Shown here: in pieces, positions 1 to 64,000 of the stretch
Layout: each line of letters opens with the position of its first letter
Position numbering within the stretch: the stretch's first letter is position 1
The notes under the pieces: model-generated
Databases searched by the model: none
What the model saw: only the letters and a program-made list of their open reading frames with translations
Told to the model about the DNA's origin: nothing
Position numbers and translations under genes: made by a program
Source: an uncultured delta proteobacterium
Lineage (GTDB): Bacteria; Myxococcota; Myxococcia; Myxococcales; Anaeromyxobacteraceae
Length of the DNA: 64,000 nt
Assembly: GCA_963766715.1 (NCBI GenBank)
Contig: CAVYBH010000009.1
Span: 36,080 to 100,079 of the forward strand
Direction: 5' to 3'

Positions 1-1870
1 CGACGCCCGGACCGCCGAGATCGAGTCGCAGCGCCCGATCAAGGTCCGCAAGGCCCCCGAGCCCTACGGCGCCTGGTACGCCGACGCGGTCCGCCGGCAC
101 CTCGACGAGCGCTACGGCGCCGAGCGGGTGGAGACCGACGGCCTCCAGGTCGACGTGGCCATGCTGCCGGCCATGCAGCGCGCCGCCGAGGCCGCCCTGG
201 CGGAGGACCTCCGGATGGTCGACAAGCGCCACGGCTGGCGCGGCGCCCCGCAGCGGCTCGACGAGCGCCAGCTGGCCACCGCGCTGCCGGCCTGGCGCGA
301 GCGGCTGGCCGCGGCGAAGGGGCAGCCCGGCGAGGTCCTCGTCTGGGACCTCGGCCGCGTGGACCCCGACGAGATCGAGCCCGACGCCGACGTGAAGGCC
401 GACGTCCGCCGCCGGGTCCGGGTGCGTCCGCTCCAGGCGGGCGAGACCTACGCGGTGCTGGTCACGGCGGTGGACGACAAGCAGGCCACGCTCGACCTGG
501 GCGGCGCGAAGGGCGTCATCCCCTTCTCCGCGGTGACCTGGGCCCGGAAGTACAACTCGTCGGTCGGGACCGCGCCGCCGAAGAAGATGGGCGACGTGCT
601 CCGCCCCGGCGACATCGTGCTGGCGCGCGTGGTGCCGGGCCGCACGCCCCCCGTCGAGCTGGCCCGCGCCGGCAAGCCGCTCGTCGCTCCTGCTCGAGCA
701 GGTGCCGCGGGTCGAGGGGGCGCTCGTCGCCATCGACCCGGCCACGCGCGGGGTTCGCGCGCTGGTGGGCGGGCAGGACTTCGCCCGCTCCCAGTTCAAC
801 CGGGCCATCCAGGCCAAGCGGCAGCCCGGCAGCGCCTTCAAGCCCTTCGTCTGGGGCGCGGCCATCGAGTCGGGGCGCTTCACCCCCGCCACCATCGTCT
901 ACGACACGCCCGACCTCTACCGGGATCCCTGGACCGGCAAGGAGTGGAAGCCGACGAACTTCGAGAAGGACGTCTACGAGGGGCCGATGCTGCTGCGCGA
1001 CGCGCTCGCCCACTCGAAGAACACGGTCTCGGCGAAGCTCGTCGACGCGCTGGGCGTGGAGGCCGTCATCGACTTCGCGCGCCGGTCCGGGATCGAGAGC
1101 GAGCTCCCGAGGACGCTGTCGCTCGCGCTCGGCACGGGCGAGGTGACGCCGCTCGAGCTCGTGAACGGCTACGCGACCCTCGCCGCCGGCGGGTTCCCGG
1201 CGCCGCCCATCCTCGTCGTCCGCGTCCGCGACCGGGACGGCAACGTGCTCGAGGAGACGCCTGCCGCTCCGTCCGCCGGCGATGCCCGAGACGGCCGTCC
1301 CCGGGCCCCCGGTGGACCCCTCGCTCTCCGGCGACGCGTCCGGCATGGCCGCCGCACCCGCACCGGCCGCCGCCCGCGCCGAGCGTGGGGCGGCTCCCCG
1401 ACCGCGTCCGGCCCGAGGCGGCCTACGTCACGCTCGCCATGATGAAGGAGGTCGTGCAGAGCGGGACCGGGCAGGGAGCGAAGGCGCTCGACCGGCCCGT
1501 CGCCGCCAAGACCGGCACCGCCCAGGAGCACCGCGACGCCTGGTTCGTGGGCATGACGCCCGACCTGGTGGCCGGCGTCTGGGTGGGCTTCGACGGCCAC
1601 GATCCGCTCGGGGCGCACGCCACCGGCGCGGGCGCGGCGATGCCCGGCTGGATTGCCTTCATGCGGGCGGCGGTCGCGTCGCAGCCGCCCAACGACTTCC
1701 CCGTGCCGTCCGAACGTGGAGATGGTGCGGATCGATCCCGCGGACCGGGCAACCTGGCGAGCGGGCCCGTCGACGGCGTGCTCCTGCCGTTCGTCCCGGG
1801 CACCGCGCCGACGCGGACCGCGCCCGATCCGACGGCGGCGCCGCAGAACTTCTTCCAGGACGACCACTAG
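1..1870 (+). CDS. Penicillin-binding protein 1A family (5' truncated by window; frameshifts near 690, 1270-1390 and 1710)
   Basis: Transpeptidase motifs spread over ORFs 128..1870 and 702..1442: SxxK (QPGSAFKPF), SxN (HSKN), KTG (AKTGTAQ), DAWFVG; OB-like insert upstream. Confidence 0.9.
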   Translation, partial: DARTAEIESQRPIKVRKAPEPYGAWYADAVRRHLDERYGAERVETDGLQVDVAMLPAMQRAAEAALAEDLRMVDKRHGWRGAPQRLDERQLATALPAWRERLAAAKGQPGEVLVWDLGRVDPDEIEPDADVKADVRRRVRVRPLQAGETYAVLVTAVDDKQATLDLGGAKGVIPFSAVTWARKYNSSVGTAPPKKMGDVLRPGDIVLARVVPGRTPPVELARAGKPLVAPARAGAAGRGGARRHRPGHARGSRAGGRAGLRPLPVQPGHPGQAAARQRLQALRLGRGHRVGALHPRHHRLRHARPLPGSLDRQGVEADELREGRLRGADAAARRARPLEEHGLGEARRRAGRGGRHRLRAPVRDRERAPEDAVARARHGRGDAARARERLRDPRRRRVPGAAHPRRPRPRPGRQRARGDACRSVRRRCPRRPSPGPRWTPRSPATRPAWPPHPHRPPPAPSVGRLPDRVRPEAAYVTLAMMKEVVQSGTGQGAKALDRPVAAKTGTAQEHRDAWFVGMTPDLVAGVWVGFDGHDPLGAHATGAGAAMPGWIAFMRAAVASQPPNDFPVPSERGDGADRSRGPGNLASGPVDGVLLPFVPGTAPTRTAPDPTAAPQNFFQDDH

Positions 1871-1880
1871 CCCCGACGGG

Positions 1881-3576
1881 CTAGCGGACCGGCGTGGCCT
1901 TCAGCGCGGCCTTCCCGTCCTTCACGTAGACCTGGAAGCGGACCGTGCGGCAGGCGTACTTCTGCGCCAGCGCGTCGTGGTTCTTCCGGAGCTTGTCGCG
2001 GAAGCGGTCCCAGGTGAGCCCCTCCACCGATTCGCCGCAGCCGGTCCGGGTGCGGAGGAACTCCTGGAAGACGGCGTTCCACTGCGCCTCTCCCCCTTCC
2101 GCCGGCGCCGGCGTGGGGCGGGACGCCGGCGAGCCGGGAGGTCCGAGGGGCTGCGTGTTGCGCGGGTAGGCCGCACGCGCCGCCTGGGCGGCCTGGACGA
2201 CGGCGGCGGCGGTGAGGCCGGGCCCGGCCTGGAGCGGCGTGGGAGTGGGCGTGACCGGCGGGGCCAGTCCGCTGGCAGAGAAGGGCCCCTCCAGCCTTCG
2301 CGAGCCGGTCACCTCGTCGGGCGGCACGGCGTGGAGCGGCACGTCGAGGGTGGGGGCCGGGTTCACGGGCCCCTGCGACACGGACAGCGGCACCGGCGTG
2401 GAGGGCGTCGTGGCCCCCTGCGTGATGCGCCCGAGCCGGGCGGTCTCCGCCGCGCGCGAGAGCGCCGCCGCCAGCGTGCCGAAGGTCCCCGACATGCGCG
2501 GCACCCGGACGTCGAAGTCGCCCCGGGCGATCCGGTCGGCGACCGAGGCCAGCTCCCGAGGCACGTGGGACGGCACCACCGGGTCCCGGGAGAAGCCCAG
2601 CGCGAGGCCGACGAGCGTGAGCGCGAAGAGCGCCAGGATCAGGACCTGCTGGAACGCGGCGATTGGCTCGAGCGCCGGGCGGGTGGGCGCGGAGATCACC
2701 GCGACCGGTCCGTCGATGCCGGGCAGGGAGAGCGCCCGCGCCCGCCAGGCCGGCGCCTTCGCGAAGAGGACGGGGAGCCCGGGGAGCCCGCCGACGAGCG
2801 AGAACGGGCCGGACCGGCCCACGTCGACCACGCTCCCGTTGCCCTTCCGGGCCGCCGCGACCACCGCGGTGGCGTCGGCCGGCGACAGGGTGGAGACGAG
2901 GCTGCTTCCGATGAAGGTGAGGTCGGCGCCGGTGGCGGACTGCAGCCGCTCCGCCCAGCGAGGGTCGATGGGCAGCCCGAAGGCGAGGGTCGCGCCCTTG
3001 CCCGCCGGGACCACGGCCACCGCGTAGATGGCGTCCCCCACCCGCACGTGCCGGGGCGCGGCCCCGGACCCGAGCAGCGCCTGGGCGAGCGGATCGCGGG
3101 GCGGCACGACCTGCTCGCCCACGCGCAGCGAGATGGTGCGGTCGTGACTGATCCCGACCAGCGGCGCGCGCCCCATCTCCACGTCGAGGAGCGCGGAGGC
3201 GCCGTGGATGGCCGACTCGGCGACCTCGGCCACGTCCGGAGCGGCGGGCGTCGTCGCGCCGGCGGGCGTGGTCGCACCGGCCGGCCGCGTCGCTGCTGCC
3301 GGCCGTCCGGCTGCGGGCGGGCGCGGGGTGCGGGCGGCCTCGATGGCGGCGAACGCGCTCGCGAGCCCCGGGTCCCGGGCGGCCACGACCGCCACGTCCC
3401 GGACCTGGCGCGAGAGCAGCCGCGTCCCGGTCTCGAACTGGAGGGTGCCGGAGCGAAGCGTCGAGAGCGGCCTGCTCGGTCGCGGGCGGGACGGCCCGCT
3501 GGGTGAACACCCAGAGCCCCACCCAGCCGGACACCACCACCAGCGCCGTGAAACCCCAGATCTTGGAACGGCTCAT
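1881..3576 (-). CDS. Membrane protein with HAMP-like region and myxobacterial MXAN_5187-type C-terminal domain (frameshift near 3450)
   Basis: N-terminal TM (MSRSKIWGFTALVVVSG), second TM followed by HAMP-like segment (ADRIARGDFDVRVP), C-terminus EFLRTRTGCGE...KYACRTVRFQVYVKDGKAALKATP. Confidence 0.7.
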
Positions 3577-3587
3577 GCGGCGGCGTT

Positions 3588-3766
3588 TATACCACGCTCA
3601 CCCACACGCTCACGCCGGGCTGGGAGAAGCAGCGGTCCAGCTCCGCCTCGACGTCGAGATCGGCGGGGAGCACCGCTTCCGGGGGGCGCGGCGCCTCGCG
3701 GTGGCGCCGGTCGAACTCCTGGAGGTGCCGGACCACCCGCTGCCAGTCGCGCTCGCCGTCGGTCAT
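3588..3766 (-). CDS. Small hypothetical protein (probably frameshifted; 3' end uncertain)
   Basis: ATG at 3766 (MTDGERDWQRVVRHLQEFDRRH...) preceded by TTGACC-16-TACGCT promoter-like sequence at 3773-3800. Confidence 0.35.
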
Positions 3767-3919
3767 GGGCGAAGCGTAGTCCGGGACCGGGCCGGGTCAA
3801 GAAACCGGGCGCCCGCCCGGAGCGGGTCGTGCTTGACTCGGCCATCCCCCCGGATTAACAGGGGCCAGCCTGGCGCCCGTCCCGGTGCGCCCGCACGTTC
3901 AACCCGGAGACATCCCATC

Positions 3920-6000
3920 ATGAGGAAGATCGTCGCCCTCCTCGCGCTCTGCGCGATCGCTTCGTCTGCGCGCGCCGACGAGGGCATGTGGACCTACAAC
4001 GGATTCCCGAAGGCCCAGGTCGAGAAGAAGTACGGCGCCAAGATCGACGACGCCTGGCTCGACCACGCCCGGCTCTCGTCGGCCCGGCTGGCCCAGGGTT
4101 GCTCGGCCAGCTTCGTCTCGCCGAGCGGCCTCGTGCTGACGAACCACCACTGCGTCGAGACCTGCCTCCAGCAGCTCTCCAGCGCGGACAAGGACTACAT
4201 CGCCCAGGGCTTCCAGGCGAAGACCGCCGCCGAGGAGCTCAAGTGCCCCGTGCTGGAGGTGAACCAGCTCGTCGAGATCACCGACGTCACCGCCCGGATG
4301 AAGAAGGCCACCGCCGGGCTCGAGGGCGTGAAGTTCAACGACGCCCAGAAGGCCGAGACCTCGCCGCATCGAGGGGGAGTGCCAGACCAGCCCGGCGCTC
4401 CGCTGCAACGTGGTGACGCTCTACCACGGCGGCCGCTACGACCTGTACCGCTACCGGCGCTACCAGGACGTGCGCATGGTCTTCGCGCCCGAGTTCGCCA
4501 TCGCCTTCTTCGGCGGCGACCCCGACAACTTCATGTTCCCGCGCTACGACCTCGACCTGTCGTTCGTCCGCGTCTACGACGACGGCAAGCCGCTCCAGAC
4601 CCAGAACTTCCTGGCCTGGAACGCCGCCGGCCCCAAGGAGGGAGACCTGGTCTTCGTCTCCGGCCACCCGGGCGGGACCGACCGGCAGCTGACCATCGCC
4701 GAGCTCGAGTACCAGCGCGACGTCGCCCTGCCCGAGACCCTCAACCGCGTACTCCGAGCTGCGCGGCGCGGTCACCCAGTTCCAGGAGCGCGGGGCCGAG
4801 CAGAAGCGGGTCTCGAACAGCCTCCTCTTCGGCATCGAGAACTCGCTCAAGGCCCTGCAAGGGCGAGCGCGAGGCGCTCGTCGACCGGGAGTTCTTCGCC
4901 CAGAAGGTGGCCGCCGAGGAGGCCTTCCGCAAGAAGCTCGCCGCCGACAAGAAGAACGGCCCCGCCGCCCTCCAGGCCTTCGTCGCCATCCAGCAGGCCG
5001 AGGACCTCCAGCGCAACGTCCGCAACGACGTGAACTACGTGGCCGGGTCCGCCGGCCTGATGACCGACTACTTCCGCTTCGCCCGCACGCTGGTCCGCGG
5101 CGGCGACGAGCGGCCCCAGGAAGAACGAGGAGCGGCTCGAGGAGTACCAGGAGGCGCCGCCTCCCGGCCGTCACCCAGTCGCTCTTCAGCCCGGCCCCCA
5201 TCAACGACGAGTTCGAGATCTTCAAGCTCACCTGGTCGCTCACCAAGCTGCGCGAGAAGCTGGGCCCCGACCACGCCTTCACCAAGAAGGTGCTCGGCGA
5301 CGAGTCGCCCGCCGAGGTGGCCAAGCGTCTCGTGACCGGGACGAAGCTCAGGGACGTCGCCGTCCGCAAGCAGCTCTGGGAGGGCGGCAAGGCCGCGGTG
5401 GACGCGTCGCAGGACCCCATGATCGTCTTCGCCCGCAGCATCGACCCCGACGCCCGCGCCGTCCGCAAGATGTTCGAGGACGAGATCCAGTCGGTGAACA
5501 AGAAGGGCTCCGAGACCATCGCCCAGGCCCGCTTCGCGCTGGAGGGGACCTCCACCTACCCGGACGCCACCTTCACGCTGCGGCTCAGCTACGGCGCGGT
5601 GAAGGGCTGGACCGAGGGCAAGAAGGTCGTCCCGCCCTTCACCACCTTCGCGGGCGCCTTCGAGCGCAACACCGGCCGCGAGCCCTTCGCCCTGCCGAAG
5701 AGCTGGCTCGACGCGAAGCCCCGGCTCGACCTCCAGACCAAGTTCGACTTCGTGGCCACCACCGACATCATCGGCGGCAACTCCGGCTCGCCGGTCATCG
5801 ACCGGGACGGCCGCATCGTCGGCCTGGTCTTCGACGGGAACATCTGGTCGCTCGGCGGCAACTACGGCTTCGACGAGAAGCTGAACCGCACCGTGGCCGT
5901 CGACACCGCCGCCATCACCCACGCGCTCGACAAGATCTACGGCGCGACCCGCGTGCTCGAGGAGCTCCTCCCGGCGCGCAAGCCGCAGGCCGCCAAGTAG
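3920..6000 (+). CDS. S46 family dipeptidyl peptidase (DPP7/DPP11-like), several frameshifts
   Basis: Signal peptide then ADEGMW, LTNHHC, and catalytic DIIGGNSGSPV...GLVFDGN. Confidence 0.92.
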
Positions 6001-6021
6001 CCGGCGTCGAGCGGAGCCTCC

Positions 6022-6050
6022 GGGCCCGGTCCCTTCCGAGGGGCCGGGCC
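6022..6050. terminator. GC-rich hairpin between convergent S46 peptidase and nadA
   Basis: GGGCCCGGTCCCTT-CC-GAGGGGCCGGGCCC inverted repeat (two G-T pairs). Confidence 0.55.
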
Positions 6051-6076
6051 CTTCTCGTTCCGGCCCAGGCCCGCCC

Positions 6077-7081
6077 TCAGGCGTCGCGCGGCACGGCAAT
6101 CATCCGCTCGAGCGCGCGGCGCGCCCCCTCGGCCACGTCGGCCGGGACCACGATCTCGTGCTTCCCCCGGAGCAGCGAGTCCCGGACCATGACCAGGTCG
6201 ATCATCTTCATGTACGGGCAGTGCATGCGGCAGCCCAGGCAGCCGTCGGCGACCACGAACTCCTTGTCCGGGAAGCGCTTCTTCAGGCCGGTGAGGATGC
6301 CGTGCTCGGTGGCGACGATGAACGTCTTCGCCTCCGGGTGGCGGGCCACCGCGGCGGTCATGCCGGTGGTGGAGCAGATCTCGTCGGCCAGCTCGAGCAC
6401 GTCGGCCCGGCACTCCGGGTGGGCGATGACCACCGCCTCGGGGCGCTGGCCGTGGACCTTCTCCACGCTGGCGCTGCGCAGCACGTCGTGGATGGGGCAG
6501 GCGCCGTCGTAGACCACGATCTCCTTCTCCGGCACCTTCGACTTCACCCAGGCGCCGAGGTTCCGGTCCGGCGTGAAGAGGATCTTCCGCTCCGGCACCG
6601 ACCGCACCACGCTGGCCGCGTTGGCGCTCGTGCAGCAGATGTCGGAGAGCGCCTTCACCTCGGCCGTGGAGTTCACGTAGGTGACCACCGCGTGCCCCGG
6701 GTAGCGCGCCTTCCAGTCCTCGAGCGACTCGGCGGAGATGGAGTCGGCGAGCGAGCAGCCGGCCGAGAGGTTGGGCAGCAGCACCCGCTTCTCCGGGTTG
6801 AGGACCTTGGCCGACTCGGCCATGAAGTGCACGCCGCAGAAGACGATGGTCGACTGCGGGGCCTTCTGGGCCTCGATGGCGAGCTGCAGCGAGTCGCCCA
6901 CCACGTCGGCCAGCCCCTGGATCTCGGGCAGCTGGTAGTTGTGGGCCAGGATGACCGCGTCCTTCTCCCGCTTGAGCTCGCGGATCTCGGCCTCCAGCTC
7001 CCCGACCTGGGCGGGGGTGAGGTCGGTCCCGCTCTCGGGGTGGGCGATGGGGTCGTGGACGGAGACGACGGGGAGGCTCAT
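6077..7081 (-). CDS. nadA: Quinolinate synthase
   Basis: ILAHNYQ, FCGVHFMAE, CSLA, YVNS, CPIH, AHPEC, CPYMK motifs. Confidence 0.95.
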   Translation of the reverse strand: MSLPVVSVHDPIAHPESGTDLTPAQVGELEAEIRELKREKDAVILAHNYQLPEIQGLADVVGDSLQLAIEAQKAPQSTIVFCGVHFMAESAKVLNPEKRVLLPNLSAGCSLADSISAESLEDWKARYPGHAVVTYVNSTAEVKALSDICCTSANAASVVRSVPERKILFTPDRNLGAWVKSKVPEKEIVVYDGACPIHDVLRSASVEKVHGQRPEAVVIAHPECRADVLELADEICSTTGMTAAVARHPEAKTFIVATEHGILTGLKKRFPDKEFVVADGCLGCRMHCPYMKMIDLVMVRDSLLRGKHEIVVPADVAEGARRALERMIAVPRDA

Positions 7082-7159
7082 GGGTTCACCACTAGCCGAC
7101 CCGGGAGGGTCGCGCAACGCCGTCCTTGCCCTCCGCCTCCCGCCGCGGCATGCAGTCCC

Positions 7160-7907
7160 GGTGCGCCTCGCGGTCACCACGCCCTTCTCCCCCACCCCGG
7201 CCGCCGACCTCGCGGCCCGCGAGTCGGCGCGACCGCCGCGCCCTCCCCTTCGCCGCGCGCGGGACCCGCTCGCTCGCCGAGGTGGCGCAGGAGGCCGGGG
7301 CCGACGCGCTGCTCGTCCTGGGCGCCCACGCCGCCCTCTGGATCGAGGGCGCGGAGGAGCGCTGGCACGCGGGGATGGGCGCGCTGCGGGCCAAGCGGCT
7401 GGCCATCGGCGAGCGGATCACCGGGGACTCCTTCCTGGAGGCGGCGCGGCTTCGCCCGGGCGACGCGGTGCTCGACTGCACGCTCGGCCTGGGGGCCGAC
7501 GCGCTGGTGGCCGCCGCGGCCGTGGGCGCGGGAGGCCTGGTGGTGGGGCTCGAGTCGTCGCCCGCGCTGGCGGCCTGGACCGGCGAGGGATTCGCCCGCC
7601 TCCCCGGCGAGCCCGCCGCCCGCGTCCGGGTCGAGTGCGCCGATCACGAGGCCTGGCTCGCCGCCGCGCCGGACCGGAGCTTCGACGTGGTGGTCTTCGA
7701 CCCGATGTTCCGGCACGCCCGCGCCGCCACGCCGGGGTTCGACCTCCTGCGGCGCCTGGCCGACCCTCGCCCGCTCACGCGCGGCGCGGTCGACCGGGCC
7801 CGGCGGGTGGCCCGCCGCGGCGTGCTCGTGAAGGACGGCACGCCGGGCTGGGACCTGGCCCGGCTCTCGCTCACGCCCCTCGACGGCCGGCGGGGCGCCG
7901 AGCGGCT

Positions 7908-7932
<25 letters not shown>
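7160..7932 (+). CDS. Class I SAM-dependent methyltransferase (RsmJ/SAM_MT-like); start uncertain, N-terminal frameshift
   Basis: [15 protein letters not shown] motif and VVVFDPMF. Confidence 0.75.
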
Positions 7933-10271
<2,339 letters not shown>

Positions 10272-10418
10272 TCTCCCCGTCGACCTCCGAGAAGATGGCA
10301 CGGCGACCTCGACCTTCGTACCACCGAGGGGCCCGCGGCACAGGTTCCACACCCACCCGGAACGCCGGAAAACGGTCGTTCCTTGTACCCTCGGAGGGGT
10401 CGGGCTAGAACCGCGGCC

Positions 10419-12111
10419 ATGTCCAGGTTCCAGGAGATTGCGGCCCGGCTCCGCGACGCCGAGGTGGGACGCGGAACGCGGATCCCCACCCCGTTCGGTC
10501 CCCGCCTGCTCCACTACGCCGACCTGACCGCCACCGGCCGGCACCTGGACCTGGTCGAGCGCTGGCTGGACGCCGTCCGGCCGCTCTACGCCAACACCCA
10601 CACCGCGGTGGCCACCACCGGCCGGGTGATGAACGGCCTGCGGGAGGAGGCCCGGGCGCAGGTGGCCCGCTCGGTCCACGCCGGCCCCGAGGACGTGGTG
10701 CTCTTCACCGGAAGTGGAGCCACCGCGGCGGTCAACAAGCTGGTGGGGCTGCTGGGGCTCCGGCTGCCCGAGCCGCTCGAGCGGGAGTACGCCCTCTCCT
10801 CCCACGTCCCGCCCGGCCGCCGGCCGGTGATCCTGGTCGGCCCCTACGAGCACCACTCCAACGTGCTGCCCTGGATGGAGTCGATCGCCGACGTCCGCGA
10901 GGTGGCCCTCGACTCGCGCGGGGGAATCGACCTCGCCGACCTGCGCCGCCAGGCGCGCGAGGCGCGCGGACGCCCGCTCGTCGCCGGCGCCTTCTCGGCG
11001 GCCTCCAACGTGGACGGCCTGCTCACCGACGTCGCCGCCGTGGCCCGGGTCCTCCACGAGGAGGGGGCGCTCGTCTTCGTGGACTACGCGGCGGCGGGCC
11101 CCTACGTGCCCATCGACATGCACCCCGCCGACCCGGCGGCCCGGATCGACGCCCTCTTCGTCTCCACCCACAAGTTCCTGGGCGGCCCGGAGGGCTCGGG
11201 CGTGCTCGTGGCCCACCGCGACCTCTTCCGATCCCGCACCCCGGAGCGCCCCGGCGGCGGGACGGTCGACTTCGTCTCCGGGTGCCGGCCCGACCAGGTG
11301 GACTACGTCCGCTCGCTGGCCGAGCGGGAGGAGGGCGGGACCCCCGGCATCCTGGGCGACCTGCGGGCCGGCGTCGCCTTCGCCCTCAAGGACCACGTCG
11401 GCGCCCGCGAGATCCGCGACCACGACCTGGCGCTCGCCCGGACGGCCGTGCGCGCGCCTCTCCGCCCACCCCCGGATCCGCGTCCACGGCCCGCTCGACC
11501 TGCCGCGGCTGCCCATCCTCTCCTTCAACGTCGAGGGGCTCCACCACGACCTCGTCTCGGCGCTGCTCGACCACCTCTTCGGCATCCAGAACCGGGCCGG
11601 GTGCTCCTGCGCCGGCCCGTACGGCCACCGGCTGCTGGGCATCGAGGGCGAGCGGTCGGAGCGCTACCGCCGCCTCATCGCCGAGGGGCTGACCGGCGCC
11701 AAGCCCGGCTGGGTGCGGGTGTCGCTCCCCTGGTACGCCTCGCCCGGGGACGTCGAGTTCACGCTGCGGGCCGTCGAGTTCGTGGCCTCGCGGGGAGAGG
11801 CCTTCGTGCCCCTCTACCGGCTGGACTGGCGCGACGGGGTCTGGCGCCACCGGGACCGGGAGGTCGCCCACCCTTCCCCGTTCCGGCTCGCCGCCGACGA
11901 GATCCTGGCGGGTCCCCCGCCCGCGCCGGCGCCGCCCTCCGAGGCCGAGCGCGAGGCCGAGCGGGCCTCCTACCTCGCCGAGGCGGAGCGCCTGGCCGGC
12001 GAGCTCACGGCGCGCTGGCAGCGCGAGCCGCCGGCGTGGAATCGCCCCACGGGGCGACCCGACGTCGACGAGCTGGTCTGGTTCCGGTACGTCGAGACCG
12101 TGGGGCTGTAG
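10419..12111 (+). CDS. Class V PLP aminotransferase / cysteine desulfurase-like protein (frameshift near 11450)
   Basis: [21 protein letters not shown] (PLP lysine), [17 protein letters not shown]. Confidence 0.88.
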
Positions 12112-12132
12112 GCGCCCCGCGGGCGGAGGGCG

Positions 12133-13383
12133 TCAGGCGCTCTCCGCCTCCTTGCGCAGGACCACGATGGGCGGCTCGCCCTTCTCGATGACGTCCTCGC
12201 TGATGACGATCTCCTGCACGTTCCGGCGGCTGGGCACGTCGTACATGATGTCGAGCATCGCGCCCTCGACGATGGAGCGCAGCCCGCGGGCGCCGGCCTT
12301 GTTCTTCACGGCGGCGCGCGCGATGGCCTTGAGCGAGCCGTCGGTGAACTTGAGGCTGACGCCGTCCATCTCCATGAGCTTGCGGTACTGCTTCACGAGC
12401 GCGTTGCGCGGCCGGGTGAGGATCTCGACCAGCGCCGCCTCGTCGAGCTCCTCGAGCGCGGTCACCACCGGCAGGCGCCCCACGAACTCGGGGATCATGC
12501 CGAACTTGAGCAGGTCCTCGGGCTCGACCAGCGCCAGCAGCTCGCCGACGTTCTTGTCCTCGCGCTTCTTCGCGTCGGTGCCGAAGCCCAGGCTGCGCCC
12601 GCCCAGCCGGCGCTCGATCACGCCCTCGAGGCCGCAGAAGGCGCCGCCGCAGATGAAGAGGATGTTGGTGGTGTCGACCTGCAGGAACTCCTGCTGGGGG
12701 TGCTTGCGGCCGCCCTTGGGCGGGACGTTCGCCACCGTGCCCTCGATGAGCTTGAGGAGCGCCTGCTGCACGCCCTCGCCCGACACGTCGCGGGTGATGC
12801 TGGGGTTCTCGCTCTTGCGGGCGATCTTGTCGATCTCGTCGATGTAGACGATGCCCTTCTGCGCGCGCTCGATGTCGTGGTCGGCGGCCTGCAGGAGGTT
12901 CACGATGATGTTCTCGACGTCCTCGCCCACGTAGCCGGCCTCGGTGAGGGTGGTGGCGTCGGCGATGGTGAAGGGCACGTTGAGGATGCGGGCCAGCGTC
13001 TGGGCGAGCAGCGTCTTGCCCGACCCGGTGGGCCCCAGCATCAGGATGTTCGACTTCTGCAGCTCGACGTCGTCGACCTCGAGCCGGCTCTCGATGCGCT
13101 TGTAGTGGTTGTGCACCGCGACGGCGAGCGTCTTCTTGGCCCGCTCCTGCCCGATCACGTACTCGTCGAGGATCGCCTTGATCTCGGACGGACGGGGGAT
13201 GCGGACCTTCTGGTCGCGCTTCTCCTCGCCGGCGATCTCCTCGGCGATGATGTCGTTGCACAGCCCGATGCACTCGTCGCAGATGTAGACGGTGGGCCCG
13301 GCGATGAGCTTCTTCACCTCCTTCTGCGACTTCCCGCAGAAGGAGCAGCACAGCGTCTCTCGTTTCTCCACTCCGGCCATCAC
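12133..13383 (-). CDS. clpX: ClpX ATPase subunit
   Basis: CSFC zinc finger, [25 protein letters not shown]. Confidence 0.98.
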
Positions 13384-13389
13384 TCCATC

Positions 13390-14001
13390 TTACTGCGGCT
13401 TCTTCTCCGCCGCCTTCTTCGTGACGATCACCTCGTCGATGAGGCCGTAATCCTTGGCCTCCTGCGGCGACATGAAGTAGTCCCGGTCGGTGTCCTTCGA
13501 GATGCGGTCGATGGCCTGCCCGGTGTGGCGGGCCAGGATCTCGTCGAGGGTCCTCTTCAGGCGCAGGGCCTCGCGGGCCTGGATCTCGATGTCGCTGGCC
13601 TGCCCGGAGAAGCCCCCGGAGAGCTGGTGGATCATGATGCGCGCGTTGGGCACCGCGTAGCGCTTGCCCTTCGCGCCGGCCGAGAGCAGCACCGCCGCCA
13701 TGCTGGCCGCCTGGCCCAGGCAGATGGTGGAGACCGGGGCCTTCACGTACTGCATGGTGTCGTAGATGGCGAGGCCGGCCGTCACCGAGCCGCCCGGGCT
13801 GTTGATGTAGATGGAGACGTCCTTCTCCGGATCCTCCGACTCGAGGAAGAGGAGCTGGGCGGTGACGACGTTGGCCACGTCGTCGTCGATGGCCGTCCCG
13901 ATGAAGACGATCCGGTCCTTGAGCAGGCGCGAGTAGATGTCGTAGGAGCGCTCGCCCCGGTGGGTCTGCTCGATGACGTAGGGCATCGGGATGTAGGGCA
14001 T
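13390..14001 (-). CDS. clpP: ClpP protease subunit
   Basis: [29 protein letters not shown]. Confidence 0.98.
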
Positions 14002-14031
14002 CGTTCCTCCGGGACCCGGGTGCGGGACCGA

Positions 14032-15312
14032 CTACTGGAAATTAGCGTTCGCGGCCAGCAGCGCAACGACCTTGTCCTCGCGGATCCGCTGCCGCAGGCC
14101 CTCGAGCGCGTCGCCCTTGGGCTGGATGCGGGAGGGCGGCACGCCCATCTCGTCGGCCCGGCGCTGGATCTCGTCCTGCTCGTCCTGGCTCTCGACCCCG
14201 ATCTTCTCGGCCTCGGCGATGGCCTCGAGCAGCAGCGCGGCCTTCACGGTGAGGAGCGCCTGCTCGCGCAGGTCGGTGCGGATGCGGGCCACGTCCAGGT
14301 CGAGCTGGCGCAGGTCGATGCCCTGGCGGGCCAGCCGCTGGGCGGTGCTCTGCATCATGGCGTCGATGGTCCGCTCGATCAGGGCCTGGGGGACCTCGAA
14401 GTCGTTCTTCTCGAGGGCGGCCTTCACGAGCGCGTCGCGCTCCTCGGCCTCGACGCGCCGCTTCTCCCGCTTCTCGATGTCGGCGCGCACGCGCTCGCGC
14501 AGCACCGCCAGCGTCTCCACCCCCTCGATGCCGACCTCCTTCGCGAAGGCGTCGTCGATGGCGGGGATCTTCTGCGTCCGCAGCGACTGCAGCTGGATCT
14601 CGAAGTGGCACGGCTTGCCGGCCAGGGCCGGGTCGCGGAAGTCGGCGGGGAAGGCCTGCTCGAGCTCGAACTTCTCCCCGACGCTGCGGCCGGAGAGCAC
14701 CGCCATCTCGCCGGCGAAGAAGTTGCCGTCCTTCACCTGGATGAGCGCGCCCTCGGCCGACCCGCCGTCGAAGGGCTTGCCCTCGACCGAGCCCTTGTAG
14801 TCGATGACCGCCCAGTCGCCGAGCTCGGCCACGGTGCGCCCCTCGACCGGCACCATCTCGGCGAAGGACTGGCGCAGCCGCTCGATCTCGGCGTCGACGG
14901 TCTCGTCGGTCACGACGAAGGCCTTCTTCGCCACGGTGAGCCCCTTGTAGTCCTTGGGCTCGATGGTGGGCTTCACCTCGACGCGCGCGGTGTACGAGAA
15001 GGGCTTGTCCGCCGCGAGGGCCGCCTCGGCGACCTGGACGCGGGGAGCGGCCACGGCCTCGAGCTTCTGCTCCCGGCTGGCCTCGTCGAAGCTCTTCTGG
15101 ACGAGCCGCTCGACCACGTCGGCCTCGACCTGGTCCTTGAAGTTCCGCTCGAGGACGGCGCGGGGCGCCTTGCCGGGGCGGAAGCCCTTCAGCTTGGCGC
15201 GACGCCCGAGGCTCGCGTAGGCGCGGTCGATCTCCTTCGCCACCTCGGCGGGCTCGATCTCGACGGTGACCTTCTTCTCCACGGGGGAGAGCTTCTCGAC
15301 CTGGATCTTCAT
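14032..15312 (-). CDS. tig: Trigger factor
   Basis: GFRPGKAP ribosome-binding motif; position upstream of clpP. Confidence 0.96.
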
Positions 15313-15345
15313 TCGGGGAATTCCTTCAAGCGGAACGGGGGCATA

Positions 15346-15374
15346 GACCTACGGCCGCGGGGCCGCCGGGTCAA
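15346..15374 (-). promoter_or_regulatory. Sigma70-like promoter of tig
   Basis: TTGACC-N17-TAGGTC on minus strand. Confidence 0.5.
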
Positions 15375-15392
15375 GGGAAATGGGGGGCGAAA

Positions 15393-15474
15393 TGGGCGGG
15401 GAGGGACTCGAACCCTCATGCCTTGCGGCACCGGATCCTAAGTCCGGCGCGTCTGCCAGTTCCGCCACCCGCCC
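15393..15474 (-). tRNA. tRNA-Leu (TAG)
   Basis: Cloverleaf with long variable arm; anticodon arm CCGGA-CT-TAG-GA-TCCGG; GGTTCGAGTCC T-arm. Confidence 0.95.
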
Positions 15475-15542
15475 GCGGACCCCGCCACACTACCCGATCA
15501 CGGGCGGGCCCGAGGGGACCGGTTTCGATGTAGAAACGGTGC

Positions 15543-15953
15543 GTGGACGCGCCCCATGAGCACCCGCCCGAGGCCAGATGCACGCCGGACTGCCCCCGGT
15601 GGAGCGAATGGGCCATCCATTTCTACTTCCTCCAGCAGCGCTGGCCCGAGATGCTCGAGGCCTGCCGGACCGCCTCCGCCATCGAGTGGGTGATGGTGGC
15701 GCCCGGGGTGGCCGGGGTGACGCTGCCCGAGTACCTGCGCGACGAGCAGCTGGTGCGGCTCAACATGGTGGCCGGCCGCGACACCCCCGAGGTGCTCCTC
15801 GACGACTGGGGCATCCGCTGCAGCCTCACCTTCCGCGGGGCCCGGGTCGAGGTGGCGATGCCCTGGGGCGCGGTGGTGGCCGGGACGCTGCGCCCGCCGG
15901 CGCCCGTGAAGAAGCCGCGCTTCGGCCTCATCCAGGGCGGCAAGAAGGACTGA
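15543..15953 (+). CDS. ClpXP specificity factor SspB-like protein
   Basis: GVTLPEYL...LVRLN...DDWGIRCSLTFRG...MPWGAV core; C-terminal RFGLIQGG resembles the SspB ClpX-binding tail; next to clpPX. Confidence 0.7.
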   Translation: MDAPHEHPPEARCTPDCPRWSEWAIHFYFLQQRWPEMLEACRTASAIEWVMVAPGVAGVTLPEYLRDEQLVRLNMVAGRDTPEVLLDDWGIRCSLTFRGARVEVAMPWGAVVAGTLRPPAPVKKPRFGLIQGGKKD

Positions 15954-15967
15954 GCGCCCGAAAAGCA

Positions 15968-15999
15968 AAAAGGCCAACCGGGATGCCGGTCGGCCTTTT
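15968..15999. terminator. Bidirectional intrinsic terminator
   Basis: AAAAGGCCAACCGG-GATG-CCGGTCGGCCTTTT between convergent SspB-like gene and tRNA-Lys. Confidence 0.8.
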
Positions 16000-16024
16000 C
16001 GCGCCGCGTCTCTCGACGGGGACT

Positions 16025-16100
16025 TGGTGAGCGCAGAAGGAATCGAACCTTCAACCTATGGATTAAGAGTCCATTGCTCTGCCAGTTGAGCTATGCGCCC
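16025..16100 (-). tRNA. tRNA-Lys (CTT)
   Basis: ATGGA-CT-CTT-AA-TCCAT anticodon arm; encoded CCA. Confidence 0.96.
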
Positions 16101-16144
16101 GGAAACATCGGGGAACTTCGGATGGCATCTGGCGAAGGGCGGCG

Positions 16145-16173
16145 GATTTAGCAGTTTGCCCCAGGGGTGTCAA
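16145..16173 (-). promoter_or_regulatory. Sigma70-like promoter of tRNA-Lys
   Basis: TTGACA-N17-TAAATC. Confidence 0.6.
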
Positions 16174-16250
16174 TGGCGCGCCCGGAGGGAATCGAACCCC
16201 CGACCTGCGGCTTCGAAGGCCGACGCTCTATCCATCTGAGCTACGGGCGC
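16174..16250 (-). tRNA. tRNA-Arg (TCG)
   Basis: CGGC-CT-TCG-AA-GCCG anticodon arm; encoded CCA. Confidence 0.93.
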
Positions 16251-16282
16251 AGAAGGCGGGGGGTCCCGCCGTCCGTAAGAGG

Positions 16283-16359
16283 TGGGGTGAGTGAAGGGGC
16301 TCGAACCCTCAACCCCCGGATCCACAGTCCAGTGCTCTACCGATTGAGCTACACTCACC
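16283..16359 (-). tRNA. tRNA-His (GTG)
   Basis: CTGGA-CT-GTG-GA-TCCGG anticodon arm; G-1 and C73; CCA. Confidence 0.95.
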
Positions 16360-16369
16360 GTAAAAATGT

Positions 16370-16446
16370 TGGCGCGCCCGGAGGGAGTCGAACCCCCGAC
16401 CCGCGGCTTAGAAGGCCGCTGCTCTATCCAACTGAGCTACGGGCGC
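16370..16446 (-). tRNA. tRNA-Arg (TCT)
   Basis: GCGGC-CT-TCT-AA-GCCGC anticodon arm; CCA. Confidence 0.95.
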
Positions 16447-16511
16447 AAGTCGGCCCCGTCCTCCGTGCTCCGGGATGTCTTCCCCGGCCATCCGATTCGA
16501 CTTTCAAAGAG

Positions 16512-16585
16512 TCGGGGCGGCGGGATTCGGACCCGCGACCTCCTGCGCCCAAGGCAGGCGCGCTACCAGGCTGCGCTACGCCCCG
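16512..16585 (-). tRNA. tRNA-Pro (TGG)
   Basis: CGGGGCG acceptor stem, CCTGC-CT-TGG-GC-GCAGG anticodon arm; T-loop reads TCCGAAT. Confidence 0.9.
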
Positions 16586-16627
16586 GCGACCGACTACCGG
16601 CTCGTCCGCTCCGGCCCGAGAGCGCCG

Positions 16628-16656
16628 TGTCTAGCGTCCCTCCGGGGTTTTGTCAA
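16628..16656 (-). promoter_or_regulatory. Sigma70-like promoter of the Pro-Arg-His-Arg tRNA cluster
   Basis: TTGACA-N17-TAGACA. Confidence 0.6.
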
Positions 16657-17279
16657 AGGGAGGCTGCGATGCGGACCAGATCGGGCACCAGGCGGCGAAG
16701 CGCCTCGCCCCGGTGGGACAGCCCGTCCTTCTCGGCCGGGGAGAGCTCGGCCATGGTCTTCCCGGGGGCTCCCTCGGGCAGGAAGAGCGGGTCGTAGCCG
16801 AATCCCCCCTCCCCGCGCGGCGCCTCGCCCACCACGCCCCGGCAGGCCCCCTCGGCGGTGGCGAGGATGCTGCCGTCCGGCGCCGCGAGCGCCACCACGG
16901 CCCGGTACTCGGCGCCGCGGTGCTCGGGCAGGACCCCGTGCAGGACCATGAGGAGCTTGGTGTTGTTGGCCCGGTCCCGCTCCACGCCCGAGAGGCCCGG
17001 GCTCTCCCCCTCCGACCAGCGCGCCGAGCGGATGCCCGGCTGGCCCCAGAGGGCGTCGATGCAGAGCCCCGAGTCGTCGGCCAGCGCGTGCATCCCGGCG
17101 GCGCGGGCGTACGCGGCGGCCTTCTTGGCGGCGTTGGCCGTGAAGGTGGCGCCGTCCTCCTCGACCTCCGGGATCTCGCGCCCCAGGTCGTCCGAGGGAG
17201 ACCACGCGGACCGGGAGGCCGGCCACCAGCCGGCGAAGCTCCCGGAGCTTGCCCGGGTTGCGGGTGGCGAAGAGCAGGT

Positions 17280-17283
<4 letters not shown>
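16653..17283 (-). CDS. rdgB: Non-canonical purine NTP pyrophosphatase (HAM1 family), frameshift near 17190
   Basis: [29 protein letters not shown]; follows rph. Confidence 0.93.
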
Positions 17284-17999
<716 letters not shown>

Positions 18000-18009
18000 G
18001 GGGCGCGCA

Positions 18010-18815
18010 TCATAACCTCGGACGCGCCGGACCGCAGCCCGAGAGGCGGTCGACGGGGCGGGGCTGCGGGCGGTGGCGCGCCAGGCGGCGATCCCGGCGG
18101 CGAGCGCGTTCGCGATCGCCTCCTGCCGCGACGCCCGGGCGAGGTCCTTGCCCTCCACCGGGTGGGACACGAAGCCCAGCTCCACGAGCACCGCGGCCAT
18201 CCGGGCCCCGGCCAGCACGTAGAACGGCGCCTGCTTCACGCCCCGGTCGGGGGCGCGGGTCCCTCGCACCACCGCCCCGTGGATGGCCTGGGCGAGCCGC
18301 GAGCTCTCGGAGAGGTTGGCGTTGTCCTCCAGGTCGGACAGGATGCCGCCCACCACGTCGGCCGGGTCGATCTCCGGCTCGCCGGCCAGGCGGTCGGCGT
18401 TCTCGCGCGCCGCCACGGCGGAGGCGGACGCGTCGGAGGCGTCGGCCGACAGGAAGTAGGTCTCCACGCCGCGGGCCTTCGATCCGGCCCCGCCGGGCGC
18501 CGAGTTCAGGTGGATGGAGACGAAGAGGTCGGCCTTCTCGACGTTGGCGATGGCGGCGCGGCGCGCCAGCTCCACCGAGTCGTCCCCGCCGCGCGTGAGC
18601 ACCACGCGCGCGCCCTGCTTCTCCAGCCGCTTCTTGAGCAGGCGGGCGATCTGCAGCGTGAGGTCCTTCTCCCGCTTGCCGTCGACCGAGATGGCGCCGT
18701 CCTTCTCCCCGCCGTGACCGGGATCGATCACGACCACGAAGGCCGGCTGTGCGGCGGCCTTCGCCGGGACGGGCTTCGCGGCGAGGAGCAGCGCGGTGGC
18801 GAGAGCGAGGAGCAT
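18010..18815 (-). CDS. N-acetylmuramoyl-L-alanine amidase (Amidase_3); in this assembly reads in frame into rph, 3' end approximate
   Basis: Signal peptide, [29 protein letters not shown]. Confidence 0.88.
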
Positions 18816-18843
18816 GGACGGCCGACCGGGGGCCCGGGCCCCC

Positions 18844-19894
18844 TCAGGCCACCTCGAGAGCGGCTCCGGAGGGCGCCTCGCGCACCTCCCCGATGCGCGC
18901 CGCCGCCACGCCCTGGTCGGCGAGCAGCCGGAGCACCGTCTCCAGCCGGCCGGGCGCCACCGCCGCGAGCAGCCCGCCGTTCGTCTGGGCGTCGGCCAGC
19001 ACGAGCTGCATCGGGCGGCGTGACGGCGGGGCCGAAGCGGACGTGCGGGGCCACCCATTCGAGGTTGGCCTTCGTGCCGCCGGGGACCACGTCCTTCTCC
19101 GCCAGCCCCAGCGCGCCCGCCTGCACGGGAACGGCGTCGGCCCGGATCGAGAGGACGACGCGGGAGCCCTCGGCCATCTCCCAGGCGTGGCCCAGCAGGC
19201 CGAAGCCGGTGACGTCGGTGAGCGCGGAGACGGCGCCGCTCGCGGCCAGGACCTCGCCGGCGGCCCGGTTCAGCTCGGCCATCACGGCGGTGACCTCGGC
19301 GATCTGCGCGGGCGTGGCCGTCCCCCGCTTGATGGCGGTGGTGACGATGCCCGAGCCGAGGGGCTTGGTGAGCAGGAGCTGGTCGCCGGGGCGCGCGCCG
19401 ACGTTCCGCAGCACGCGGTCGGGGTGCACGAGCCCGGTCACGGCCATGCCGTACTTGGGCTCCGGGTCGTCGATGCTGTGGCCGCCCAGCACCGGCGCGC
19501 CGGCGAGGGCCGCGGCCTCCGACCCGCCGCGCAGGATCTCGGCGAGGACCTCGATGGGGAGGACCTTGATCGGGAAGGCCACCAGGTTGAGCGCGAAGAT
19601 CGGCCGGCCGCCCATGGCCCACACGTCGGAGAAGGCGTTGGCCGCGGCGATGCGGCCGAACCAGTACGGGTCGTCGACCACCGGCGTGAAGAAGTCGACC
19701 GTCTCCACGATGGCCTCGGTGGGCGACAGTCGATACACGGCGGCGTCGTCGCGCGTCTCGTGACCGACGAGAGCGCGCGCATCCGTCACCCTGGGTAGGT
19801 GGCGCAGGACCTGCGCCAAGTCCGCCGGGCGGATCTTGCAGGCTCAACCAGCGCCGTGCGACAGCGAGGTGAGCCGGGGGTGGTTCCTGTCCAT
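18844..19894 (-). CDS. selD: Selenide, water dikinase with in-frame UGA (Sec17); frameshift near 19015
   Basis: [65 protein letters not shown]. Confidence 0.95.
19810..19842 (-). promoter_or_regulatory. Putative bacterial SECIS hairpin just 3' of the selD UGA
   Basis: CCTGC-AAG-A-TCCGC-CCG-GCGGA-CTT-GGC-GCAGG on the coding strand. Confidence 0.65.
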
Positions 19895-19900
19895 CACGTC

Positions 19901-20635
19901 CTACGGTCGTGGCGCGGCCGGCGGCGCGCCCGTGGAATCGATGCCGGCGAACTTGAGATAGAGCTCGGCGCTGTGGTTGCCGGGCGAGACGCGGAGGACC
20001 TCGTTCCACTGGTCGGCGGCCTCCGGCAGGCGGCCCGCGGCGAAGAGGCAGAGGCCCAGGTTGAGCCGGCCGGGGACGAAGGCCGGGTTCTGCCGGATCG
20101 CCTCCTCGTACTCGACGATGGCCTCGGCGCGCCGCCCGGAGTCGCGCAGCGCGCCGGCCAGCCGGGCGCGGATGTCCACGAAGGTGGGGCAGAGCGCGAG
20201 CGCCCGCTGCAGCTCGGCGATGGCCTCGGGGTAGAGCCCGGCGGAGAGGTAGACCTCGCCGATGTCGGAATACATGTTGGCGAGCTTGCCGCGGACGAAG
20301 TGGTCGAGCTGCCCGGGGGCGGCGCCGGAGGTGGTCAGCGCCTGCTGGTAGGCCTCCTGGGCCTCCCGGTACTTGCCGGTGTCGTTGTAGGTGATGGCCA
20401 GGTTGAGCGCGGCGTCGGTGTAGGCCGGGTTCAGCCGGAGCGCCGCCTCGAAGGCGCGCTGGGCCTTCTGGTAGTGCCCCTGGTCGTGGAAGCAGACGCC
20501 CAGCATGTTGTAGACGTCGGCGAAGGTGGGGTTCCCCTCCACGACCTGGGTCAGGTACTGCTCGGCGCGCGCGAACTCGCGACGGGCGTAGTGGAATCGC
20601 CCGAGCGCCAGCTTCTCCTTGAGCACGTCGTCCAT
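19901..20635 (-). CDS. Tetratricopeptide repeat protein
   Basis: Repeated TPR-like units ([27 protein letters not shown]); GGAGAGG-like SD. Confidence 0.85.
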
Positions 20636-20692
20636 GTCCCTCTCCCCCGGGTCGCTCCGCCGCCCGGGAAGTCTACCATCGGGGCGCTCCGG

Positions 20693-21440
20693 TCACAGGC
20701 CGGAGGTGAAGACCCAGCGCTCCCCGCGCCGCTCCAGCCGGTACCGGGCCCGGAGCGGGCGGCCGTCGTTCCCGGGCCGGCCGTCCTCGTAGTCCTCGCC
20801 GACCTCGGCGCTGTCCCGGTCGACCCGGATCTGCCAGCCGCGGACGCGCAGCTCGGGGTGGGGCCCCCTGGCCTCGGCCGCCAGCCGCGCCGCCAGCGCG
20901 CCCCGGTCGGTCGGCGCCGTCCCGGTAGTCGTCGGCCGCAAGCGCCACCTGCGCGGGCGCGTCTCCGGCCCGGGCCGCGTCGAGGCGCCGGAAGAGGGTC
21001 CGCAGGACCATTCGCAGCCGCGCGAACTGGTCGCCCTCGGAGCACCAGAGGGCGATCTTGCAGGGCTTCATGTGGAACTGCTCGCGCCCGATGTAGGAGA
21101 CCGCGGCGGTCTGGTCGCGCCAGGTGGCCTGCCCCTCGGCGTCGAGCTGGGCCACCACCGTGGCGCGGTCGCCCTCCACCACCGGCACCACCTCGGAGTA
21201 GCGGACCGGGACGAGCTCGAGGGTGCCCCCGGCCTTCCAGCCGTAGACGTCCTCGAGGTGGGCCCGGTTCTGGTGGACGAGCGCCTGGCGGACCTGGGCC
21301 TCCGGGCTCTGGAGCGAGACGCCGGAGCCCGCGTCCATCAGCTCGGCGCGCCAGATCCAGGCGCCGGCCGCGGCCGCGCCGGCCACCAGGATGGGGACCA
21401 GGTACGGGGCGCCGGTCCGGAAGCGGACGCGCCTCCGGCG
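20693..21440 (-). CDS. Hypothetical membrane-anchored protein (frameshifted; start uncertain)
   Basis: Hydrophobic N-terminus (YLVPILVAGAAAAGAWIW) and coding-like sequence in ORFs 20673..22283 and 20693..20941. Confidence 0.5.
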
Positions 21441-21447
21441 CCGGAAC

Positions 21448-22268
21448 TCACTTCCAGGGCGAGGGGGCGGGCTCGGGCTGGGTACGGAGTTCGGCAAGGA
21501 GCTTCTCGGCGCCGGCGCGCTGCTTGCCTGCGGGTACTTCACGATGAGCTGCTGGAGGGCCTGCTGCGCCCGGAAGCGCTCCGAGAGCTTCACGTACATG
21601 TCGGCGAGCGCCCAGAGGGCCTCGGGCTCGCGGGCGCTGCCCGGGTAGTCCTTCATGAGCCGCTCGAGCCGGAAGGCGGCGCCCTGCCACTTCTCGCGCT
21701 TCATGTAGAACTCGTAGGCGTACCAGTCGCGCTCGGCGAGCACGTCGCGGACCTTGGCCAGCTTCTCCTTCGCCTCCGGCGCGTACTTCGAGGTCGGGTA
21801 CTTCTCGACGAACAGGGCCAGGCCGTCGGCGGCCTTGGCCACCTGGGCCAGGTCGCGCTCGTGGACCGGCGGGAAGAGGAAGAAGTCGCTGGGGGCGTCC
21901 TCCCACCGGGCCAGCGCCGCGCGGTAGGCGGCGTAGTCGACCTCGGGGCTGGAGGGGTGGATCTTCACGAAGGTCTGGTAGGCGTCGGCCGCCTCGATGA
22001 ACTTGCCCTGGGCGAAGCGCAGGTCGGCCAGGCGCAGCTCGGCGAGCACGCCGTACTTCGAGTACGGATACTTGGTGCGGACCCGCTCCAGGATCCGCTG
22101 GGCGTCGGGGAAGGACCGGTCCTCGAGCTCGGTCACGCCGCGGACGTACTCCTCCTCGGCGGGGGACTCGTACTTCACCGCCGGGGCCTTCTTCGCGCAG
22201 GCGGAGAGGGCCGGGAGGGAGAGGGCGAGGGCCGCGAGCAGCGGCCAGATCCGGTTCCGGGAACGCAT
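21448..22268 (-). CDS. bamD: Outer membrane protein assembly lipoprotein BamD (frameshift near 21530)
   Basis: Lipobox LSAC, KYPYSKY, AELRLAD, FVKIHPSS, RDLAQ, YPTSKYA. Confidence 0.88.
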
Positions 22269-22284
22269 CGGGGCGCGAAACATA

Positions 22285-22761
22285 TCAGCGGTCCTCCCCC
22301 TCGTCCACGTACACTCCTAGTGCGGACGAGACGGCCCGGCCGGAGAATCCGCGACCCAGGAGGAAGCGGCCGAGGCGGGCCCGCTCCCGGTCGTCGAGCT
22401 CGGCGATGGGGCGCCGGGCGCGCCGCTCGGCCAGGAGGCGGCAGCGGGCGGACTCCTCGGGCCCGAGGGCGTCGGCGACGGCGCGGCGGGCGTCTTCGCG
22501 AGGGATGCCGCTGGCGGCCAGGCGGCGCTCGGCCAGGCGCGGCCCGAGGCGACCCGGCGCGACGAGCAAGCGGGCCCGGTCGCGGGCGAAGGCGGCGTCG
22601 TCGAGGTAGCCCAGCCCGCGCAGCCAGGTCACCACCCCGTCCGCCTCCTCGGGGAAGCCGGCCAGGACGAGCCGCTCCCGGATCTGGGCCTCGGTGCGGG
22701 GGCGCGCGGCGAGCAGCCGGAGCGCCCGGGCGCGGGCGCGGGACTGCGGGGACTCGGTCAA
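22285..22761 (-). CDS. recX: RecX-family regulatory protein
   Basis: RALRLLAARPRTEAQIRERL, GYLDDAAFA, GPRLA, FLLGRGFS. Confidence 0.85.
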   Translation of the reverse strand: MTESPQSRARARALRLLAARPRTEAQIRERLVLAGFPEEADGVVTWLRGLGYLDDAAFARDRARLLVAPGRLGPRLAERRLAASGIPREDARRAVADALGPEESARCRLLAERRARRPIAELDDRERARLGRFLLGRGFSGRAVSSALGVYVDEGEDR

Positions 22762-22790
22762 GCGGGGTTCCGGGGAGGCGCGGGCGCGGC

Positions 22791-24086
22791 CTAGAAGCGC
22801 TCGATCTGGAAATCGTCCTCGGCGGGCGCCGGGGCGGAATCGGCGGGACGCGGGGCGGCGACGCGGCCGATGGGGACGGCCGCCGCAGGGGCGGCAGCCG
22901 GCCGGGGCGCGGGACGGGGCGCCGGGCGCGGGACGGGGGCGGCCGCCGCGGGCGCCGCCTTCGGTGCGGAGGCCTCCGGGGAACCGTCGAAGTTGTCCCA
23001 CTTCGAGTCGCTGGTGCCGGAGATGCCCGAGACCCGCAGCGCGAAGTCGTCGGGGTTCGTGGCCTGGCGCAGGGCCTCCTCGTAGCTCACCAGGCCGGAG
23101 CGGTAGAGCCCCATGAGCGACTGGTCGAAGGTCTGCATCCCGTAGGACACGTGCCCCTGCGAGATGGCGTCGGAGATCTCCTTGGTGCGGTCCTTGTCCT
23201 CGACCAGCTCCCGGACGCGGGTGGTGGCGAGGAGCACCTCGACGGCGGGCACGCGGCCGTGGCCGTCGGCGCGGGGAACCAGCCGCTGGCTGATCACCGC
23301 GCGCAGCACGGCGCCGAGCTGCAGCCGCACCTGCTTCTGCTGGTACGGGGGGAAGGCCGAGATGATGCGGTTGATGGTCTCGGTGGCGTCGAGGGTGTGC
23401 AGGGTCGACATCACCAGGTGGCCGGTCTCGGCGGCGGTGAGCGCGGTCTCGATGGTCTCGAGGTCCCGCATCTCGCCCACCAGGATCACGTCGGGGTCCT
23501 GGCGCAGCGCGCTCTTCAGCGCCTGCCCGAAGCTCATCGTGTCGACGCCCACCTCGCGCTGGTTCACGATCGACCGCTTGTCGCGGATGAGGAACTCGAT
23601 GGGGTCCTCGATCGTCATGATGTGGCAGGTCTCGGTCGCGTTGACGAAGTCGACCATGGCCGCGAGCGTCGTGGACTTGCCGGAGCCGGTGGTGCCGGTG
23701 ACCAGGATCAGGCCGCGCTGCTCGGCGGCGATCTTCTCGAGGACCTTGGGCAGCATGAGCTGCTCGATGGTCTGGATGCGGAAGGGGATCACGCGGAGCA
23801 CGACGCCGAGCGAGCCGCGCTGCTGGAAGACGTTCACGCGGAAGCGGCCCAGGCCGGGGACGCCGTAGGCCAGGTCGACCTCGTTGGTCTGCTTGAACTT
23901 CTCGCGCTGGTACTCGTTCATGATGCCGAGCGCCATCCGCGAGATCTCCTCGGGCGGGAGGCGGCGGGCATCCTTGAGCGGCACCAGCGCCCCGTCGATG
24001 CGGAACATCGGGGGCAGGCCGGCCTTCAGGTGGATGTCGCTGGCGCCGGACCGCAGCGCGATCTGCAGGATCTCGTTCAGCTCCAT
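22791..24086 (-). CDS. pilT: Type IV pilus retraction ATPase (PilT/PilU family) with Pro/Ala-rich tail
   Basis: ASDIHL, GTTGSGKST, TIEDPIE, LRQDPDVILVGEMRD, GHLVMSTLH. Confidence 0.93.
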   Translation of the reverse strand: MELNEILQIALRSGASDIHLKAGLPPMFRIDGALVPLKDARRLPPEEISRMALGIMNEYQREKFKQTNEVDLAYGVPGLGRFRVNVFQQRGSLGVVLRVIPFRIQTIEQLMLPKVLEKIAAEQRGLILVTGTTGSGKSTTLAAMVDFVNATETCHIMTIEDPIEFLIRDKRSIVNQREVGVDTMSFGQALKSALRQDPDVILVGEMRDLETIETALTAAETGHLVMSTLHTLDATETINRIISAFPPYQQKQVRLQLGAVLRAVISQRLVPRADGHGRVPAVEVLLATTRVRELVEDKDRTKEISDAISQGHVSYGMQTFDQSLMGLYRSGLVSYEEALRQATNPDDFALRVSGISGTSDSKWDNFDGSPEASAPKAAPAAAAPVPRPAPRPAPRPAAAPAAAVPIGRVAAPRPADSAPAPAEDDFQIERF

Positions 24087-24218
24087 GACGAGTCGGAAGC
24101 GTACCACCGGGGCCGGAGGGATTCCACGAACCGTGGACCGTGATCGCACGACGGGGGAATCCGCTGTGGGATGACTCCCCACAGCGGGCGCGCGATATCG
24201 ACCGGGTGACGCGGGGCC

Positions 24219-24265
24219 GGGACGAGAACGCCGCCCGCACCCGGAGGCACGGACGGCGTCGTCCC
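24219..24265 (-). terminator. Hairpin downstream of rpsI
   Basis: GGGACGA...ACGCCG...CGGCGTCGTCCC inverted repeat just past the rpsI stop. Confidence 0.5.
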
Positions 24266-24279
24266 GTACGGCTGGGCGG

Positions 24280-24672
24280 CTAGCGCTTCGAGAACTGGAA
24301 GCGCTTGCGGGCGCCGGGCTGGCCGTACTTCTTGCGCTCGACCGCGCGGGCGTCGCGGGTCAGGAAGCCGGCCTTCTTCAGGGCCGGACGCCACTCGGGG
24401 TTGAGGACCGAGAGGGCGCGCGAGATGCCGTGGCGGATGGCGCCGGCCTGGCCGGACAGCCCTCCCCCGTTGGCGTTCACGAACACGTCCATCTTGCCCA
24501 TCTGGTCGACGAGCTTGAGCGGCTCGACCAGGATCATCTTGGAGGTCTCGCGGCCGAAGTACTGGTCGAGGGACTTTCCGTTGACGGTGATCGTCCCGGT
24601 GCCCGGGACGAGCCGGACGCGCGCGACGGATTCCTTGCGGCGACCGGTGGTGATCTTCTGCGTCGTGGCCAT
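24280..24672 (-). CDS. rpsI: 30S ribosomal protein S9
   Basis: [11 protein letters not shown]...[14 protein letters not shown]...ERKKYG...QFSKR. Confidence 0.98.
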
Positions 24673-24682
24673 CTCGATTCCT

Positions 24683-25130
24683 CTAGGCGGAGATCTTCAG
24701 GGCTTCGGGCTTCTGCGCGGCGTGCGGATGCGCAGGCGCCGGCGTAGACCTTCAGCTTGGTCATCATCGCGCGCCCGAGGGCGTTGCGAGGGAGCATGCG
24801 CTTCACGGCGAAGATGAGGATGTCCTCAGGGTGCCGGGCGCGGACCTTCTCGGCGGGCGTCAGCTTGGCGCCGCCGGGGTGCATGGTGTGGGAGAAGTAG
24901 AGCTTCTCCTGCTCCTTCTTGCCGGTGAAGCGGGCCTTCTCGGCGTTGATCACGACGACGAAGTCCCCGGTGTCGAGGGAGGGCGTGTACGACGCCTTGT
25001 GCTTGCCCTTCAGGAGGGTCGCGATGCGGGTCGCGGCGCGGCCGACCGTCAGGTCCGTCGCGTCGACGATCCACCACTTTCGCGAGCGGAGGGCTTCCGC
25101 CTGCGTGGTGCTGTGAGTTGCCTTGTTCAT
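24683..25130 (-). CDS. rplM: 50S ribosomal protein L13 (frameshift near 24735)
   Basis: [42 protein letters not shown]. Confidence 0.96.
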
Positions 25131-25166
25131 GGAAAACCTGGTGTTTCGAGCGATTTGGAAGGGGCG

Positions 25167-25195
25167 TTCCTAGCGGAACCCCCCCGGATTGTCAA
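25167..25195 (-). promoter_or_regulatory. Sigma70-like promoter of rplM-rpsI
   Basis: TTGACA-N17-TAGGAA. Confidence 0.6.
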
Positions 25196-25250
25196 GGAAG
25201 GACGAGCCGGCCGGTGATTGGCCGGGGGATCGTCCGGCACCCCGCCAGGG

Positions 25251-25946
25251 TTACGGCAGGTGATAGCCCAGGAAGAGCTGCGTGGTGAAGGCGAATGCGG
25301 TGGCGGTCCCGCCGGGGATTCCGCCCCCGGGGGAGGAGTAGGCGTCGATCGCCGCGCCGAAGCGGGTGTTGAGGCCGACCGAGACGTCCGGCGTGGGGTG
25401 GTACTCGACGTACGGACCGGCCGCCGGGCCGAAGACGAAGCGCGGCGAGAGCGGACCGCTCACGAGGAGGGTCATGTTGAAGTCGAGCCCGACGCCGACC
25501 TCGAGGTCCTTCTGGATCGGGAAGCCCATGACCACGCCCACCGGGAACTGGAAGCCGAACATCGCCGAGCTCGTCGTGTAGAGCTTGAGGCCCGGATCGA
25601 CGTGGAAGAGGAGCTTGAAGTCCTTGCTCTGCAGGAGCTGGAAGCGGAACGGCGCGTAGAACGACAGGCCGAACTGGCTGTCGGTCGAGCCCTCGAAGCC
25701 GTAGAGCAGGCCGAGGCGCAGGCTCACGTCGGACTTCGGGGTGAGGCCGAAGGTGTAGCCGAAGGTGGTGCTGGGCCAGCCGGCCTGGACGTCGAGCACG
25801 GGGCGGCCGGGGGCGACCGTCTCGGTGCCCACGACGCTCCAGCCGGTGAGGCCGGCGTGCTCGGCCTGCGCGGAGGCGGCAACGGGAGAGAGGGCGGCGG
25901 TGACCAGAATGGCGGCGGCGAGCGCGATGCGGCTGCGGGTCGTCAT
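25251..25946 (-). CDS. Secreted protein, probable outer-membrane beta-barrel
   Basis: Signal peptide ending ASA-Q, alternating aromatic beta-strand pattern, C-terminal LFLGYHL; GGAGG SD. Confidence 0.7.
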   Translation of the reverse strand: MTTRSRIALAAAILVTAALSPVAASAQAEHAGLTGWSVVGTETVAPGRPVLDVQAGWPSTTFGYTFGLTPKSDVSLRLGLLYGFEGSTDSQFGLSFYAPFRFQLLQSKDFKLLFHVDPGLKLYTTSSAMFGFQFPVGVVMGFPIQKDLEVGVGLDFNMTLLVSGPLSPRFVFGPAAGPYVEYHPTPDVSVGLNTRFGAAIDAYSSPGGGIPGGTATAFAFTTQLFLGYHLP

Positions 25947-26100
25947 GTTTCTGCCTCCTTCGAGGGGGGAATGCACGGGGCGCCGAAGTTCGGTGGGCCG
26001 CCCCGCGTGCAGGCTCCCTTTAGCGGTCAATGGCTCGGGGCGTCAAGCGGCGATGCACCTTCGGTGCCTTCGGTCCGCACCTTCGGTGCCGGACGTGCGG

Positions 26101-28246
26101 TCATCGTCCGTTTCCGCCCAGACGGGCGCGAAGCGCCTGCAGTACCTCGTTCGACCGGACGGCGGCGGCCTCGACCGAGGCGCCGCTCTCCGGGTCGTGC
26201 CGGACGTGGGCTCCGGCAGGGAAGTCCTCCAGGAAGCGGCTGACCGTCCTGGGCTCCAATCGGCCGCGCCTCGTCCGCGCGCTCGCCCTCGTGACCCAGA
26301 GCGACTCCCGGGCTCGAGTGATTCCGACGTAGGCGAGCCGACGCTCCTCCTCCAGGTCCCGCGCCTCGCCCTGGATGCCGGAGACCGGCAGGAGGTCCTC
26401 CTCGAAGCCGATCAGGAAGACGACCGGGAACTCGAGCCCCTTCGCGGCATGGAGCGTCATGAGGGTGACCCCCTCCGCGTCATCCGGCTCCTCGTCGCGC
26501 GAGTCGAGCGCCAGGCGCTGGAGGAACGACCGGAGCGTCGCCTTCGGGTCGCGGCGCTCGTGCGACTCCAGGGACCGCAGCACCGCGTCGACCGAGTCGA
26601 CCTTCCTGGCGCCGGCCTCGGCCGAGAGAACGCTCTGGCGAACCCAGTCCCGTAGGCCGAGTTCCTCGACCAGGGCGCGGCCACCCTCCGCCAATCGTCC
26701 GGCACCGAACCTGGCCCGACACCGTTCGATGGTCGCGGCAAACTCGGCCATCTTTTCCGGCGCCCCGCGTGGGATGTCCGGCACGGCGGACGCGGACTTC
26801 AGCCCCGAGGCCAGGGTCCTTTCATTCCGCGCCGCCCAGTCGGCGAGGCGGGCCATGGCAACGTCGCCGATTCCTCGTGGCGGGACGTTGGCGACCCGCG
26901 CCAGCGACACGTCGTCGTCGGGGAACGCGCAGATCTTGAGCCACGCGAGGACGTCGCGAACCTCGGCTCGGTCGAAGAAGGCGGGGCCGCCTTTGACTCG
27001 GTGACCGATTCCGAGCTCGCGGAGCGCTTCCTCGAGATGCTGGCTCTGTGCGTTCAGGCGGTACAGGACGGCAAAATCGGAGGCGGCCCTTCCCTCGGCC
27101 ATTCCGGTCCGGATCTCCCCCGCGACGAACCTCGCCTCCTCCTCCTCGTCCTGGAGGACCGCGACCCGGACGGGGTCGCCAGGACCCGCATCGGTCCAGA
27201 GACGCTTGGGGCGCCGCTCCGCCGATCGGGCGATCACCGCGTTCGCGCACTCGAGGATCCGCCCGGTGGAACGGTAGTTCTGCTCGAGCCGGATGATGGC
27301 GGCGCCCGGGAAGTGCCGCTCGAACCGGAGGATGTTGCGAACCTCCGCGCCTCTCCAGCCGTAGATGGACTGGTCGTCGTCCCCCACCGCGCACAGGCTC
27401 CGGCCGCTCCAGCCAGGGGGCACCTGGAAACCCTTGGGCTCGGCTTCCGGCCCGGCGTCGCGGGAAGAACGTCCGGGCGAAGATCGTCCGGCACCGCGCG
27501 TCGCGCGTCCCCGTCCGGCACCCAGGTCGGCCGCACACAGGAGCTCCAGCAAGCGCAACTGGACGCGATTCGTGTCCTGGTACTCGTCCACCAGGACGTG
27601 GCGGAACCTGTCGCGGTACGTGGCCCGGAGTGCTTCGTTTTCCTCCAGGAGGGCCGTGGGGCGGACGATCAGGTCGTCAAAATCCAGCGATCGCTGTGCG
27701 CGCAACGCCTGCTCGTACCGGGGGACGATCTCGTCGGCGATGGCCTCGTAGTCTCCGGCATCATCACCTGGTCCGGTGAGGCCCTTCGCCGGGCCGAATT
27801 GGTCCGACTTCCGGCGCGAGATGATCCCGAGGAGCTGCCGGACGTCGAACCGGCGCGATTCCATCTGGACGTCGCGAAGACATCGCTTGAGCAACGTCAT
27901 CTGGTCCCCCGCGTCGCAGATGGAGAACCATGCGGGCAGACCGGCGGCCTTGTGCTCTTCCCGGAGGAACCACAGGCCGAAGCCGTGAAAGGTCGCAACG
28001 TGGACCTTGCCACCAGCGGACCCCGCGAGAGCCCTCACGCGGTCCTTCATCTCCTTGGCGGCCTTGTTGGTGAACGTGACGGCGAGGATGCCTTCCGGGC
28101 GAGATCCCCTCCTCGATGAGCCATGCGACGCGATGTGCGATGACCCGGGTCTTGCCCGAGCCGGCGCCGGCAAGGACGAGCGCGGGCCCTTCGGGAAGGA
28201 CGACTGCCTGTCGCTGGGGAGGGTTGAGTCGGGACAGGTCGAGCAC
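26101..28246 (-). CDS. UvrD/Rep/PcrA superfamily 1 helicase (frameshift near 28100)
   Basis: [56 protein letters not shown]. Confidence 0.95.
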
Positions 28247-28372
28247 GGGGGCGTGCTATTGCCATGCGGGGGCCGGAGCTTCAAGGCCTTGACTTCGCCT
28301 CGAATCTCCGCGAGGACGGTGTCCGCTTCGTCCCTGAAATGGTCGGGACGAGAGTTGATCGGGAGAAGCCCC

Positions 28373-29086
28373 ATGTTCTGGCTCGAGCCACGGCCGTCCG
28401 GCCACCACGCCCCGCAGCACGGTAGCCCGCGGATGTTCCGCGTGGAGTGGATTGAAAAGCACCTGTCGCGCGTCCAGCCGTGGCAGGTCCTCATCGTCTG
28501 GGTTCCGGTGATCGCCTACCTCATCTATCGAGGACTACAGGTGCCGGACGTCTCGATCCCCGCGTTCCTCGGCGCCCTCTTCGGCGGACTGTTCTTCTGG
28601 ACCCTGCTCGAGTACGTGCTGCACCGCTGGGTCTTTCACTTCGTCCCCAGCCCGAACTCGCAGTTCGCCCAGGACGTCCACTTCCTGATTCACGGCGTCC
28701 ATCACGACTGGCCGCACGACCCGGACCGCCTGGTCATGCCGCCGGTGATGTCCATCCTGCTGGCGATCGTCCTCGGGTTCCCGATCTTCCTCGTGCTGGG
28801 GCCGCGCTTCTTCGATCCTTTCTTCGCCGGGCTCGTGAGCGGGTACATCTGGTACGACATGACCCACTACGCGGTTCACCACGTGAAGCCGCGGACCGAG
28901 GCCGGGGCCAAGCTCCGGAAGCACCACTACCTCCACCACTTCAAGCAGCCGGGTGCGCGGTACGGCGTTTCGACGCCGTTCTGGGACGTGATCTTCCGCA
29001 CCTTGCCTCGCGCGGATGGACCGGTGCCCGCGACGGCGTCGCCGGATGGCCCCACGCGCGCTCGCCCCAGCGGTGCCGGACGATAG
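28373..29086 (+). CDS. Fatty acid hydroxylase / sterol desaturase family (FA2H/Scs7-like)
   Basis: EYVLHRWVFH, HGVHHDWP-DPDRLVMPP, YDMTHYAVHH, HHYLHHF, YGVSTPFWD. Confidence 0.9.
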   Translation: MFWLEPRPSGHHAPQHGSPRMFRVEWIEKHLSRVQPWQVLIVWVPVIAYLIYRGLQVPDVSIPAFLGALFGGLFFWTLLEYVLHRWVFHFVPSPNSQFAQDVHFLIHGVHHDWPHDPDRLVMPPVMSILLAIVLGFPIFLVLGPRFFDPFFAGLVSGYIWYDMTHYAVHHVKPRTEAGAKLRKHHYLHHFKQPGARYGVSTPFWDVIFRTLPRADGPVPATASPDGPTRARPSGAGR

Positions 29087-29093
29087 TCTGACG

Positions 29094-29128
29094 ACGACGG
29101 GCCGGCGCTCCGCGCCGGCCCGTCGTTT
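29094..29128 (+). terminator. Perfect 15-bp hairpin between hydroxylase and RAYT-like gene
   Basis: ACGACGGGCCGGCGC-TCC-GCGCCGGCCCGTCGT followed by TT. Confidence 0.6.
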
Positions 29129-29143
29129 GCTAGTCCCGGTGGG

Positions 29144-29813
29144 ATGCCCCGCGTTCCCCGGTCCAGGCTCGTAGCGCCTGGCTCCACGCACCACTGCTTC
29201 TGGCGAAGCCACAACCGCACCCAGGTCCTGGGCTCGGACGCCGCGCGCCGCGAATTCCTCCGACTTCTCGCGAAGTACAAGGACCGGCACGGCGTCGCCA
29301 TCCACAGCTACTGCCTCATGGGAACCCATCCGCACGTGGTCTGCCGCTCGAGCCTCGGCCAGCGCTCCTTCAGCGCGTTCTGGAAGGTCGTCAACCAGTG
29401 CTTCGCCCGTTGGTACAATCGGCGGACCGGGGGCCGCGGACAGGTCGTCATGGAGCGCCTCGGCTCACCCAGGGTCCAGCGCGGAGGCAGGCACGAACTG
29501 GAGGTCATGATCTACGGCGACATGAATCCGGTCAGGGCCGGCATGGTGAAGCGCCCCAGCGAGTGGCCATGGTCCAGCCACGGACACTACGCATTCGGCC
29601 GACCGGACCCCCTGGTGACGGAGTCACCGGCTTACGCTTCGCTTGGCCGGAGCCCGGGAGAGCGCCGTCTCGCCTATCTCCGGCTCTTCGCGCGCCGATT
29701 CATCGACCGGCTGCGCCGGCATCGTCGCGACCTCGTCCGCGGGCCCGTTCATTGGAACCGTCCGATGGGTCGCGTCGATGGTCGAGACCGACGTCCCGGT
29801 TCCCGACGGGTGA
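29144..29813 (+). mobile_element. REP-associated / IS200-like HUH tyrosine transposase (Y1_Tnp, RAYT-like); probable frameshift near 29741
   Basis: MPRVPR N-terminus, HxxxRxHNR, YCLMGTHPH (HUH), YxxxNPVRAGMV (catalytic Tyr), WPWSS; corrected C-terminus GPFIGTVRW...PDG-stop at 29813. Confidence 0.88.
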
Positions 29814-29816
29814 GGC

Positions 29817-30809
29817 CTAGACGAGGCCGCGCTCCCGATACCATCGGGCCGCCTCTCTCATCCCCTCGACGAACGAGACCCGGGGCGTCCATCCAAGCTC
29901 TCGCCGGGCCTTCGCGGAGGAACAGGTCCACGCCGGCTCCCGAATCTCCATCATCTTGTCCAGGGAGAGGATGGCCGCCTTGCCCGTCACGCGCGATGCA
30001 GCCGTGGCCGCGCCGGCCGCGATCCAGCTCACGAATTCGGGCACGGCCAGGACGGCCCCGCGCTTCCCGAGAGCGCCCAGGGCGCCGCGCCCCAGCCCTT
30101 CCCAGGTGTATTCGACCCCGTCGTCCGCGAAGTAGACCCCTGCCGTCCCGGCCTCGTCGACCCGGGCGCCTCGCTCCGCGGCTGCGATGATGAGCTCGAC
30201 GAGATCGTTCACGTGGATGATGCTGTAGCGCTTGTCCCCCATCCCCGACTTCAGGATGACCCCCGTCCTCGCAAGCTGGAAGAGCGAGGGGAGGAACTCC
30301 TTGTCCCTGGGGCCATAGACGATCGGGGGCCGGACGATCGAGGCGTGGAGGGTGGCGGCGAACGAGCGAACCACCTGCTCCGCCTGGAGCTTGCTCTGCC
30401 CGTAGGCGCTCACCGGTGCCGGACGATCGGTCTCGGTGCGCGGCCTGGAAGGCGTTGACGGGCCCGCCGCTGCCAGGGACGAGACAAGGACGAATCTCGG
30501 CCGCCCGGACCGCGCAGCGGCCTCGGCGAGAGCCCTCGTCCCCTCCGCGTTGACCGCGAAGAGCTCGTCCCGGGTCACGGCCTTCACCAGTCCGGCCAGG
30601 TGGACCACCGCGTCGACGTCCGGCACCGCGTCGACCACCGTCTCCGGCTGGCTCACGTCGCCCCGGACGAGCTCCGCCCCCATCGCCTTCAATTCGCCTG
30701 CTCGGGCCGGGTCGCGGACGAGCGCGCGGACGAAATCACCGCGACCGAGCAACCGCTCGGCGAGCGTCGTCCCGATGAAGCCGGTGGCCCCGGTGATGAG
30801 CCAGCGCAC
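29817..30809 (-). CDS. NAD-dependent epimerase/dehydratase (extended SDR), candidate ceramide/3-ketosphinganine reductase
   Basis: TGATGFIG, VHLAG, VSSLAA, YGQSK, RPPIVYGP. Confidence 0.85.
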   Translation of the reverse strand: MRWLITGATGFIGTTLAERLLGRGDFVRALVRDPARAGELKAMGAELVRGDVSQPETVVDAVPDVDAVVHLAGLVKAVTRDELFAVNAEGTRALAEAAARSGRPRFVLVSSLAAAGPSTPSRPRTETDRPAPVSAYGQSKLQAEQVVRSFAATLHASIVRPPIVYGPRDKEFLPSLFQLARTGVILKSGMGDKRYSIIHVNDLVELIIAAAERGARVDEAGTAGVYFADDGVEYTWEGLGRGALGALGKRGAVLAVPEFVSWIAAGAATAASRVTGKAAILSLDKMMEIREPAWTCSSAKARRELGWTPRVSFVEGMREAARWYRERGLV

Positions 30810-30812
30810 GGC

Positions 30813-31998
30813 CTATTCGACCGGCATTTCGTAGAGGCGGTAGACCTTGGAGCGTCGAGCTCCGGCCGCCTCGATGGCCCTGTTGATGAGCGTGTTGTCC
30901 TCGAGCGTCCAGCTCACCTCGCCGCCCTCGTAGCCCGCCTGGTCGGCGCGCCGGATCGTCTCGACGATGAGCACCGCATCGAGGCCTCGCCGGCGCCAGC
31001 CTTCCTTGATTCCGAGCGCCATGAGCCGGACCTTCGTGATCCGCTTCTGGAACCAGAGGAGCTTTGCCAGTCCGACAGGCACACCGAAGGTCGTGAGGCG
31101 GCCACCGACCTTCTTGAAGGCCTGGTTGATGTCCGGCACCGTGAGGGAAAACGCGATCGGCTCCCCGTGGGCCTCGGCGACCAGCGCCAGCTCCGGCACC
31201 ACCAGCTGCTTCAGGTCCTTGGCCAGCTTGTCGAACTCGGCGTCCGTCATCGGGACGAACCCCCAGTTCTTTTCCCAGGCCGAGTTGTAGACCGTCTTGA
31301 TCCGCGCGACCTCGGCGTCGAAGTTCGCGACGTCGAGCGGCCGGACCGTGATTCCCTCGTGCGCCCGGATTCTTGTCGGCCACGCGGATGAAGCGTTCCG
31401 GCGCCGGCACCTTCGCCGACCGCTCGAACGCGAAGAGGTCCTTCGCCTTCCGGAACCCGCAGGACTCCAGCAATTCCGCGTAGTAGGGCGGGTTGTACGG
31501 CATCATCACGTACGGCGACGAATCGAACCCGTCCACGAGCAACCCGCACTCCTGGTTGGTGGAGAGGCTCATGGGCCCGATGACCTGCTGGAGCCCGCGC
31601 CACCGGGCCCAGTTCCGCGCCGCAGCGACGAGCGACGCCGCGACGCCCGGGTCGTCGATCGACTCGAAGAGCCCGAAGTAGCCGACCTTGCAACCGTGGA
31701 ACGCGTTGTAGTTCCGGTCCTCGACGGCGGCGATCCGCCCGACGATCTTGCCCTCCCGGCGGGCCAGGAAGAGGGCCACCTCGGCGTGACGGAAGAACGG
31801 ATTGTGCGCCGGGTCCAGGAACTCGTGCCGCTCCATGATGAGCGGGGGAACCCAGAACGGGTCGTCCTGGTACAGCTCGAACGGGAGCCGGACGAAGCGG
31901 TCCTTCTCGAGCCCCGACGAGACCAAGGTGACTTCGACGTCCTTGGCGGGCTGGGCGACCTCGGTGATGTTCGGAACGACGACAGGTCTGGTGGTCAT
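30813..31998 (-). CDS. GNAT-fold N-acyltransferase, candidate bacterial ceramide synthase (frameshift near 31370)
   Basis: DPFWVPPL, NPFFRHAE, GRIAA, FGLFE, MPYNPPYY, WEKNWGFVP, RRRGLDA, SWTLEDN; directly downstream of AOS-family gene. Confidence 0.8.
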
Positions 31999-32026
31999 GG
32001 CGGGGTCCTGGCGTGGGGGGGTCGCG

Positions 32027-33565
32027 TCAGGCGTCCCGCTGATTGTCGCTCGAATTCTGCTGGCGGCGGGACATGAAGTTCATGCCGGCCGACAAGAGCA
32101 TGGTGGGCAGCTGCCGGCGCTTCTCCCAGAGCTTCAGGGGCAGTTCCTTCAGCTGCTGCAGATCCTCCGGCCCCGCGTTGACGGCCTTCCAGGTGATCAT
32201 CTCGGCCGCATCCGAGAGCCTGCGCGACCAGGGCTCGCTCGTCTGGGTGAGGACGTCGAGGATCTCGAGCCGGGCGCCGCCGTCCTGCTGGCCGGTCGCG
32301 GTCGTGTCCCCGTCGTGCGACGAGTAGAAGCCCGTCACGCCGGGGCGCGCCATCTTGACCTCGACGCGGGTGTGCGGCCGCTCCTGGGGAATGAGTCCGA
32401 GCTCGCGTCCGGCCTTCTGGAACATCTCCAGGGCCCGGTCGATCTGGTCGTCGGTGTGCGTCGCCATGAAGACGGTGCGGACGAGCTCCTTCTCCACGGC
32501 CGGCTTCACCACCGGGCTCGCGAAGAGCCCGAGATCCGTCAGCTTCCGCCAGAACTTGAAGGTGAGCGCCTGGTCGCCGACGACCACCGGCACCACCGGC
32601 GAGACCGACGGCTGGGTGTCGAAGCCCATTCCGCGCAGCTCGCGGTGGACCCGCTCCGAGATGTCCCAGAGCCGCTCGCGCCGCTCGGGCTCCTGCTCGA
32701 TGATCTCGAGCGCCTTCAGGGCCGCGGCCGCCGCGGACGGGGTCATCGACGCGCTGAACACGAGGGCGCGCGCCTTGTGCTTGATCCAGTTGATGACGTC
32801 CGCCCGGCCGGCGATGACGCCGCCGATGGAGGCCAGCGACTTCGAGAACGTCGTCATGATCAGGTCGACGTCCTCGTGGACGCCGAAGTGCTCGCCGGTG
32901 CCCTTGCCGCCCGGCCCCATCACGCCGAAGCCGTGGGCCTCGTCGACCATGAGCCGCGCGCCGTACTTCCGCTTCAGCTCGACGATGGCGGGGAGGTTCG
33001 CGAGGTCCCCCTCCATGGAATAGACGCCGTCGACGACGATGAGCTTGCCTGCGTTGGGCTCGGAGTTGGAGAGGAGCCGCTCCAGGTCCTCCATGTTGTT
33101 GTGCCGGAAGCGCTTGGTCTCCCCGTAGGACGCCTGCATGCCCTCGACGAGCGAGGCGTGGACCATCCGGTCGGCGAAGATGATGTCGTGGCGCAGGACG
33201 AGCGACGAGATGGTGCCGAGGTTCGTTCCGAAGCCGGTGGAGAAGACGACCGCGGCTTCCTTCCCGAGGTACCTGGCGAGCCGGTGGTCGAGCTCGTCGT
33301 GGAGCTTCATCGTCCCGTTCAGCACCCGGGAGCCGCAGGTGGACGCGCCCCAGCGGCGGGCCGCCTCCGCGGCGGCCTCCATCACGCGCGGGTCGTTCGC
33401 AAGGCCGAGGTAGTTGTTCGAGCAAGCCATGATGAGGCGCTTGCCGTCGACGACGACCTCGGTGCCGTCCGTTTCCTCGATGACCCGGTAATAGGGGTAG
33501 TGACCTGCGATCTTGAGGACCTGGGCGTCCTTCCAGGCAGCACACTTGTCAAAAAGATCAGCCAT
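32027..33565 (-). CDS. Alpha-oxoamine synthase (serine palmitoyltransferase/BioF family) with C-terminal extension
   Basis: YPYYR, SNNYLGL, GSRVLNGT, HASL, DGVYSMEGD, DEAHG, TFSKSLASIGG. Confidence 0.9.
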   Translation of the reverse strand: MADLFDKCAAWKDAQVLKIAGHYPYYRVIEETDGTEVVVDGKRLIMACSNNYLGLANDPRVMEAAAEAARRWGASTCGSRVLNGTMKLHDELDHRLARYLGKEAAVVFSTGFGTNLGTISSLVLRHDIIFADRMVHASLVEGMQASYGETKRFRHNNMEDLERLLSNSEPNAGKLIVVDGVYSMEGDLANLPAIVELKRKYGARLMVDEAHGFGVMGPGGKGTGEHFGVHEDVDLIMTTFSKSLASIGGVIAGRADVINWIKHKARALVFSASMTPSAAAAALKALEIIEQEPERRERLWDISERVHRELRGMGFDTQPSVSPVVPVVVGDQALTFKFWRKLTDLGLFASPVVKPAVEKELVRTVFMATHTDDQIDRALEMFQKAGRELGLIPQERPHTRVEVKMARPGVTGFYSSHDGDTTATGQQDGGARLEILDVLTQTSEPWSRRLSDAAEMITWKAVNAGPEDLQQLKELPLKLWEKRRQLPTMLLSAGMNFMSRRQQNSSDNQRDA

Positions 33566-33776
33566 TTGCCCTCGTGGTCGTTCGGGAAAAATGCGGTTCC
33601 CCGGGGTTACCTACCGGCCGTGGGTGGAGGGAGTCAAGTGGCGCGGCGCGTCGTCGGACCCCCAGGGGGGGCGACCGCGCTTCCATCGGTGCCGGACGAT
33701 CGCCCCGGAGTTACATCCCGTCCCGACCGTTCCATCGCACCTCCAACCCATTCCGCAGCTGGAAAGGACCCGAACC

Positions 33777-33980
33777 TTGGCCACCTACAAGAAGATCGAA
33801 GTCGTCGGAACCTCGTCGAAGAGCGTCGCCGACGCCGTGAAGTCTGCCGTCGCGGGAGCCGGGAAGAGCGTCCGGAACATGAGCTGGTTCGAGGTGGCCG
33901 AGATCCGCGGCGCCATCAAGGGCGGCGAGGTCTCCGAGTTCCAGGTCACGGTCCGCATCGGCTTCAAGGTCGAGAGCTAG
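33777..33980 (+). CDS. Dodecin family flavin-binding protein
   Basis: YKKIEVVGTS...WFEV.EIRG...FQVTVRIGF; TTG start after AAAGGA. Confidence 0.9.
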   Translation: MATYKKIEVVGTSSKSVADAVKSAVAGAGKSVRNMSWFEVAEIRGAIKGGEVSEFQVTVRIGFKVES

Positions 33981-34028
33981 GCCCTCGACCGAGCCAACCA
34001 CCGCGTTGCGGCGCGGCGACCCGCCGGC

Positions 34029-34454
34029 TCAGATGCCGTCGAGGTCGCCGCTCGCCACCCGGGTGGCGAGGAACCGGCCCAGTTCCATGTCGGAGCGGCT
34101 GATGTGCCGCTTCAGCCACTCGGCGATCCAGTTGTTCATCCGGATCCCGACCAGGACGTTGGGCCCCTTCTCCCGGAATTCCTGCCGCATGTGCTCGTAG
34201 TCGCGGATGAACCGTTCGTGCTCGGCCTTGTGGCGCGCGTAGTCGGGGTAGGCGCTGCGGAGCATCCACCGCTCCTCGGCCCCGAAGTGCTTGACCACGT
34301 AGCCGCCCAGGAACTCCAGCAGTCGCTCGACGTCCGCCCCGTTGCCCCGGGACACGCCCTCCACGAGCCGGTCGATCCGGAGGAAGAGCTCCTGATGCTG
34401 GTGGTCGATTTCGGGGACGCCGATCGCGAGAGCGGGGGTCCACGGAATGGCCAT
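34029..34454 (-). CDS. Bacteriohemerythrin
   Basis: W...IGVPEIDHQH, HFGAEE, HKAEH, WLKRHI..SD. Confidence 0.92.
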   Translation of the reverse strand: MAIPWTPALAIGVPEIDHQHQELFLRIDRLVEGVSRGNGADVERLLEFLGGYVVKHFGAEERWMLRSAYPDYARHKAEHERFIRDYEHMRQEFREKGPNVLVGIRMNNWIAEWLKRHISRSDMELGRFLATRVASGDLDGI

Positions 34455-34533
34455 ATGCGGTGCTCCCTCCACGAGGCAATCACGCCGGTCCTCGTCGTGG
34501 CGACCGGGGTCCAGCGGGTACGCGTAAGAGGCT

Positions 34534-35688
34534 CTAGCGGCCCGATGCGCGGCGCGCAGGGGTGAATCGGGCCGTTCTTTTCGATGCGCGGGAGGAGCGG
34601 GTCAGCCGCGACGTCCGGCACCGGGCGGCACCGGCGTCGATCCCCGCCGATTCGAAGGCGGCCCTCAGGAACGCATCGTTCTCGGCCGGAGTGCCGACCG
34701 ACACCCGCAAGCAGCCCTTCAACCCGGGTAGGTGGTCCTGACGCCGGACGAGAATCCCCCGCTCGAGCAGCGACCGCCACGCGGTCTCGGCGTCCGGGGT
34801 CCGGACCAGGAAGAAGTTCGCCCGGCTCGGGTGCGCCTTCCAGGTGGGGTGGCGGGCCAGCTCGGCCATCACCCTGTCTCGCTCGGCAGCGATCCGCGCG
34901 CCGATCTCCGCCGCCCGATCAGCGGACTCGAGGACGGTCGCGAGCACCGCGGCCGTGTGCACCGGAACGTCGAACGGAGGAAGCATGGCCTGGAGCTTGG
35001 AGGCCACGTCCGGCACCGCGAGAAGAAAGCCCGCCCGCACCCCGCCGAGGCCGAAGGCCTTCGAGAACGTCCGAAGCAGCACCACGTTGGGGTTCTCGGC
35101 CGCCATCGCCCGGTGATCCGTGCCGGAGAACTGGCAATAGGCCTCGTCGATCGCGACGATCCATCCTCTTTCCCGTGCCTTGTCGGCGATCCGTCGAACG
35201 TCCGGCACCGCGAAGACGGCTCCCGTGGGCGCGTGCGGGACCGCCACGAACACCACTCCCGCCTCGCCCGTGTCCATCTCCCGCAGGAGCCCGTCCACCG
35301 GGAGGCCGAAGTCTGCGGCGAGCGGGACCGCGCGGTACGGGGTTCCGGTCAGCCGGGCCGCTCCCTCGTAGAAGGCAAACGAGGGCGCCGTATCGAGGAC
35401 ACGGCGGGCGGCCAGGGCGAGCGCCAGCACGAGGAAGTTCGACCCGGGCGCCACGACCACGCCGGTCTCGGGCCAGCCCAGCGCGCCGGCGATGAGCCCC
35501 CGGACCCCTTCGGCATGCATGTCCGGGTAGCGGTTCCACGGTTCGCGCCGCATCCGCTCCAGCGCACGATTCTTCAGATCTTCCGGGAGATCCCAGGGAC
35601 TCTCGTTCTGGTCCAGCTTGATTGCGGCTTCGACCTTCTTGTAGGGGTAGGCCGCAAGTCCGGAAAGGTGGGGTTTGAAAGCTTCCAT
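34534..35688 (-). CDS. hisC: Histidinol-phosphate aminotransferase-like PLP enzyme
   Basis: KLDQNESP, NRYPD, IDEAY, RTFSKAFGLGGVR, ANFFLV, LRVSVG. Confidence 0.85.
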   Translation of the reverse strand: MEAFKPHLSGLAAYPYKKVEAAIKLDQNESPWDLPEDLKNRALERMRREPWNRYPDMHAEGVRGLIAGALGWPETGVVVAPGSNFLVLALALAARRVLDTAPSFAFYEGAARLTGTPYRAVPLAADFGLPVDGLLREMDTGEAGVVFVAVPHAPTGAVFAVPDVRRIADKARERGWIVAIDEAYCQFSGTDHRAMAAENPNVVLLRTFSKAFGLGGVRAGFLLAVPDVASKLQAMLPPFDVPVHTAAVLATVLESADRAAEIGARIAAERDRVMAELARHPTWKAHPSRANFFLVRTPDAETAWRSLLERGILVRRQDHLPGLKGCLRVSVGTPAENDAFLRAAFESAGIDAGAARCRTSRLTRSSRASKRTARFTPARRASGR

Positions 35689-36646
35689 GTCGCGACATTA
35701 CTGCAACTTCCTGGCTGTCGCCGCGCTCGCCGCGGGGATCGCCTTTGATGCGCTCGCCTCCGGCACCGATTCAGTTTCGGCGCCCGACGTCCGGCACCGC
35801 GTCCGGCACCGGGCCCTCGCCCACGTCCGGCACCGCCATTCGCGTCGACCCTCCGCGCGCCCGCCCGGGCGACGCCCTGGTGGTCACCCTCCCTGGCGTC
35901 CCCTTCCCCGTCGCCGGCGGATTGTCCGGCACCGTCTCCGGCACCGTCTCCGGGCGCGCCCTGCGCTTCTTCCCCTCCCCCGCCGGCGCCCAGGCCATCG
36001 CCGCCCTCCCGGTCGAGCTCGCCCCCGGCACCCTGACCATCGAGGTCCGCCTCCCCGGCCGCGCCGAGCCCCTCACCGCCACCGTCGAGATCGTCGACCC
36101 GGCCTTCCCCGAGACGAAGCTCTCGGTCGAGCCCAAGTTCATCGCCCCCTCCCCCGCGCAGAAGAAGCGGATGGAGGAGGACCAGGCCGCCTTCCGCGAG
36201 GCCTTCGCCCGCCCGTTCGAGCCCCCCTCTTCACCGGCCCGTTCGGCCGCCCCCGCGACGCCGCCGTCACCGGCCGGTTCGGCGAGCGCCGGATGTTCAA
36301 CGGGAAGAAGCAGAGCCAGCACTACGGGACCGACCTCGCCGGCGCGGTCGGCGCGCCCGTCGAGGCGACCAACGACGGCCTCGTGGTCCTGGCCCGCGAC
36401 TGCTTCGCGTCCGGCAAGAGCATCGCCGTCGCGCACGGCGGCGGGCTCTTCTCGGTCTACTTCCACCTCTCCGCGATCGACGTCCGCCCCGGCGATCGCG
36501 TCCGCCGCGGCCAGGCCATCGGGAAGGTCGGCCAGACCGGGCGCGTCACCGGCCCGCACCTCCACTTCGGGGTGAAGGTCGGCGACCTCTACGTCGACCC
36601 CGACTCGGTCTACCGGCTCGCGCTGTCGCTCCCGCCTCAGCCCTGA
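35687..36646 (+). CDS. M23 family metallopeptidase (start uncertain; frameshifts near 35780-35840 and 36228)
   Basis: HYGTDL (HxxxD), YFHLS, TGPHLHF. Confidence 0.85.
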   Translation: MSRHYCNFLAVAALAAGIAFDALASGTDSVSAPDVRHRVRHRALAHVRHRHSRRPSARPPGRRPGGHPPWRPLPRRRRIVRHRLRHRLRARPALLPLPRRRPGHRRPPGRARPRHPDHRGPPPRPRRAPHRHRRDRRPGLPRDEALGRAQVHRPLPRAEEADGGGPGRLPRGLRPPVRAPLFTGPFGRPRDAAVTGRFGERRMFNGKKQSQHYGTDLAGAVGAPVEATNDGLVVLARDCFASGKSIAVAHGGGLFSVYFHLSAIDVRPGDRVRRGQAIGKVGQTGRVTGPHLHFGVKVGDLYVDPDSVYRLALSLPPQP

Positions 36647-37467
36647 AGGGGCGGCAGCCCGCCTCCGGCCCTCACCTCGGCCAGCACGTCGAGGAGCTGG
36701 CGCTGCAGCGCCGGGTTGGCGGCGCAGATGGTCCCGCCGTGGAGCATGTCGTCACCACCGGTGAAATCGGCGACGCGCCCGCCGGCCTCGGTCACGAGCA
36801 GGATCCCCGGCGCGACGTCCCACGGCTTGAGCCGCGCCTCCCAGAACCCGTCGAACCTCCCGCACGCCACGTAGGCCAGGTCGAGCGCCGCCGCCCCGAA
36901 CCGCCGCACCGCCCTCGCCCGCTTCAGGTAGGCCCGGAAGAGCCGCACCAGCGGATCGGGGTCGCGCTGGATGTCGTACGGGAAGCCCGTGCAGAGCAGC
37001 GCCCGGTGGATGTCGTCGGTCTCGGACACGGCCATCCTCCGGTCGCCGAGCCACGCCCCCTCGCCCCGGCCGGCCAGGTACAGCTCGTCCCGCAGCGGGT
37101 CGAGCGTCGCGCCGGCCGCGAGCCCGGCCCCGTCCGACACCGCGACGTTCACGGCGAAGTGCGGGACCCCGTGCGCGTAGTTGGTGGTCCCGTCGAGCGG
37201 GTCGACGAACCAGCGCAGCTCCACGCCCGCGGCGCCGCCCAGCGCGTCAATCGCCCCCGACTCCTCGGCGAGGACGGCGCTGCCGGGGAACTCCTTCGCC
37301 AGGAACGCGAGCAGGGCCTCCTCGCTGGCGCGGTCGGCGTCGGTCACCAGGTCGATGCCGCCCTTGTAGTCGATGGTCCGGCGCGTCCCCCACTTCTCGC
37401 GCAGCACGGCCCCACCCCTCCGGGCCGCCTCCGCGCACGCCTTCCGCAGCTCCCCGATGGCCGTCAC
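36637..37467 (-). CDS. Inositol monophosphatase family (SuhB-like)
   Basis: DLVTDAD, AEES, VDPLDGTTNY, GFPYD, KPWDVA; AGGAGG SD before GTG 37467. Confidence 0.92.
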   Translation of the reverse strand: MTAIGELRKACAEAARRGGAVLREKWGTRRTIDYKGGIDLVTDADRASEEALLAFLAKEFPGSAVLAEESGAIDALGGAAGVELRWFVDPLDGTTNYAHGVPHFAVNVAVSDGAGLAAGATLDPLRDELYLAGRGEGAWLGDRRMAVSETDDIHRALLCTGFPYDIQRDPDPLVRLFRAYLKRARAVRRFGAAALDLAYVACGRFDGFWEARLKPWDVAPGILLVTEAGGRVADFTGGDDMLHGGTICAANPALQRQLLDVLAEVRAGGGLPPLQG

Positions 37468-37547
37468 CGGACCTCCTCCTGGGTCGAGATCGTGAGGATA
37501 CTCGCGCCGGGCACGCATGCTAAGGTCTTCGGCCTGGGAGGAACGAG

Positions 37548-37829
37548 ATGCTGAAGACCCTTGCCGTCGTCCGCGCGGTCGTGTTCGCGCTCCTGCTCGC
37601 GTACACGCTCTACGCCCTGCCCTGGAAGTACCTCGACCTGGTGTTCTTCCCGCGCGACGGCGTGCTCCTCGCCAACGGAGACGTGCTGACGGCGCTGAAG
37701 ACCCTCATGGTCGCGACCTGCCTCGGCGTGGCCTGGATCGGCGTCGACACCTGGCTGAGCTTCGCCTTGCTGCGCAAGCAGGACGAGCGCGCGGCCCGCG
37801 CCCCGGGGTCCCCGGAGCCGGCGAAGTAG
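37548..37829 (+). CDS. Small membrane protein, unknown function
   Basis: Two hydrophobic helices, GGAGG SD, host-like codon use. Confidence 0.65.
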   Translation: MLKTLAVVRAVVFALLLAYTLYALPWKYLDLVFFPRDGVLLANGDVLTALKTLMVATCLGVAWIGVDTWLSFALLRKQDERAARAPGSPEPAK

Positions 37830-37844
37830 CCGGACCGCACCTCG

Positions 37845-39612
37845 ATGGGCGTCGGCCCACGGGCGCTTCTCTATCGCCTCCGCTGCCTCCTCAAGCGGCG
37901 AGAGGTGGACGTCTGGTACGACCCGGCCTACCGGCTCCCGTTCAGCGGCATCGAGTTCACCGGCTACGACACCCGGCGCGCCGACTTCGCCGCCTGGTGG
38001 CTCCGCGAGAGCAAGGCCATCGCCACGCCCTGGTGGCGCAGCCCGCGCCGGGCCTCCTACGCCGAGCTGGCGCGGGTCCACGAGGCCGGGCTGCTCGAGT
38101 CCCTGGCTCGCCCCGAGACGCTCGCCGCCATCTTCGGGGTCGACCCCTCCGACGTCCCGGTCGACGAGGTGATGCGAACCGTCCGCCTCGCCACCGGCGC
38201 CACCATCCAGGCCGCGGGAGAGGCGCTCCGCCGCGGCAAGCCCCAGCTCAACCTGCTCGGCGGCTTCCACCACGCCGGTCCCGGCTCGGCCGGCGGCAAC
38301 TGCCCGGTGAACGACATCGCGGTCGCCGTGGCGGCGGTCCGGGCCGACGGGTTCACCGGCAAGATCGCGGTGCTCGACCTCGACGCCCATCCTCCCGACG
38401 GCGTCGCGGCCTGCCTGGAGTCGGACCCGAACCACTGGATCGGCTCCCTCTCCGGCTCCGACTGGGGCCCGCTTCCCGGGGTGGACGAGATCCTCCTGCC
38501 CGAGGGGACCGGCAACGTCCGCTACCTGGACGCGCTGAAGGCGCTGCTCGGGCGGATGCCCCCGGCCGGCCTGGCCTTCGTCATCGCCGGCGGGGACGTC
38601 CTGCGCGGCGACAAGATGGGACGGCTCGACCTGACGCTCGGCGGGACCCGCCTGCGCAACCTGACGGTCGCCGCCCACCTCGAGGGCGTGCCCTCGGTCT
38701 GGGTGCCCGGCGGCGGGTACAGCAAGAACGCCTGGAAGACGCTGGCGGGCGCCGGCATCGCGCTCTCCACCGGCTCGCTCGAGCCGATCCCGGACGACTA
38801 CGACCCGCTCTCCCAGCGCTTCGCCGGGATCGCGGCCGGCTTCTCCCGCGACGTCCTGACCGACACGGGCGAGCTCACCGAGGAGGACCTCTCCGAGGCG
38901 CTCGGCATGCGCGCCCCCGGCAGAAGCTCTGCTCGGCTTCTACACCGCGAGCGGAATGGAGTACGCGCTCCAGCGCTTCGGGATCCTCGACCAGCTGCGC
39001 CGGCTCGGGTACGACCATTTCCGGGTCGAGTTCGCGCGCCAGCACCCCGGCGAGCGCCTCCGCGTCTACGGCGAGTCGGAGGGCAAGGAGCACGTCCTCG
39101 TCGAGCTCGTCCTCGAGCGGAAGCGCGTGCTGGGGCACCCGGTGCTCTACGTCCACTGGCTGTCGCTCATGCACCCGCGCGCGCAGTTCAGCCTGCTGCG
39201 GCCCCGGCTGCCCGGCCAGGAGGTCCCCGGCCTGGGGCTCGCCCGCGAGACCGGCGAGATGCTGGCCCTCATGGCGCTGCGCCTCGGCCTCACCGGCGTG
39301 GTCTACCGGCCGGCGCACTACCACACCGCCTACGCCGGACGTCACCACTTCTCCTTCGTGGACGCCGCGCGCCAGGGGCGGTTCGAGGCGCTCATCCGCG
39401 ACCTGGGGCCCGTGCCGCTGCTCGACGCCACGCGCCTCGTGGACGGCGGCCAGGTGATGCTCGACGGAAAGCCCTACGCCTGGGAGCCGGACGAGATGGT
39501 GCTGTGGCTCCGGGAGCACCCGGAGGAGCGCGGGGAGGTGGCGCTCGAGCGGGAGCGGGCCCGCTTCACGGTCGCACCGGATCCGGCCCCCGGGCCGCAG
39601 GCCCCGCGGTAG
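37845..39612 (+). CDS. Histone deacetylase family protein with extra C-terminal domain (frameshift near 38920)
   Basis: GGFHHA, DLDAHPPDG, GGDVLRGD, GGGYS; second part in ORF 38956..39612. Confidence 0.85.
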
Positions 39613-39642
39613 TCACCCGCGACCCCTTGTCGTCCATTCGAG

Positions 39643-39658
39643 TGACACAGATCTGTCA
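39643..39658. promoter_or_regulatory. Candidate transcription-factor site TGACA-N6-TGTCA
   Basis: TGACACAGATCTGTCA inverted repeat in an AT-richer stretch ~100 bp upstream of the porin gene. Confidence 0.45.
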
Positions 39659-39757
39659 AAGTTGCGTGCTTTGAGGTATTCGATCCGTCCGAGCCAGCCA
39701 CCCAGGCGGGGTGGTGCGCCCGCGACGTCACACGACCCGAACCCGGATGGACTCGCC

Positions 39758-41134
39758 ATGAGACTCAGGCTCGGCATCGCATCACTCGTCGCAGCAACGG
39801 CGCTCCTGGCGCCCGCGGCTGCCCGCGCGAGCGAGTTGGAGGTCTACTCCAACACCCAGCTCAACGTGCAGAACCAGTGGCGGGACGGGTCGACCACGAC
39901 CGTCGTCCCCCTCTACGAGTTCCTGACCCTCTCCGGCCGGAACGTGGAGATCCCGGGCGGGCAGCTCTTCTTCCAGGTCGACGGCTGGGGCGCGGCCAAC
40001 CTCGGCACGAACCCCTGGTGGAACGGCTACACCAACTCGGGAAGCTGGTCCGGCGATCTGAACCTGGCCTACGTGCAGGCGCGGTTCCTCGCGAACCAGC
40101 TCCGGATCACCGTGGGCCGCCAGACCGTCGGCTACGGGAACTCCCGGATGCTGCAGCTCGACGGCGGCTCCTTCCAGGCCGTCATCCACAAGATGTTCAC
40201 GCTGGACGGGTACGTCGGCGTCCCGTCCACGCAGCGGTTCACGGCCTACGGCAACATCTACTCCGCCAACCCCACCATCGGCGACCTGGCCGTCGGTGGG
40301 CGGCTGGGCTTCGCCTGGACCACCTGGGTGAACGTCGGCGTCTCGGCGGCCTTCTCCTGGGACAAGGGCGACGCCACCCGCGAGGACCTGGCGGTCGACC
40401 TCAAGTTCTCGCCGGTCTCCTGGGCGTACCTGCTCGGCTACGTCGACTGGAGCCTCTTCGCGAACGGCTACTTCGGCTCCTTCGGCGCCCAGATCGCCGA
40501 CTCGAACGTGAGCCTGGTCTTCCCGGTGACGCCCTACCTCCAGTTCACGGGGGAGTACGCGTACACGGTCCCGTCGCTGGCGCTGCCCTACAACTCCATC
40601 CTCTGGGTGTTCACCGACGGTACCCACCAGTACGTGGGCGGCTCGGCGCGCGTCGGCCTGGAGCAGTTCAAGCTCCACGTGCCCCTCGACTTCGAGGTCG
40701 CCTACCGCCACATCATGGCCTACTCGTCGCTCGGCGACCCGACCGCCGGCGTCACCTCCAACCTCTCCGAGTCGGGCGACCGCGGCATCCTCAAGGCCAC
40801 CTGGCGTCCCTCGAAGGGCTCAACGGTGGGCGTGGAGGGCTCTCGCCTCTTCCTCCCCGAGCAGGGCTACTGGCAGGCGCGGGCCTTCGGGTCGCTGCGG
40901 ATGTACGGCGTCACCGGCACCCTCGACTTCCAGGGCTACTGGTTCGACAGCCCCGTGAACGCGGTGTCCCAGTCGATCATCGGCTCGGCCACGCTCGGGT
41001 ACGACGTGGGCGGCGGGTTCGCCGTGGTGGGCGCCGTGCAGGGCGGCTCCACCCCCTACTACTCGAGCTTCCTCTCCGGCCTCGTGAAGCTCACCTACAA
41101 CGCGACGTACAAGTACCACGAGGTGTACGAATGA
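39758..41134 (+). CDS. Outer-membrane beta-barrel protein, probable porin partner of multiheme cytochrome
   Basis: Signal peptide ending ARA-SE, aromatic-rich beta-strand pattern, stop overlaps cytochrome start (ATGA). Confidence 0.75.
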   Translation: MRLRLGIASLVAATALLAPAAARASELEVYSNTQLNVQNQWRDGSTTTVVPLYEFLTLSGRNVEIPGGQLFFQVDGWGAANLGTNPWWNGYTNSGSWSGDLNLAYVQARFLANQLRITVGRQTVGYGNSRMLQLDGGSFQAVIHKMFTLDGYVGVPSTQRFTAYGNIYSANPTIGDLAVGGRLGFAWTTWVNVGVSAAFSWDKGDATREDLAVDLKFSPVSWAYLLGYVDWSLFANGYFGSFGAQIADSNVSLVFPVTPYLQFTGEYAYTVPSLALPYNSILWVFTDGTHQYVGGSARVGLEQFKLHVPLDFEVAYRHIMAYSSLGDPTAGVTSNLSESGDRGILKATWRPSKGSTVGVEGSRLFLPEQGYWQARAFGSLRMYGVTGTLDFQGYWFDSPVNAVSQSIIGSATLGYDVGGGFAVVGAVQGGSTPYYSSFLSGLVKLTYNATYKYHEVYE

Positions 41135-42144
41135 ACGCCCGGCTCCTCATCCTGCCGCTCGCGCTCGCGCTCTTCGGCTGCACCCAGGCGAAGAAGCCTG
41201 AGGCGCAGGGCCCCCAGCCCTACAAGTTCCCCCACGGCATGCACATCGAGTCCGGGGTCGCCTGCGTGGAGTGCCACGCGCCGATCCTGAAGTCGATCGC
41301 CATCCGGGAGAACGTCATCGAGGTGCAGATCCCGAAGAAGTCGGAGGTCTGCTCGGCCTGCCACGACCCCATCCCGGACTACAAGCCGGTCCAGCGGCTC
41401 GAGGCGGTGGTCCACTTCGATCACGCGGCCCACCTCCCGCGCCTCAAGGGCGTGAAGGACGAGTGCCAGGCCTGCCACACCAAGTTCTCCGAGCCGGGCA
41501 TGATCGACGCGCCCATGCCGGCGATGGCGACCTGCACGGCCTGCCACAATCACGCGCAGGACTTCGCGGTCGGGCGCTGCACGCCCTGCCACACCGACCT
41601 CCGCAAGTACGAGAAGCCGGTGAAGGAGTACACGCACGAGGCCAACTTCCTCGAGACCCACGGGCGGTGGGCGAGGCAGTCGGTCACCACCTGCTCCTCG
41701 TGCCACGACCAGACCATGTGCTCGCAGTGCCACACCGCGACCACGCGCCCCATGCCGCCGTCCATCCAGTTCCCGGAGAAGGTGGCGTCCGAGTTCATCC
41801 ACCGCGGCGACTGGATCTCCCGTCACGCCATGGAGCAGACCGCCGACCCGACCAGCTGCTCCAAGTGCCACGGCACCGGGTACTGCCAGAGCTGCCACTC
41901 CTTCCAGGGCATCGGCGGCACCCCGGGCTCGCGCGCGATCCACCCGTCCGGCTTCATCTCGGAGCACGGCAGGGCGGCTCGCCTGAACATCCTGGCCTGC
42001 GCCCAGTGCCACAACCAGGGCGGCCAGCAGTCGCTCTGCTGGACCTGCCACAAGTCGGGCGGCGTGAACCCGCACCCGCCGGGATTCAAGGGCACGACGT
42101 CGCAGATCGGGACGAACGCGACCTGCCGGATCTGCCACTCGTAG
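41131..42144 (+). CDS. Lipoprotein multiheme c-type cytochrome, 12 CxxCH
   Basis: Lipobox LFGC; CVECH, CSACH, CQACH, CTACH, CTPCH, CSSCH, CSQCH, CSKCH, CQSCH, CAQCH, CWTCH, CRICH. Confidence 0.93.
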   Translation: MNARLLILPLALALFGCTQAKKPEAQGPQPYKFPHGMHIESGVACVECHAPILKSIAIRENVIEVQIPKKSEVCSACHDPIPDYKPVQRLEAVVHFDHAAHLPRLKGVKDECQACHTKFSEPGMIDAPMPAMATCTACHNHAQDFAVGRCTPCHTDLRKYEKPVKEYTHEANFLETHGRWARQSVTTCSSCHDQTMCSQCHTATTRPMPPSIQFPEKVASEFIHRGDWISRHAMEQTADPTSCSKCHGTGYCQSCHSFQGIGGTPGSRAIHPSGFISEHGRAARLNILACAQCHNQGGQQSLCWTCHKSGGVNPHPPGFKGTTSQIGTNATCRICHS

Positions 42145-42168
42145 TCGCTCGCGGCGTTCCGTTGCATA

Positions 42169-42207
42169 GACGCCCGCTTCCCGCGAGGGAGGCGGGCGTC
42201 CTCATTT
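42169..42207 (+). terminator. Intrinsic terminator after cytochrome
   Basis: GACGCCCGCTTCCC-GCGA-GGGAGGCGGGCGTC then CTCATTT. Confidence 0.7.
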
Positions 42208-42723
42208 CCGCGCCGCACCGTTCGCCCGCCGCGCCAGCGCGCAACGCGTCCGTCGCCGCGGAGCTCGCAGAAGGCGCGGGCCTTCGCGGCTGAATGCCGC
42301 CGGCGACGAGCGGGCCCGGGGTTCGCGATCTACGGCGGCCTACTGATGCTCCGCGTCTCCTGCCGCTGCGCGGGCGCGTCGGTGATCGGCGCGGTCGAGG
42401 GGACGACGAGCCGTCCGCATCCCCGCGGCCCCCTCTGCACCGCCGCCCCCACGAATCCCCGCCCCCACGCCCCCCCGCGAGCGCGGCCCTCGATCCCCCC
42501 GCGAGCGCGAGCCGGGCCGGGCGCCCCGTCCTGCCGCCAGCCGGCGGACATCGCCGATCGAGAAGCGCCTCCGCAGGGGCGCCGAGACCCGCCCACGCCC
42601 TCCCCCGCCGTACCTCGGCGCCATCCAGCCGCGCCCACCTCCCCCCGAGGACCAGCGCTTCGGAGAGAGGCGACTGGCCGCCCGGCGGCGCCCCGGCGAG
42701 GCTCACCCGCCCCCGCTCGCCCT

Positions 42724-44177
42724 CTAGGCGGCGGACTCGATGGCCGCCAGGAGCTTCGTCCAGATGCCCCCGAACGCCCCGTTCGACATCGCCACCACGA
42801 CGTCCCCCGCCCTCGCCTGGGCCGCGATCCCGGCGACGATCTCCTCGACCGTCCCGCAGGGCCACGGCCGGCACGCCGCGCCGCGAGACGTCGGCCGCCA
42901 GCCGATCCACGTCGAGCCGCTCCGCCTCCGGCACCCGGTCGGTCGGCGCGGGGCGCAGGAGCCACGCCGCCGCCGCCGAGCCGAAGCTCCGCGCGTACTC
43001 CTCCTGGTGGAGGTTCCGGCGGCTGGTGTTCGATCGCGGCTCGAAGGCCACGAGCAGCCGCGCGCCGGGGTACGAGCCCTGGATGGCGGCCAGCGTCCGG
43101 TCGACCGCGGTCGGGTGATGGGCGAAGTCGTCGATGACGGTCACGCCGCGGGCCACGCCCCGCACCTCCTGGCGCCGCTTCACCCCGCGGAAGGCCTCCA
43201 GCCCGGCGGCGATCTCCGCGAACGAGAGCCCGAGCCGGGTGGCGGCCGCGGCCACGCCCAGCGCGTTCTCCACGTTGTGCGCCCCGCCCACCGCGAGCCG
43301 CACCGCGCCCAGGTCGCGTCCGCCGTGGAACAGGTGGAACCGCGCCCCGTCCACGCCCAGCGTGAGCCCGCGGGCCTCCCAGTCGGCCGGCCGCTCCACC
43401 GAGTAGGTCTCGACCGCGCAGCGGGCCCGCCGCGAGATTCCGGACCACGCTCTCCCAGGTCGAGCAGGCCGCCAGGAATCCGTCGGCCGGCAGGAGGTCC
43501 ACGAAGCGCTCGAACGCGCTCTCGTAGTGGGCCTCGTCCCGGTAGATGTCGGCGTGATCCAGCTCGCAGGAGGTGAAGATGGCCGTGCGGGGCCGGTAGT
43601 GCAGGAACTTGGGCCCCTTGTCGAAGTAGGCCGTGTCGTACTCGTCCCCCTCCACCACGAAGGCCTCGCCGGCCCCGATGCGGAAGTTGGAGTCGAAGTC
43701 CCGGGTCACCCCGCCCACCAGGAACGACGGGTCCCGCCCGGCGTGGTGGAGCACGAATCCCATCATCGCGCTGGTGGTGGTCTTGCCGTGCGTGCCCGCC
43801 ACCACCACCCCGTGCCGGGGCCCGATGAAGAGCTCGCCCAGCGCCTGGGGGAAGGAGACGTGCGGCAGCCCGCGCTCCCGCATGGCCGCCGCCTCGGGAT
43901 TCACTGCGCGTACGACGTTGCCCACCACCACGACGTCGGGCCTCGCCCGGTCCAGGTTCTCCGGCCGGTAGCCCTGCATGACCTCGATGCCCCAGCGCTC
44001 GAGCTGGGTGGACATGGGCGGGTAGACGTTCTCGTCCGAACCGCTCACCTCGTATCCGGCCGCCTTCAGCATGCCGGCGAAGGAGCCCATCCCGGTGCCG
44101 GCCACCCCGATGAGGTGGACCCGCTTCACCTTGCGCCAGTCGATCGCCCCGGCCACTCCCGCCGCGCCTTCGGTCAT
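42724..44177 (-). CDS. mpl: UDP-MurNAc:L-Ala-gamma-D-Glu-mDAP ligase (frameshifts near 43435 and 42860)
   Basis: GVAGTGMG, VYPPMS, GTHGKTTT, EGDEYDTAYFDKGPKF, DDFAHHPT, FEPRSNT, MSNGAFGG. Confidence 0.92.
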
Positions 44178-44182
44178 CCCCG

Positions 44183-45349
44183 TCACCCCGCCGCCTCCGC
44201 CACCGCATCGTGAAAGGCCTGCCGCAAGGCCAGGATCTCCGCCGGCCGCCGCCCGTCCGGGTGGACGTGGTTCGTCAGCAGCGCGCAGGAGAGGCCCCGG
44301 TCCCGGTCGATCCAGAGCGTGCACCCCGTGTAGCCCAGGTGGCCGATCGCGCCAAGGGGTCCCCGGCCGAGCCGCGAACCGATCGACGACCCGCGCGGGC
44401 TGGGCGTGTCCCAGGCGAGCGCCCGCTCGCTCCCCGGCGTCGCGTCGCGCCGGGCGAACTCGGCCGCCACGGCCGGGTCGAGGATGCGTCCCCGGCCAGC
44501 CAGCGCGTCCACCCACTCCTGCCCGAGGCGCGCCACGTCGGCGGCCGTCGAGAAGAGCCCCGCGTGCCCGGCGACGCCGCCGATGGCCCAGGCGTTGTCG
44601 TCGTTCACCACCCCGCGGTTCACCTCGCCGCGGTGGGCGCAGCGCTCGGTCGGCGCGTACCGGCGCCCGGCGCAGGGCGCGAGCCCCACCTCGATGCGCC
44701 CCGGCCCCACGAAGAAGGTGTCGGCGAGCCCGAGCGGTCCGGCCACCCGATCCGCGAAGAGCCGGTCGAGCGGCGCGCCGCCGGCCTGCTCGAGGAGGAA
44801 TCCCAGCGCCAGGAAGGCCGGGTCGCCGTAGAGCGCCCGGGTCCCGGGCGGAACCTCGAGCGGCTCCTCCCAGAGCGCCTCCTCGACGAGCACCCGCCCC
44901 CGCGCGAAGGCGTCGCGGAGGTCGTGCGGCCGGAGGCCGGGCGGGAGGAAGGCCTGCGCCGGCGACCGGATCGCTCGCGGCCCGCTCGAACCACGGCCGG
45001 TACCAGGGCAGCCCGCTCGAGTGGGCGAGCAACTGCCGCACGGTCACGCCTTCCTTGCCGCCGCCCCGGAACATCGGGAGCCAGCCGGCGGCCGGCGCGT
45101 CGAGCCCGATCCGCCCCTCCTTCACGAAGAGTGCGGCCAGCGTCCCGGTGGCCACGACCTTGGTGAGCGAGGCCACGTCGAAGAGGGTCTTCCTGCCGCT
45201 CGTCCCGCCGGCGTCCGCCTCGCCGGAGGTCGCGGCCCGCGGCCCCGCCCCTCCCCCCCGCAGGCCGCGTACAGCGCCACGCCGTCCCGGTACACGGCCG
45301 CGTCCCAGGCCGGGGCGACGCCCGGCGGGACCGCGAACTCGACCTTCAT
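44183..45349 (-). CDS. Serine hydrolase, beta-lactamase class C-like (frameshifted)
   Basis: FDVASLTK, LLAHSSGL, YGDPAF, VNDDNA, GHAGLFS, GHLGYTG, LLTN. Confidence 0.88.
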
Positions 45350-46295
45350 GTCGTGGCGCCCTGCTCGAAGATCAGCCGGGGCGGCCCCTCGTCGGGCTGC
45401 CGCGGCGCCACCACCGTCACCATCGAGCCCAGCGGCAGGGCGTAGTTCTCGTCCTCGTGGCCGGCCGGCACCCCCTCGATGGTGGGCACGCCGACCTCCC
45501 AGGCCACCCGGCGGACCACCTCCAGCCCCTCCAGGTCCGGGTCGTCACACTGGGTGAACTGCCCGAGGGCCAGGCCGGCCACCCGGTCCATCGCCCCCGA
45601 CAGGCGCAGCTGGACGAGCATGCGGTCGATCCGGTACGGGCGCTCCCCCACGTCCTCGAGGAAGAGCACCGCCCCGGCGAAGCGGGGCTGCCAGGGGGTC
45701 CCGCACAGGTGCGAGAGCACGGTGAGCGAGCCGCCCAGGAGCGGCCCCGACGCCACCCCGGGCCGGAGCGTGGCCGCGCCGATCACCCCGCGCCCGGGCG
45801 GCGGCTGCGGCGCCCGCCGGTCGGCGAGCGGCGGCGATCCCCCGAAGAGGAGCCCTTCCAGGTGGCCGAGCGCGTCGGGCCCGAGCCGCCCGAGCTGGGT
45901 CACCACCGGCCCGTGCACGGTCACGAGGCCGTTGCGGTTCAGGAGCACGTGGAGCGCGGTGATGTCGCTGAACCCCACGAACACCTTGGGGGGGTGGAGA
46001 TCCGGGCCGCCTCGAGCCGCGGCAGCAGCCGCATCGCCCCGTAGCCGCCTCGCGCGCACCAGATGGCCCGGGCCTCGGGGTCGCTGGCGGCCTCGTGCCA
46101 CTCGGCCAGCCTCCGCGTGTCGTCCCCGGCGAGGTAGCCCTGCCGGGCCACGATGTCGTCCCGCATCCGGGGCACCAGGCCCAGCCGGTCCCGGAGCACC
46201 GCGAGCCCCTTCTCGAAGGCTTCGGGGTCGAACGGGCCGGAGGGGGCGACGATCCGGACGACGTCGCCCCTTTTCAGGGCTGGCGGCTTGATCAC
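45346..46295 (-). CDS. ldcA: LD-carboxypeptidase, S66 family (frameshift near 46005)
   Basis: IVAPSG, CARGGYG, GFSDIT, HGP, FLEDVGE, AGH. Confidence 0.9.
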
Positions 46296-46460
46296 GGCGC
46301 GAGCATATCTTCCGGGCCGACCCGGGTCGAGATCGCCGCACTGCGTCAAGTTCCCGACCCGGGGGCGTTTGTTGCCGCCCAGGCCCGTTTGCTACGTTCA
46401 TCGGTCCGGCTCGCGCCCCACCGGCCCGGCCACACGTCACTCCCGCGAGGAAGCCCGCAC

Positions 46461-48357
46461 ATGCCCGACAGGATCTCTCCCGACGGTGAAGTCTACTACC
46501 CCACACCGGAAGTGATTGCCCAGGCGCGCGTGAAGGACTGGGACGCGCTGGCCCGCACCGCGCTCGCCGATCCGCTCTCCTTCTGGGCCAAGGAGGCCGA
46601 GGAGCTGGAGTGGTACCGCAAGTGGGACAAGGTCCTCGACGACTCGAAGAAGCCCTTCTACAAGTGGTTCGCCGGCGCGCAGTGCAACATCGTCCACAAC
46701 GCGCTCGACCGGCACCAGAAGAGCTGGCGCAAGAACAAGCTGTCCTTGGTCTGGGTGGGCGAGCGCAACGAGGTGCGGACCTACTCGTACTTCGCGCTCA
46801 ACCGGGACGTCTGCAAGTTCGCCAACGTCCTGAAGGCCATGGGCGTGAAGAAGGGCGACCGGGTCACCATCTACATGCCCCGCATCCCCGAGATCGTCAT
46901 CGCCATGCTGGCCTGCGCGAAGATCGGGGCCATCCACTCGGTGGTCTACGGCGGCTTCAGCGTGGACGCCCTGCAGGGGCGCATCGAGGACAGCGAGTCG
47001 AAGGTGGTCGTCACCGCCGACGGCGGCTTCATGAACGGCAAGGTGGTGGAGCTGAAGAAGATCGTGGACGACGCCGTCCGCCACGCCCCCACGGTCGAGA
47101 CGGTGATCGTGGTGCAGCGCACCGGCCACGAGGTCCGCATGGAGCCGGGCCGCGACTACTGGTACCACGACCTCATGAAGCTGCCGCTCGCCACCGGCGT
47201 GTCGGCCACCGAGGTGATGGACGCCTACGACCCGCTCTACATGCTCTACACGTCGGGCACCACCGGCAAGCCCAAGGGGCTCATCCACTGTCACGGTGGG
47301 TACATGGTGGGCGTCTACTCCACGCTCAAGTACGTCTTCGACCTGAAGGACGAGGACCGCTACTGGTGCGCCGCCGATCCGGGCTGGGTGACCGGCCACT
47401 CGTACATCGTGTACGGGCCGCTGCTCATGGGCGCGACCACCTTCATGTACGAGGGCGCCCCCACCTACCCGTATCCGAACCGCTGGTGGCACCTGGTGGA
47501 GAAGTACGGCATCACCATCCTCTACACCGCCCCCACCGCCATCCGCGGCCTGATGCGCTTCGGCGAGTCGTGGCCCAACCGCCACGACCTCTCCACGCTC
47601 CGCATCCTCGGATCGGTGGGCGAGCCCATCAACCCCGAGGCCTGGAAGTGGTACCACCGGGTCATCGGCAAGGGGCGCTGCCCCATCATGGACACCTGGT
47701 GGCAGACCGAGACCGGGATGTTCCAGCTCACGCCCACGCCGGTGGTCCCGCTCAAGCCCGGCTCGGCCACCCGCCCCTTCTTCGGGCAGGACGCCGAGAT
47801 CCTCGACGAGAACGGGGGCCCGGTGGCCGACGGGGAGGAGGGCTTCCTGGCGCTCAAGAACCCGTGGCCGGCCGCCGCCATCACCATCTACAAGGACCCG
47901 GAGCGCTACGTGAACCAGTACTGGTCCAAGTACCCGGGCAAGCTACATGGCCGGCGACTCGGCCAAGCGCGACAAGGACGGGTACTTCTGGGTGATCGGC
48001 CGCACCGACGACGTCATCAAGGTCTCGGGCTACCGGCTCGGCACCGCCGAGGTGGAGAGCGCGCTCGTCAGCCACCCGGCCGTCGCCGAGGCGGCGGTGA
48101 TCGGCGTCTCCCACGAGGTGAAGGGGCAGGCCATCTACGCCTACTGCATCCTCCGCAAGGGCTTCAAGGAGAGCGAGGAGCTGGCCGACGAGGTGAAGGC
48201 CCACGTCGGGAAGCACATGGGACCCATCGTCCGTCCCGAGAAGATCACCTTCGTCGACTCGCTCCCCAAGACCCGCTCCGGGAAGATCATGCGACGCGTC
48301 CTCAAGGCCCGCGCGCAGGGACTCCCCGAAGGGGACGTCTCGACCCTCGAGGAGTGA
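46461..48357 (+). CDS. acs: Acetyl-CoA synthetase (frameshift near 47940)
   Basis: [55 protein letters not shown]. Confidence 0.96.
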
Positions 48358-48422
48358 GCGGGACTACGCTTCCTGTCAGGGCGGTTTCGGGGTAAACACG
48401 CCGAAACCCCCAAGGAGAACTC

Positions 48423-49352
48423 ATGCGAATCATCGTCGCCCTTGCGCTGCTCGCCCTCTCGGTCCCGGCCTTCGCGGCCGGCCCGGAACTGAAGACCGAG
48501 GAGGACAAGACCGTCTACGCGCTCGGCGCGCTGGTCTCGCGGAACTTCAAGGACTTCAAGCTCACCGCCAAGCAGGTCGAGCAGGTCCAGAAGGGCATGA
48601 CCGACTCGCTCACGCACAAGAAGCTGGCCGTGGACGTCGAGAAGCAGCAGCCCAAGGTCCAGGAGTTCGTGAAGCAGTACATGCCCGACCACCCGGGCGC
48701 CAAGGCGGACCCGAAGGCCGCCAAGGTCGCGCCCGACCAGAACACCCTCTACGCCCTCGGCGTGCTCGCCTCGAAGAACCTGAGCGAGCTTTCGCTCTCC
48801 CCCGCCCAGGTCTCCATCATGGAGAAGGGCATGGCCGACACGCTGGCCGGCAAGAAGAGCGCGGTCGACGTGGCCGCCTACGAGCCCAAGGTCCAGGAGT
48901 TCGCCAAGGCCCGGGTCACCGCCGCCGGTGACGCCCGCAAGGCCAAGGAAGCCGGCCAGATCGCCTCGTACGCCACGCAGAAGGGCGCCGTGAAGAGCGA
49001 CTCCGGCCTCATCTACATCCCCGTGAAGGAGGGCACCGGCGCCCAGCCCAAGGCCTCCGACAAGGTGAAGGTGAACTACGAGGGCAAGCTGATGGACGGG
49101 ACCGTCTTCGACAGCTCCTACAAGCGCGGCCAGCCCATCGAGTTCCCCCTGAACGGCGTCATCCCCTGCTGGACCGAGGGCGTGCAGAAGATGAAGGTCG
49201 GCGGCGAGGCCACCCTGGTGTGCCCGCCCTCGATCGCCTACGGCGAGCGCGGCGCCCCCGGCGCCATCCCGCCGAACGCCGCCCTGGTGTTCAAGGTCGA
49301 GCTGCTGGGCGTGACGCCCGGCGCCCCGGCTCCCGCCCCCGCAGGGAAGTGA
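48423..49352 (+). CDS. FKBP-type PPIase (FkpA/Mip-like) with duplicated N-terminal domain
   Basis: Two YALG...KGM.D.L units, then VNYEG...FDSS...VIPCWTEG...IPPNAALVFKVEL. Confidence 0.92.
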   Translation: MRIIVALALLALSVPAFAAGPELKTEEDKTVYALGALVSRNFKDFKLTAKQVEQVQKGMTDSLTHKKLAVDVEKQQPKVQEFVKQYMPDHPGAKADPKAAKVAPDQNTLYALGVLASKNLSELSLSPAQVSIMEKGMADTLAGKKSAVDVAAYEPKVQEFAKARVTAAGDARKAKEAGQIASYATQKGAVKSDSGLIYIPVKEGTGAQPKASDKVKVNYEGKLMDGTVFDSSYKRGQPIEFPLNGVIPCWTEGVQKMKVGGEATLVCPPSIAYGERGAPGAIPPNAALVFKVELLGVTPGAPAPAPAGK

Positions 49353-49354
49353 TC

Positions 49355-49999
49355 ATGACGACCACCGCCCTCCTCCTCCTGGCTCTCGCCGCGGCTCCGT
49401 CCGCGACGCCCGCGCAGATGACCGAGCGGCAGAAGACCCTCTACGCCCTGGGGGTCTCCGCCGCCGACAGCTTCCAGGTCTTCGCGCTGAAGCCGGACGA
49501 GGTGGCGGTGGTCCAGCAGGGGCTCAACGACGCCCTGCTGAAGAAGAAGCTGAAGGTGGACATGAAGGTCTACCGGCCCAAGGTGAACGAGCTCGCCACC
49601 GCGGGCTACGCCGCCGCGAGCCGGGCGCTCCTCACCAAGTACGCCGCGCAGAAGGGGGCGGTGACCACCGCCTCCGGCATGGTCTTCGTCCCGGTCCAGG
49701 CCGGCTCGGGCGCGAAGCCCGGCCCCGACGCCACGGTGAAGGTGAACTACGACGGCCAGCTCCCCGACGGGTCGGTCTTCGACTCGACGCGCCGCCGGGG
49801 CCAGCCGTCCACGCTCCCGCTCGACAAGGTCATCAAGTGCTGGAAGGAAGGGCTCCAGCGGATGCAGGTGGGCGAGAAGGCGCTGCTCGTCTGCCCGCCG
49901 GAGCTCGCCTACGGGGAGGCGGGCAAGCCGCCCACCATCCCGCCCAGCTCGGCCCTGCTGTTCGACGTCGAGCTGGTGGGCATCGAAGCGCCCAAGTAG
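49355..49999 (+). CDS. FKBP-type PPIase (second paralog)
   Basis: LYALG, VNYDG...FDST...VIKCWKEG...AYG...IPPSSALLFDVEL. Confidence 0.92.
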   Translation: MTTTALLLLALAAAPSATPAQMTERQKTLYALGVSAADSFQVFALKPDEVAVVQQGLNDALLKKKLKVDMKVYRPKVNELATAGYAAASRALLTKYAAQKGAVTTASGMVFVPVQAGSGAKPGPDATVKVNYDGQLPDGSVFDSTRRRGQPSTLPLDKVIKCWKEGLQRMQVGEKALLVCPPELAYGEAGKPPTIPPSSALLFDVELVGIEAPK

Positions 50000-50071
50000 G
50001 GCAGGCGCCCAAGTAGGGCCCCCCCAGGGAAATCCTGGCGGGCCGGGGCGCGATGCCGCCTAGATGGCGGC

Positions 50072-51193
50072 ATGTCCCCGAAGATCAAGCTCGCCTTGTC
50101 CGCGGCCCTCGCCGTCTCCACGCTCGCCCTCTGCGCGCTCGCCCCGGGCGACGCGTCCGCCTGCACCACCTTCCGGATCCAGTCGAAGGACGGCGCCATC
50201 CTGGTCGGCCGGTCGATGGAGCTGGGGATGCCGCTCCAGAGCGCGGTGATGATCGTCCCGCGCGGCTACCGGCTCTCGGCGACCCGGCCCGACCTGAAGA
50301 TGGGCACCACCTGGGTCGCGAAGCAGGGCTTCGCCGGGATGAACACGCTCGGCGCCGACATCTCCACCGACGGCATCAACGAGGCGGGGCTGTCGGTGGG
50401 CACCCTCTACATCCCCGGCTTCGTGCAGTACCAGCCCTTCCCGGCCGCCCCCGGCGCCCCGGCCGTCTCCAATCTGGAGCTCTCCAACTGGATCCTCAGC
50501 CAGTTCTCGACCGTGGGTGAAGTGCGCGCCGCGCTGCCGGGCATCGCCGTCTACGACCTCACCATGCCGCCGGCCGGCCCGCAGCCGCTCCACTGGGCCA
50601 TCTCCGACGCGCAGGGCGGCTCGATCGTGGTCGAGTACGTGGGCGGCAAGCTCGTGATCCACGAGAACCCGGTCGGCACCCTGACCAACAGCCCGAACTT
50701 CGACTGGCACCAGACGAACCTGCGCAACTACGTCAGCCTGACCAACCTGAACGTCGACCCGCTGCGGCTCGGCTCGACCGAGATCGTGCCGCTCGGCCAG
50801 GGCACCGGCCTCATCGGCCTCCCCGGCGACTACACCCCGCCCGCCCGCTTCATCCGCGCCACGGCGCTCGCCTGGTCGTCGGTGCAGGCGCCCAACGCCG
50901 CCGAGGGGGCGAACGTCGCCTTCCACATCCTGAACGCGGTCGACATCCCGGTGGGCTCGGTGGCGCAGAAGGTCCCGGGCAAGGACGGCAAGCCGGCCAC
51001 CCTCGAGTACGAGATGACCCAGTGGGCCACCGTCCACGACCTGACCAACCGGATCCTCTACTTCCGGACCTACGGGAACCTGGCCATCCGAAAGGTCGAC
51101 CTGCGCAAGCTCGACCTCTCCGGCAAGGCCATCCTGCACGTGCCCATGCCCACGGGCATGCAGGCCGAGGACGTGACCGCGCTCGCGAAGTAG
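50072..51193 (+). CDS. Ntn hydrolase, choloylglycine hydrolase / penicillin V acylase family, secreted
   Basis: Signal peptide then N-terminal nucleophile CTT, GRSME, DGINEAGL, LTNSP, LPGDYTPPARF. Confidence 0.92.
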   Translation: MSPKIKLALSAALAVSTLALCALAPGDASACTTFRIQSKDGAILVGRSMELGMPLQSAVMIVPRGYRLSATRPDLKMGTTWVAKQGFAGMNTLGADISTDGINEAGLSVGTLYIPGFVQYQPFPAAPGAPAVSNLELSNWILSQFSTVGEVRAALPGIAVYDLTMPPAGPQPLHWAISDAQGGSIVVEYVGGKLVIHENPVGTLTNSPNFDWHQTNLRNYVSLTNLNVDPLRLGSTEIVPLGQGTGLIGLPGDYTPPARFIRATALAWSSVQAPNAAEGANVAFHILNAVDIPVGSVAQKVPGKDGKPATLEYEMTQWATVHDLTNRILYFRTYGNLAIRKVDLRKLDLSGKAILHVPMPTGMQAEDVTALAK

Positions 51194-51239
51194 GCGCCGC
51201 GGCCGCCGACGGGCGACCGCCATCGCGACGGCGGGGCCG

Positions 51240-52344
51240 CTAGTCCGCGACCGTCACGACCCGCTTCAGCCCGGTCGCCGGCTCCCGCAGCGCCTCGGGC
51301 GCGTCGTCGATCGACACGCGGCTGGAGATGAGGCGCGACAGGGCGCCCGGCCAGCGACGCTCGAAGAGCCCGATGTCCTGGATGGCGGCGCGGAAGGCCT
51401 CGCCGCTGGGGTGCACCGGGCTGATGATGACCTGGTTGCGCTGCACCATCCCGTGCAGGAGGTAGCCGGCGTCGAGGGTGAAGGCGCCGCGGCGTCCGGG
51501 GATGCCGGTCAGCAGATAGACGCCGTTTCGCCCCAGGTGCTCCATGGCGGCGAGCGCCTGCGGCGTGGCGCCGGTGGCCTCGAGCATCACGTCGATGCGC
51601 CCGGTCCGGTCGACCAGCGAGTCGAGCTTCTCCTCGTCGGCGGTGATGAACTGGGCCCCCAGCGACTCGGCGAACTCGGCCCGCTCGCCGCGTCCCCCGT
51701 GGGAGTAGATGGTGACCTTGTAGCCGCGGACCACGAGCGCCATGGTGCCGAGCAGGGCCACCGGCCCCGCGCCCAGGACCACCGCCCGCTTGCCCGTCCC
51801 GCCGGTCTCGCCCAGCGCCGCCCAGGGGAGCCGCTTCTGCACCTGCTCCAGCTCGGCTGATGGCGGTCTCGGCCAGCGCCAGCGGCTGGGTCAGCACGGC
51901 CACGTCGCGCAGCTCGCGGGGCACCGGCTGCAGCCAGCGGGCGTCGTCGGAGAAGCGCTCGGCCAGGAAGCCGTGGGCGTCCTTGATCCCGCGCTGCGTG
52001 TACTCGCCGGAGAGGCAGAAGTCGGGGCGCCCCATGCGGCAGGCCCGGCAGGTCTCGCGGCGGCAGGGACGGCGCACGGTGGGCACCACCAGGTCGCCCG
52101 GGCGGATGCGCCGCACCGACGACCCCACGTCGACCACCTCGCCGAGCGCCTCGTGACCCAGGATCAGGTAGTCCGATTCGGACGGGGGCGACCCGGTGCG
52201 GAAGGAGGCGATCTCGCGGTCGGTGCCGCAGAAGCCCACGTCGAGGACGCGGACGATCACGTCGCTGGGGGCCAGGATGGCCGGCTCGCGATGGTCCACG
52301 AGCCGGAGCGCGCGCTCCTCGGGAAATACGGCGACGGCTTTCAT
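51240..52344 (-). CDS. Zn-dependent glucose 1-dehydrogenase-like MDR (frameshift near 51858)
   Basis: CGTDREI, LGHEALG, VPTVRRPC..C.AC...C, LGAGPV. Confidence 0.85.
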
Positions 52345-52357
52345 TGTGGCGAGTCCT

Positions 52358-52997
52358 CTAGAAGTGGAATTCCGGCGAGGCCAGGAGCTGCAGGCCTCCG
52401 ATCCAGTAGCCGTTCATCGTCCCGCCCTCCAGGATCAGGTCGAGCCCGATCCCGAGGCGGCTGGCGTTGAAGAACGAGACGCCGGCGCCGAGGCGGCCGA
52501 CGCCGCCAATCTTGCGAATCCGGGCCGATGATGAGCCCTCCGCCGATGCGGAACCGGGCCACCTCGCCGTCCGACCGGCCTCCCGGCTTGACGACGTAGT
52601 CGAGCGTGGGCTCCCACATGGTCACGCTGGAGGACTTGTGCACGTCCTGGGTGCCGTCGAAGTAGCTGCTCTTCACCGTCCCGATGCCGATGGTGAGCCC
52701 CACGCTGACGTTGCTCACGCCGCCGAGGTTGAAGTCGACCTGGGGCCCGACGAGGAACGGGATGAAGCTGGTGTACGACCCGGTCGAGCAGGTGCCGGCG
52801 TAGAACCCGTAGTAGCAGTTGTACCAGCCCGAGTTGTAGAAGCCGGCGCCGACGTTCACGCGCACCACGTTGTCCCAGCCGTCCAGCCGCAGCGGCGGCG
52901 GCTTCACGTCGGGCGACAGGAAGGTGTACTGGGCCGAGGCCGGGCCTGCGATCGCGAGCGCACCGGCGACCGCAGCCATCCTGAGAAAGCTGCGCAT
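52358..52997 (-). CDS. Secreted protein, probable outer-membrane beta-barrel (frameshift near 52515)
   Basis: Signal peptide ending ASA-Q; corrected C-terminus LQLLASPEFHF ends in Phe. Confidence 0.65.
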
Positions 52998-53011
52998 GGA
53001 ACCCCGGAGTC

Positions 53012-53998
53012 CTACGTGTTCTGCGAGAGGATCAGGTTCACGTACTGCGCGCGCTCGAAGGCGCGCGGGTCGCGGGCCGACTTCTGCGAGAGCGTGCCCC
53101 GGAAGTCGTCGATGGCGGAGTAGTGGCCGCGCTCCATCCAGTCGTCGAGCCCCTTCTGCAGCGTGGCCAGGTGGGTCACGCCGTTGCGGAGCAGGGACGC
53201 GGCCAGCTGCACCACGGTCGCGCCGGCCAGCAGCATCTTCACCACGCCGGCGGTGTCGTGCACGCCGGTGGAGGCGGCCAGGTCGGCCTTCACGCGGCCG
53301 TGCAGGATGGCCGTCCAGCGCAGCGGGAGCAGCATCTCCCAGGGCTGCGAGAGCTGCATGGAGCTGTTGAGCGACATGCGGTCGAGGTCGATGTCCGGCT
53401 GCAGGAAGCGGTTGAAGAGGACGAGCGCGTTCACGCCCTCGTCGTCGAACTTCTTCGCCACGTTGGCGAAGGAGGTGAAGTAGGGCGAGAGCTTGAGCGC
53501 GATGGGGACCTTCACCGCCTTGCGCACCGAGCGGACGATCTCGATGCACTCGCGCTCGATGTCGGCGCCGCTGACGGCCGGGTCGGCCCCGACGGCGTAG
53601 ATGTTCACCTCGATGGCGTCGGCGCCGGCGTCCTCGAGCTGCTTGCCGTACTCGCTCCAGCTGCCGGCGGCGGCCGCGTTGAGGCTGGCGATGACCGGGA
53701 TGCGCACCGCCTTCTTGGCCCGGTCGAGCAGGCGCAGGTACTCGCGCGGCCCGATGCGCTGGGGCGGCAGGTAGCTGCGGGCCTCCGGGTTCGCGTCGGC
53801 CTGGAAGGAGACCGCCTCCTCGAGCGCCGTCTCGGCGGCCTCGATCTGCTCCTCGAAGAGCGAGCGGAGCACGATGGCTCCCGCGCCGCTGGCCTCGGCC
53901 GACTGGAAGTTCTCGGGCTTGTTGGAGATGGAGGAGCTGGCAACGACGAGAGGGCTGGGAAGCTCGAGCCCCATGTACCGCGTCGAGAGGTCGCTCAT
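53012..53998 (-). CDS. Dihydroorotate dehydrogenase-like flavoprotein
   Basis: DLSTRYMGLEL, SLFEEQI, IASLN, KLSPYF, LFNRF.QPDID, FERAQY. Confidence 0.88.
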   Translation of the reverse strand: MSDLSTRYMGLELPSPLVVASSSISNKPENFQSAEASGAGAIVLRSLFEEQIEAAETALEEAVSFQADANPEARSYLPPQRIGPREYLRLLDRAKKAVRIPVIASLNAAAAGSWSEYGKQLEDAGADAIEVNIYAVGADPAVSGADIERECIEIVRSVRKAVKVPIALKLSPYFTSFANVAKKFDDEGVNALVLFNRFLQPDIDLDRMSLNSSMQLSQPWEMLLPLRWTAILHGRVKADLAASTGVHDTAGVVKMLLAGATVVQLAASLLRNGVTHLATLQKGLDDWMERGHYSAIDDFRGTLSQKSARDPRAFERAQYVNLILSQNT

Positions 53999-54078
53999 AG
54001 GCCCGCCATCCTCGCCGGATCGGGCCGACTTGTGAAGGGGTTCCGCGTGTTATAGGCCTCCTTCCCTCGGAGGCCGCC

Positions 54079-54990
54079 ATCCCCCGCTCCCCCCAGACCT
54101 CGGGCCTCCTCTACGCCCTTTCCGCGTACCTGGCCTGGGGCCTGTCGCCGGTCTACTTCAAGGCCCTGCGCCCGTCCGGACCGGTCGAGATCCTCTCCTG
54201 GCGGGTGGTTGCGTCGGTGGCGCTCCTGGGGGCGATGACGGTCGCGATGGGGCGGGGGGCGGAGGTGGCCCGGTCGCTCTCCGACCGGCGCCGCGTCCTC
54301 ACCTTCGTGGCGACGACGCTCCTCATCTCCTGCAACTGGGCGCTCTACATCTGGTCGGTGAACTCGGGCCACCTGCTCGAGGCGAGCATGGGCTACTTCA
54401 TGAACCCGCTCGTCACCATCCTGCTCGGGGTGGTCTTCCTGAAGGAGGGGCTCGACCGGCTGCAGGCCTTCGCGGTGGGGCTGGCGGCGGTGGGCGTGGC
54501 CTGGATGGTGGCGGCGCACGGGCGGCTGCCCTGGATCTCGCTCGCGCTCGCCGTCTCGTTCGCGCTCTACGCGCTGCTCCGCAAGAAGGCCCGCATCGAC
54601 GCGGTGGCCGGACTGCTGGTGGAGACGTCCTTCCTGGCGCCGCTGGCCTTCGCCTACCTGGGCTGGCTCTGGTGGCGCGGCGAGGCCCACTTCGGGACCT
54701 CGGCGAGCATGAGCGTGCTGCTCCTCTCGGCCGGGGCGGTGACGGCGCTGCCGCTCGTCTGGTTCGCACTGGGGGTGCACCGGCTGCGGCTGTCGACGAT
54801 CGGCCTGCTCCAGTACGTGGCCCCGACGCTCCAGTTCTCGCTGGCCGTGCTCGCCTACCGGGAGCCCTTCGACGCCACGCACGCCGTGACCTTCGCCTTC
54901 ATCTGGGCGGGGCTCGGCATCTACACGGTGGACGCGATCCAGAAGGCGCGGCGGCACCTGCCGCAGCCGGCGGTGGAGCCGCTGGACTGA
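54079..54990 (+). CDS. rarD: RarD / EamA-family transporter; apparent ATC start
   Basis: YLAWGLSPVYFK, NWALYIW, EASMGYFMNPL, LPWISL, GLLQYVAPT. Confidence 0.9.
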   Translation: MPRSPQTSGLLYALSAYLAWGLSPVYFKALRPSGPVEILSWRVVASVALLGAMTVAMGRGAEVARSLSDRRRVLTFVATTLLISCNWALYIWSVNSGHLLEASMGYFMNPLVTILLGVVFLKEGLDRLQAFAVGLAAVGVAWMVAAHGRLPWISLALAVSFALYALLRKKARIDAVAGLLVETSFLAPLAFAYLGWLWWRGEAHFGTSASMSVLLLSAGAVTALPLVWFALGVHRLRLSTIGLLQYVAPTLQFSLAVLAYREPFDATHAVTFAFIWAGLGIYTVDAIQKARRHLPQPAVEPLD

Positions 54991-55018
54991 CGCGCCGCGT
55001 CGCTCCTGCTTCGCCGCC

Positions 55019-55474
55019 CTACTCCTTCTTCTGCGGACGCACCGTGACGACCGGCATCGGCGCCCGGCGCACCACCCGCTCGGCGACCGATCCGAGCAGC
55101 ATGTGGGCGAGGCCTCTGCGGCCGTGCGTCCCCACCACGATGGCGTCGAACTTCCCGTCCTCGGCGGCGGCCACGATCTCGGCGGCCGGCTCCCCCACGG
55201 ACTTGGCGGTCTCCACCTTGGGCGCGCCGTCGGCGAGGGCCTCGGCCTTCCAGCGGACGAGCAGGGCGTCGGTCTGCTCGGCGAGCTCCTGCAGCATGCC
55301 GGTGGCCGGCAGCACCGTGCCCTCGGGCAGCGTGTAGCCCGGCAGCGGGTAGGCGTGGAAGACGGTCACCTCGCCGCCGAAGCGGCGCGCCAGCTCGGAC
55401 GCGACCTGCAGGGCGCTGCGGGACGCATCGGAGAAATCCACCGGGCACAGGATCTTCTTCCACTCGAGTGCCAT
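55019..55474 (-). CDS. Universal stress protein
   Basis: KILCPVDFS, AIVVGTHGRRG, LLGSVAERVVRRAP. Confidence 0.93.
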   Translation of the reverse strand: MALEWKKILCPVDFSDASRSALQVASELARRFGGEVTVFHAYPLPGYTLPEGTVLPATGMLQELAEQTDALLVRWKAEALADGAPKVETAKSVGEPAAEIVAAAEDGKFDAIVVGTHGRRGLAHMLLGSVAERVVRRAPMPVVTVRPQKKE

Positions 55475-55661
55475 CACTTGTCCTTCCACTCGCCGATGAG
55501 GAAATCCTCCTCCATGGGCGACAGGTCGAAGCGCTGTCCCGCCTCGGAGATGAGCTTCGATCGCGACGCCTTCGGGTCGGCCATCCGCTGCTCCGCGAGC
55601 CAGATCAGCGCCCGTCGCAAGCGCATCCCCCTTCGGGGGTAGTCCTGTCACCTTCGCCCAT
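55474..55661 (-). CDS. Small hypothetical protein missing from the ORF track (frameshift near 55620)
   Basis: GGAGG SD, ATG 55661; reads PEGD...LRRALIWLAEQR...AGQRFDLSPMEEDFL...stop overlapping the usp start (TGATG). Confidence 0.6.
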
Positions 55662-55915
55662 GATGCACCTCCAGTCGTCCGTTGCAGACCGTCCCGGTCC
55701 CTCCAGCCTGCCACCAAGTTACGCCTCCGCCGGGCGTCCACAAGGCCCCCCACGGACCGTCGGTCACCCTCCCCCACGGACCGCCCCGGCGGACGACTCT
55801 CCCGGTGTACCCTCCCGATACCGCTCGGCCGCCCCTGCCTCCCTTCCTCGGAGGCCTCGGCTGCCTCGGCATTGTGGAAGACATCCGTCCCGATTAGGCC
55901 CAGCCGCGAGCCCCC

Positions 55916-56902
55916 ATGCGCCTCGCCACCCTCCGTGACGGCACCCGCGACGGCCGCCTCTCCCTCGTGCGCACCGACGGCACCCGGTACGCCGACGCCT
56001 CCCACATCGCCCGGAACCTCCAGGCCGCGCTCGACGACTGGGACTCGATCGAGCCCCAGCTGCGCGAGCTGGACCTGGACCTCGAGAACGGCCGCATCGT
56101 CACCGCGCCGCTCGTCCTCCACCACTTCCAGGCGCCGCTTCCCCGGGCCTACGAGTGGATCGACGGCTCGTCCTACCTGAACCACGTGAAGCTGGTCCGC
56201 AAGGCGCGCGGCGCCGACCTGCCGCCCTCGCTCGAGACCGACCCGCTCGTCTACCAGGGAGGCAGCGGCGTCATGCTCGGCCCCGCCGACGACATCCTGC
56301 TCCCCGACCCGCTCATGGGGCTCGACTTCGAGGGAGAGCTGGCCGTCATCCTGGGCGACGTCCCCATGGGGACGCGCGCCGAGGACGCGGAGCCCCACAT
56401 CCGGCTCGTCGCCCTCGCCAACGACGTGACGCTCCGCAACCTGGTCAGCGCCGAGCTGGCGAAGGGCTTCGGGTTCTTCCAGTCGAAGCCGGCCACCGCC
56501 TTCGCGCCCTTCGTCGTCACCCCCGACGAGCTGGGAGGCGCCTGGCACGACGGCCGCGCCTGGCTGCAGTTCAAGGTCTGGATGAACGGCCGGCTGGTCG
56601 GCGACCTCGAGACCGGCGCCGAGATGCACTTCTCGTTCGCCCAGCTGCTCGAGCACGTGGCCCACACCCGCGCCTTCGTCTCCGGCACGATCCTGGGCAG
56701 CGGCACGGTCTCCAACGCCGACACCAAGCGCGGCATCTCCTGCCTCGCCGAGCGCCGCATGCTGGAGATCCTGTCGTCACAGGACCGGCAGGCCAAGACC
56801 CCGTTCCTTCGCGCCGGCGACAAGGTGGCGATGGAGGCGTTCGACGCGCAGGGGCGCAGCGTCTTCGGCCGGCTGGAGCAGAAGGTCGTCCCGGCGGGCT
56901 GA
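55916..56902 (+). CDS. Fumarylacetoacetate hydrolase family protein
   Basis: APLPRAYEWIDGS, YQGGS, DFEGEL, NDVTLRN, FQSKP, GSGTVSN. Confidence 0.9.
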   Translation: MRLATLRDGTRDGRLSLVRTDGTRYADASHIARNLQAALDDWDSIEPQLRELDLDLENGRIVTAPLVLHHFQAPLPRAYEWIDGSSYLNHVKLVRKARGADLPPSLETDPLVYQGGSGVMLGPADDILLPDPLMGLDFEGELAVILGDVPMGTRAEDAEPHIRLVALANDVTLRNLVSAELAKGFGFFQSKPATAFAPFVVTPDELGGAWHDGRAWLQFKVWMNGRLVGDLETGAEMHFSFAQLLEHVAHTRAFVSGTILGSGTVSNADTKRGISCLAERRMLEILSSQDRQAKTPFLRAGDKVAMEAFDAQGRSVFGRLEQKVVPAG

Positions 56903-56938
56903 TCGCCGCGACGGACACCCGGACCCGACCCGCCGCGC

Positions 56939-58577
56939 CTACGCGGCCATCTTCCCCTCCTCTCCCAGCTCCCACACGAGCCCGTGGGGCGCCGTTCCGT
57001 GCACCCGGACCCAGCCCGCGTGCACGCCGTGGAGGTGGTGCGCGGCGCAGAGGGCCACGAGGTTCGAGGCGTCGTCGCTCCCGCCGCGCGACCGGAAGAC
57101 GACGTGGTGGGCATGCACCGCCGCCCGGCTGCACCCGGGCACCTGGCAGTAGCCGAGATCGCGCTCGATGGCGCGCCGCTCCGGCGTGGTCCGGCGCTCG
57201 AGCAGCACCTCCCACGTCCGCACGAAGTGATCGGCGAGCGCGAAGAGGCACTCGTCGGGGGACAGCCACCGCCCCGCGGCCTTCCGGGCCGCCGCGAAGG
57301 CCTCCTCGGCCAGGAAGGCGACCGCCGCCGGCACCCGGACGGACACGCAGCCCTCGGCACACGTCTGCCTCAGCTCGTGGGCCTCGGCCTCCCGGCGCAG
57401 CGCGATGCAGGTCAGGCTCGCGGCGCGCTCGATCCACTCGCCCGCCGTGTCCTCGCCGGCCACACCCGCCACGATGCGCGCCTTCTCGTAGCTCACCCGC
57501 CCGTCGCGCATGGCCTGTCGCAGGTCGGGCAGCTCGTGGAGCCGCCGCTCCAGCCAGGCCCGCTGCTCGACCGTCCGGCCCGCCAGCCCCAGCCGCTCGG
57601 CGGAGTAGTGATCGAACGAGGCGAACCCCATCTCCCGCCAGAGGGAGAGGTGGCGAACCAGGAGCGCCAGGTGCCCGACGAGCTCGTCCCACCCGTCTCG
57701 CATCCGGGCGAGCTCGCGCAGCGCGGCCTCGATGCTGGCGCGGGTCGCCGGACTCGAGGGACTCGCCCGATCCGGCCACCTCGGGGACCTCGACCGGCGG
57801 CACCGCCTCGAGCGCCTCCCAGCGCCCCGTCTCCTCCTCGAGCACCCGCTTCAGCTCGGCGAGGGTGGGATCGTCGCGCACCGGCTCCGCCTCGCCCGGC
57901 CCCTCGTGCGCCCCCAGGTACTCCTGGCAGATGGCCTCGAGCCGCTCCCAGCGCTGGGAGGTTGGCCCGAGCACCTGTCCCGCCATCGACATGGCTTCCT
58001 CGAAGCGCTCGCGGGTCGCCGGGGACGCGTCGACGAGGACCCGGTCCCACCATTCGTCGTCGGCTGCTCCGGCTCCTGCGGCGCCGCCGCCCCTCGCGCC
58101 CCCCTGGGCATCGGCCCGCACCCCTGCCTGGAGCTCCCGCACCGTCATTCGCCGGGCCCGCTCGACCCAGCCACCCTCGGCCTCTCCGACCGCCACAGCC
58201 AGCACGACCTCGGCCTTTCGCGTGCTCACCTGGCCGCCGCGGACGGCCGCAGCGAGGAGCGGCCTCGACCGAAGCTCGCGGGCCAGCCGCGCCATGCCCA
58301 GCGCGGTGCGGCCGGACAGGCCCAGGACCTCCCGGGCGTGGTCGGCGAGCCCGGAGTAGCCCAGACGCAGCACCCGGTCGCCCACGCCGAGATCGCAGAG
58401 CCGGTCGCCGATGGCGACGTCGAGGGCGCCCCGGCCGCGCGCCACCCGGGCGAGCAGGCCGTCGACGAGCAGGGCGCACTCCCCGCGGTCGAGCCCGCGC
58501 CGGGACTCGGGAACCTCGAGCTCCCAGGCGCGCGCCGCCAGGTCCTCGAGCATCACGTGGAGTGAAGTACTGTCCAT
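56939..58577 (-). mobile_element. DUF222/13E12-like protein with C-terminal HNH endonuclease (frameshift near 57740)
   Basis: Two similar helical units (LGYSGLADHAREVLGLSGR / MGFASFDHYSAERLGLAGR; GQVSTRKA / GRVSYEKA), then RDLGYCQVPGC...HAHHVVFRSRGG...NLVALCAAHH...H. Confidence 0.85.
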
Positions 58578-58985
58578 GCGTTCAGATGGTCGCACGGAGG
58601 TCTGACAGGGCGAGGGCGGCCGCCGCGCCAGTGCAAACTCGTCGAGCGCTGGAACCGTCGACCGACTACCCGACGTGCAGGATGCGAGGCTTCGGCGGCC
58701 CGTCGCTGCGGACTTCGCGGTCGTCGCCCACGGGAGTGCGTACCGATCCGGCCGCTGCTTTTGCCTTCGGGACCGCCAGAGCCTCACGTCGACGACGAGG
58801 GCCCCGATCAGCAGAGCGACGGACATCGCGACGTTCGCGAGGTACTCGTGTTCGCTCATGACCCCTCCGCGGCGGGCCTGCAGATATCGCCTACACGACA
58901 CTACACACCCAAGCGATGCGGGAGGATAGCCCCACCCCCCAAGGGAGGCAGGGCGACTCCGGGTCGAGCTTCGCTCAGCAGTCGG

Positions 58986-59180
58986 TCAGGAGCACTTCTG
59001 CATGGACCGGCGCTCGCCCCGCGGCTCCTGGACGACCCGGAGCGAGTTCGAGCGGCGCGGCGACGACTGCTTTTGCCCATTGTCCTTCGCCATCTGCCGT
59101 CGTCCCTGCATCCAGCCGAGGAGTGCTCCGGCCATCAGGCCGGCGAACCAGAAGACTGCGCAGTGGGCGAGCGGACTCAT
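58986..59180 (-). CDS. Small hypothetical membrane protein
   Basis: MSPLAHCAVFWFAGLMAGALLGW hydrophobic helix; AAGAGG SD-like; atypical codon use. Confidence 0.35.
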   Translation of the reverse strand: MSPLAHCAVFWFAGLMAGALLGWMQGRRQMAKDNGQKQSSPRRSNSLRVVQEPRGERRSMQKCS

Positions 59181-59433
59181 GTGGGCAAGCCTCTTCTTGG
59201 CGGCGCGGTCGGCGGGATGCGACGTTTCGTTCCAGCGGAAAGGGGTGACCTTCGCAGGAATCGTGCCCGGATCCAAGTCCCGGCCCCGCGCCTAATGCCT
59301 CGTGAACAGGGGAGATTTCCGAGAAGGCCCCGATCGGGATCCGGCAGGTCCTTCCGCACCCAGGGTTTCCTGTCCACCGCCTGCCGAACCCCTGGGGGCT
59401 GTATTCCCTCGCTCGCCCGGTTAGGTCACGAAC

Positions 59434-60098
59434 GTGACCCTGACCCTCCATTCCTACTGGCGATCCTCGTCCTCCTGGCGCGTCCGCATCGGGCTTCACT
59501 GGAAGGGGCTGCCCTTCACGTACCGTGCGGTCGAACCTGCAGGCCGGAGCCCAGTTCGGCGCCGAGCACGCGGCGCGAAACCCCATGTCGATGGTGCCGG
59601 TGCTCGAGGTGGAGGACGAGCGGCGTCACGCTGCGGCTCGCGCAGTCGATGGCCATCCTCGAATGGCTCGAGGAGCGCTACCCCGCCCGGCCGCTCCTCC
59701 CCCGCGACCCCGCTGGCCGGGCCCGCGTCCGGCGCCTGGCCGAGGACGTGAACTCGTCCATCCAGCCCTTCCAGAACGCCTCGACCATGAAGTGGCTGCG
59801 CGAGCGCCACCCCGGCGACGACCTGGCCTTCACCCAGCACTTCCTGTCCCGCGGCCTGACCGCCCTGGAGAGGGAGGTGAAGGACGGCGCCGGGACCTTC
59901 TGCCACGGCGACGCGGTGACGCTCGCCGACGTGTACGTCGTTCCCCAGCTCTACGGCGCCCGCCGCTTCGGCGTCGACCTCTCCGGCTTCCCCACGCTGC
60001 TCCGCATCGAGGCCGCCTGCGCCCCGCTCCCCGCGTTCGCGAAGAGCGAACCCGACGTGCAGCCCGACGCGCCCCCGCCCGCCAGGAGGTCCCCGTGA
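59434..60098 (+). CDS. maiA: Maleylacetoacetate isomerase (GST zeta), frameshifted
   Basis: [55 protein letters not shown]. Confidence 0.92.
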
Positions 60099-61261
60099 AG
60101 ATCGAGCCCATCGGCATCCGCCGCCTCGAGGCGATCCACTACTACGTCCACGACCTCGACCGGTCCCGGCGCTTCTACACGCGGATGATGGACTTCGCCG
60201 AGACCGCGATCTCCTCCCCGGAGCTCGACGCGGCCTTCCACCAGCGCATGGCGCTGTTCGAGGCGGGCGACGTGAAGGTGTTCGTCAGCGAGCCGCTCGG
60301 CACCGGCACGAGCGACGCGGGGCTCTTCCTCCGCAAGCACCCCGACGGCGTGGGGCAGCTGATCTTCGACGTCGAGGACATCGACCGGACCTTCCGGCTC
60401 GTCGAGGAGCGGGGCGGCACGCCCACCACCGACGTGATGACGCGTGAAGGAGGGCGGCGGCACGTTCCGGAGCTTCGGCATCACCACGCCCTTCGGCGAC
60501 ACCGAGTTCCGCTTCGTGGAGCGGCGCGACTATCCGGCCGGGTTCCCCTACCTCGTCCGCCACCCCGAGCCCCGCGGCGGCGCGAACCGCTTCGGCTTCG
60601 GGCACATGGACCACGTCACCTCCAACTTCCTCACCATGAAGCCGGCGCTCCTCTGGATGGAGCACGTGCTCGGCTTCGAGGAGTTCTGGGAGGTGCAGTT
60701 CCACACCGCCGACGTGACCCGCCAGCGGGACGCCGCCATGAAGGCCCACGGCTCCGGGCTGCGCTCGGTGGTGATGCGCGATCCCCACTCCGGCGTGAAG
60801 TTCGCGAACAACGAGCCCTGGCGCCCCGACTTCCAGGCCTCGCAGATCCAGCTCTTCCACGAGGACCAGCGCGGGGACGGGGTCCAGCACGTGGCACTCA
60901 CCGTGAAGGACATGCTGGGCGCGGTGAAGGGGCTGCGCGAGCGCGGCGTGGAGTTCATGCCCACCCCCGGCAGCTACTACGACATGCTGCCCGACCGGCT
61001 CACCCGCATCGGGGTCGAGAAGATCGAGGAGGCCATCCCGGCGCTGCGCGAGCTGGCATCCTGGTGGACGGCGGCGCGCGCGGCTCGTACATGCTGCAGA
61101 TCTTCCTCAAGGACTCGGCCGGGCTCTACCGGGAGCCCGCGGCGGGCCCGTTCTTCTACGAGATCATCCAGCGCAAGGGCGACGAGGGGTTCGGCGCCGG
61201 CAACTTCCGCGCGCTCTTCGAGAGCATCGAGCGGGAGCAGCAGAAGGAAGGGCGGGCGTGA
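60095..61261 (+). CDS. hppD: 4-hydroxyphenylpyruvate dioxygenase (frameshifts near 60440 and 61055)
   Basis: [55 protein letters not shown]. Confidence 0.93.
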
Positions 61262-62421
61262 TCGACCGGATGCAGCTGGGCGAGGTGCCGGGCAAGCACC
61301 ACGCGGCGTCCCGCGGCCCGGACGGCCGGCTGCGCTGGGAGGAGTGCCTGACCCGGCAGGGCTTCGACGGCCCGTACACCATCCTCTACCACCAGGAGCG
61401 CCCGCACGAGCAGGTGGCCGCCGACATTCACCACGGGTGGACGGTGCCCGGCTCGGCCCCGCCGGCGCCCCCCGCGCTCCGCAAGCGCCACTTCCGGACC
61501 GGCGAGCTGGCCGCCCGCGGACAGCCCGCCGTCGACGCGCGGATGCCGCTGCTCTGGAACGACGACGTGGTGATCTCGCTCGTCACGCCCGGCGCCGAGG
61601 ACCCCGTCTACCTCTCGAACGGGGACGGCGACGACCTCTACTTCGTGGCCGAGGGGGGCGGGCTGCTCCGCACCGCGCTCGGCGACGTGCCCTTCGGTCC
61701 GGAGGACTACCTGTACGTGCCGAAGGGGCTCGTGCACCGCTTCCTCCCCGGCGCCGGCCCGCAGCGCTGGCTCTCCATCGAGGCGCTCGGCGGCCTCGCC
61801 CTCCCCCGGCAGTTCCGCAACGACGCGGGGCAGCTCCGCATGGACGCGCCGTTCAACCACCGGGACTTCCGCCGGCCCGCCTTCCGCGGCCCGCTCGACG
61901 AGGGGATCCGCGAGCTGCTCGTGAAGCGCGGCGGCGCCTTCCACGGCTTCCGGCAGCCCACCTCCCCGCTCGACGTGACCGGCTGGGACGGGGCGGTCTG
62001 GCCCTTCGCGCTCCCCATCCTGGCCTTCCAGCCTCGCGTCGGGCAGTTCCACCTGCCCCCCACGGTGCACGGCACCTTCGCCGCGCGCGGGGCGCTCGTG
62101 TGCAGCTTCGTCCCCCGCCCCCTCGACTTCGGCGAGGACGCCATCCCCTGCCCGTACCCGCACTCGAGCGTGGACGTGGACGAGGTGCTCTTCTACCAGC
62201 GGGGCGAGTTCACCTCGCGTCGCGGAGTGGGTCCGGGGAGCATCTCCTTCCACCCCGCCGGCATCCCGCACGGCCCGCACCCCGGCGCCTACGAGAAGAG
62301 CATCGGCGCGAAGGCGACGAACGAGCTGGCGGTGATGCTGGATTGCTTCGGCGCGCTCCGGATGACGGAGGCGGCGCGGGGGATCGAGGACGCGGGGTAC
62401 GAGGCGAGCTTCGGGGGGTAG
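61258..62421 (+). CDS. hmgA: Homogentisate 1,2-dioxygenase
   Basis: [48 protein letters not shown]. Confidence 0.92.
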
Positions 62422-62430
62422 GCGCTCGCG

Positions 62431-63927
62431 CTACCTCTTGAACGGCAGCAGCTTGCGGCTTTCGGTGGTCTCGACACCGCCGTTCGCCGCGTATCGCGCC
62501 CCGATCCGCTCCACCGCCGCGTGCACGTGCTCGCAGAGGAGCTCGACCGAGATCTCGGTGTCCCGGTCGATCGTGCGCCGGCCGTCGGTGAACCCCAGCT
62601 CGAGCCGCCCGTCGTCGGGGCGCTCGCCGAGCAGGCTGAAGCGGGCCCGGACCATCTCGGACGGCGCCTCGTCGAATCCCCAGGAGAACTCGGTGCGCGT
62701 GGCGGAGCCGTTGCGCACCACGACGACGAGCGACGCACAGGTGGCCTGGAGCTGCGGCACCGTGTCCCGGACGACCCCCCAGACGGCGTCGACGTGCTCG
62801 GTCCGGCGAAGCCTGTCGCCGGCCTCCCGGACGGCGGTCCGCATGGCCAGGTTGTTCTTGCGGTCCGCGAGAAGCTGCCGCCCCTGATCGAAGCGGACGT
62901 AGCCCGCCGCGAGGAGCAGCATGAACGCGATGGCGCCGAGGGCGCCGCCGTAGGCGAGGGTCTGCGCGGCATCGGAGTTGAAGAGCCCCACCGCCACCCC
63001 GGCGAGCACGATGGCGATGCCGTAGAGGGCGAGCACGGTGGCCCGGTGGGAGAGGCCGCGGGCCATGAGCCGGTGGTGGATGTGCCCTCGATCGGACGAG
63101 AACACCGGCTGGCCTCGAACGGCCCGCCGCGTCATGGCGAGGAGCGTGTCGCCGATGGGGAGGCCGAGCGCCACGATGGGGACGAGGAGGGCCACGGCCG
63201 TGGTGGACTTCTCGTGGGTCTCGAGCGCGGTGCTGGCCAGCACGAAGCCCACGAAGAGGCTGCCGGCGTCCCCCATGAAGATCGAGGCCGGGTGGAAGTT
63301 GTAGCGGAGGAACCCCAGGAGCCCTCCCGCCAGGCACGCCATGAAGAGCGTCATGAGCGCGCGGTGGTTCGAGAAGCTGATCCAGAAGATGGCGCTCGCG
63401 GCGGCGAGCGCGACCCCGGCGGCGAGGCCGTCGAGGCCGTCGATGAGGTTCAGGGCGTTCGTGATGCCCACGATCCACAGCACGGTGACGGGAAGGCCGA
63501 GGAGCCCCAGATCCAGCGTGCCGAACGGGGTCGCGATGGTGTCGGCCCGGAAGTCGGCCCACCACATGAGCACGGCGATCAGGACCTGGACCACGAACTT
63601 GAGACGGGCGCCGGAGCCCTTCAGGTCGTCGAAGATCCCGAGCGCGGCCATGGCGAGGCCGCCCAGGATGAGCGCCAGGGCCCGCTGGGGCTGGCTCCAG
63701 AAGAGCCGCCCCACCCCGGTGTCGAAGAAGAAGAGCGCGACCAGCGGGACGTAGAAGGCCACGACGATGGCGACGCCGCCGAGCCGGGGAATGGGCTTGC
63801 CGTGGATCTTGCGGGAGGTGAGCGCGTGGTCGAGCGCGCCGAAGCGGATGGCCGCCGCCCGGACGAGCGGGGTCAGGAGGAGCGCTACCGCCAGTGAGAT
63901 CAGGAATGCGACGACGACCGTGTTCAA
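62431..63927 (-). CDS. WecA/TagO/MraY family polyprenyl-phosphate GlcNAc-1-phosphate transferase with C-terminal extension (start could be 63969)
   Basis: RKIHGKPIPRLGG, GIFDD, NALNLIDGLDGLA, IFMGDAGS, DRGHIHHRL. Confidence 0.9.
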   Translation of the reverse strand: MNTVVVAFLISLAVALLLTPLVRAAAIRFGALDHALTSRKIHGKPIPRLGGVAIVVAFYVPLVALFFFDTGVGRLFWSQPQRALALILGGLAMAALGIFDDLKGSGARLKFVVQVLIAVLMWWADFRADTIATPFGTLDLGLLGLPVTVLWIVGITNALNLIDGLDGLAAGVALAAASAIFWISFSNHRALMTLFMACLAGGLLGFLRYNFHPASIFMGDAGSLFVGFVLASTALETHEKSTTAVALLVPIVALGLPIGDTLLAMTRRAVRGQPVFSSDRGHIHHRLMARGLSHRATVLALYGIAIVLAGVAVGLFNSDAAQTLAYGGALGAIAFMLLLAAGYVRFDQGRQLLADRKNNLAMRTAVREAGDRLRRTEHVDAVWGVVRDTVPQLQATCASLVVVVRNGSATRTEFSWGFDEAPSEMVRARFSLLGERPDDGRLELGFTDGRRTIDRDTEISVELLCEHVHAAVERIGARYAANGGVETTESRKLLPFKR

Positions 63928-64000
63928 GACCCTGGCGACCTCTCCCCCCGGAGATGAAAGAAAGCGCACTATCGCACGGGCGCGGACACGAGCCAGTTCC

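Follow-up and report, generated by a model that had tools for sequence, protein, structure and literature searches.

The locus examined here lies in a 64,000-nucleotide window (the whole stretch of DNA analysed) from an uncultured member of the Anaeromyxobacteraceae. It raises the question of why one short word recurs, mostly inside housekeeping genes, around a lone gene for a RAYT-like Y1/HUH protein, and whether the word belongs to that gene. Our recount agreed with the first-pass annotation, which had reported 18 copies in 25232-35933 and a single one elsewhere: the window holds 19 exact copies of GTCCGGCACC, on both strands, with the one outside this zone at 3724. Across 100 dinucleotide-preserving shuffles of the window, the mean count was 0.59 and the maximum 4. 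Genome-wide (4,196,528 bases on 18 contigs; 4.2 Mb), the word occurs 75 times, 57 of them outside the zone. Just three 5-kb bins hold at least four copies, and all three make up the 25232-35933 zone, which is the sole cluster in the genome; the genome-wide count that the annotation had proposed thus revealed a word that is not evenly distributed. For the 12-mer CGTCCGGCACCG, 13 of the 28 copies in the genome lie within the zone, and the 15 outside it equal the count of a reversed-word control (15). An unbiased genome scan for locally repeated 10-mers also gave this zone the top rank. Regions of comparable repetition were limited to protein repeats, one in a repeat protein on C8 and the other in a multi-haem CxxCH cluster on C18.

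In full, the word reads W-Y-GTCCGGCACC-G, a linear, asymmetric and hairpin-free site of 13 nt. Within the zone, (A/T)(C/T) precedes 16 of the 18 copies, as had been claimed, and G follows 15. Pooling 13 genomes gave 172 copies, with A in 127 and T in 32 at position -2, C in 131 and T in 41 at position -1, and G in 133 at position +1; beyond the 13 nt, no conservation was found. Although CGTC starts 131 of the 172 copies, the stem that would follow it is absent, and six word contexts folded no better than their shuffles (z-scores from -0.41 to +1.16), bearing out the earlier remark that classical REP hairpins are missing. Beside the 18 perfect copies, the zone contains only eight with one mismatch (3.6 expected) and 45 with two (44 expected); a tail of decaying copies is thus absent. 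The features of the zone, with the number of aligned same-genus loci that carry each copy, are as follows.

25232-35933, both strands: motif zone, 18 copies of W-Y-GTCCGGCACC-G, from exact counts and the 10-mer scan
25232-25241, plus: motif copy, intergenic between rplM and a 259-aa ORF; this genome alone among 13 aligned
26085-26094, minus: motif copy, intergenic between the 259-aa ORF and the helicase; this genome alone, surroundings rich in indels
26697-26706, plus: motif copy, UvrD-type helicase (FGAGRL); this genome alone, by substitution at a CCCGGCGCC-like site
27486-27495, plus: motif copy, variable helicase linker; 8 of 13 loci, with indels around
27513-27522, plus: motif copy, helicase linker, 27 nt beyond the 27486 copy; this genome alone, within extra sequence relative to other species
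28540-28549, minus: motif copy, fatty-acid hydroxylase; 2 of 13 loci, near-matches in others
29072-29081, minus: motif copy, 63 nt upstream of the RAYT start codon; 10 of 13 loci
29144-29813, plus: RAYT-like Y1/HUH gene, from profile matches, HUH and tyrosine motifs and predicted fold
30415-30424, minus: motif copy, SDR/epimerase (DRPAPV); 13 of 13 loci, 14 nt identical; outgroups DECKPV, DPCRPV, DLEAPL
30618-30627, plus: motif copy, SDR/epimerase (DAVPDV); 11 of 13 loci; outgroups AALEGV, AALDGV, RAMEGV
31131-31140, plus: motif copy, 229-aa ORF between SDR and spt (LTVPDI); 13 of 13 loci; outgroups M(T/S)LPD(A/M/I), with CTN where the word has its GTG codon
33688-33697, minus: motif copy, intergenic between spt and dodecin; 10 of 13 loci, two to three tandem copies adjoining in some species
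34613-34622, plus: motif copy, C-terminal tail of the hisC-like gene (ARCRTS); 7 of 13 loci
35008-35017, plus: motif copy, hisC-like gene (LAVPDV); 11 of 11 loci with sequence there; outgroups LGAPEL, LASPKV
35200-35209, plus: motif copy, hisC-like gene (FAVPDV); 10 of 10 loci with sequence there; outgroups FPRTEV, FDPGDI
35789-35834, plus: three motif copies (35789, 35801, 35825), N-terminal linker of the M23 peptidase; genome-specific, in extra sequence
35924-35933, plus: motif copy, M23 peptidase linker; 8 of 13 loci, extra copies adjoining in several species

As the annotation had stated, most copies (15 of 18) are in coding sequence: three in the UvrD-type helicase, two each in the fatty-acid hydroxylase and the SDR/epimerase, one in the 229-aa ORF, three in the hisC-like gene and four in the M23 peptidase. 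The other three (25232, 26085, 33688) are intergenic. The readings GAGR, VPDV/VPDI, DRPAP and RCRT were verified, and VRHR in the M23 peptidase (35675-36646, plus strand) is implied by the frame that starts at 35675. Spacings between the three peptidase linker copies are 12 and 24 nt, and a further word-bearing 24-nt unit follows 35835 in one contig of run X3. The genes of the zone have somewhat lower GC and GC3 than neighbouring genes.

The gene at the centre of the zone encodes a protein whose orthologues are 222 aa long. In this assembly, a frameshift caused by one surplus base near 29747 extends its ORF to 30190; that base is missing from the contigs of three of four public runs, and 29813 is therefore the orthologous gene end. 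Of the boundaries annotated earlier, the start stands as given, and the end stands in this orthologous sense. The protein scores 50.5 bits against NCBIfam REP_Tyr_transpos (NF047646; cutoff 80) and 22.2 bits against Pfam Y1_Tnp (PF01797; cutoff 23), below the cutoff in both cases. Residues H62-P63-H64, Y124, N128 and P129 are invariant across 21 homologues, and the HuH triplet and Y124-G-D-L-N128-P129 (Y-x3-NP) align with the same motifs of 4er8. Indeed, an AlphaFold2 model (pLDDT 80.8) gave 4er8_A, the E. coli TnpA-REP, as its top Foldseek match (E 2e-5, TM 0.70 on target), with the ISDra2 and IS608 transposases next. Across the genus, identity is 0.81, 0.87 and 0.57 at codon positions 1, 2 and 3; the gene appears to be under purifying selection, and the enzyme looks intact. 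Of the same-genus genomes searched, G000 and 10 of the other 11 gave one match each, the matchless genome being 70% complete, and the locus is syntenic in 13 genomes of the genus. Other genera have one to six matches per genome, with a patchy distribution. The clade is present in 40 of 61 family genomes (E <= 1e-10), is multicopy in some and leaves fragments at contig ends; in public data it comprises 1095 protein clusters (E <= 1e-5), mostly labelled just "putative transposase". No conserved hairpin was found in the flanks of the gene, and no TnpB-like match among its neighbours.

The survey of homologous loci that had been suggested earlier found the word or a variant of it enriched beside the gene. 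In other genera, at least five local copies of a 10-mer with a CCGGCAC core are present at 17 of 20 homologue loci, and in a second, overlapping search the top repeated 11-mer contains this core at 34 of 57; the loci without enrichment (3 of 20 and 23 of 57) include many that are short or hold a partial gene. Because these loci were drawn from overlapping genomes and from kin, they are not independent. In sister genera of the family, the same word or a lineage-specific variant forms inverted tandem arrays, reversed directly upstream and forward directly downstream of the RAYT-like gene. The present window holds a single reversed copy directly upstream (29072), which is the usual orientation there in the homologue loci, while the remaining spacer varies between species; the closest downstream copy lies 600 nt beyond the gene end. 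Inverted matches across the gene are made up of the word and G+C-rich filler, with lengths of 17-38 nt and complementarity of 71-88%; in this window, the gene is not bracketed by any of them.

These comparisons make it very probable that the word belongs to the gene at 29144-29813, as the putative site of its protein. One could instead suppose that the word serves another factor or process and that the RAYT-like gene was inserted into or beside pre-existing clusters. Insertion sequences are indeed reported to target REPs (available part of PMC1525189), and the gene is multicopy in some genomes. However, no word cluster lacking the gene was found in this genome or in the complete 5.03-Mb genome G020, where 28 of 36 copies of the local variant lie at its two RAYT copies (reversed-word control, 4). 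The word's prefix (GT, CT or CC ahead of CGGCACC) also changes with the protein lineage. Moreover, the RAYT-like gene alone is common to the homologue loci (17 of 20, the next protein cluster reaching at most 5 of 20), and orthologous outgroup loci that lack it carry 0 copies (10 loci, about 69.5 kb). Another owner of the word is already disfavoured, and we consider it very unlikely.

Within the genus, the halo recurs at this locus. All 13 same-genus genomes examined have 7-18 copies around the gene, from about -9 to +7 kb, and at the nine loci with full flanks every copy lies between -8.8 and +7.3 kb of it, the overall extent of the zone being roughly 11-16 kb. Orientation is non-polar: site clusters upstream comprise 9 forward and 10 reversed, and those downstream 16 forward and 9 reversed. 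The uneven spread of the word, its absence from gene-less outgroup loci and its enrichment at homologous loci are each the opposite of what the first-pass annotation had listed as counting against its proposal.

Could the pattern be a by-product, produced by a recurrent peptide under protein-level selection, by base composition or by an island acquired from a word-rich donor? The lower GC and GC3 of the zone genes would fit such an origin, as would the encoding of (A/T)VPD(V/I) at four sites. However, both strands carry copies, the coding ones give at least five different peptide readings, others are intergenic, and the 19 observed far exceed the shuffled expectation. The zone is syntenic at 75-93% identity over the 13 genomes and includes resident genes, such as the helicase beside rplM-rpsI, that are adjacent in outgroups too, and of the 40 relatives searched, not one shows CGTCCGGCACCG in genome-wide excess. 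Third-codon positions are also conserved within the copies, with an identity of 0.816 (390/478; 11 sites in 5 genes) against 0.577 (sd 0.053) at permuted positions, a value reached in 0 of 2000 permutations. We rejected enrichment as a by-product on the shuffles, the outgroup codons and residues at the sites and this third-codon conservation, and regard it as extremely improbable. The signal differs by gene: sites in the SDR, the 229-aa ORF and hisC reach 0.96-1.00, while helicase sites (0.545 versus 0.538) and hydroxylase sites (0.695 versus 0.583) show little or no excess. The earlier statement that protein constraint cannot explain the copies is upheld, since outgroups differ in both codons and residues and synonymous sites within the copies are unusually conserved.

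The alignment of orthologs, also proposed earlier, documents two modes of gain. In conserved enzymes, the word took the place of ancestral codons and residues with no indel, as where AALEGV became DAVPDV, whereas in linkers and intergenic DNA copies were gained and lost as units of 12-48 nt, with 24-nt and 48-nt gains seen in the alignments. Both modes recur in G007, a genome of the same genus whose flanking genes carry 11 copies that this genome lacks: some arose through 2-4 substitutions (VPDV again), others within insertions of 50-60 nt. The closest pair available, G071 and G068 (92.5% identical), have 15 of 23 sites in common, not clearly more than the 55% of background 9-mers that they share. 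Contigs of four runs contained no supported joint at a motif copy; contigs cannot show rare events.

We lean, a little beyond an even judgement, towards an explanation in which W-Y-GTCCGGCACC-G would be the cognate DNA site of the protein and a mechanism acting in cis would maintain the halo. The ancestral layout may have been REPtron-like and would persist in sister genera as a gene between inverted tandem word arrays; in this genus, the gene would have become fixed as a single copy under purifying selection, with the word restricted to the surrounding 16 kb or so. New copies would arise in two ways: units of 12-48 nt would be inserted or duplicated in intergenic DNA and disordered linkers, and in conserved enzymes word-tolerant codons (GTG CCG GAC for VPD, GGT GCC GGA for GAG, CGT CCG GCA CCG for RPAP) would be altered by substitution. 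Constraint on the DNA itself would then hold these copies. Under the mechanism that we prefer, the enzyme, made beside its gene, would act mainly in cis, binding single-stranded copies of the word, then cutting and rejoining there. In this way, new units would be seeded close by, and templated repair of near-matches would be biased to the perfect word, yielding a self-maintaining local halo. That the enzyme itself generates the halo strikes us as evenly poised between true and false.

The main competing account shares the cognate site: a domesticated protein may need many sites near its gene, perhaps to anchor the nuclease or to build a nucleoprotein domain there, so that mutation and slippage make the sites, selection keeps them and the enzyme creates none. 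It is consistent with the differences between G071 and G068, which are mostly of single bases, as ordinary mutation would give, with just one that resembles a clustered patch. Sites recur where few amino-acid changes are needed, as in xP(D/E)V and GxG, and the strong synonymous conservation, the lack of a decay tail, the stable zone borders in nine species and the single-copy, syntenic gene under apparent purifying selection would also be expected. On the other hand, the patchy clade (40 of 61), its multicopy genomes and its contig-end fragments look mobile rather than essential, and intergenic unit insertions and tandem arrays, which reach about 13 kb from the gene, resemble deposition. The extent of the zone also varies within the genus, as the G007 copies show. 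Among the matches listed for G071, 37 of 100 copies are no more than 50 kb from the gene, and the word spreads over about 890 kb with its peak there, a pattern poorly explained by selection for a local complex. We consider this account possible but rather doubtful. It bears on the earlier proposal of RAYT-associated local deposition or conversion, of which gene association and locality stand; deposition or conversion by the enzyme is something that we infer, because ordinary mutation and selection on binding sites would give the same pattern.

Among known systems, the closest are REPtrons, in which RAYT (TnpA-REP) genes accompany REPs or REPINs, as for E. coli YafM (PDB 4ER8) and class 2 TnpA-Y1 (Quentin et al. 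2018, available sections of PMC6006769; Bertels et al. 2017, PMC5581495). The locus shares with them the Y1/HUH fold and Y-x3-NP tyrosine motif, low copy number and vertical inheritance in the genus and, in sister genera, inverted cognate-repeat copies that bracket the gene and co-vary with the protein lineage. In contrast to REPtrons, the repeat here is a linear, hairpin-free word of 11-13 nt, confined to about 16 kb and at control level outside rather than dispersed genome-wide, and 15 of 18 copies are intragenic, born by substitution and with their synonymous positions conserved. With H-P-H as its HuH triplet, the protein matches none of the subclass signatures in Table 1 within the accessible part of PMC6006769, and it falls below curated profile cutoffs. 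Nor is the word a REP by the usual criteria, being no imperfect-palindrome hairpin of 20-40 nt, not extragenic and not dispersed at high copy; unlike IS200/IS605 elements, the gene is single-copy, with no subterminal hairpins and no tnpB nearby.

TIRYTs, or TnpA-Y1 subclass 2.1, have proteins of median 238 aa with a C-terminal extension and are reported to be prevalent in delta-proteobacteria among others; their authors, in the portions available, found no classical REP, and describe flanking long terminal inverted repeats with the consensus GGGG[AT][CG]A[CG] (Di Nocera et al. 2013, PMC3733652; PMC6006769). Protein length (222 aa), the C-terminal extension and the lack of a classical REP match our locus, but its inverted matches are just the short word plus filler; this comparison is by features. 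Intragenic REPs are also on record, including Rickettsia RPEs and GTAG and CGTC repeats in ORFs (PMC3733652), and REPs within tnpA-REP genes of subclass 2.4 (in the sections available of PMC6006769). Like the word described here, with its frequent CGTC start, these are transposase-linked repeats in frame within genes that are not destroyed. They are, however, whole palindromic elements that add residues and are scattered over the genome, whereas the conserved copies here swap codons without length change and only near the enzyme gene.

A looser analogy is with parS, a 16-bp palindrome read by the ParB fold, and with the iterons of HUH Rep proteins: these too are short multi-copy words near the gene of their reader, tolerated in coding DNA and conserved between species, and the tandem arrays beside the HUH gene may recall Rep iterons in particular. 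Unlike parS, the word is asymmetric and sits beside a Y1 nuclease gene; the zone contained neither a replicon origin nor partition genes, and the window no ParB-family match.

The literature searched yielded no description of such a RAYT-like halo system, and a word written into neighbouring housekeeping genes and kept genus-wide has not been reported for known systems of the REP/RAYT kind. The finding touches on how REPs spread, a process whose mechanisms are described as poorly understood in the available part of Corneloup et al. 2021 (PMC8266576), and on how RAYT genes persist. This clade offers a very simple case, with a 13-nt linear substrate, a single-copy gene and, in its gains and losses, a datable local record over 13 syntenic genomes that includes codon replacement in conserved enzymes; the question is therefore testable with oligonucleotides and one purified 222-aa protein. 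A bolder reading, which we offer tentatively and consider unlikely, is that a Y1/HUH nuclease rewrites its neighbourhood in cis on single-stranded DNA, seeding units, converting near-matches and overwriting housekeeping codons, with copies kept perfect over tens of millions of years. If true, this would amount to a self-maintaining sequence drive with kilobase reach, up to about 0.9 Mb in one relative. The locus further points to a constraint acting on the DNA of housekeeping genes that is strong enough both to freeze their synonymous sites and to fix changes of amino acid, which is relevant to how conservation in coding DNA is read.

Counted on both strands, GTCCGGCACC occurs 19 times in the window, 18 times between 25232 and 35933 (the zone) and once at 3724, which reproduces the cluster and single outlier claimed by the first-pass annotation; dinucleotide-preserving shuffles of the window gave a mean of 0.59 copies (maximum 4). 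The zone brackets a Y1/HUH transposase-type gene, the RAYT-like gene. The window corresponds to C9:36080-100079 of a 4.20-Mb assembly in 18 contigs, and this entire genome holds 75 copies. The motif is not evenly spread: the three bins of the zone are the only 5-kb bins with at least four copies, and the zone is the single cluster, in line with the local enrichment that had been proposed. The 12-mer CGTCCGGCACCG occurs 28 times, 13 within the zone and 15 elsewhere; the reversed-word control also gave 15, so that outside the zone the 12-mer is at background level. An unbiased genome scan for any 10-mer with at least six copies inside 12 kb ranked the GTCCGGCACC zone first, and the sole comparable zones were protein repeats, namely CxxCH haem sites (contig C18) and a repeat protein (C8). 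Outside the window, CTGCCACGGC was present in 37 copies at 873-11746 of C18 and 16 copies at C13:89743-93340 of this genome, clusters that probably reflect very large multi-haem cytochrome genes, with TGC-CAC stemming from their CxxCH haem-binding sites.

The logo built from 172 copies, drawn from 13 genomes, defined a 13-nt word, W-Y-GTCCGGCACC-G, with no flank conservation beyond these 13 nt. Single-strand folding of six copy contexts was no better than that of shuffles (z -0.41 to +1.16), indicating that the word is linear and not a REP hairpin; a hairpin or REP structure for the word was thereby ruled out, and the earlier remark that the locus lacks REP hairpins gained support. No long terminal inverted repeats were found around the RAYT-like gene.

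The genes in and beside the zone are listed below.

Genes in and beside the zone (window position, strand, description)
24280-25130, - strand, rpsI and rplM
25251-26030, - strand, 259-aa ORF without family match
26101-28494, - strand, UvrD-type helicase
frame of 28007-29086, + strand, fatty-acid hydroxylase
29144-29813, + strand, RAYT-like gene
29817-30809, - strand, SDR/epimerase
30813-31502, - strand, 229-aa ORF without family match
32027-33565, - strand, serine-palmitoyltransferase-like gene
about 33780-33980, + strand, dodecin
34029-34472, - strand, hemerythrin
34534-35688, - strand, hisC-like aminotransferase
35675-36646, + strand, M23 peptidase
36637-37518, - strand, inositol monophosphatase

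Fifteen of the 18 zone copies are coding and three intergenic. They read as GAGR (three times) in the helicase, DRPAP and AVPDV in the SDR, TVPDI in the 229-aa ORF, and AVPDV (twice) and RCRT in the hisC-like gene. The frames named in the first-pass annotation (GAGR, DRPAP, VPDV/VPDI and RCRT) were thus seen in the translations, and VRHR was deduced from the reading frame of the M23 peptidase.

Several features of the surroundings were also recorded. The zone has a G+C content of 0.675-0.705, and GC3 of its genes (25000-36000), at 0.85-0.89 (0.93 in the serine-palmitoyltransferase-like gene alone), is lower than the 0.92-0.97 of most flanking genes. The hydroxylase, SDR/epimerase, 229-aa ORF and serine-palmitoyltransferase-like gene (NCBIfam SerpalmtaseCFB, 501 bits; cutoff 640) are grouped at 28007-33565, and the last three are also neighbors in five outgroup genomes; this group may be a bacterial ceramide/sphingolipid cluster of the kind known from Caulobacter. 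At one locus from another genus (L052), the helicase was present, and the SDR, 229-aa ORF, serine-palmitoyltransferase-like and hisC genes were absent from the 9 kb fetched. The Lon protease ORF (7908-11642) is 1244 aa as called, and its substrate-binding domain begins only at residue 462; either the start was called too early or the protein carries a long N-terminal extension. A replication terminus or dif site near the zone was considered, as cumulative GC skew of the window peaks at ~24-26 kb, but it was rejected because skew stays negative over the entire 100-kb contig and never switches sign.

All 13 genomes compared within the genus share synteny over the 13.4-kb region (pairwise identity 75-93%), and each carries 7-18 copies. 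Among short loci from other genera, 10 of 11 had no copies and one had a single copy; ten outgroup loci (orthologous loci lacking the RAYT-like gene), about 69.5 kb in all, had none. A MAFFT alignment of the 13 loci resolved 44 site clusters, including those below.

Copy sites in the genus alignment (window position, strand, genomes with a copy)
30415, - strand, 13 of 13
31131, + strand, 13 of 13
35008, + strand, 11 of 11 with sequence there
35200, + strand, 10 of 10 with sequence there
30618, + strand, 11 of 13
29072, - strand, 10 of 13
33688, - strand, 10 of 13

Roughly half the clusters are confined to one to three genomes, which points to copy turnover. In the nine loci with full 10-kb flanks, copies span -8.8 to +7.3 kb from the gene, and the outermost 2 kb of the right flank have none. 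The zone of the source genome reaches less far left than this span; one genome of the same genus (G007) has 11 copies in genes matching 15.5-22.9 kb of the window, where the source genome has none.

RAYT-like orthologs across the genus are 222 aa long. The assembly of the source genome carries an additional base at ~29747, which puts the final ~21 codons out of frame and removes the stop, extending the ORF to 30190; the base is missing from contigs of three of the four public runs compared with the window, which suggests a strain-specific frameshift or an assembly error. Residues H62-P63-H64, Y124, N128 and P129 are invariant among 21 homologs, and genus-wide identity at codon positions 1/2/3 is 0.81/0.87/0.57, a pattern of purifying selection. 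Among solved structures, the only sequence match was E. coli TnpA-REP (4er8, E 0.0079); an AlphaFold2 model (pLDDT 80.8) matched 4er8_A best (E 2e-5), followed by the ISDra2 and IS608 transposases. The protein scored below the curated cutoffs of both NCBIfam REP_Tyr_transpos (50.5 bits; cutoff 80) and Pfam Y1_Tnp (22.2 bits; cutoff 23). The clade comprises 1095 protein clusters at E <= 1e-5, named, where at all, 'putative transposase' or 'REP-associated tyrosine transposase'. Upstream of the gene, two parts of the spacer are constant, a motif copy and, ahead of the start codon, a CGGCCCG..CTTGCT element. The stretch from the hydroxylase stop to the RAYT-like start also contains a perfect hairpin (29094-29126; 15-bp stem, 3-nt loop), likely the terminator of the hydroxylase gene; it was found in the source genome only, and the surrounding spacer varies in length and sequence among species.

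The protein was detected in 40 of 61 family genomes (E <= 1e-10), with a single match per genome in this genus and one to six elsewhere. At 17 of 20 homolog loci from other genera we found at least five local copies of a CCGGCAC-containing 10-mer, so that the survey of homologs proposed in the first-pass annotation did reveal local motifs of their own; the three remaining loci (L032, L036 and L043, the last with its gene at a contig end) fell below five. The usual layout in other genera is a reversed tandem word array directly upstream and a forward array downstream, with units separated by variable G+C-rich filler; this orientation polarity, clear in the flanking arrays, is not clear in the halo. 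The word's prefix varies by lineage (ATGTCCGGCAC, CGTCCGGCACC, ACTCCGGCACC, CCTCCGGCACC and TACCCGGCACC). A second search covered 185,579 species genomes and yielded 57 loci, every one labelled as a MAG of Anaeromyxobacteraceae, Anaeromyxobacter, Myxococcales or 'delta proteobacterium'. At 34 of these, the most repeated 11-mer contains CCGGCA; the other 23, many of them short or with a partial gene, lacked it, and the most distant locus (35% identity) showed no word enrichment. The 20-locus and 57-locus sets overlap and come from kin, and their counts are not independent trials. The word is local, and it is the cognate repeat of this RAYT-like clade. That an insertion sequence targeted pre-existing word clusters is disfavored: the genome scan showed no other such cluster, a complete 5.03-Mb genome (G020) has 28 of its 36 ACTCCGGCACC copies at its two RAYT-like gene copies (control 4), the ten outgroup loci have no copies, and, of 258 ORFs lying no more than 5 kb from the gene at 20 loci, only the RAYT is widely shared (17 of 20; next cluster at most 5).

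The neighborhood of the gene in another genome, G071, shares no other gene with the window and is a second, independent halo. Its 12-mer GTGTCCGGCACC occurs 120 times (control 1). The 100 copies listed share a single 2.39-Mb contig: 37 are no more than 50 kb from the gene, 53 are at -850 to -50 kb, nine are in the ~750 kb on the right-hand side of the peak, and a lone copy is on the left at a distance of more than 1 Mb. The domain filled by this variant word (C1:572805-1466307, about 890 kb) has sharp edges, with the RAYT-like gene near the right one. Skew and strand bias in twenty 20-kb samples were noisy as to how the one-sided tail relates to replication direction. At this second halo, as seen in two relatives, 11 of 19 (L041) and 19 of 23 (L042) 10-mer copies are inside called genes.

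Aligning orthologs, as had been suggested, showed copies absent from the outgroups and gained by both substitution and insertion. In conserved enzymes, copies substitute for codons with gene length unchanged.

Peptides at copies in the genus and at the same positions in outgroups
DRPAPV; outgroups DECKPV, DPCRPV, DLEAPL
DAVPDV; outgroups AALEGV
LAVPDV; outgroups LGAPEL, LASPKV
FAVPDV; outgroups FPRTEV, FDPGDI
LTVPDI; outgroups M(T/S)LPD(A/M/I)

In G007, two further coding copies arose from 2-4 substitutions, giving VPDV once more. Copies in linkers and in intergenic regions are accompanied by indels: extra sequence contains the second copy of the helicase and three M23 copies, a triple copy lies inside a 60-nt insertion in G007, G071 and a further genome, G068, differ by one 24-nt and one 48-nt unit, and a contig of one public run (X3) carries an additional 24-nt word-bearing unit behind 35835. 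The word thus enters genes by two routes, unit insertion and substitution. The helicase linker (27400-28060) and the M23 N-terminal linker (35730-35960) are hypervariable in length among species and public-run contigs; copies multiply in tandem there, so the word adds in-frame length variation. For excision or rearrangement between copies, the assembled contigs of the public runs held no supported joint at any copy; the joints found fall in the hypervariable linkers and may stem from other organisms.

For the older copies inside genes, the constraint acts on the DNA itself. Across 11 sites in five genes (SDR, 229-aa ORF, hisC, helicase and hydroxylase; M23 left out), third-codon identity was 0.816 (390/478), against 0.577 (sd 0.053) at permuted positions in the same genes, and none of 2000 permutations reached the observed value. 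Sites compared with gene background gave 0.97 against 0.54 in the SDR, 1.00 against 0.72 in the 229-aa ORF and 0.96 against 0.56 in hisC, from which the signal stems; the mostly lineage-specific sites in the helicase (0.545 against 0.538) and hydroxylase (0.695 against 0.583) showed little or none. These values also disfavor the word being a by-product of protein-level selection, base composition or an imported island, as do the 19 copies against a shuffle mean of 0.59, the differing outgroup residues and codons, and the 12-mer search, in which none of 40 relatives showed an excess across its genome. The zone contains 18 perfect, 8 one-mismatch (3.6 expected) and 45 two-mismatch matches (44 expected), and hence no tail of decaying copies.

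To judge from the main texts of published work, the locus resembles REPtrons in enzyme fold, inverted flanking repeats and co-variation of repeat and enzyme (PMC6006769, PMC5581495, PMC8266576), and REPs within ORFs have been described in the form of inserted palindromes (PMC3733652). Unlike those systems, this repeat is a linear 13-nt word and is not dispersed, the majority of its copies are intragenic, and conserved intragenic copies are substitutions retained at synonymous sites. A linear, local, intragenic RAYT word was not described in the main-text literature searched, these four papers included, and the RAYT/REP papers found there did not mention Anaeromyxobacter; supplementary tables may list clade members.

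The closest pair, G071 and G068 (92.5% identity), shares 15 of 23 sites, with 55% of background 9-mers identical, which counts against strong general constraint; the site differences are mostly single bases, with a clustered patch at one site only. Ordinary mutation plus selection assembling a cluster of binding sites, the main rival and a plausible one, accounts for such single-base differences as well as seeding in cis does, and likewise for the tolerant codon contexts that recur. We favor seeding and maintenance by the enzyme, limited to cis, because arrays and inserted units look deposited, because density peaks at the gene for halo extents between 16 kb and 0.9 Mb, and because the clade behaves as a mobile element elsewhere. 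We infer that the RAYT-like protein binds and cuts the word, acts in cis, and creates or repairs copies; an enzyme so limited would seed and maintain word copies near its own gene.
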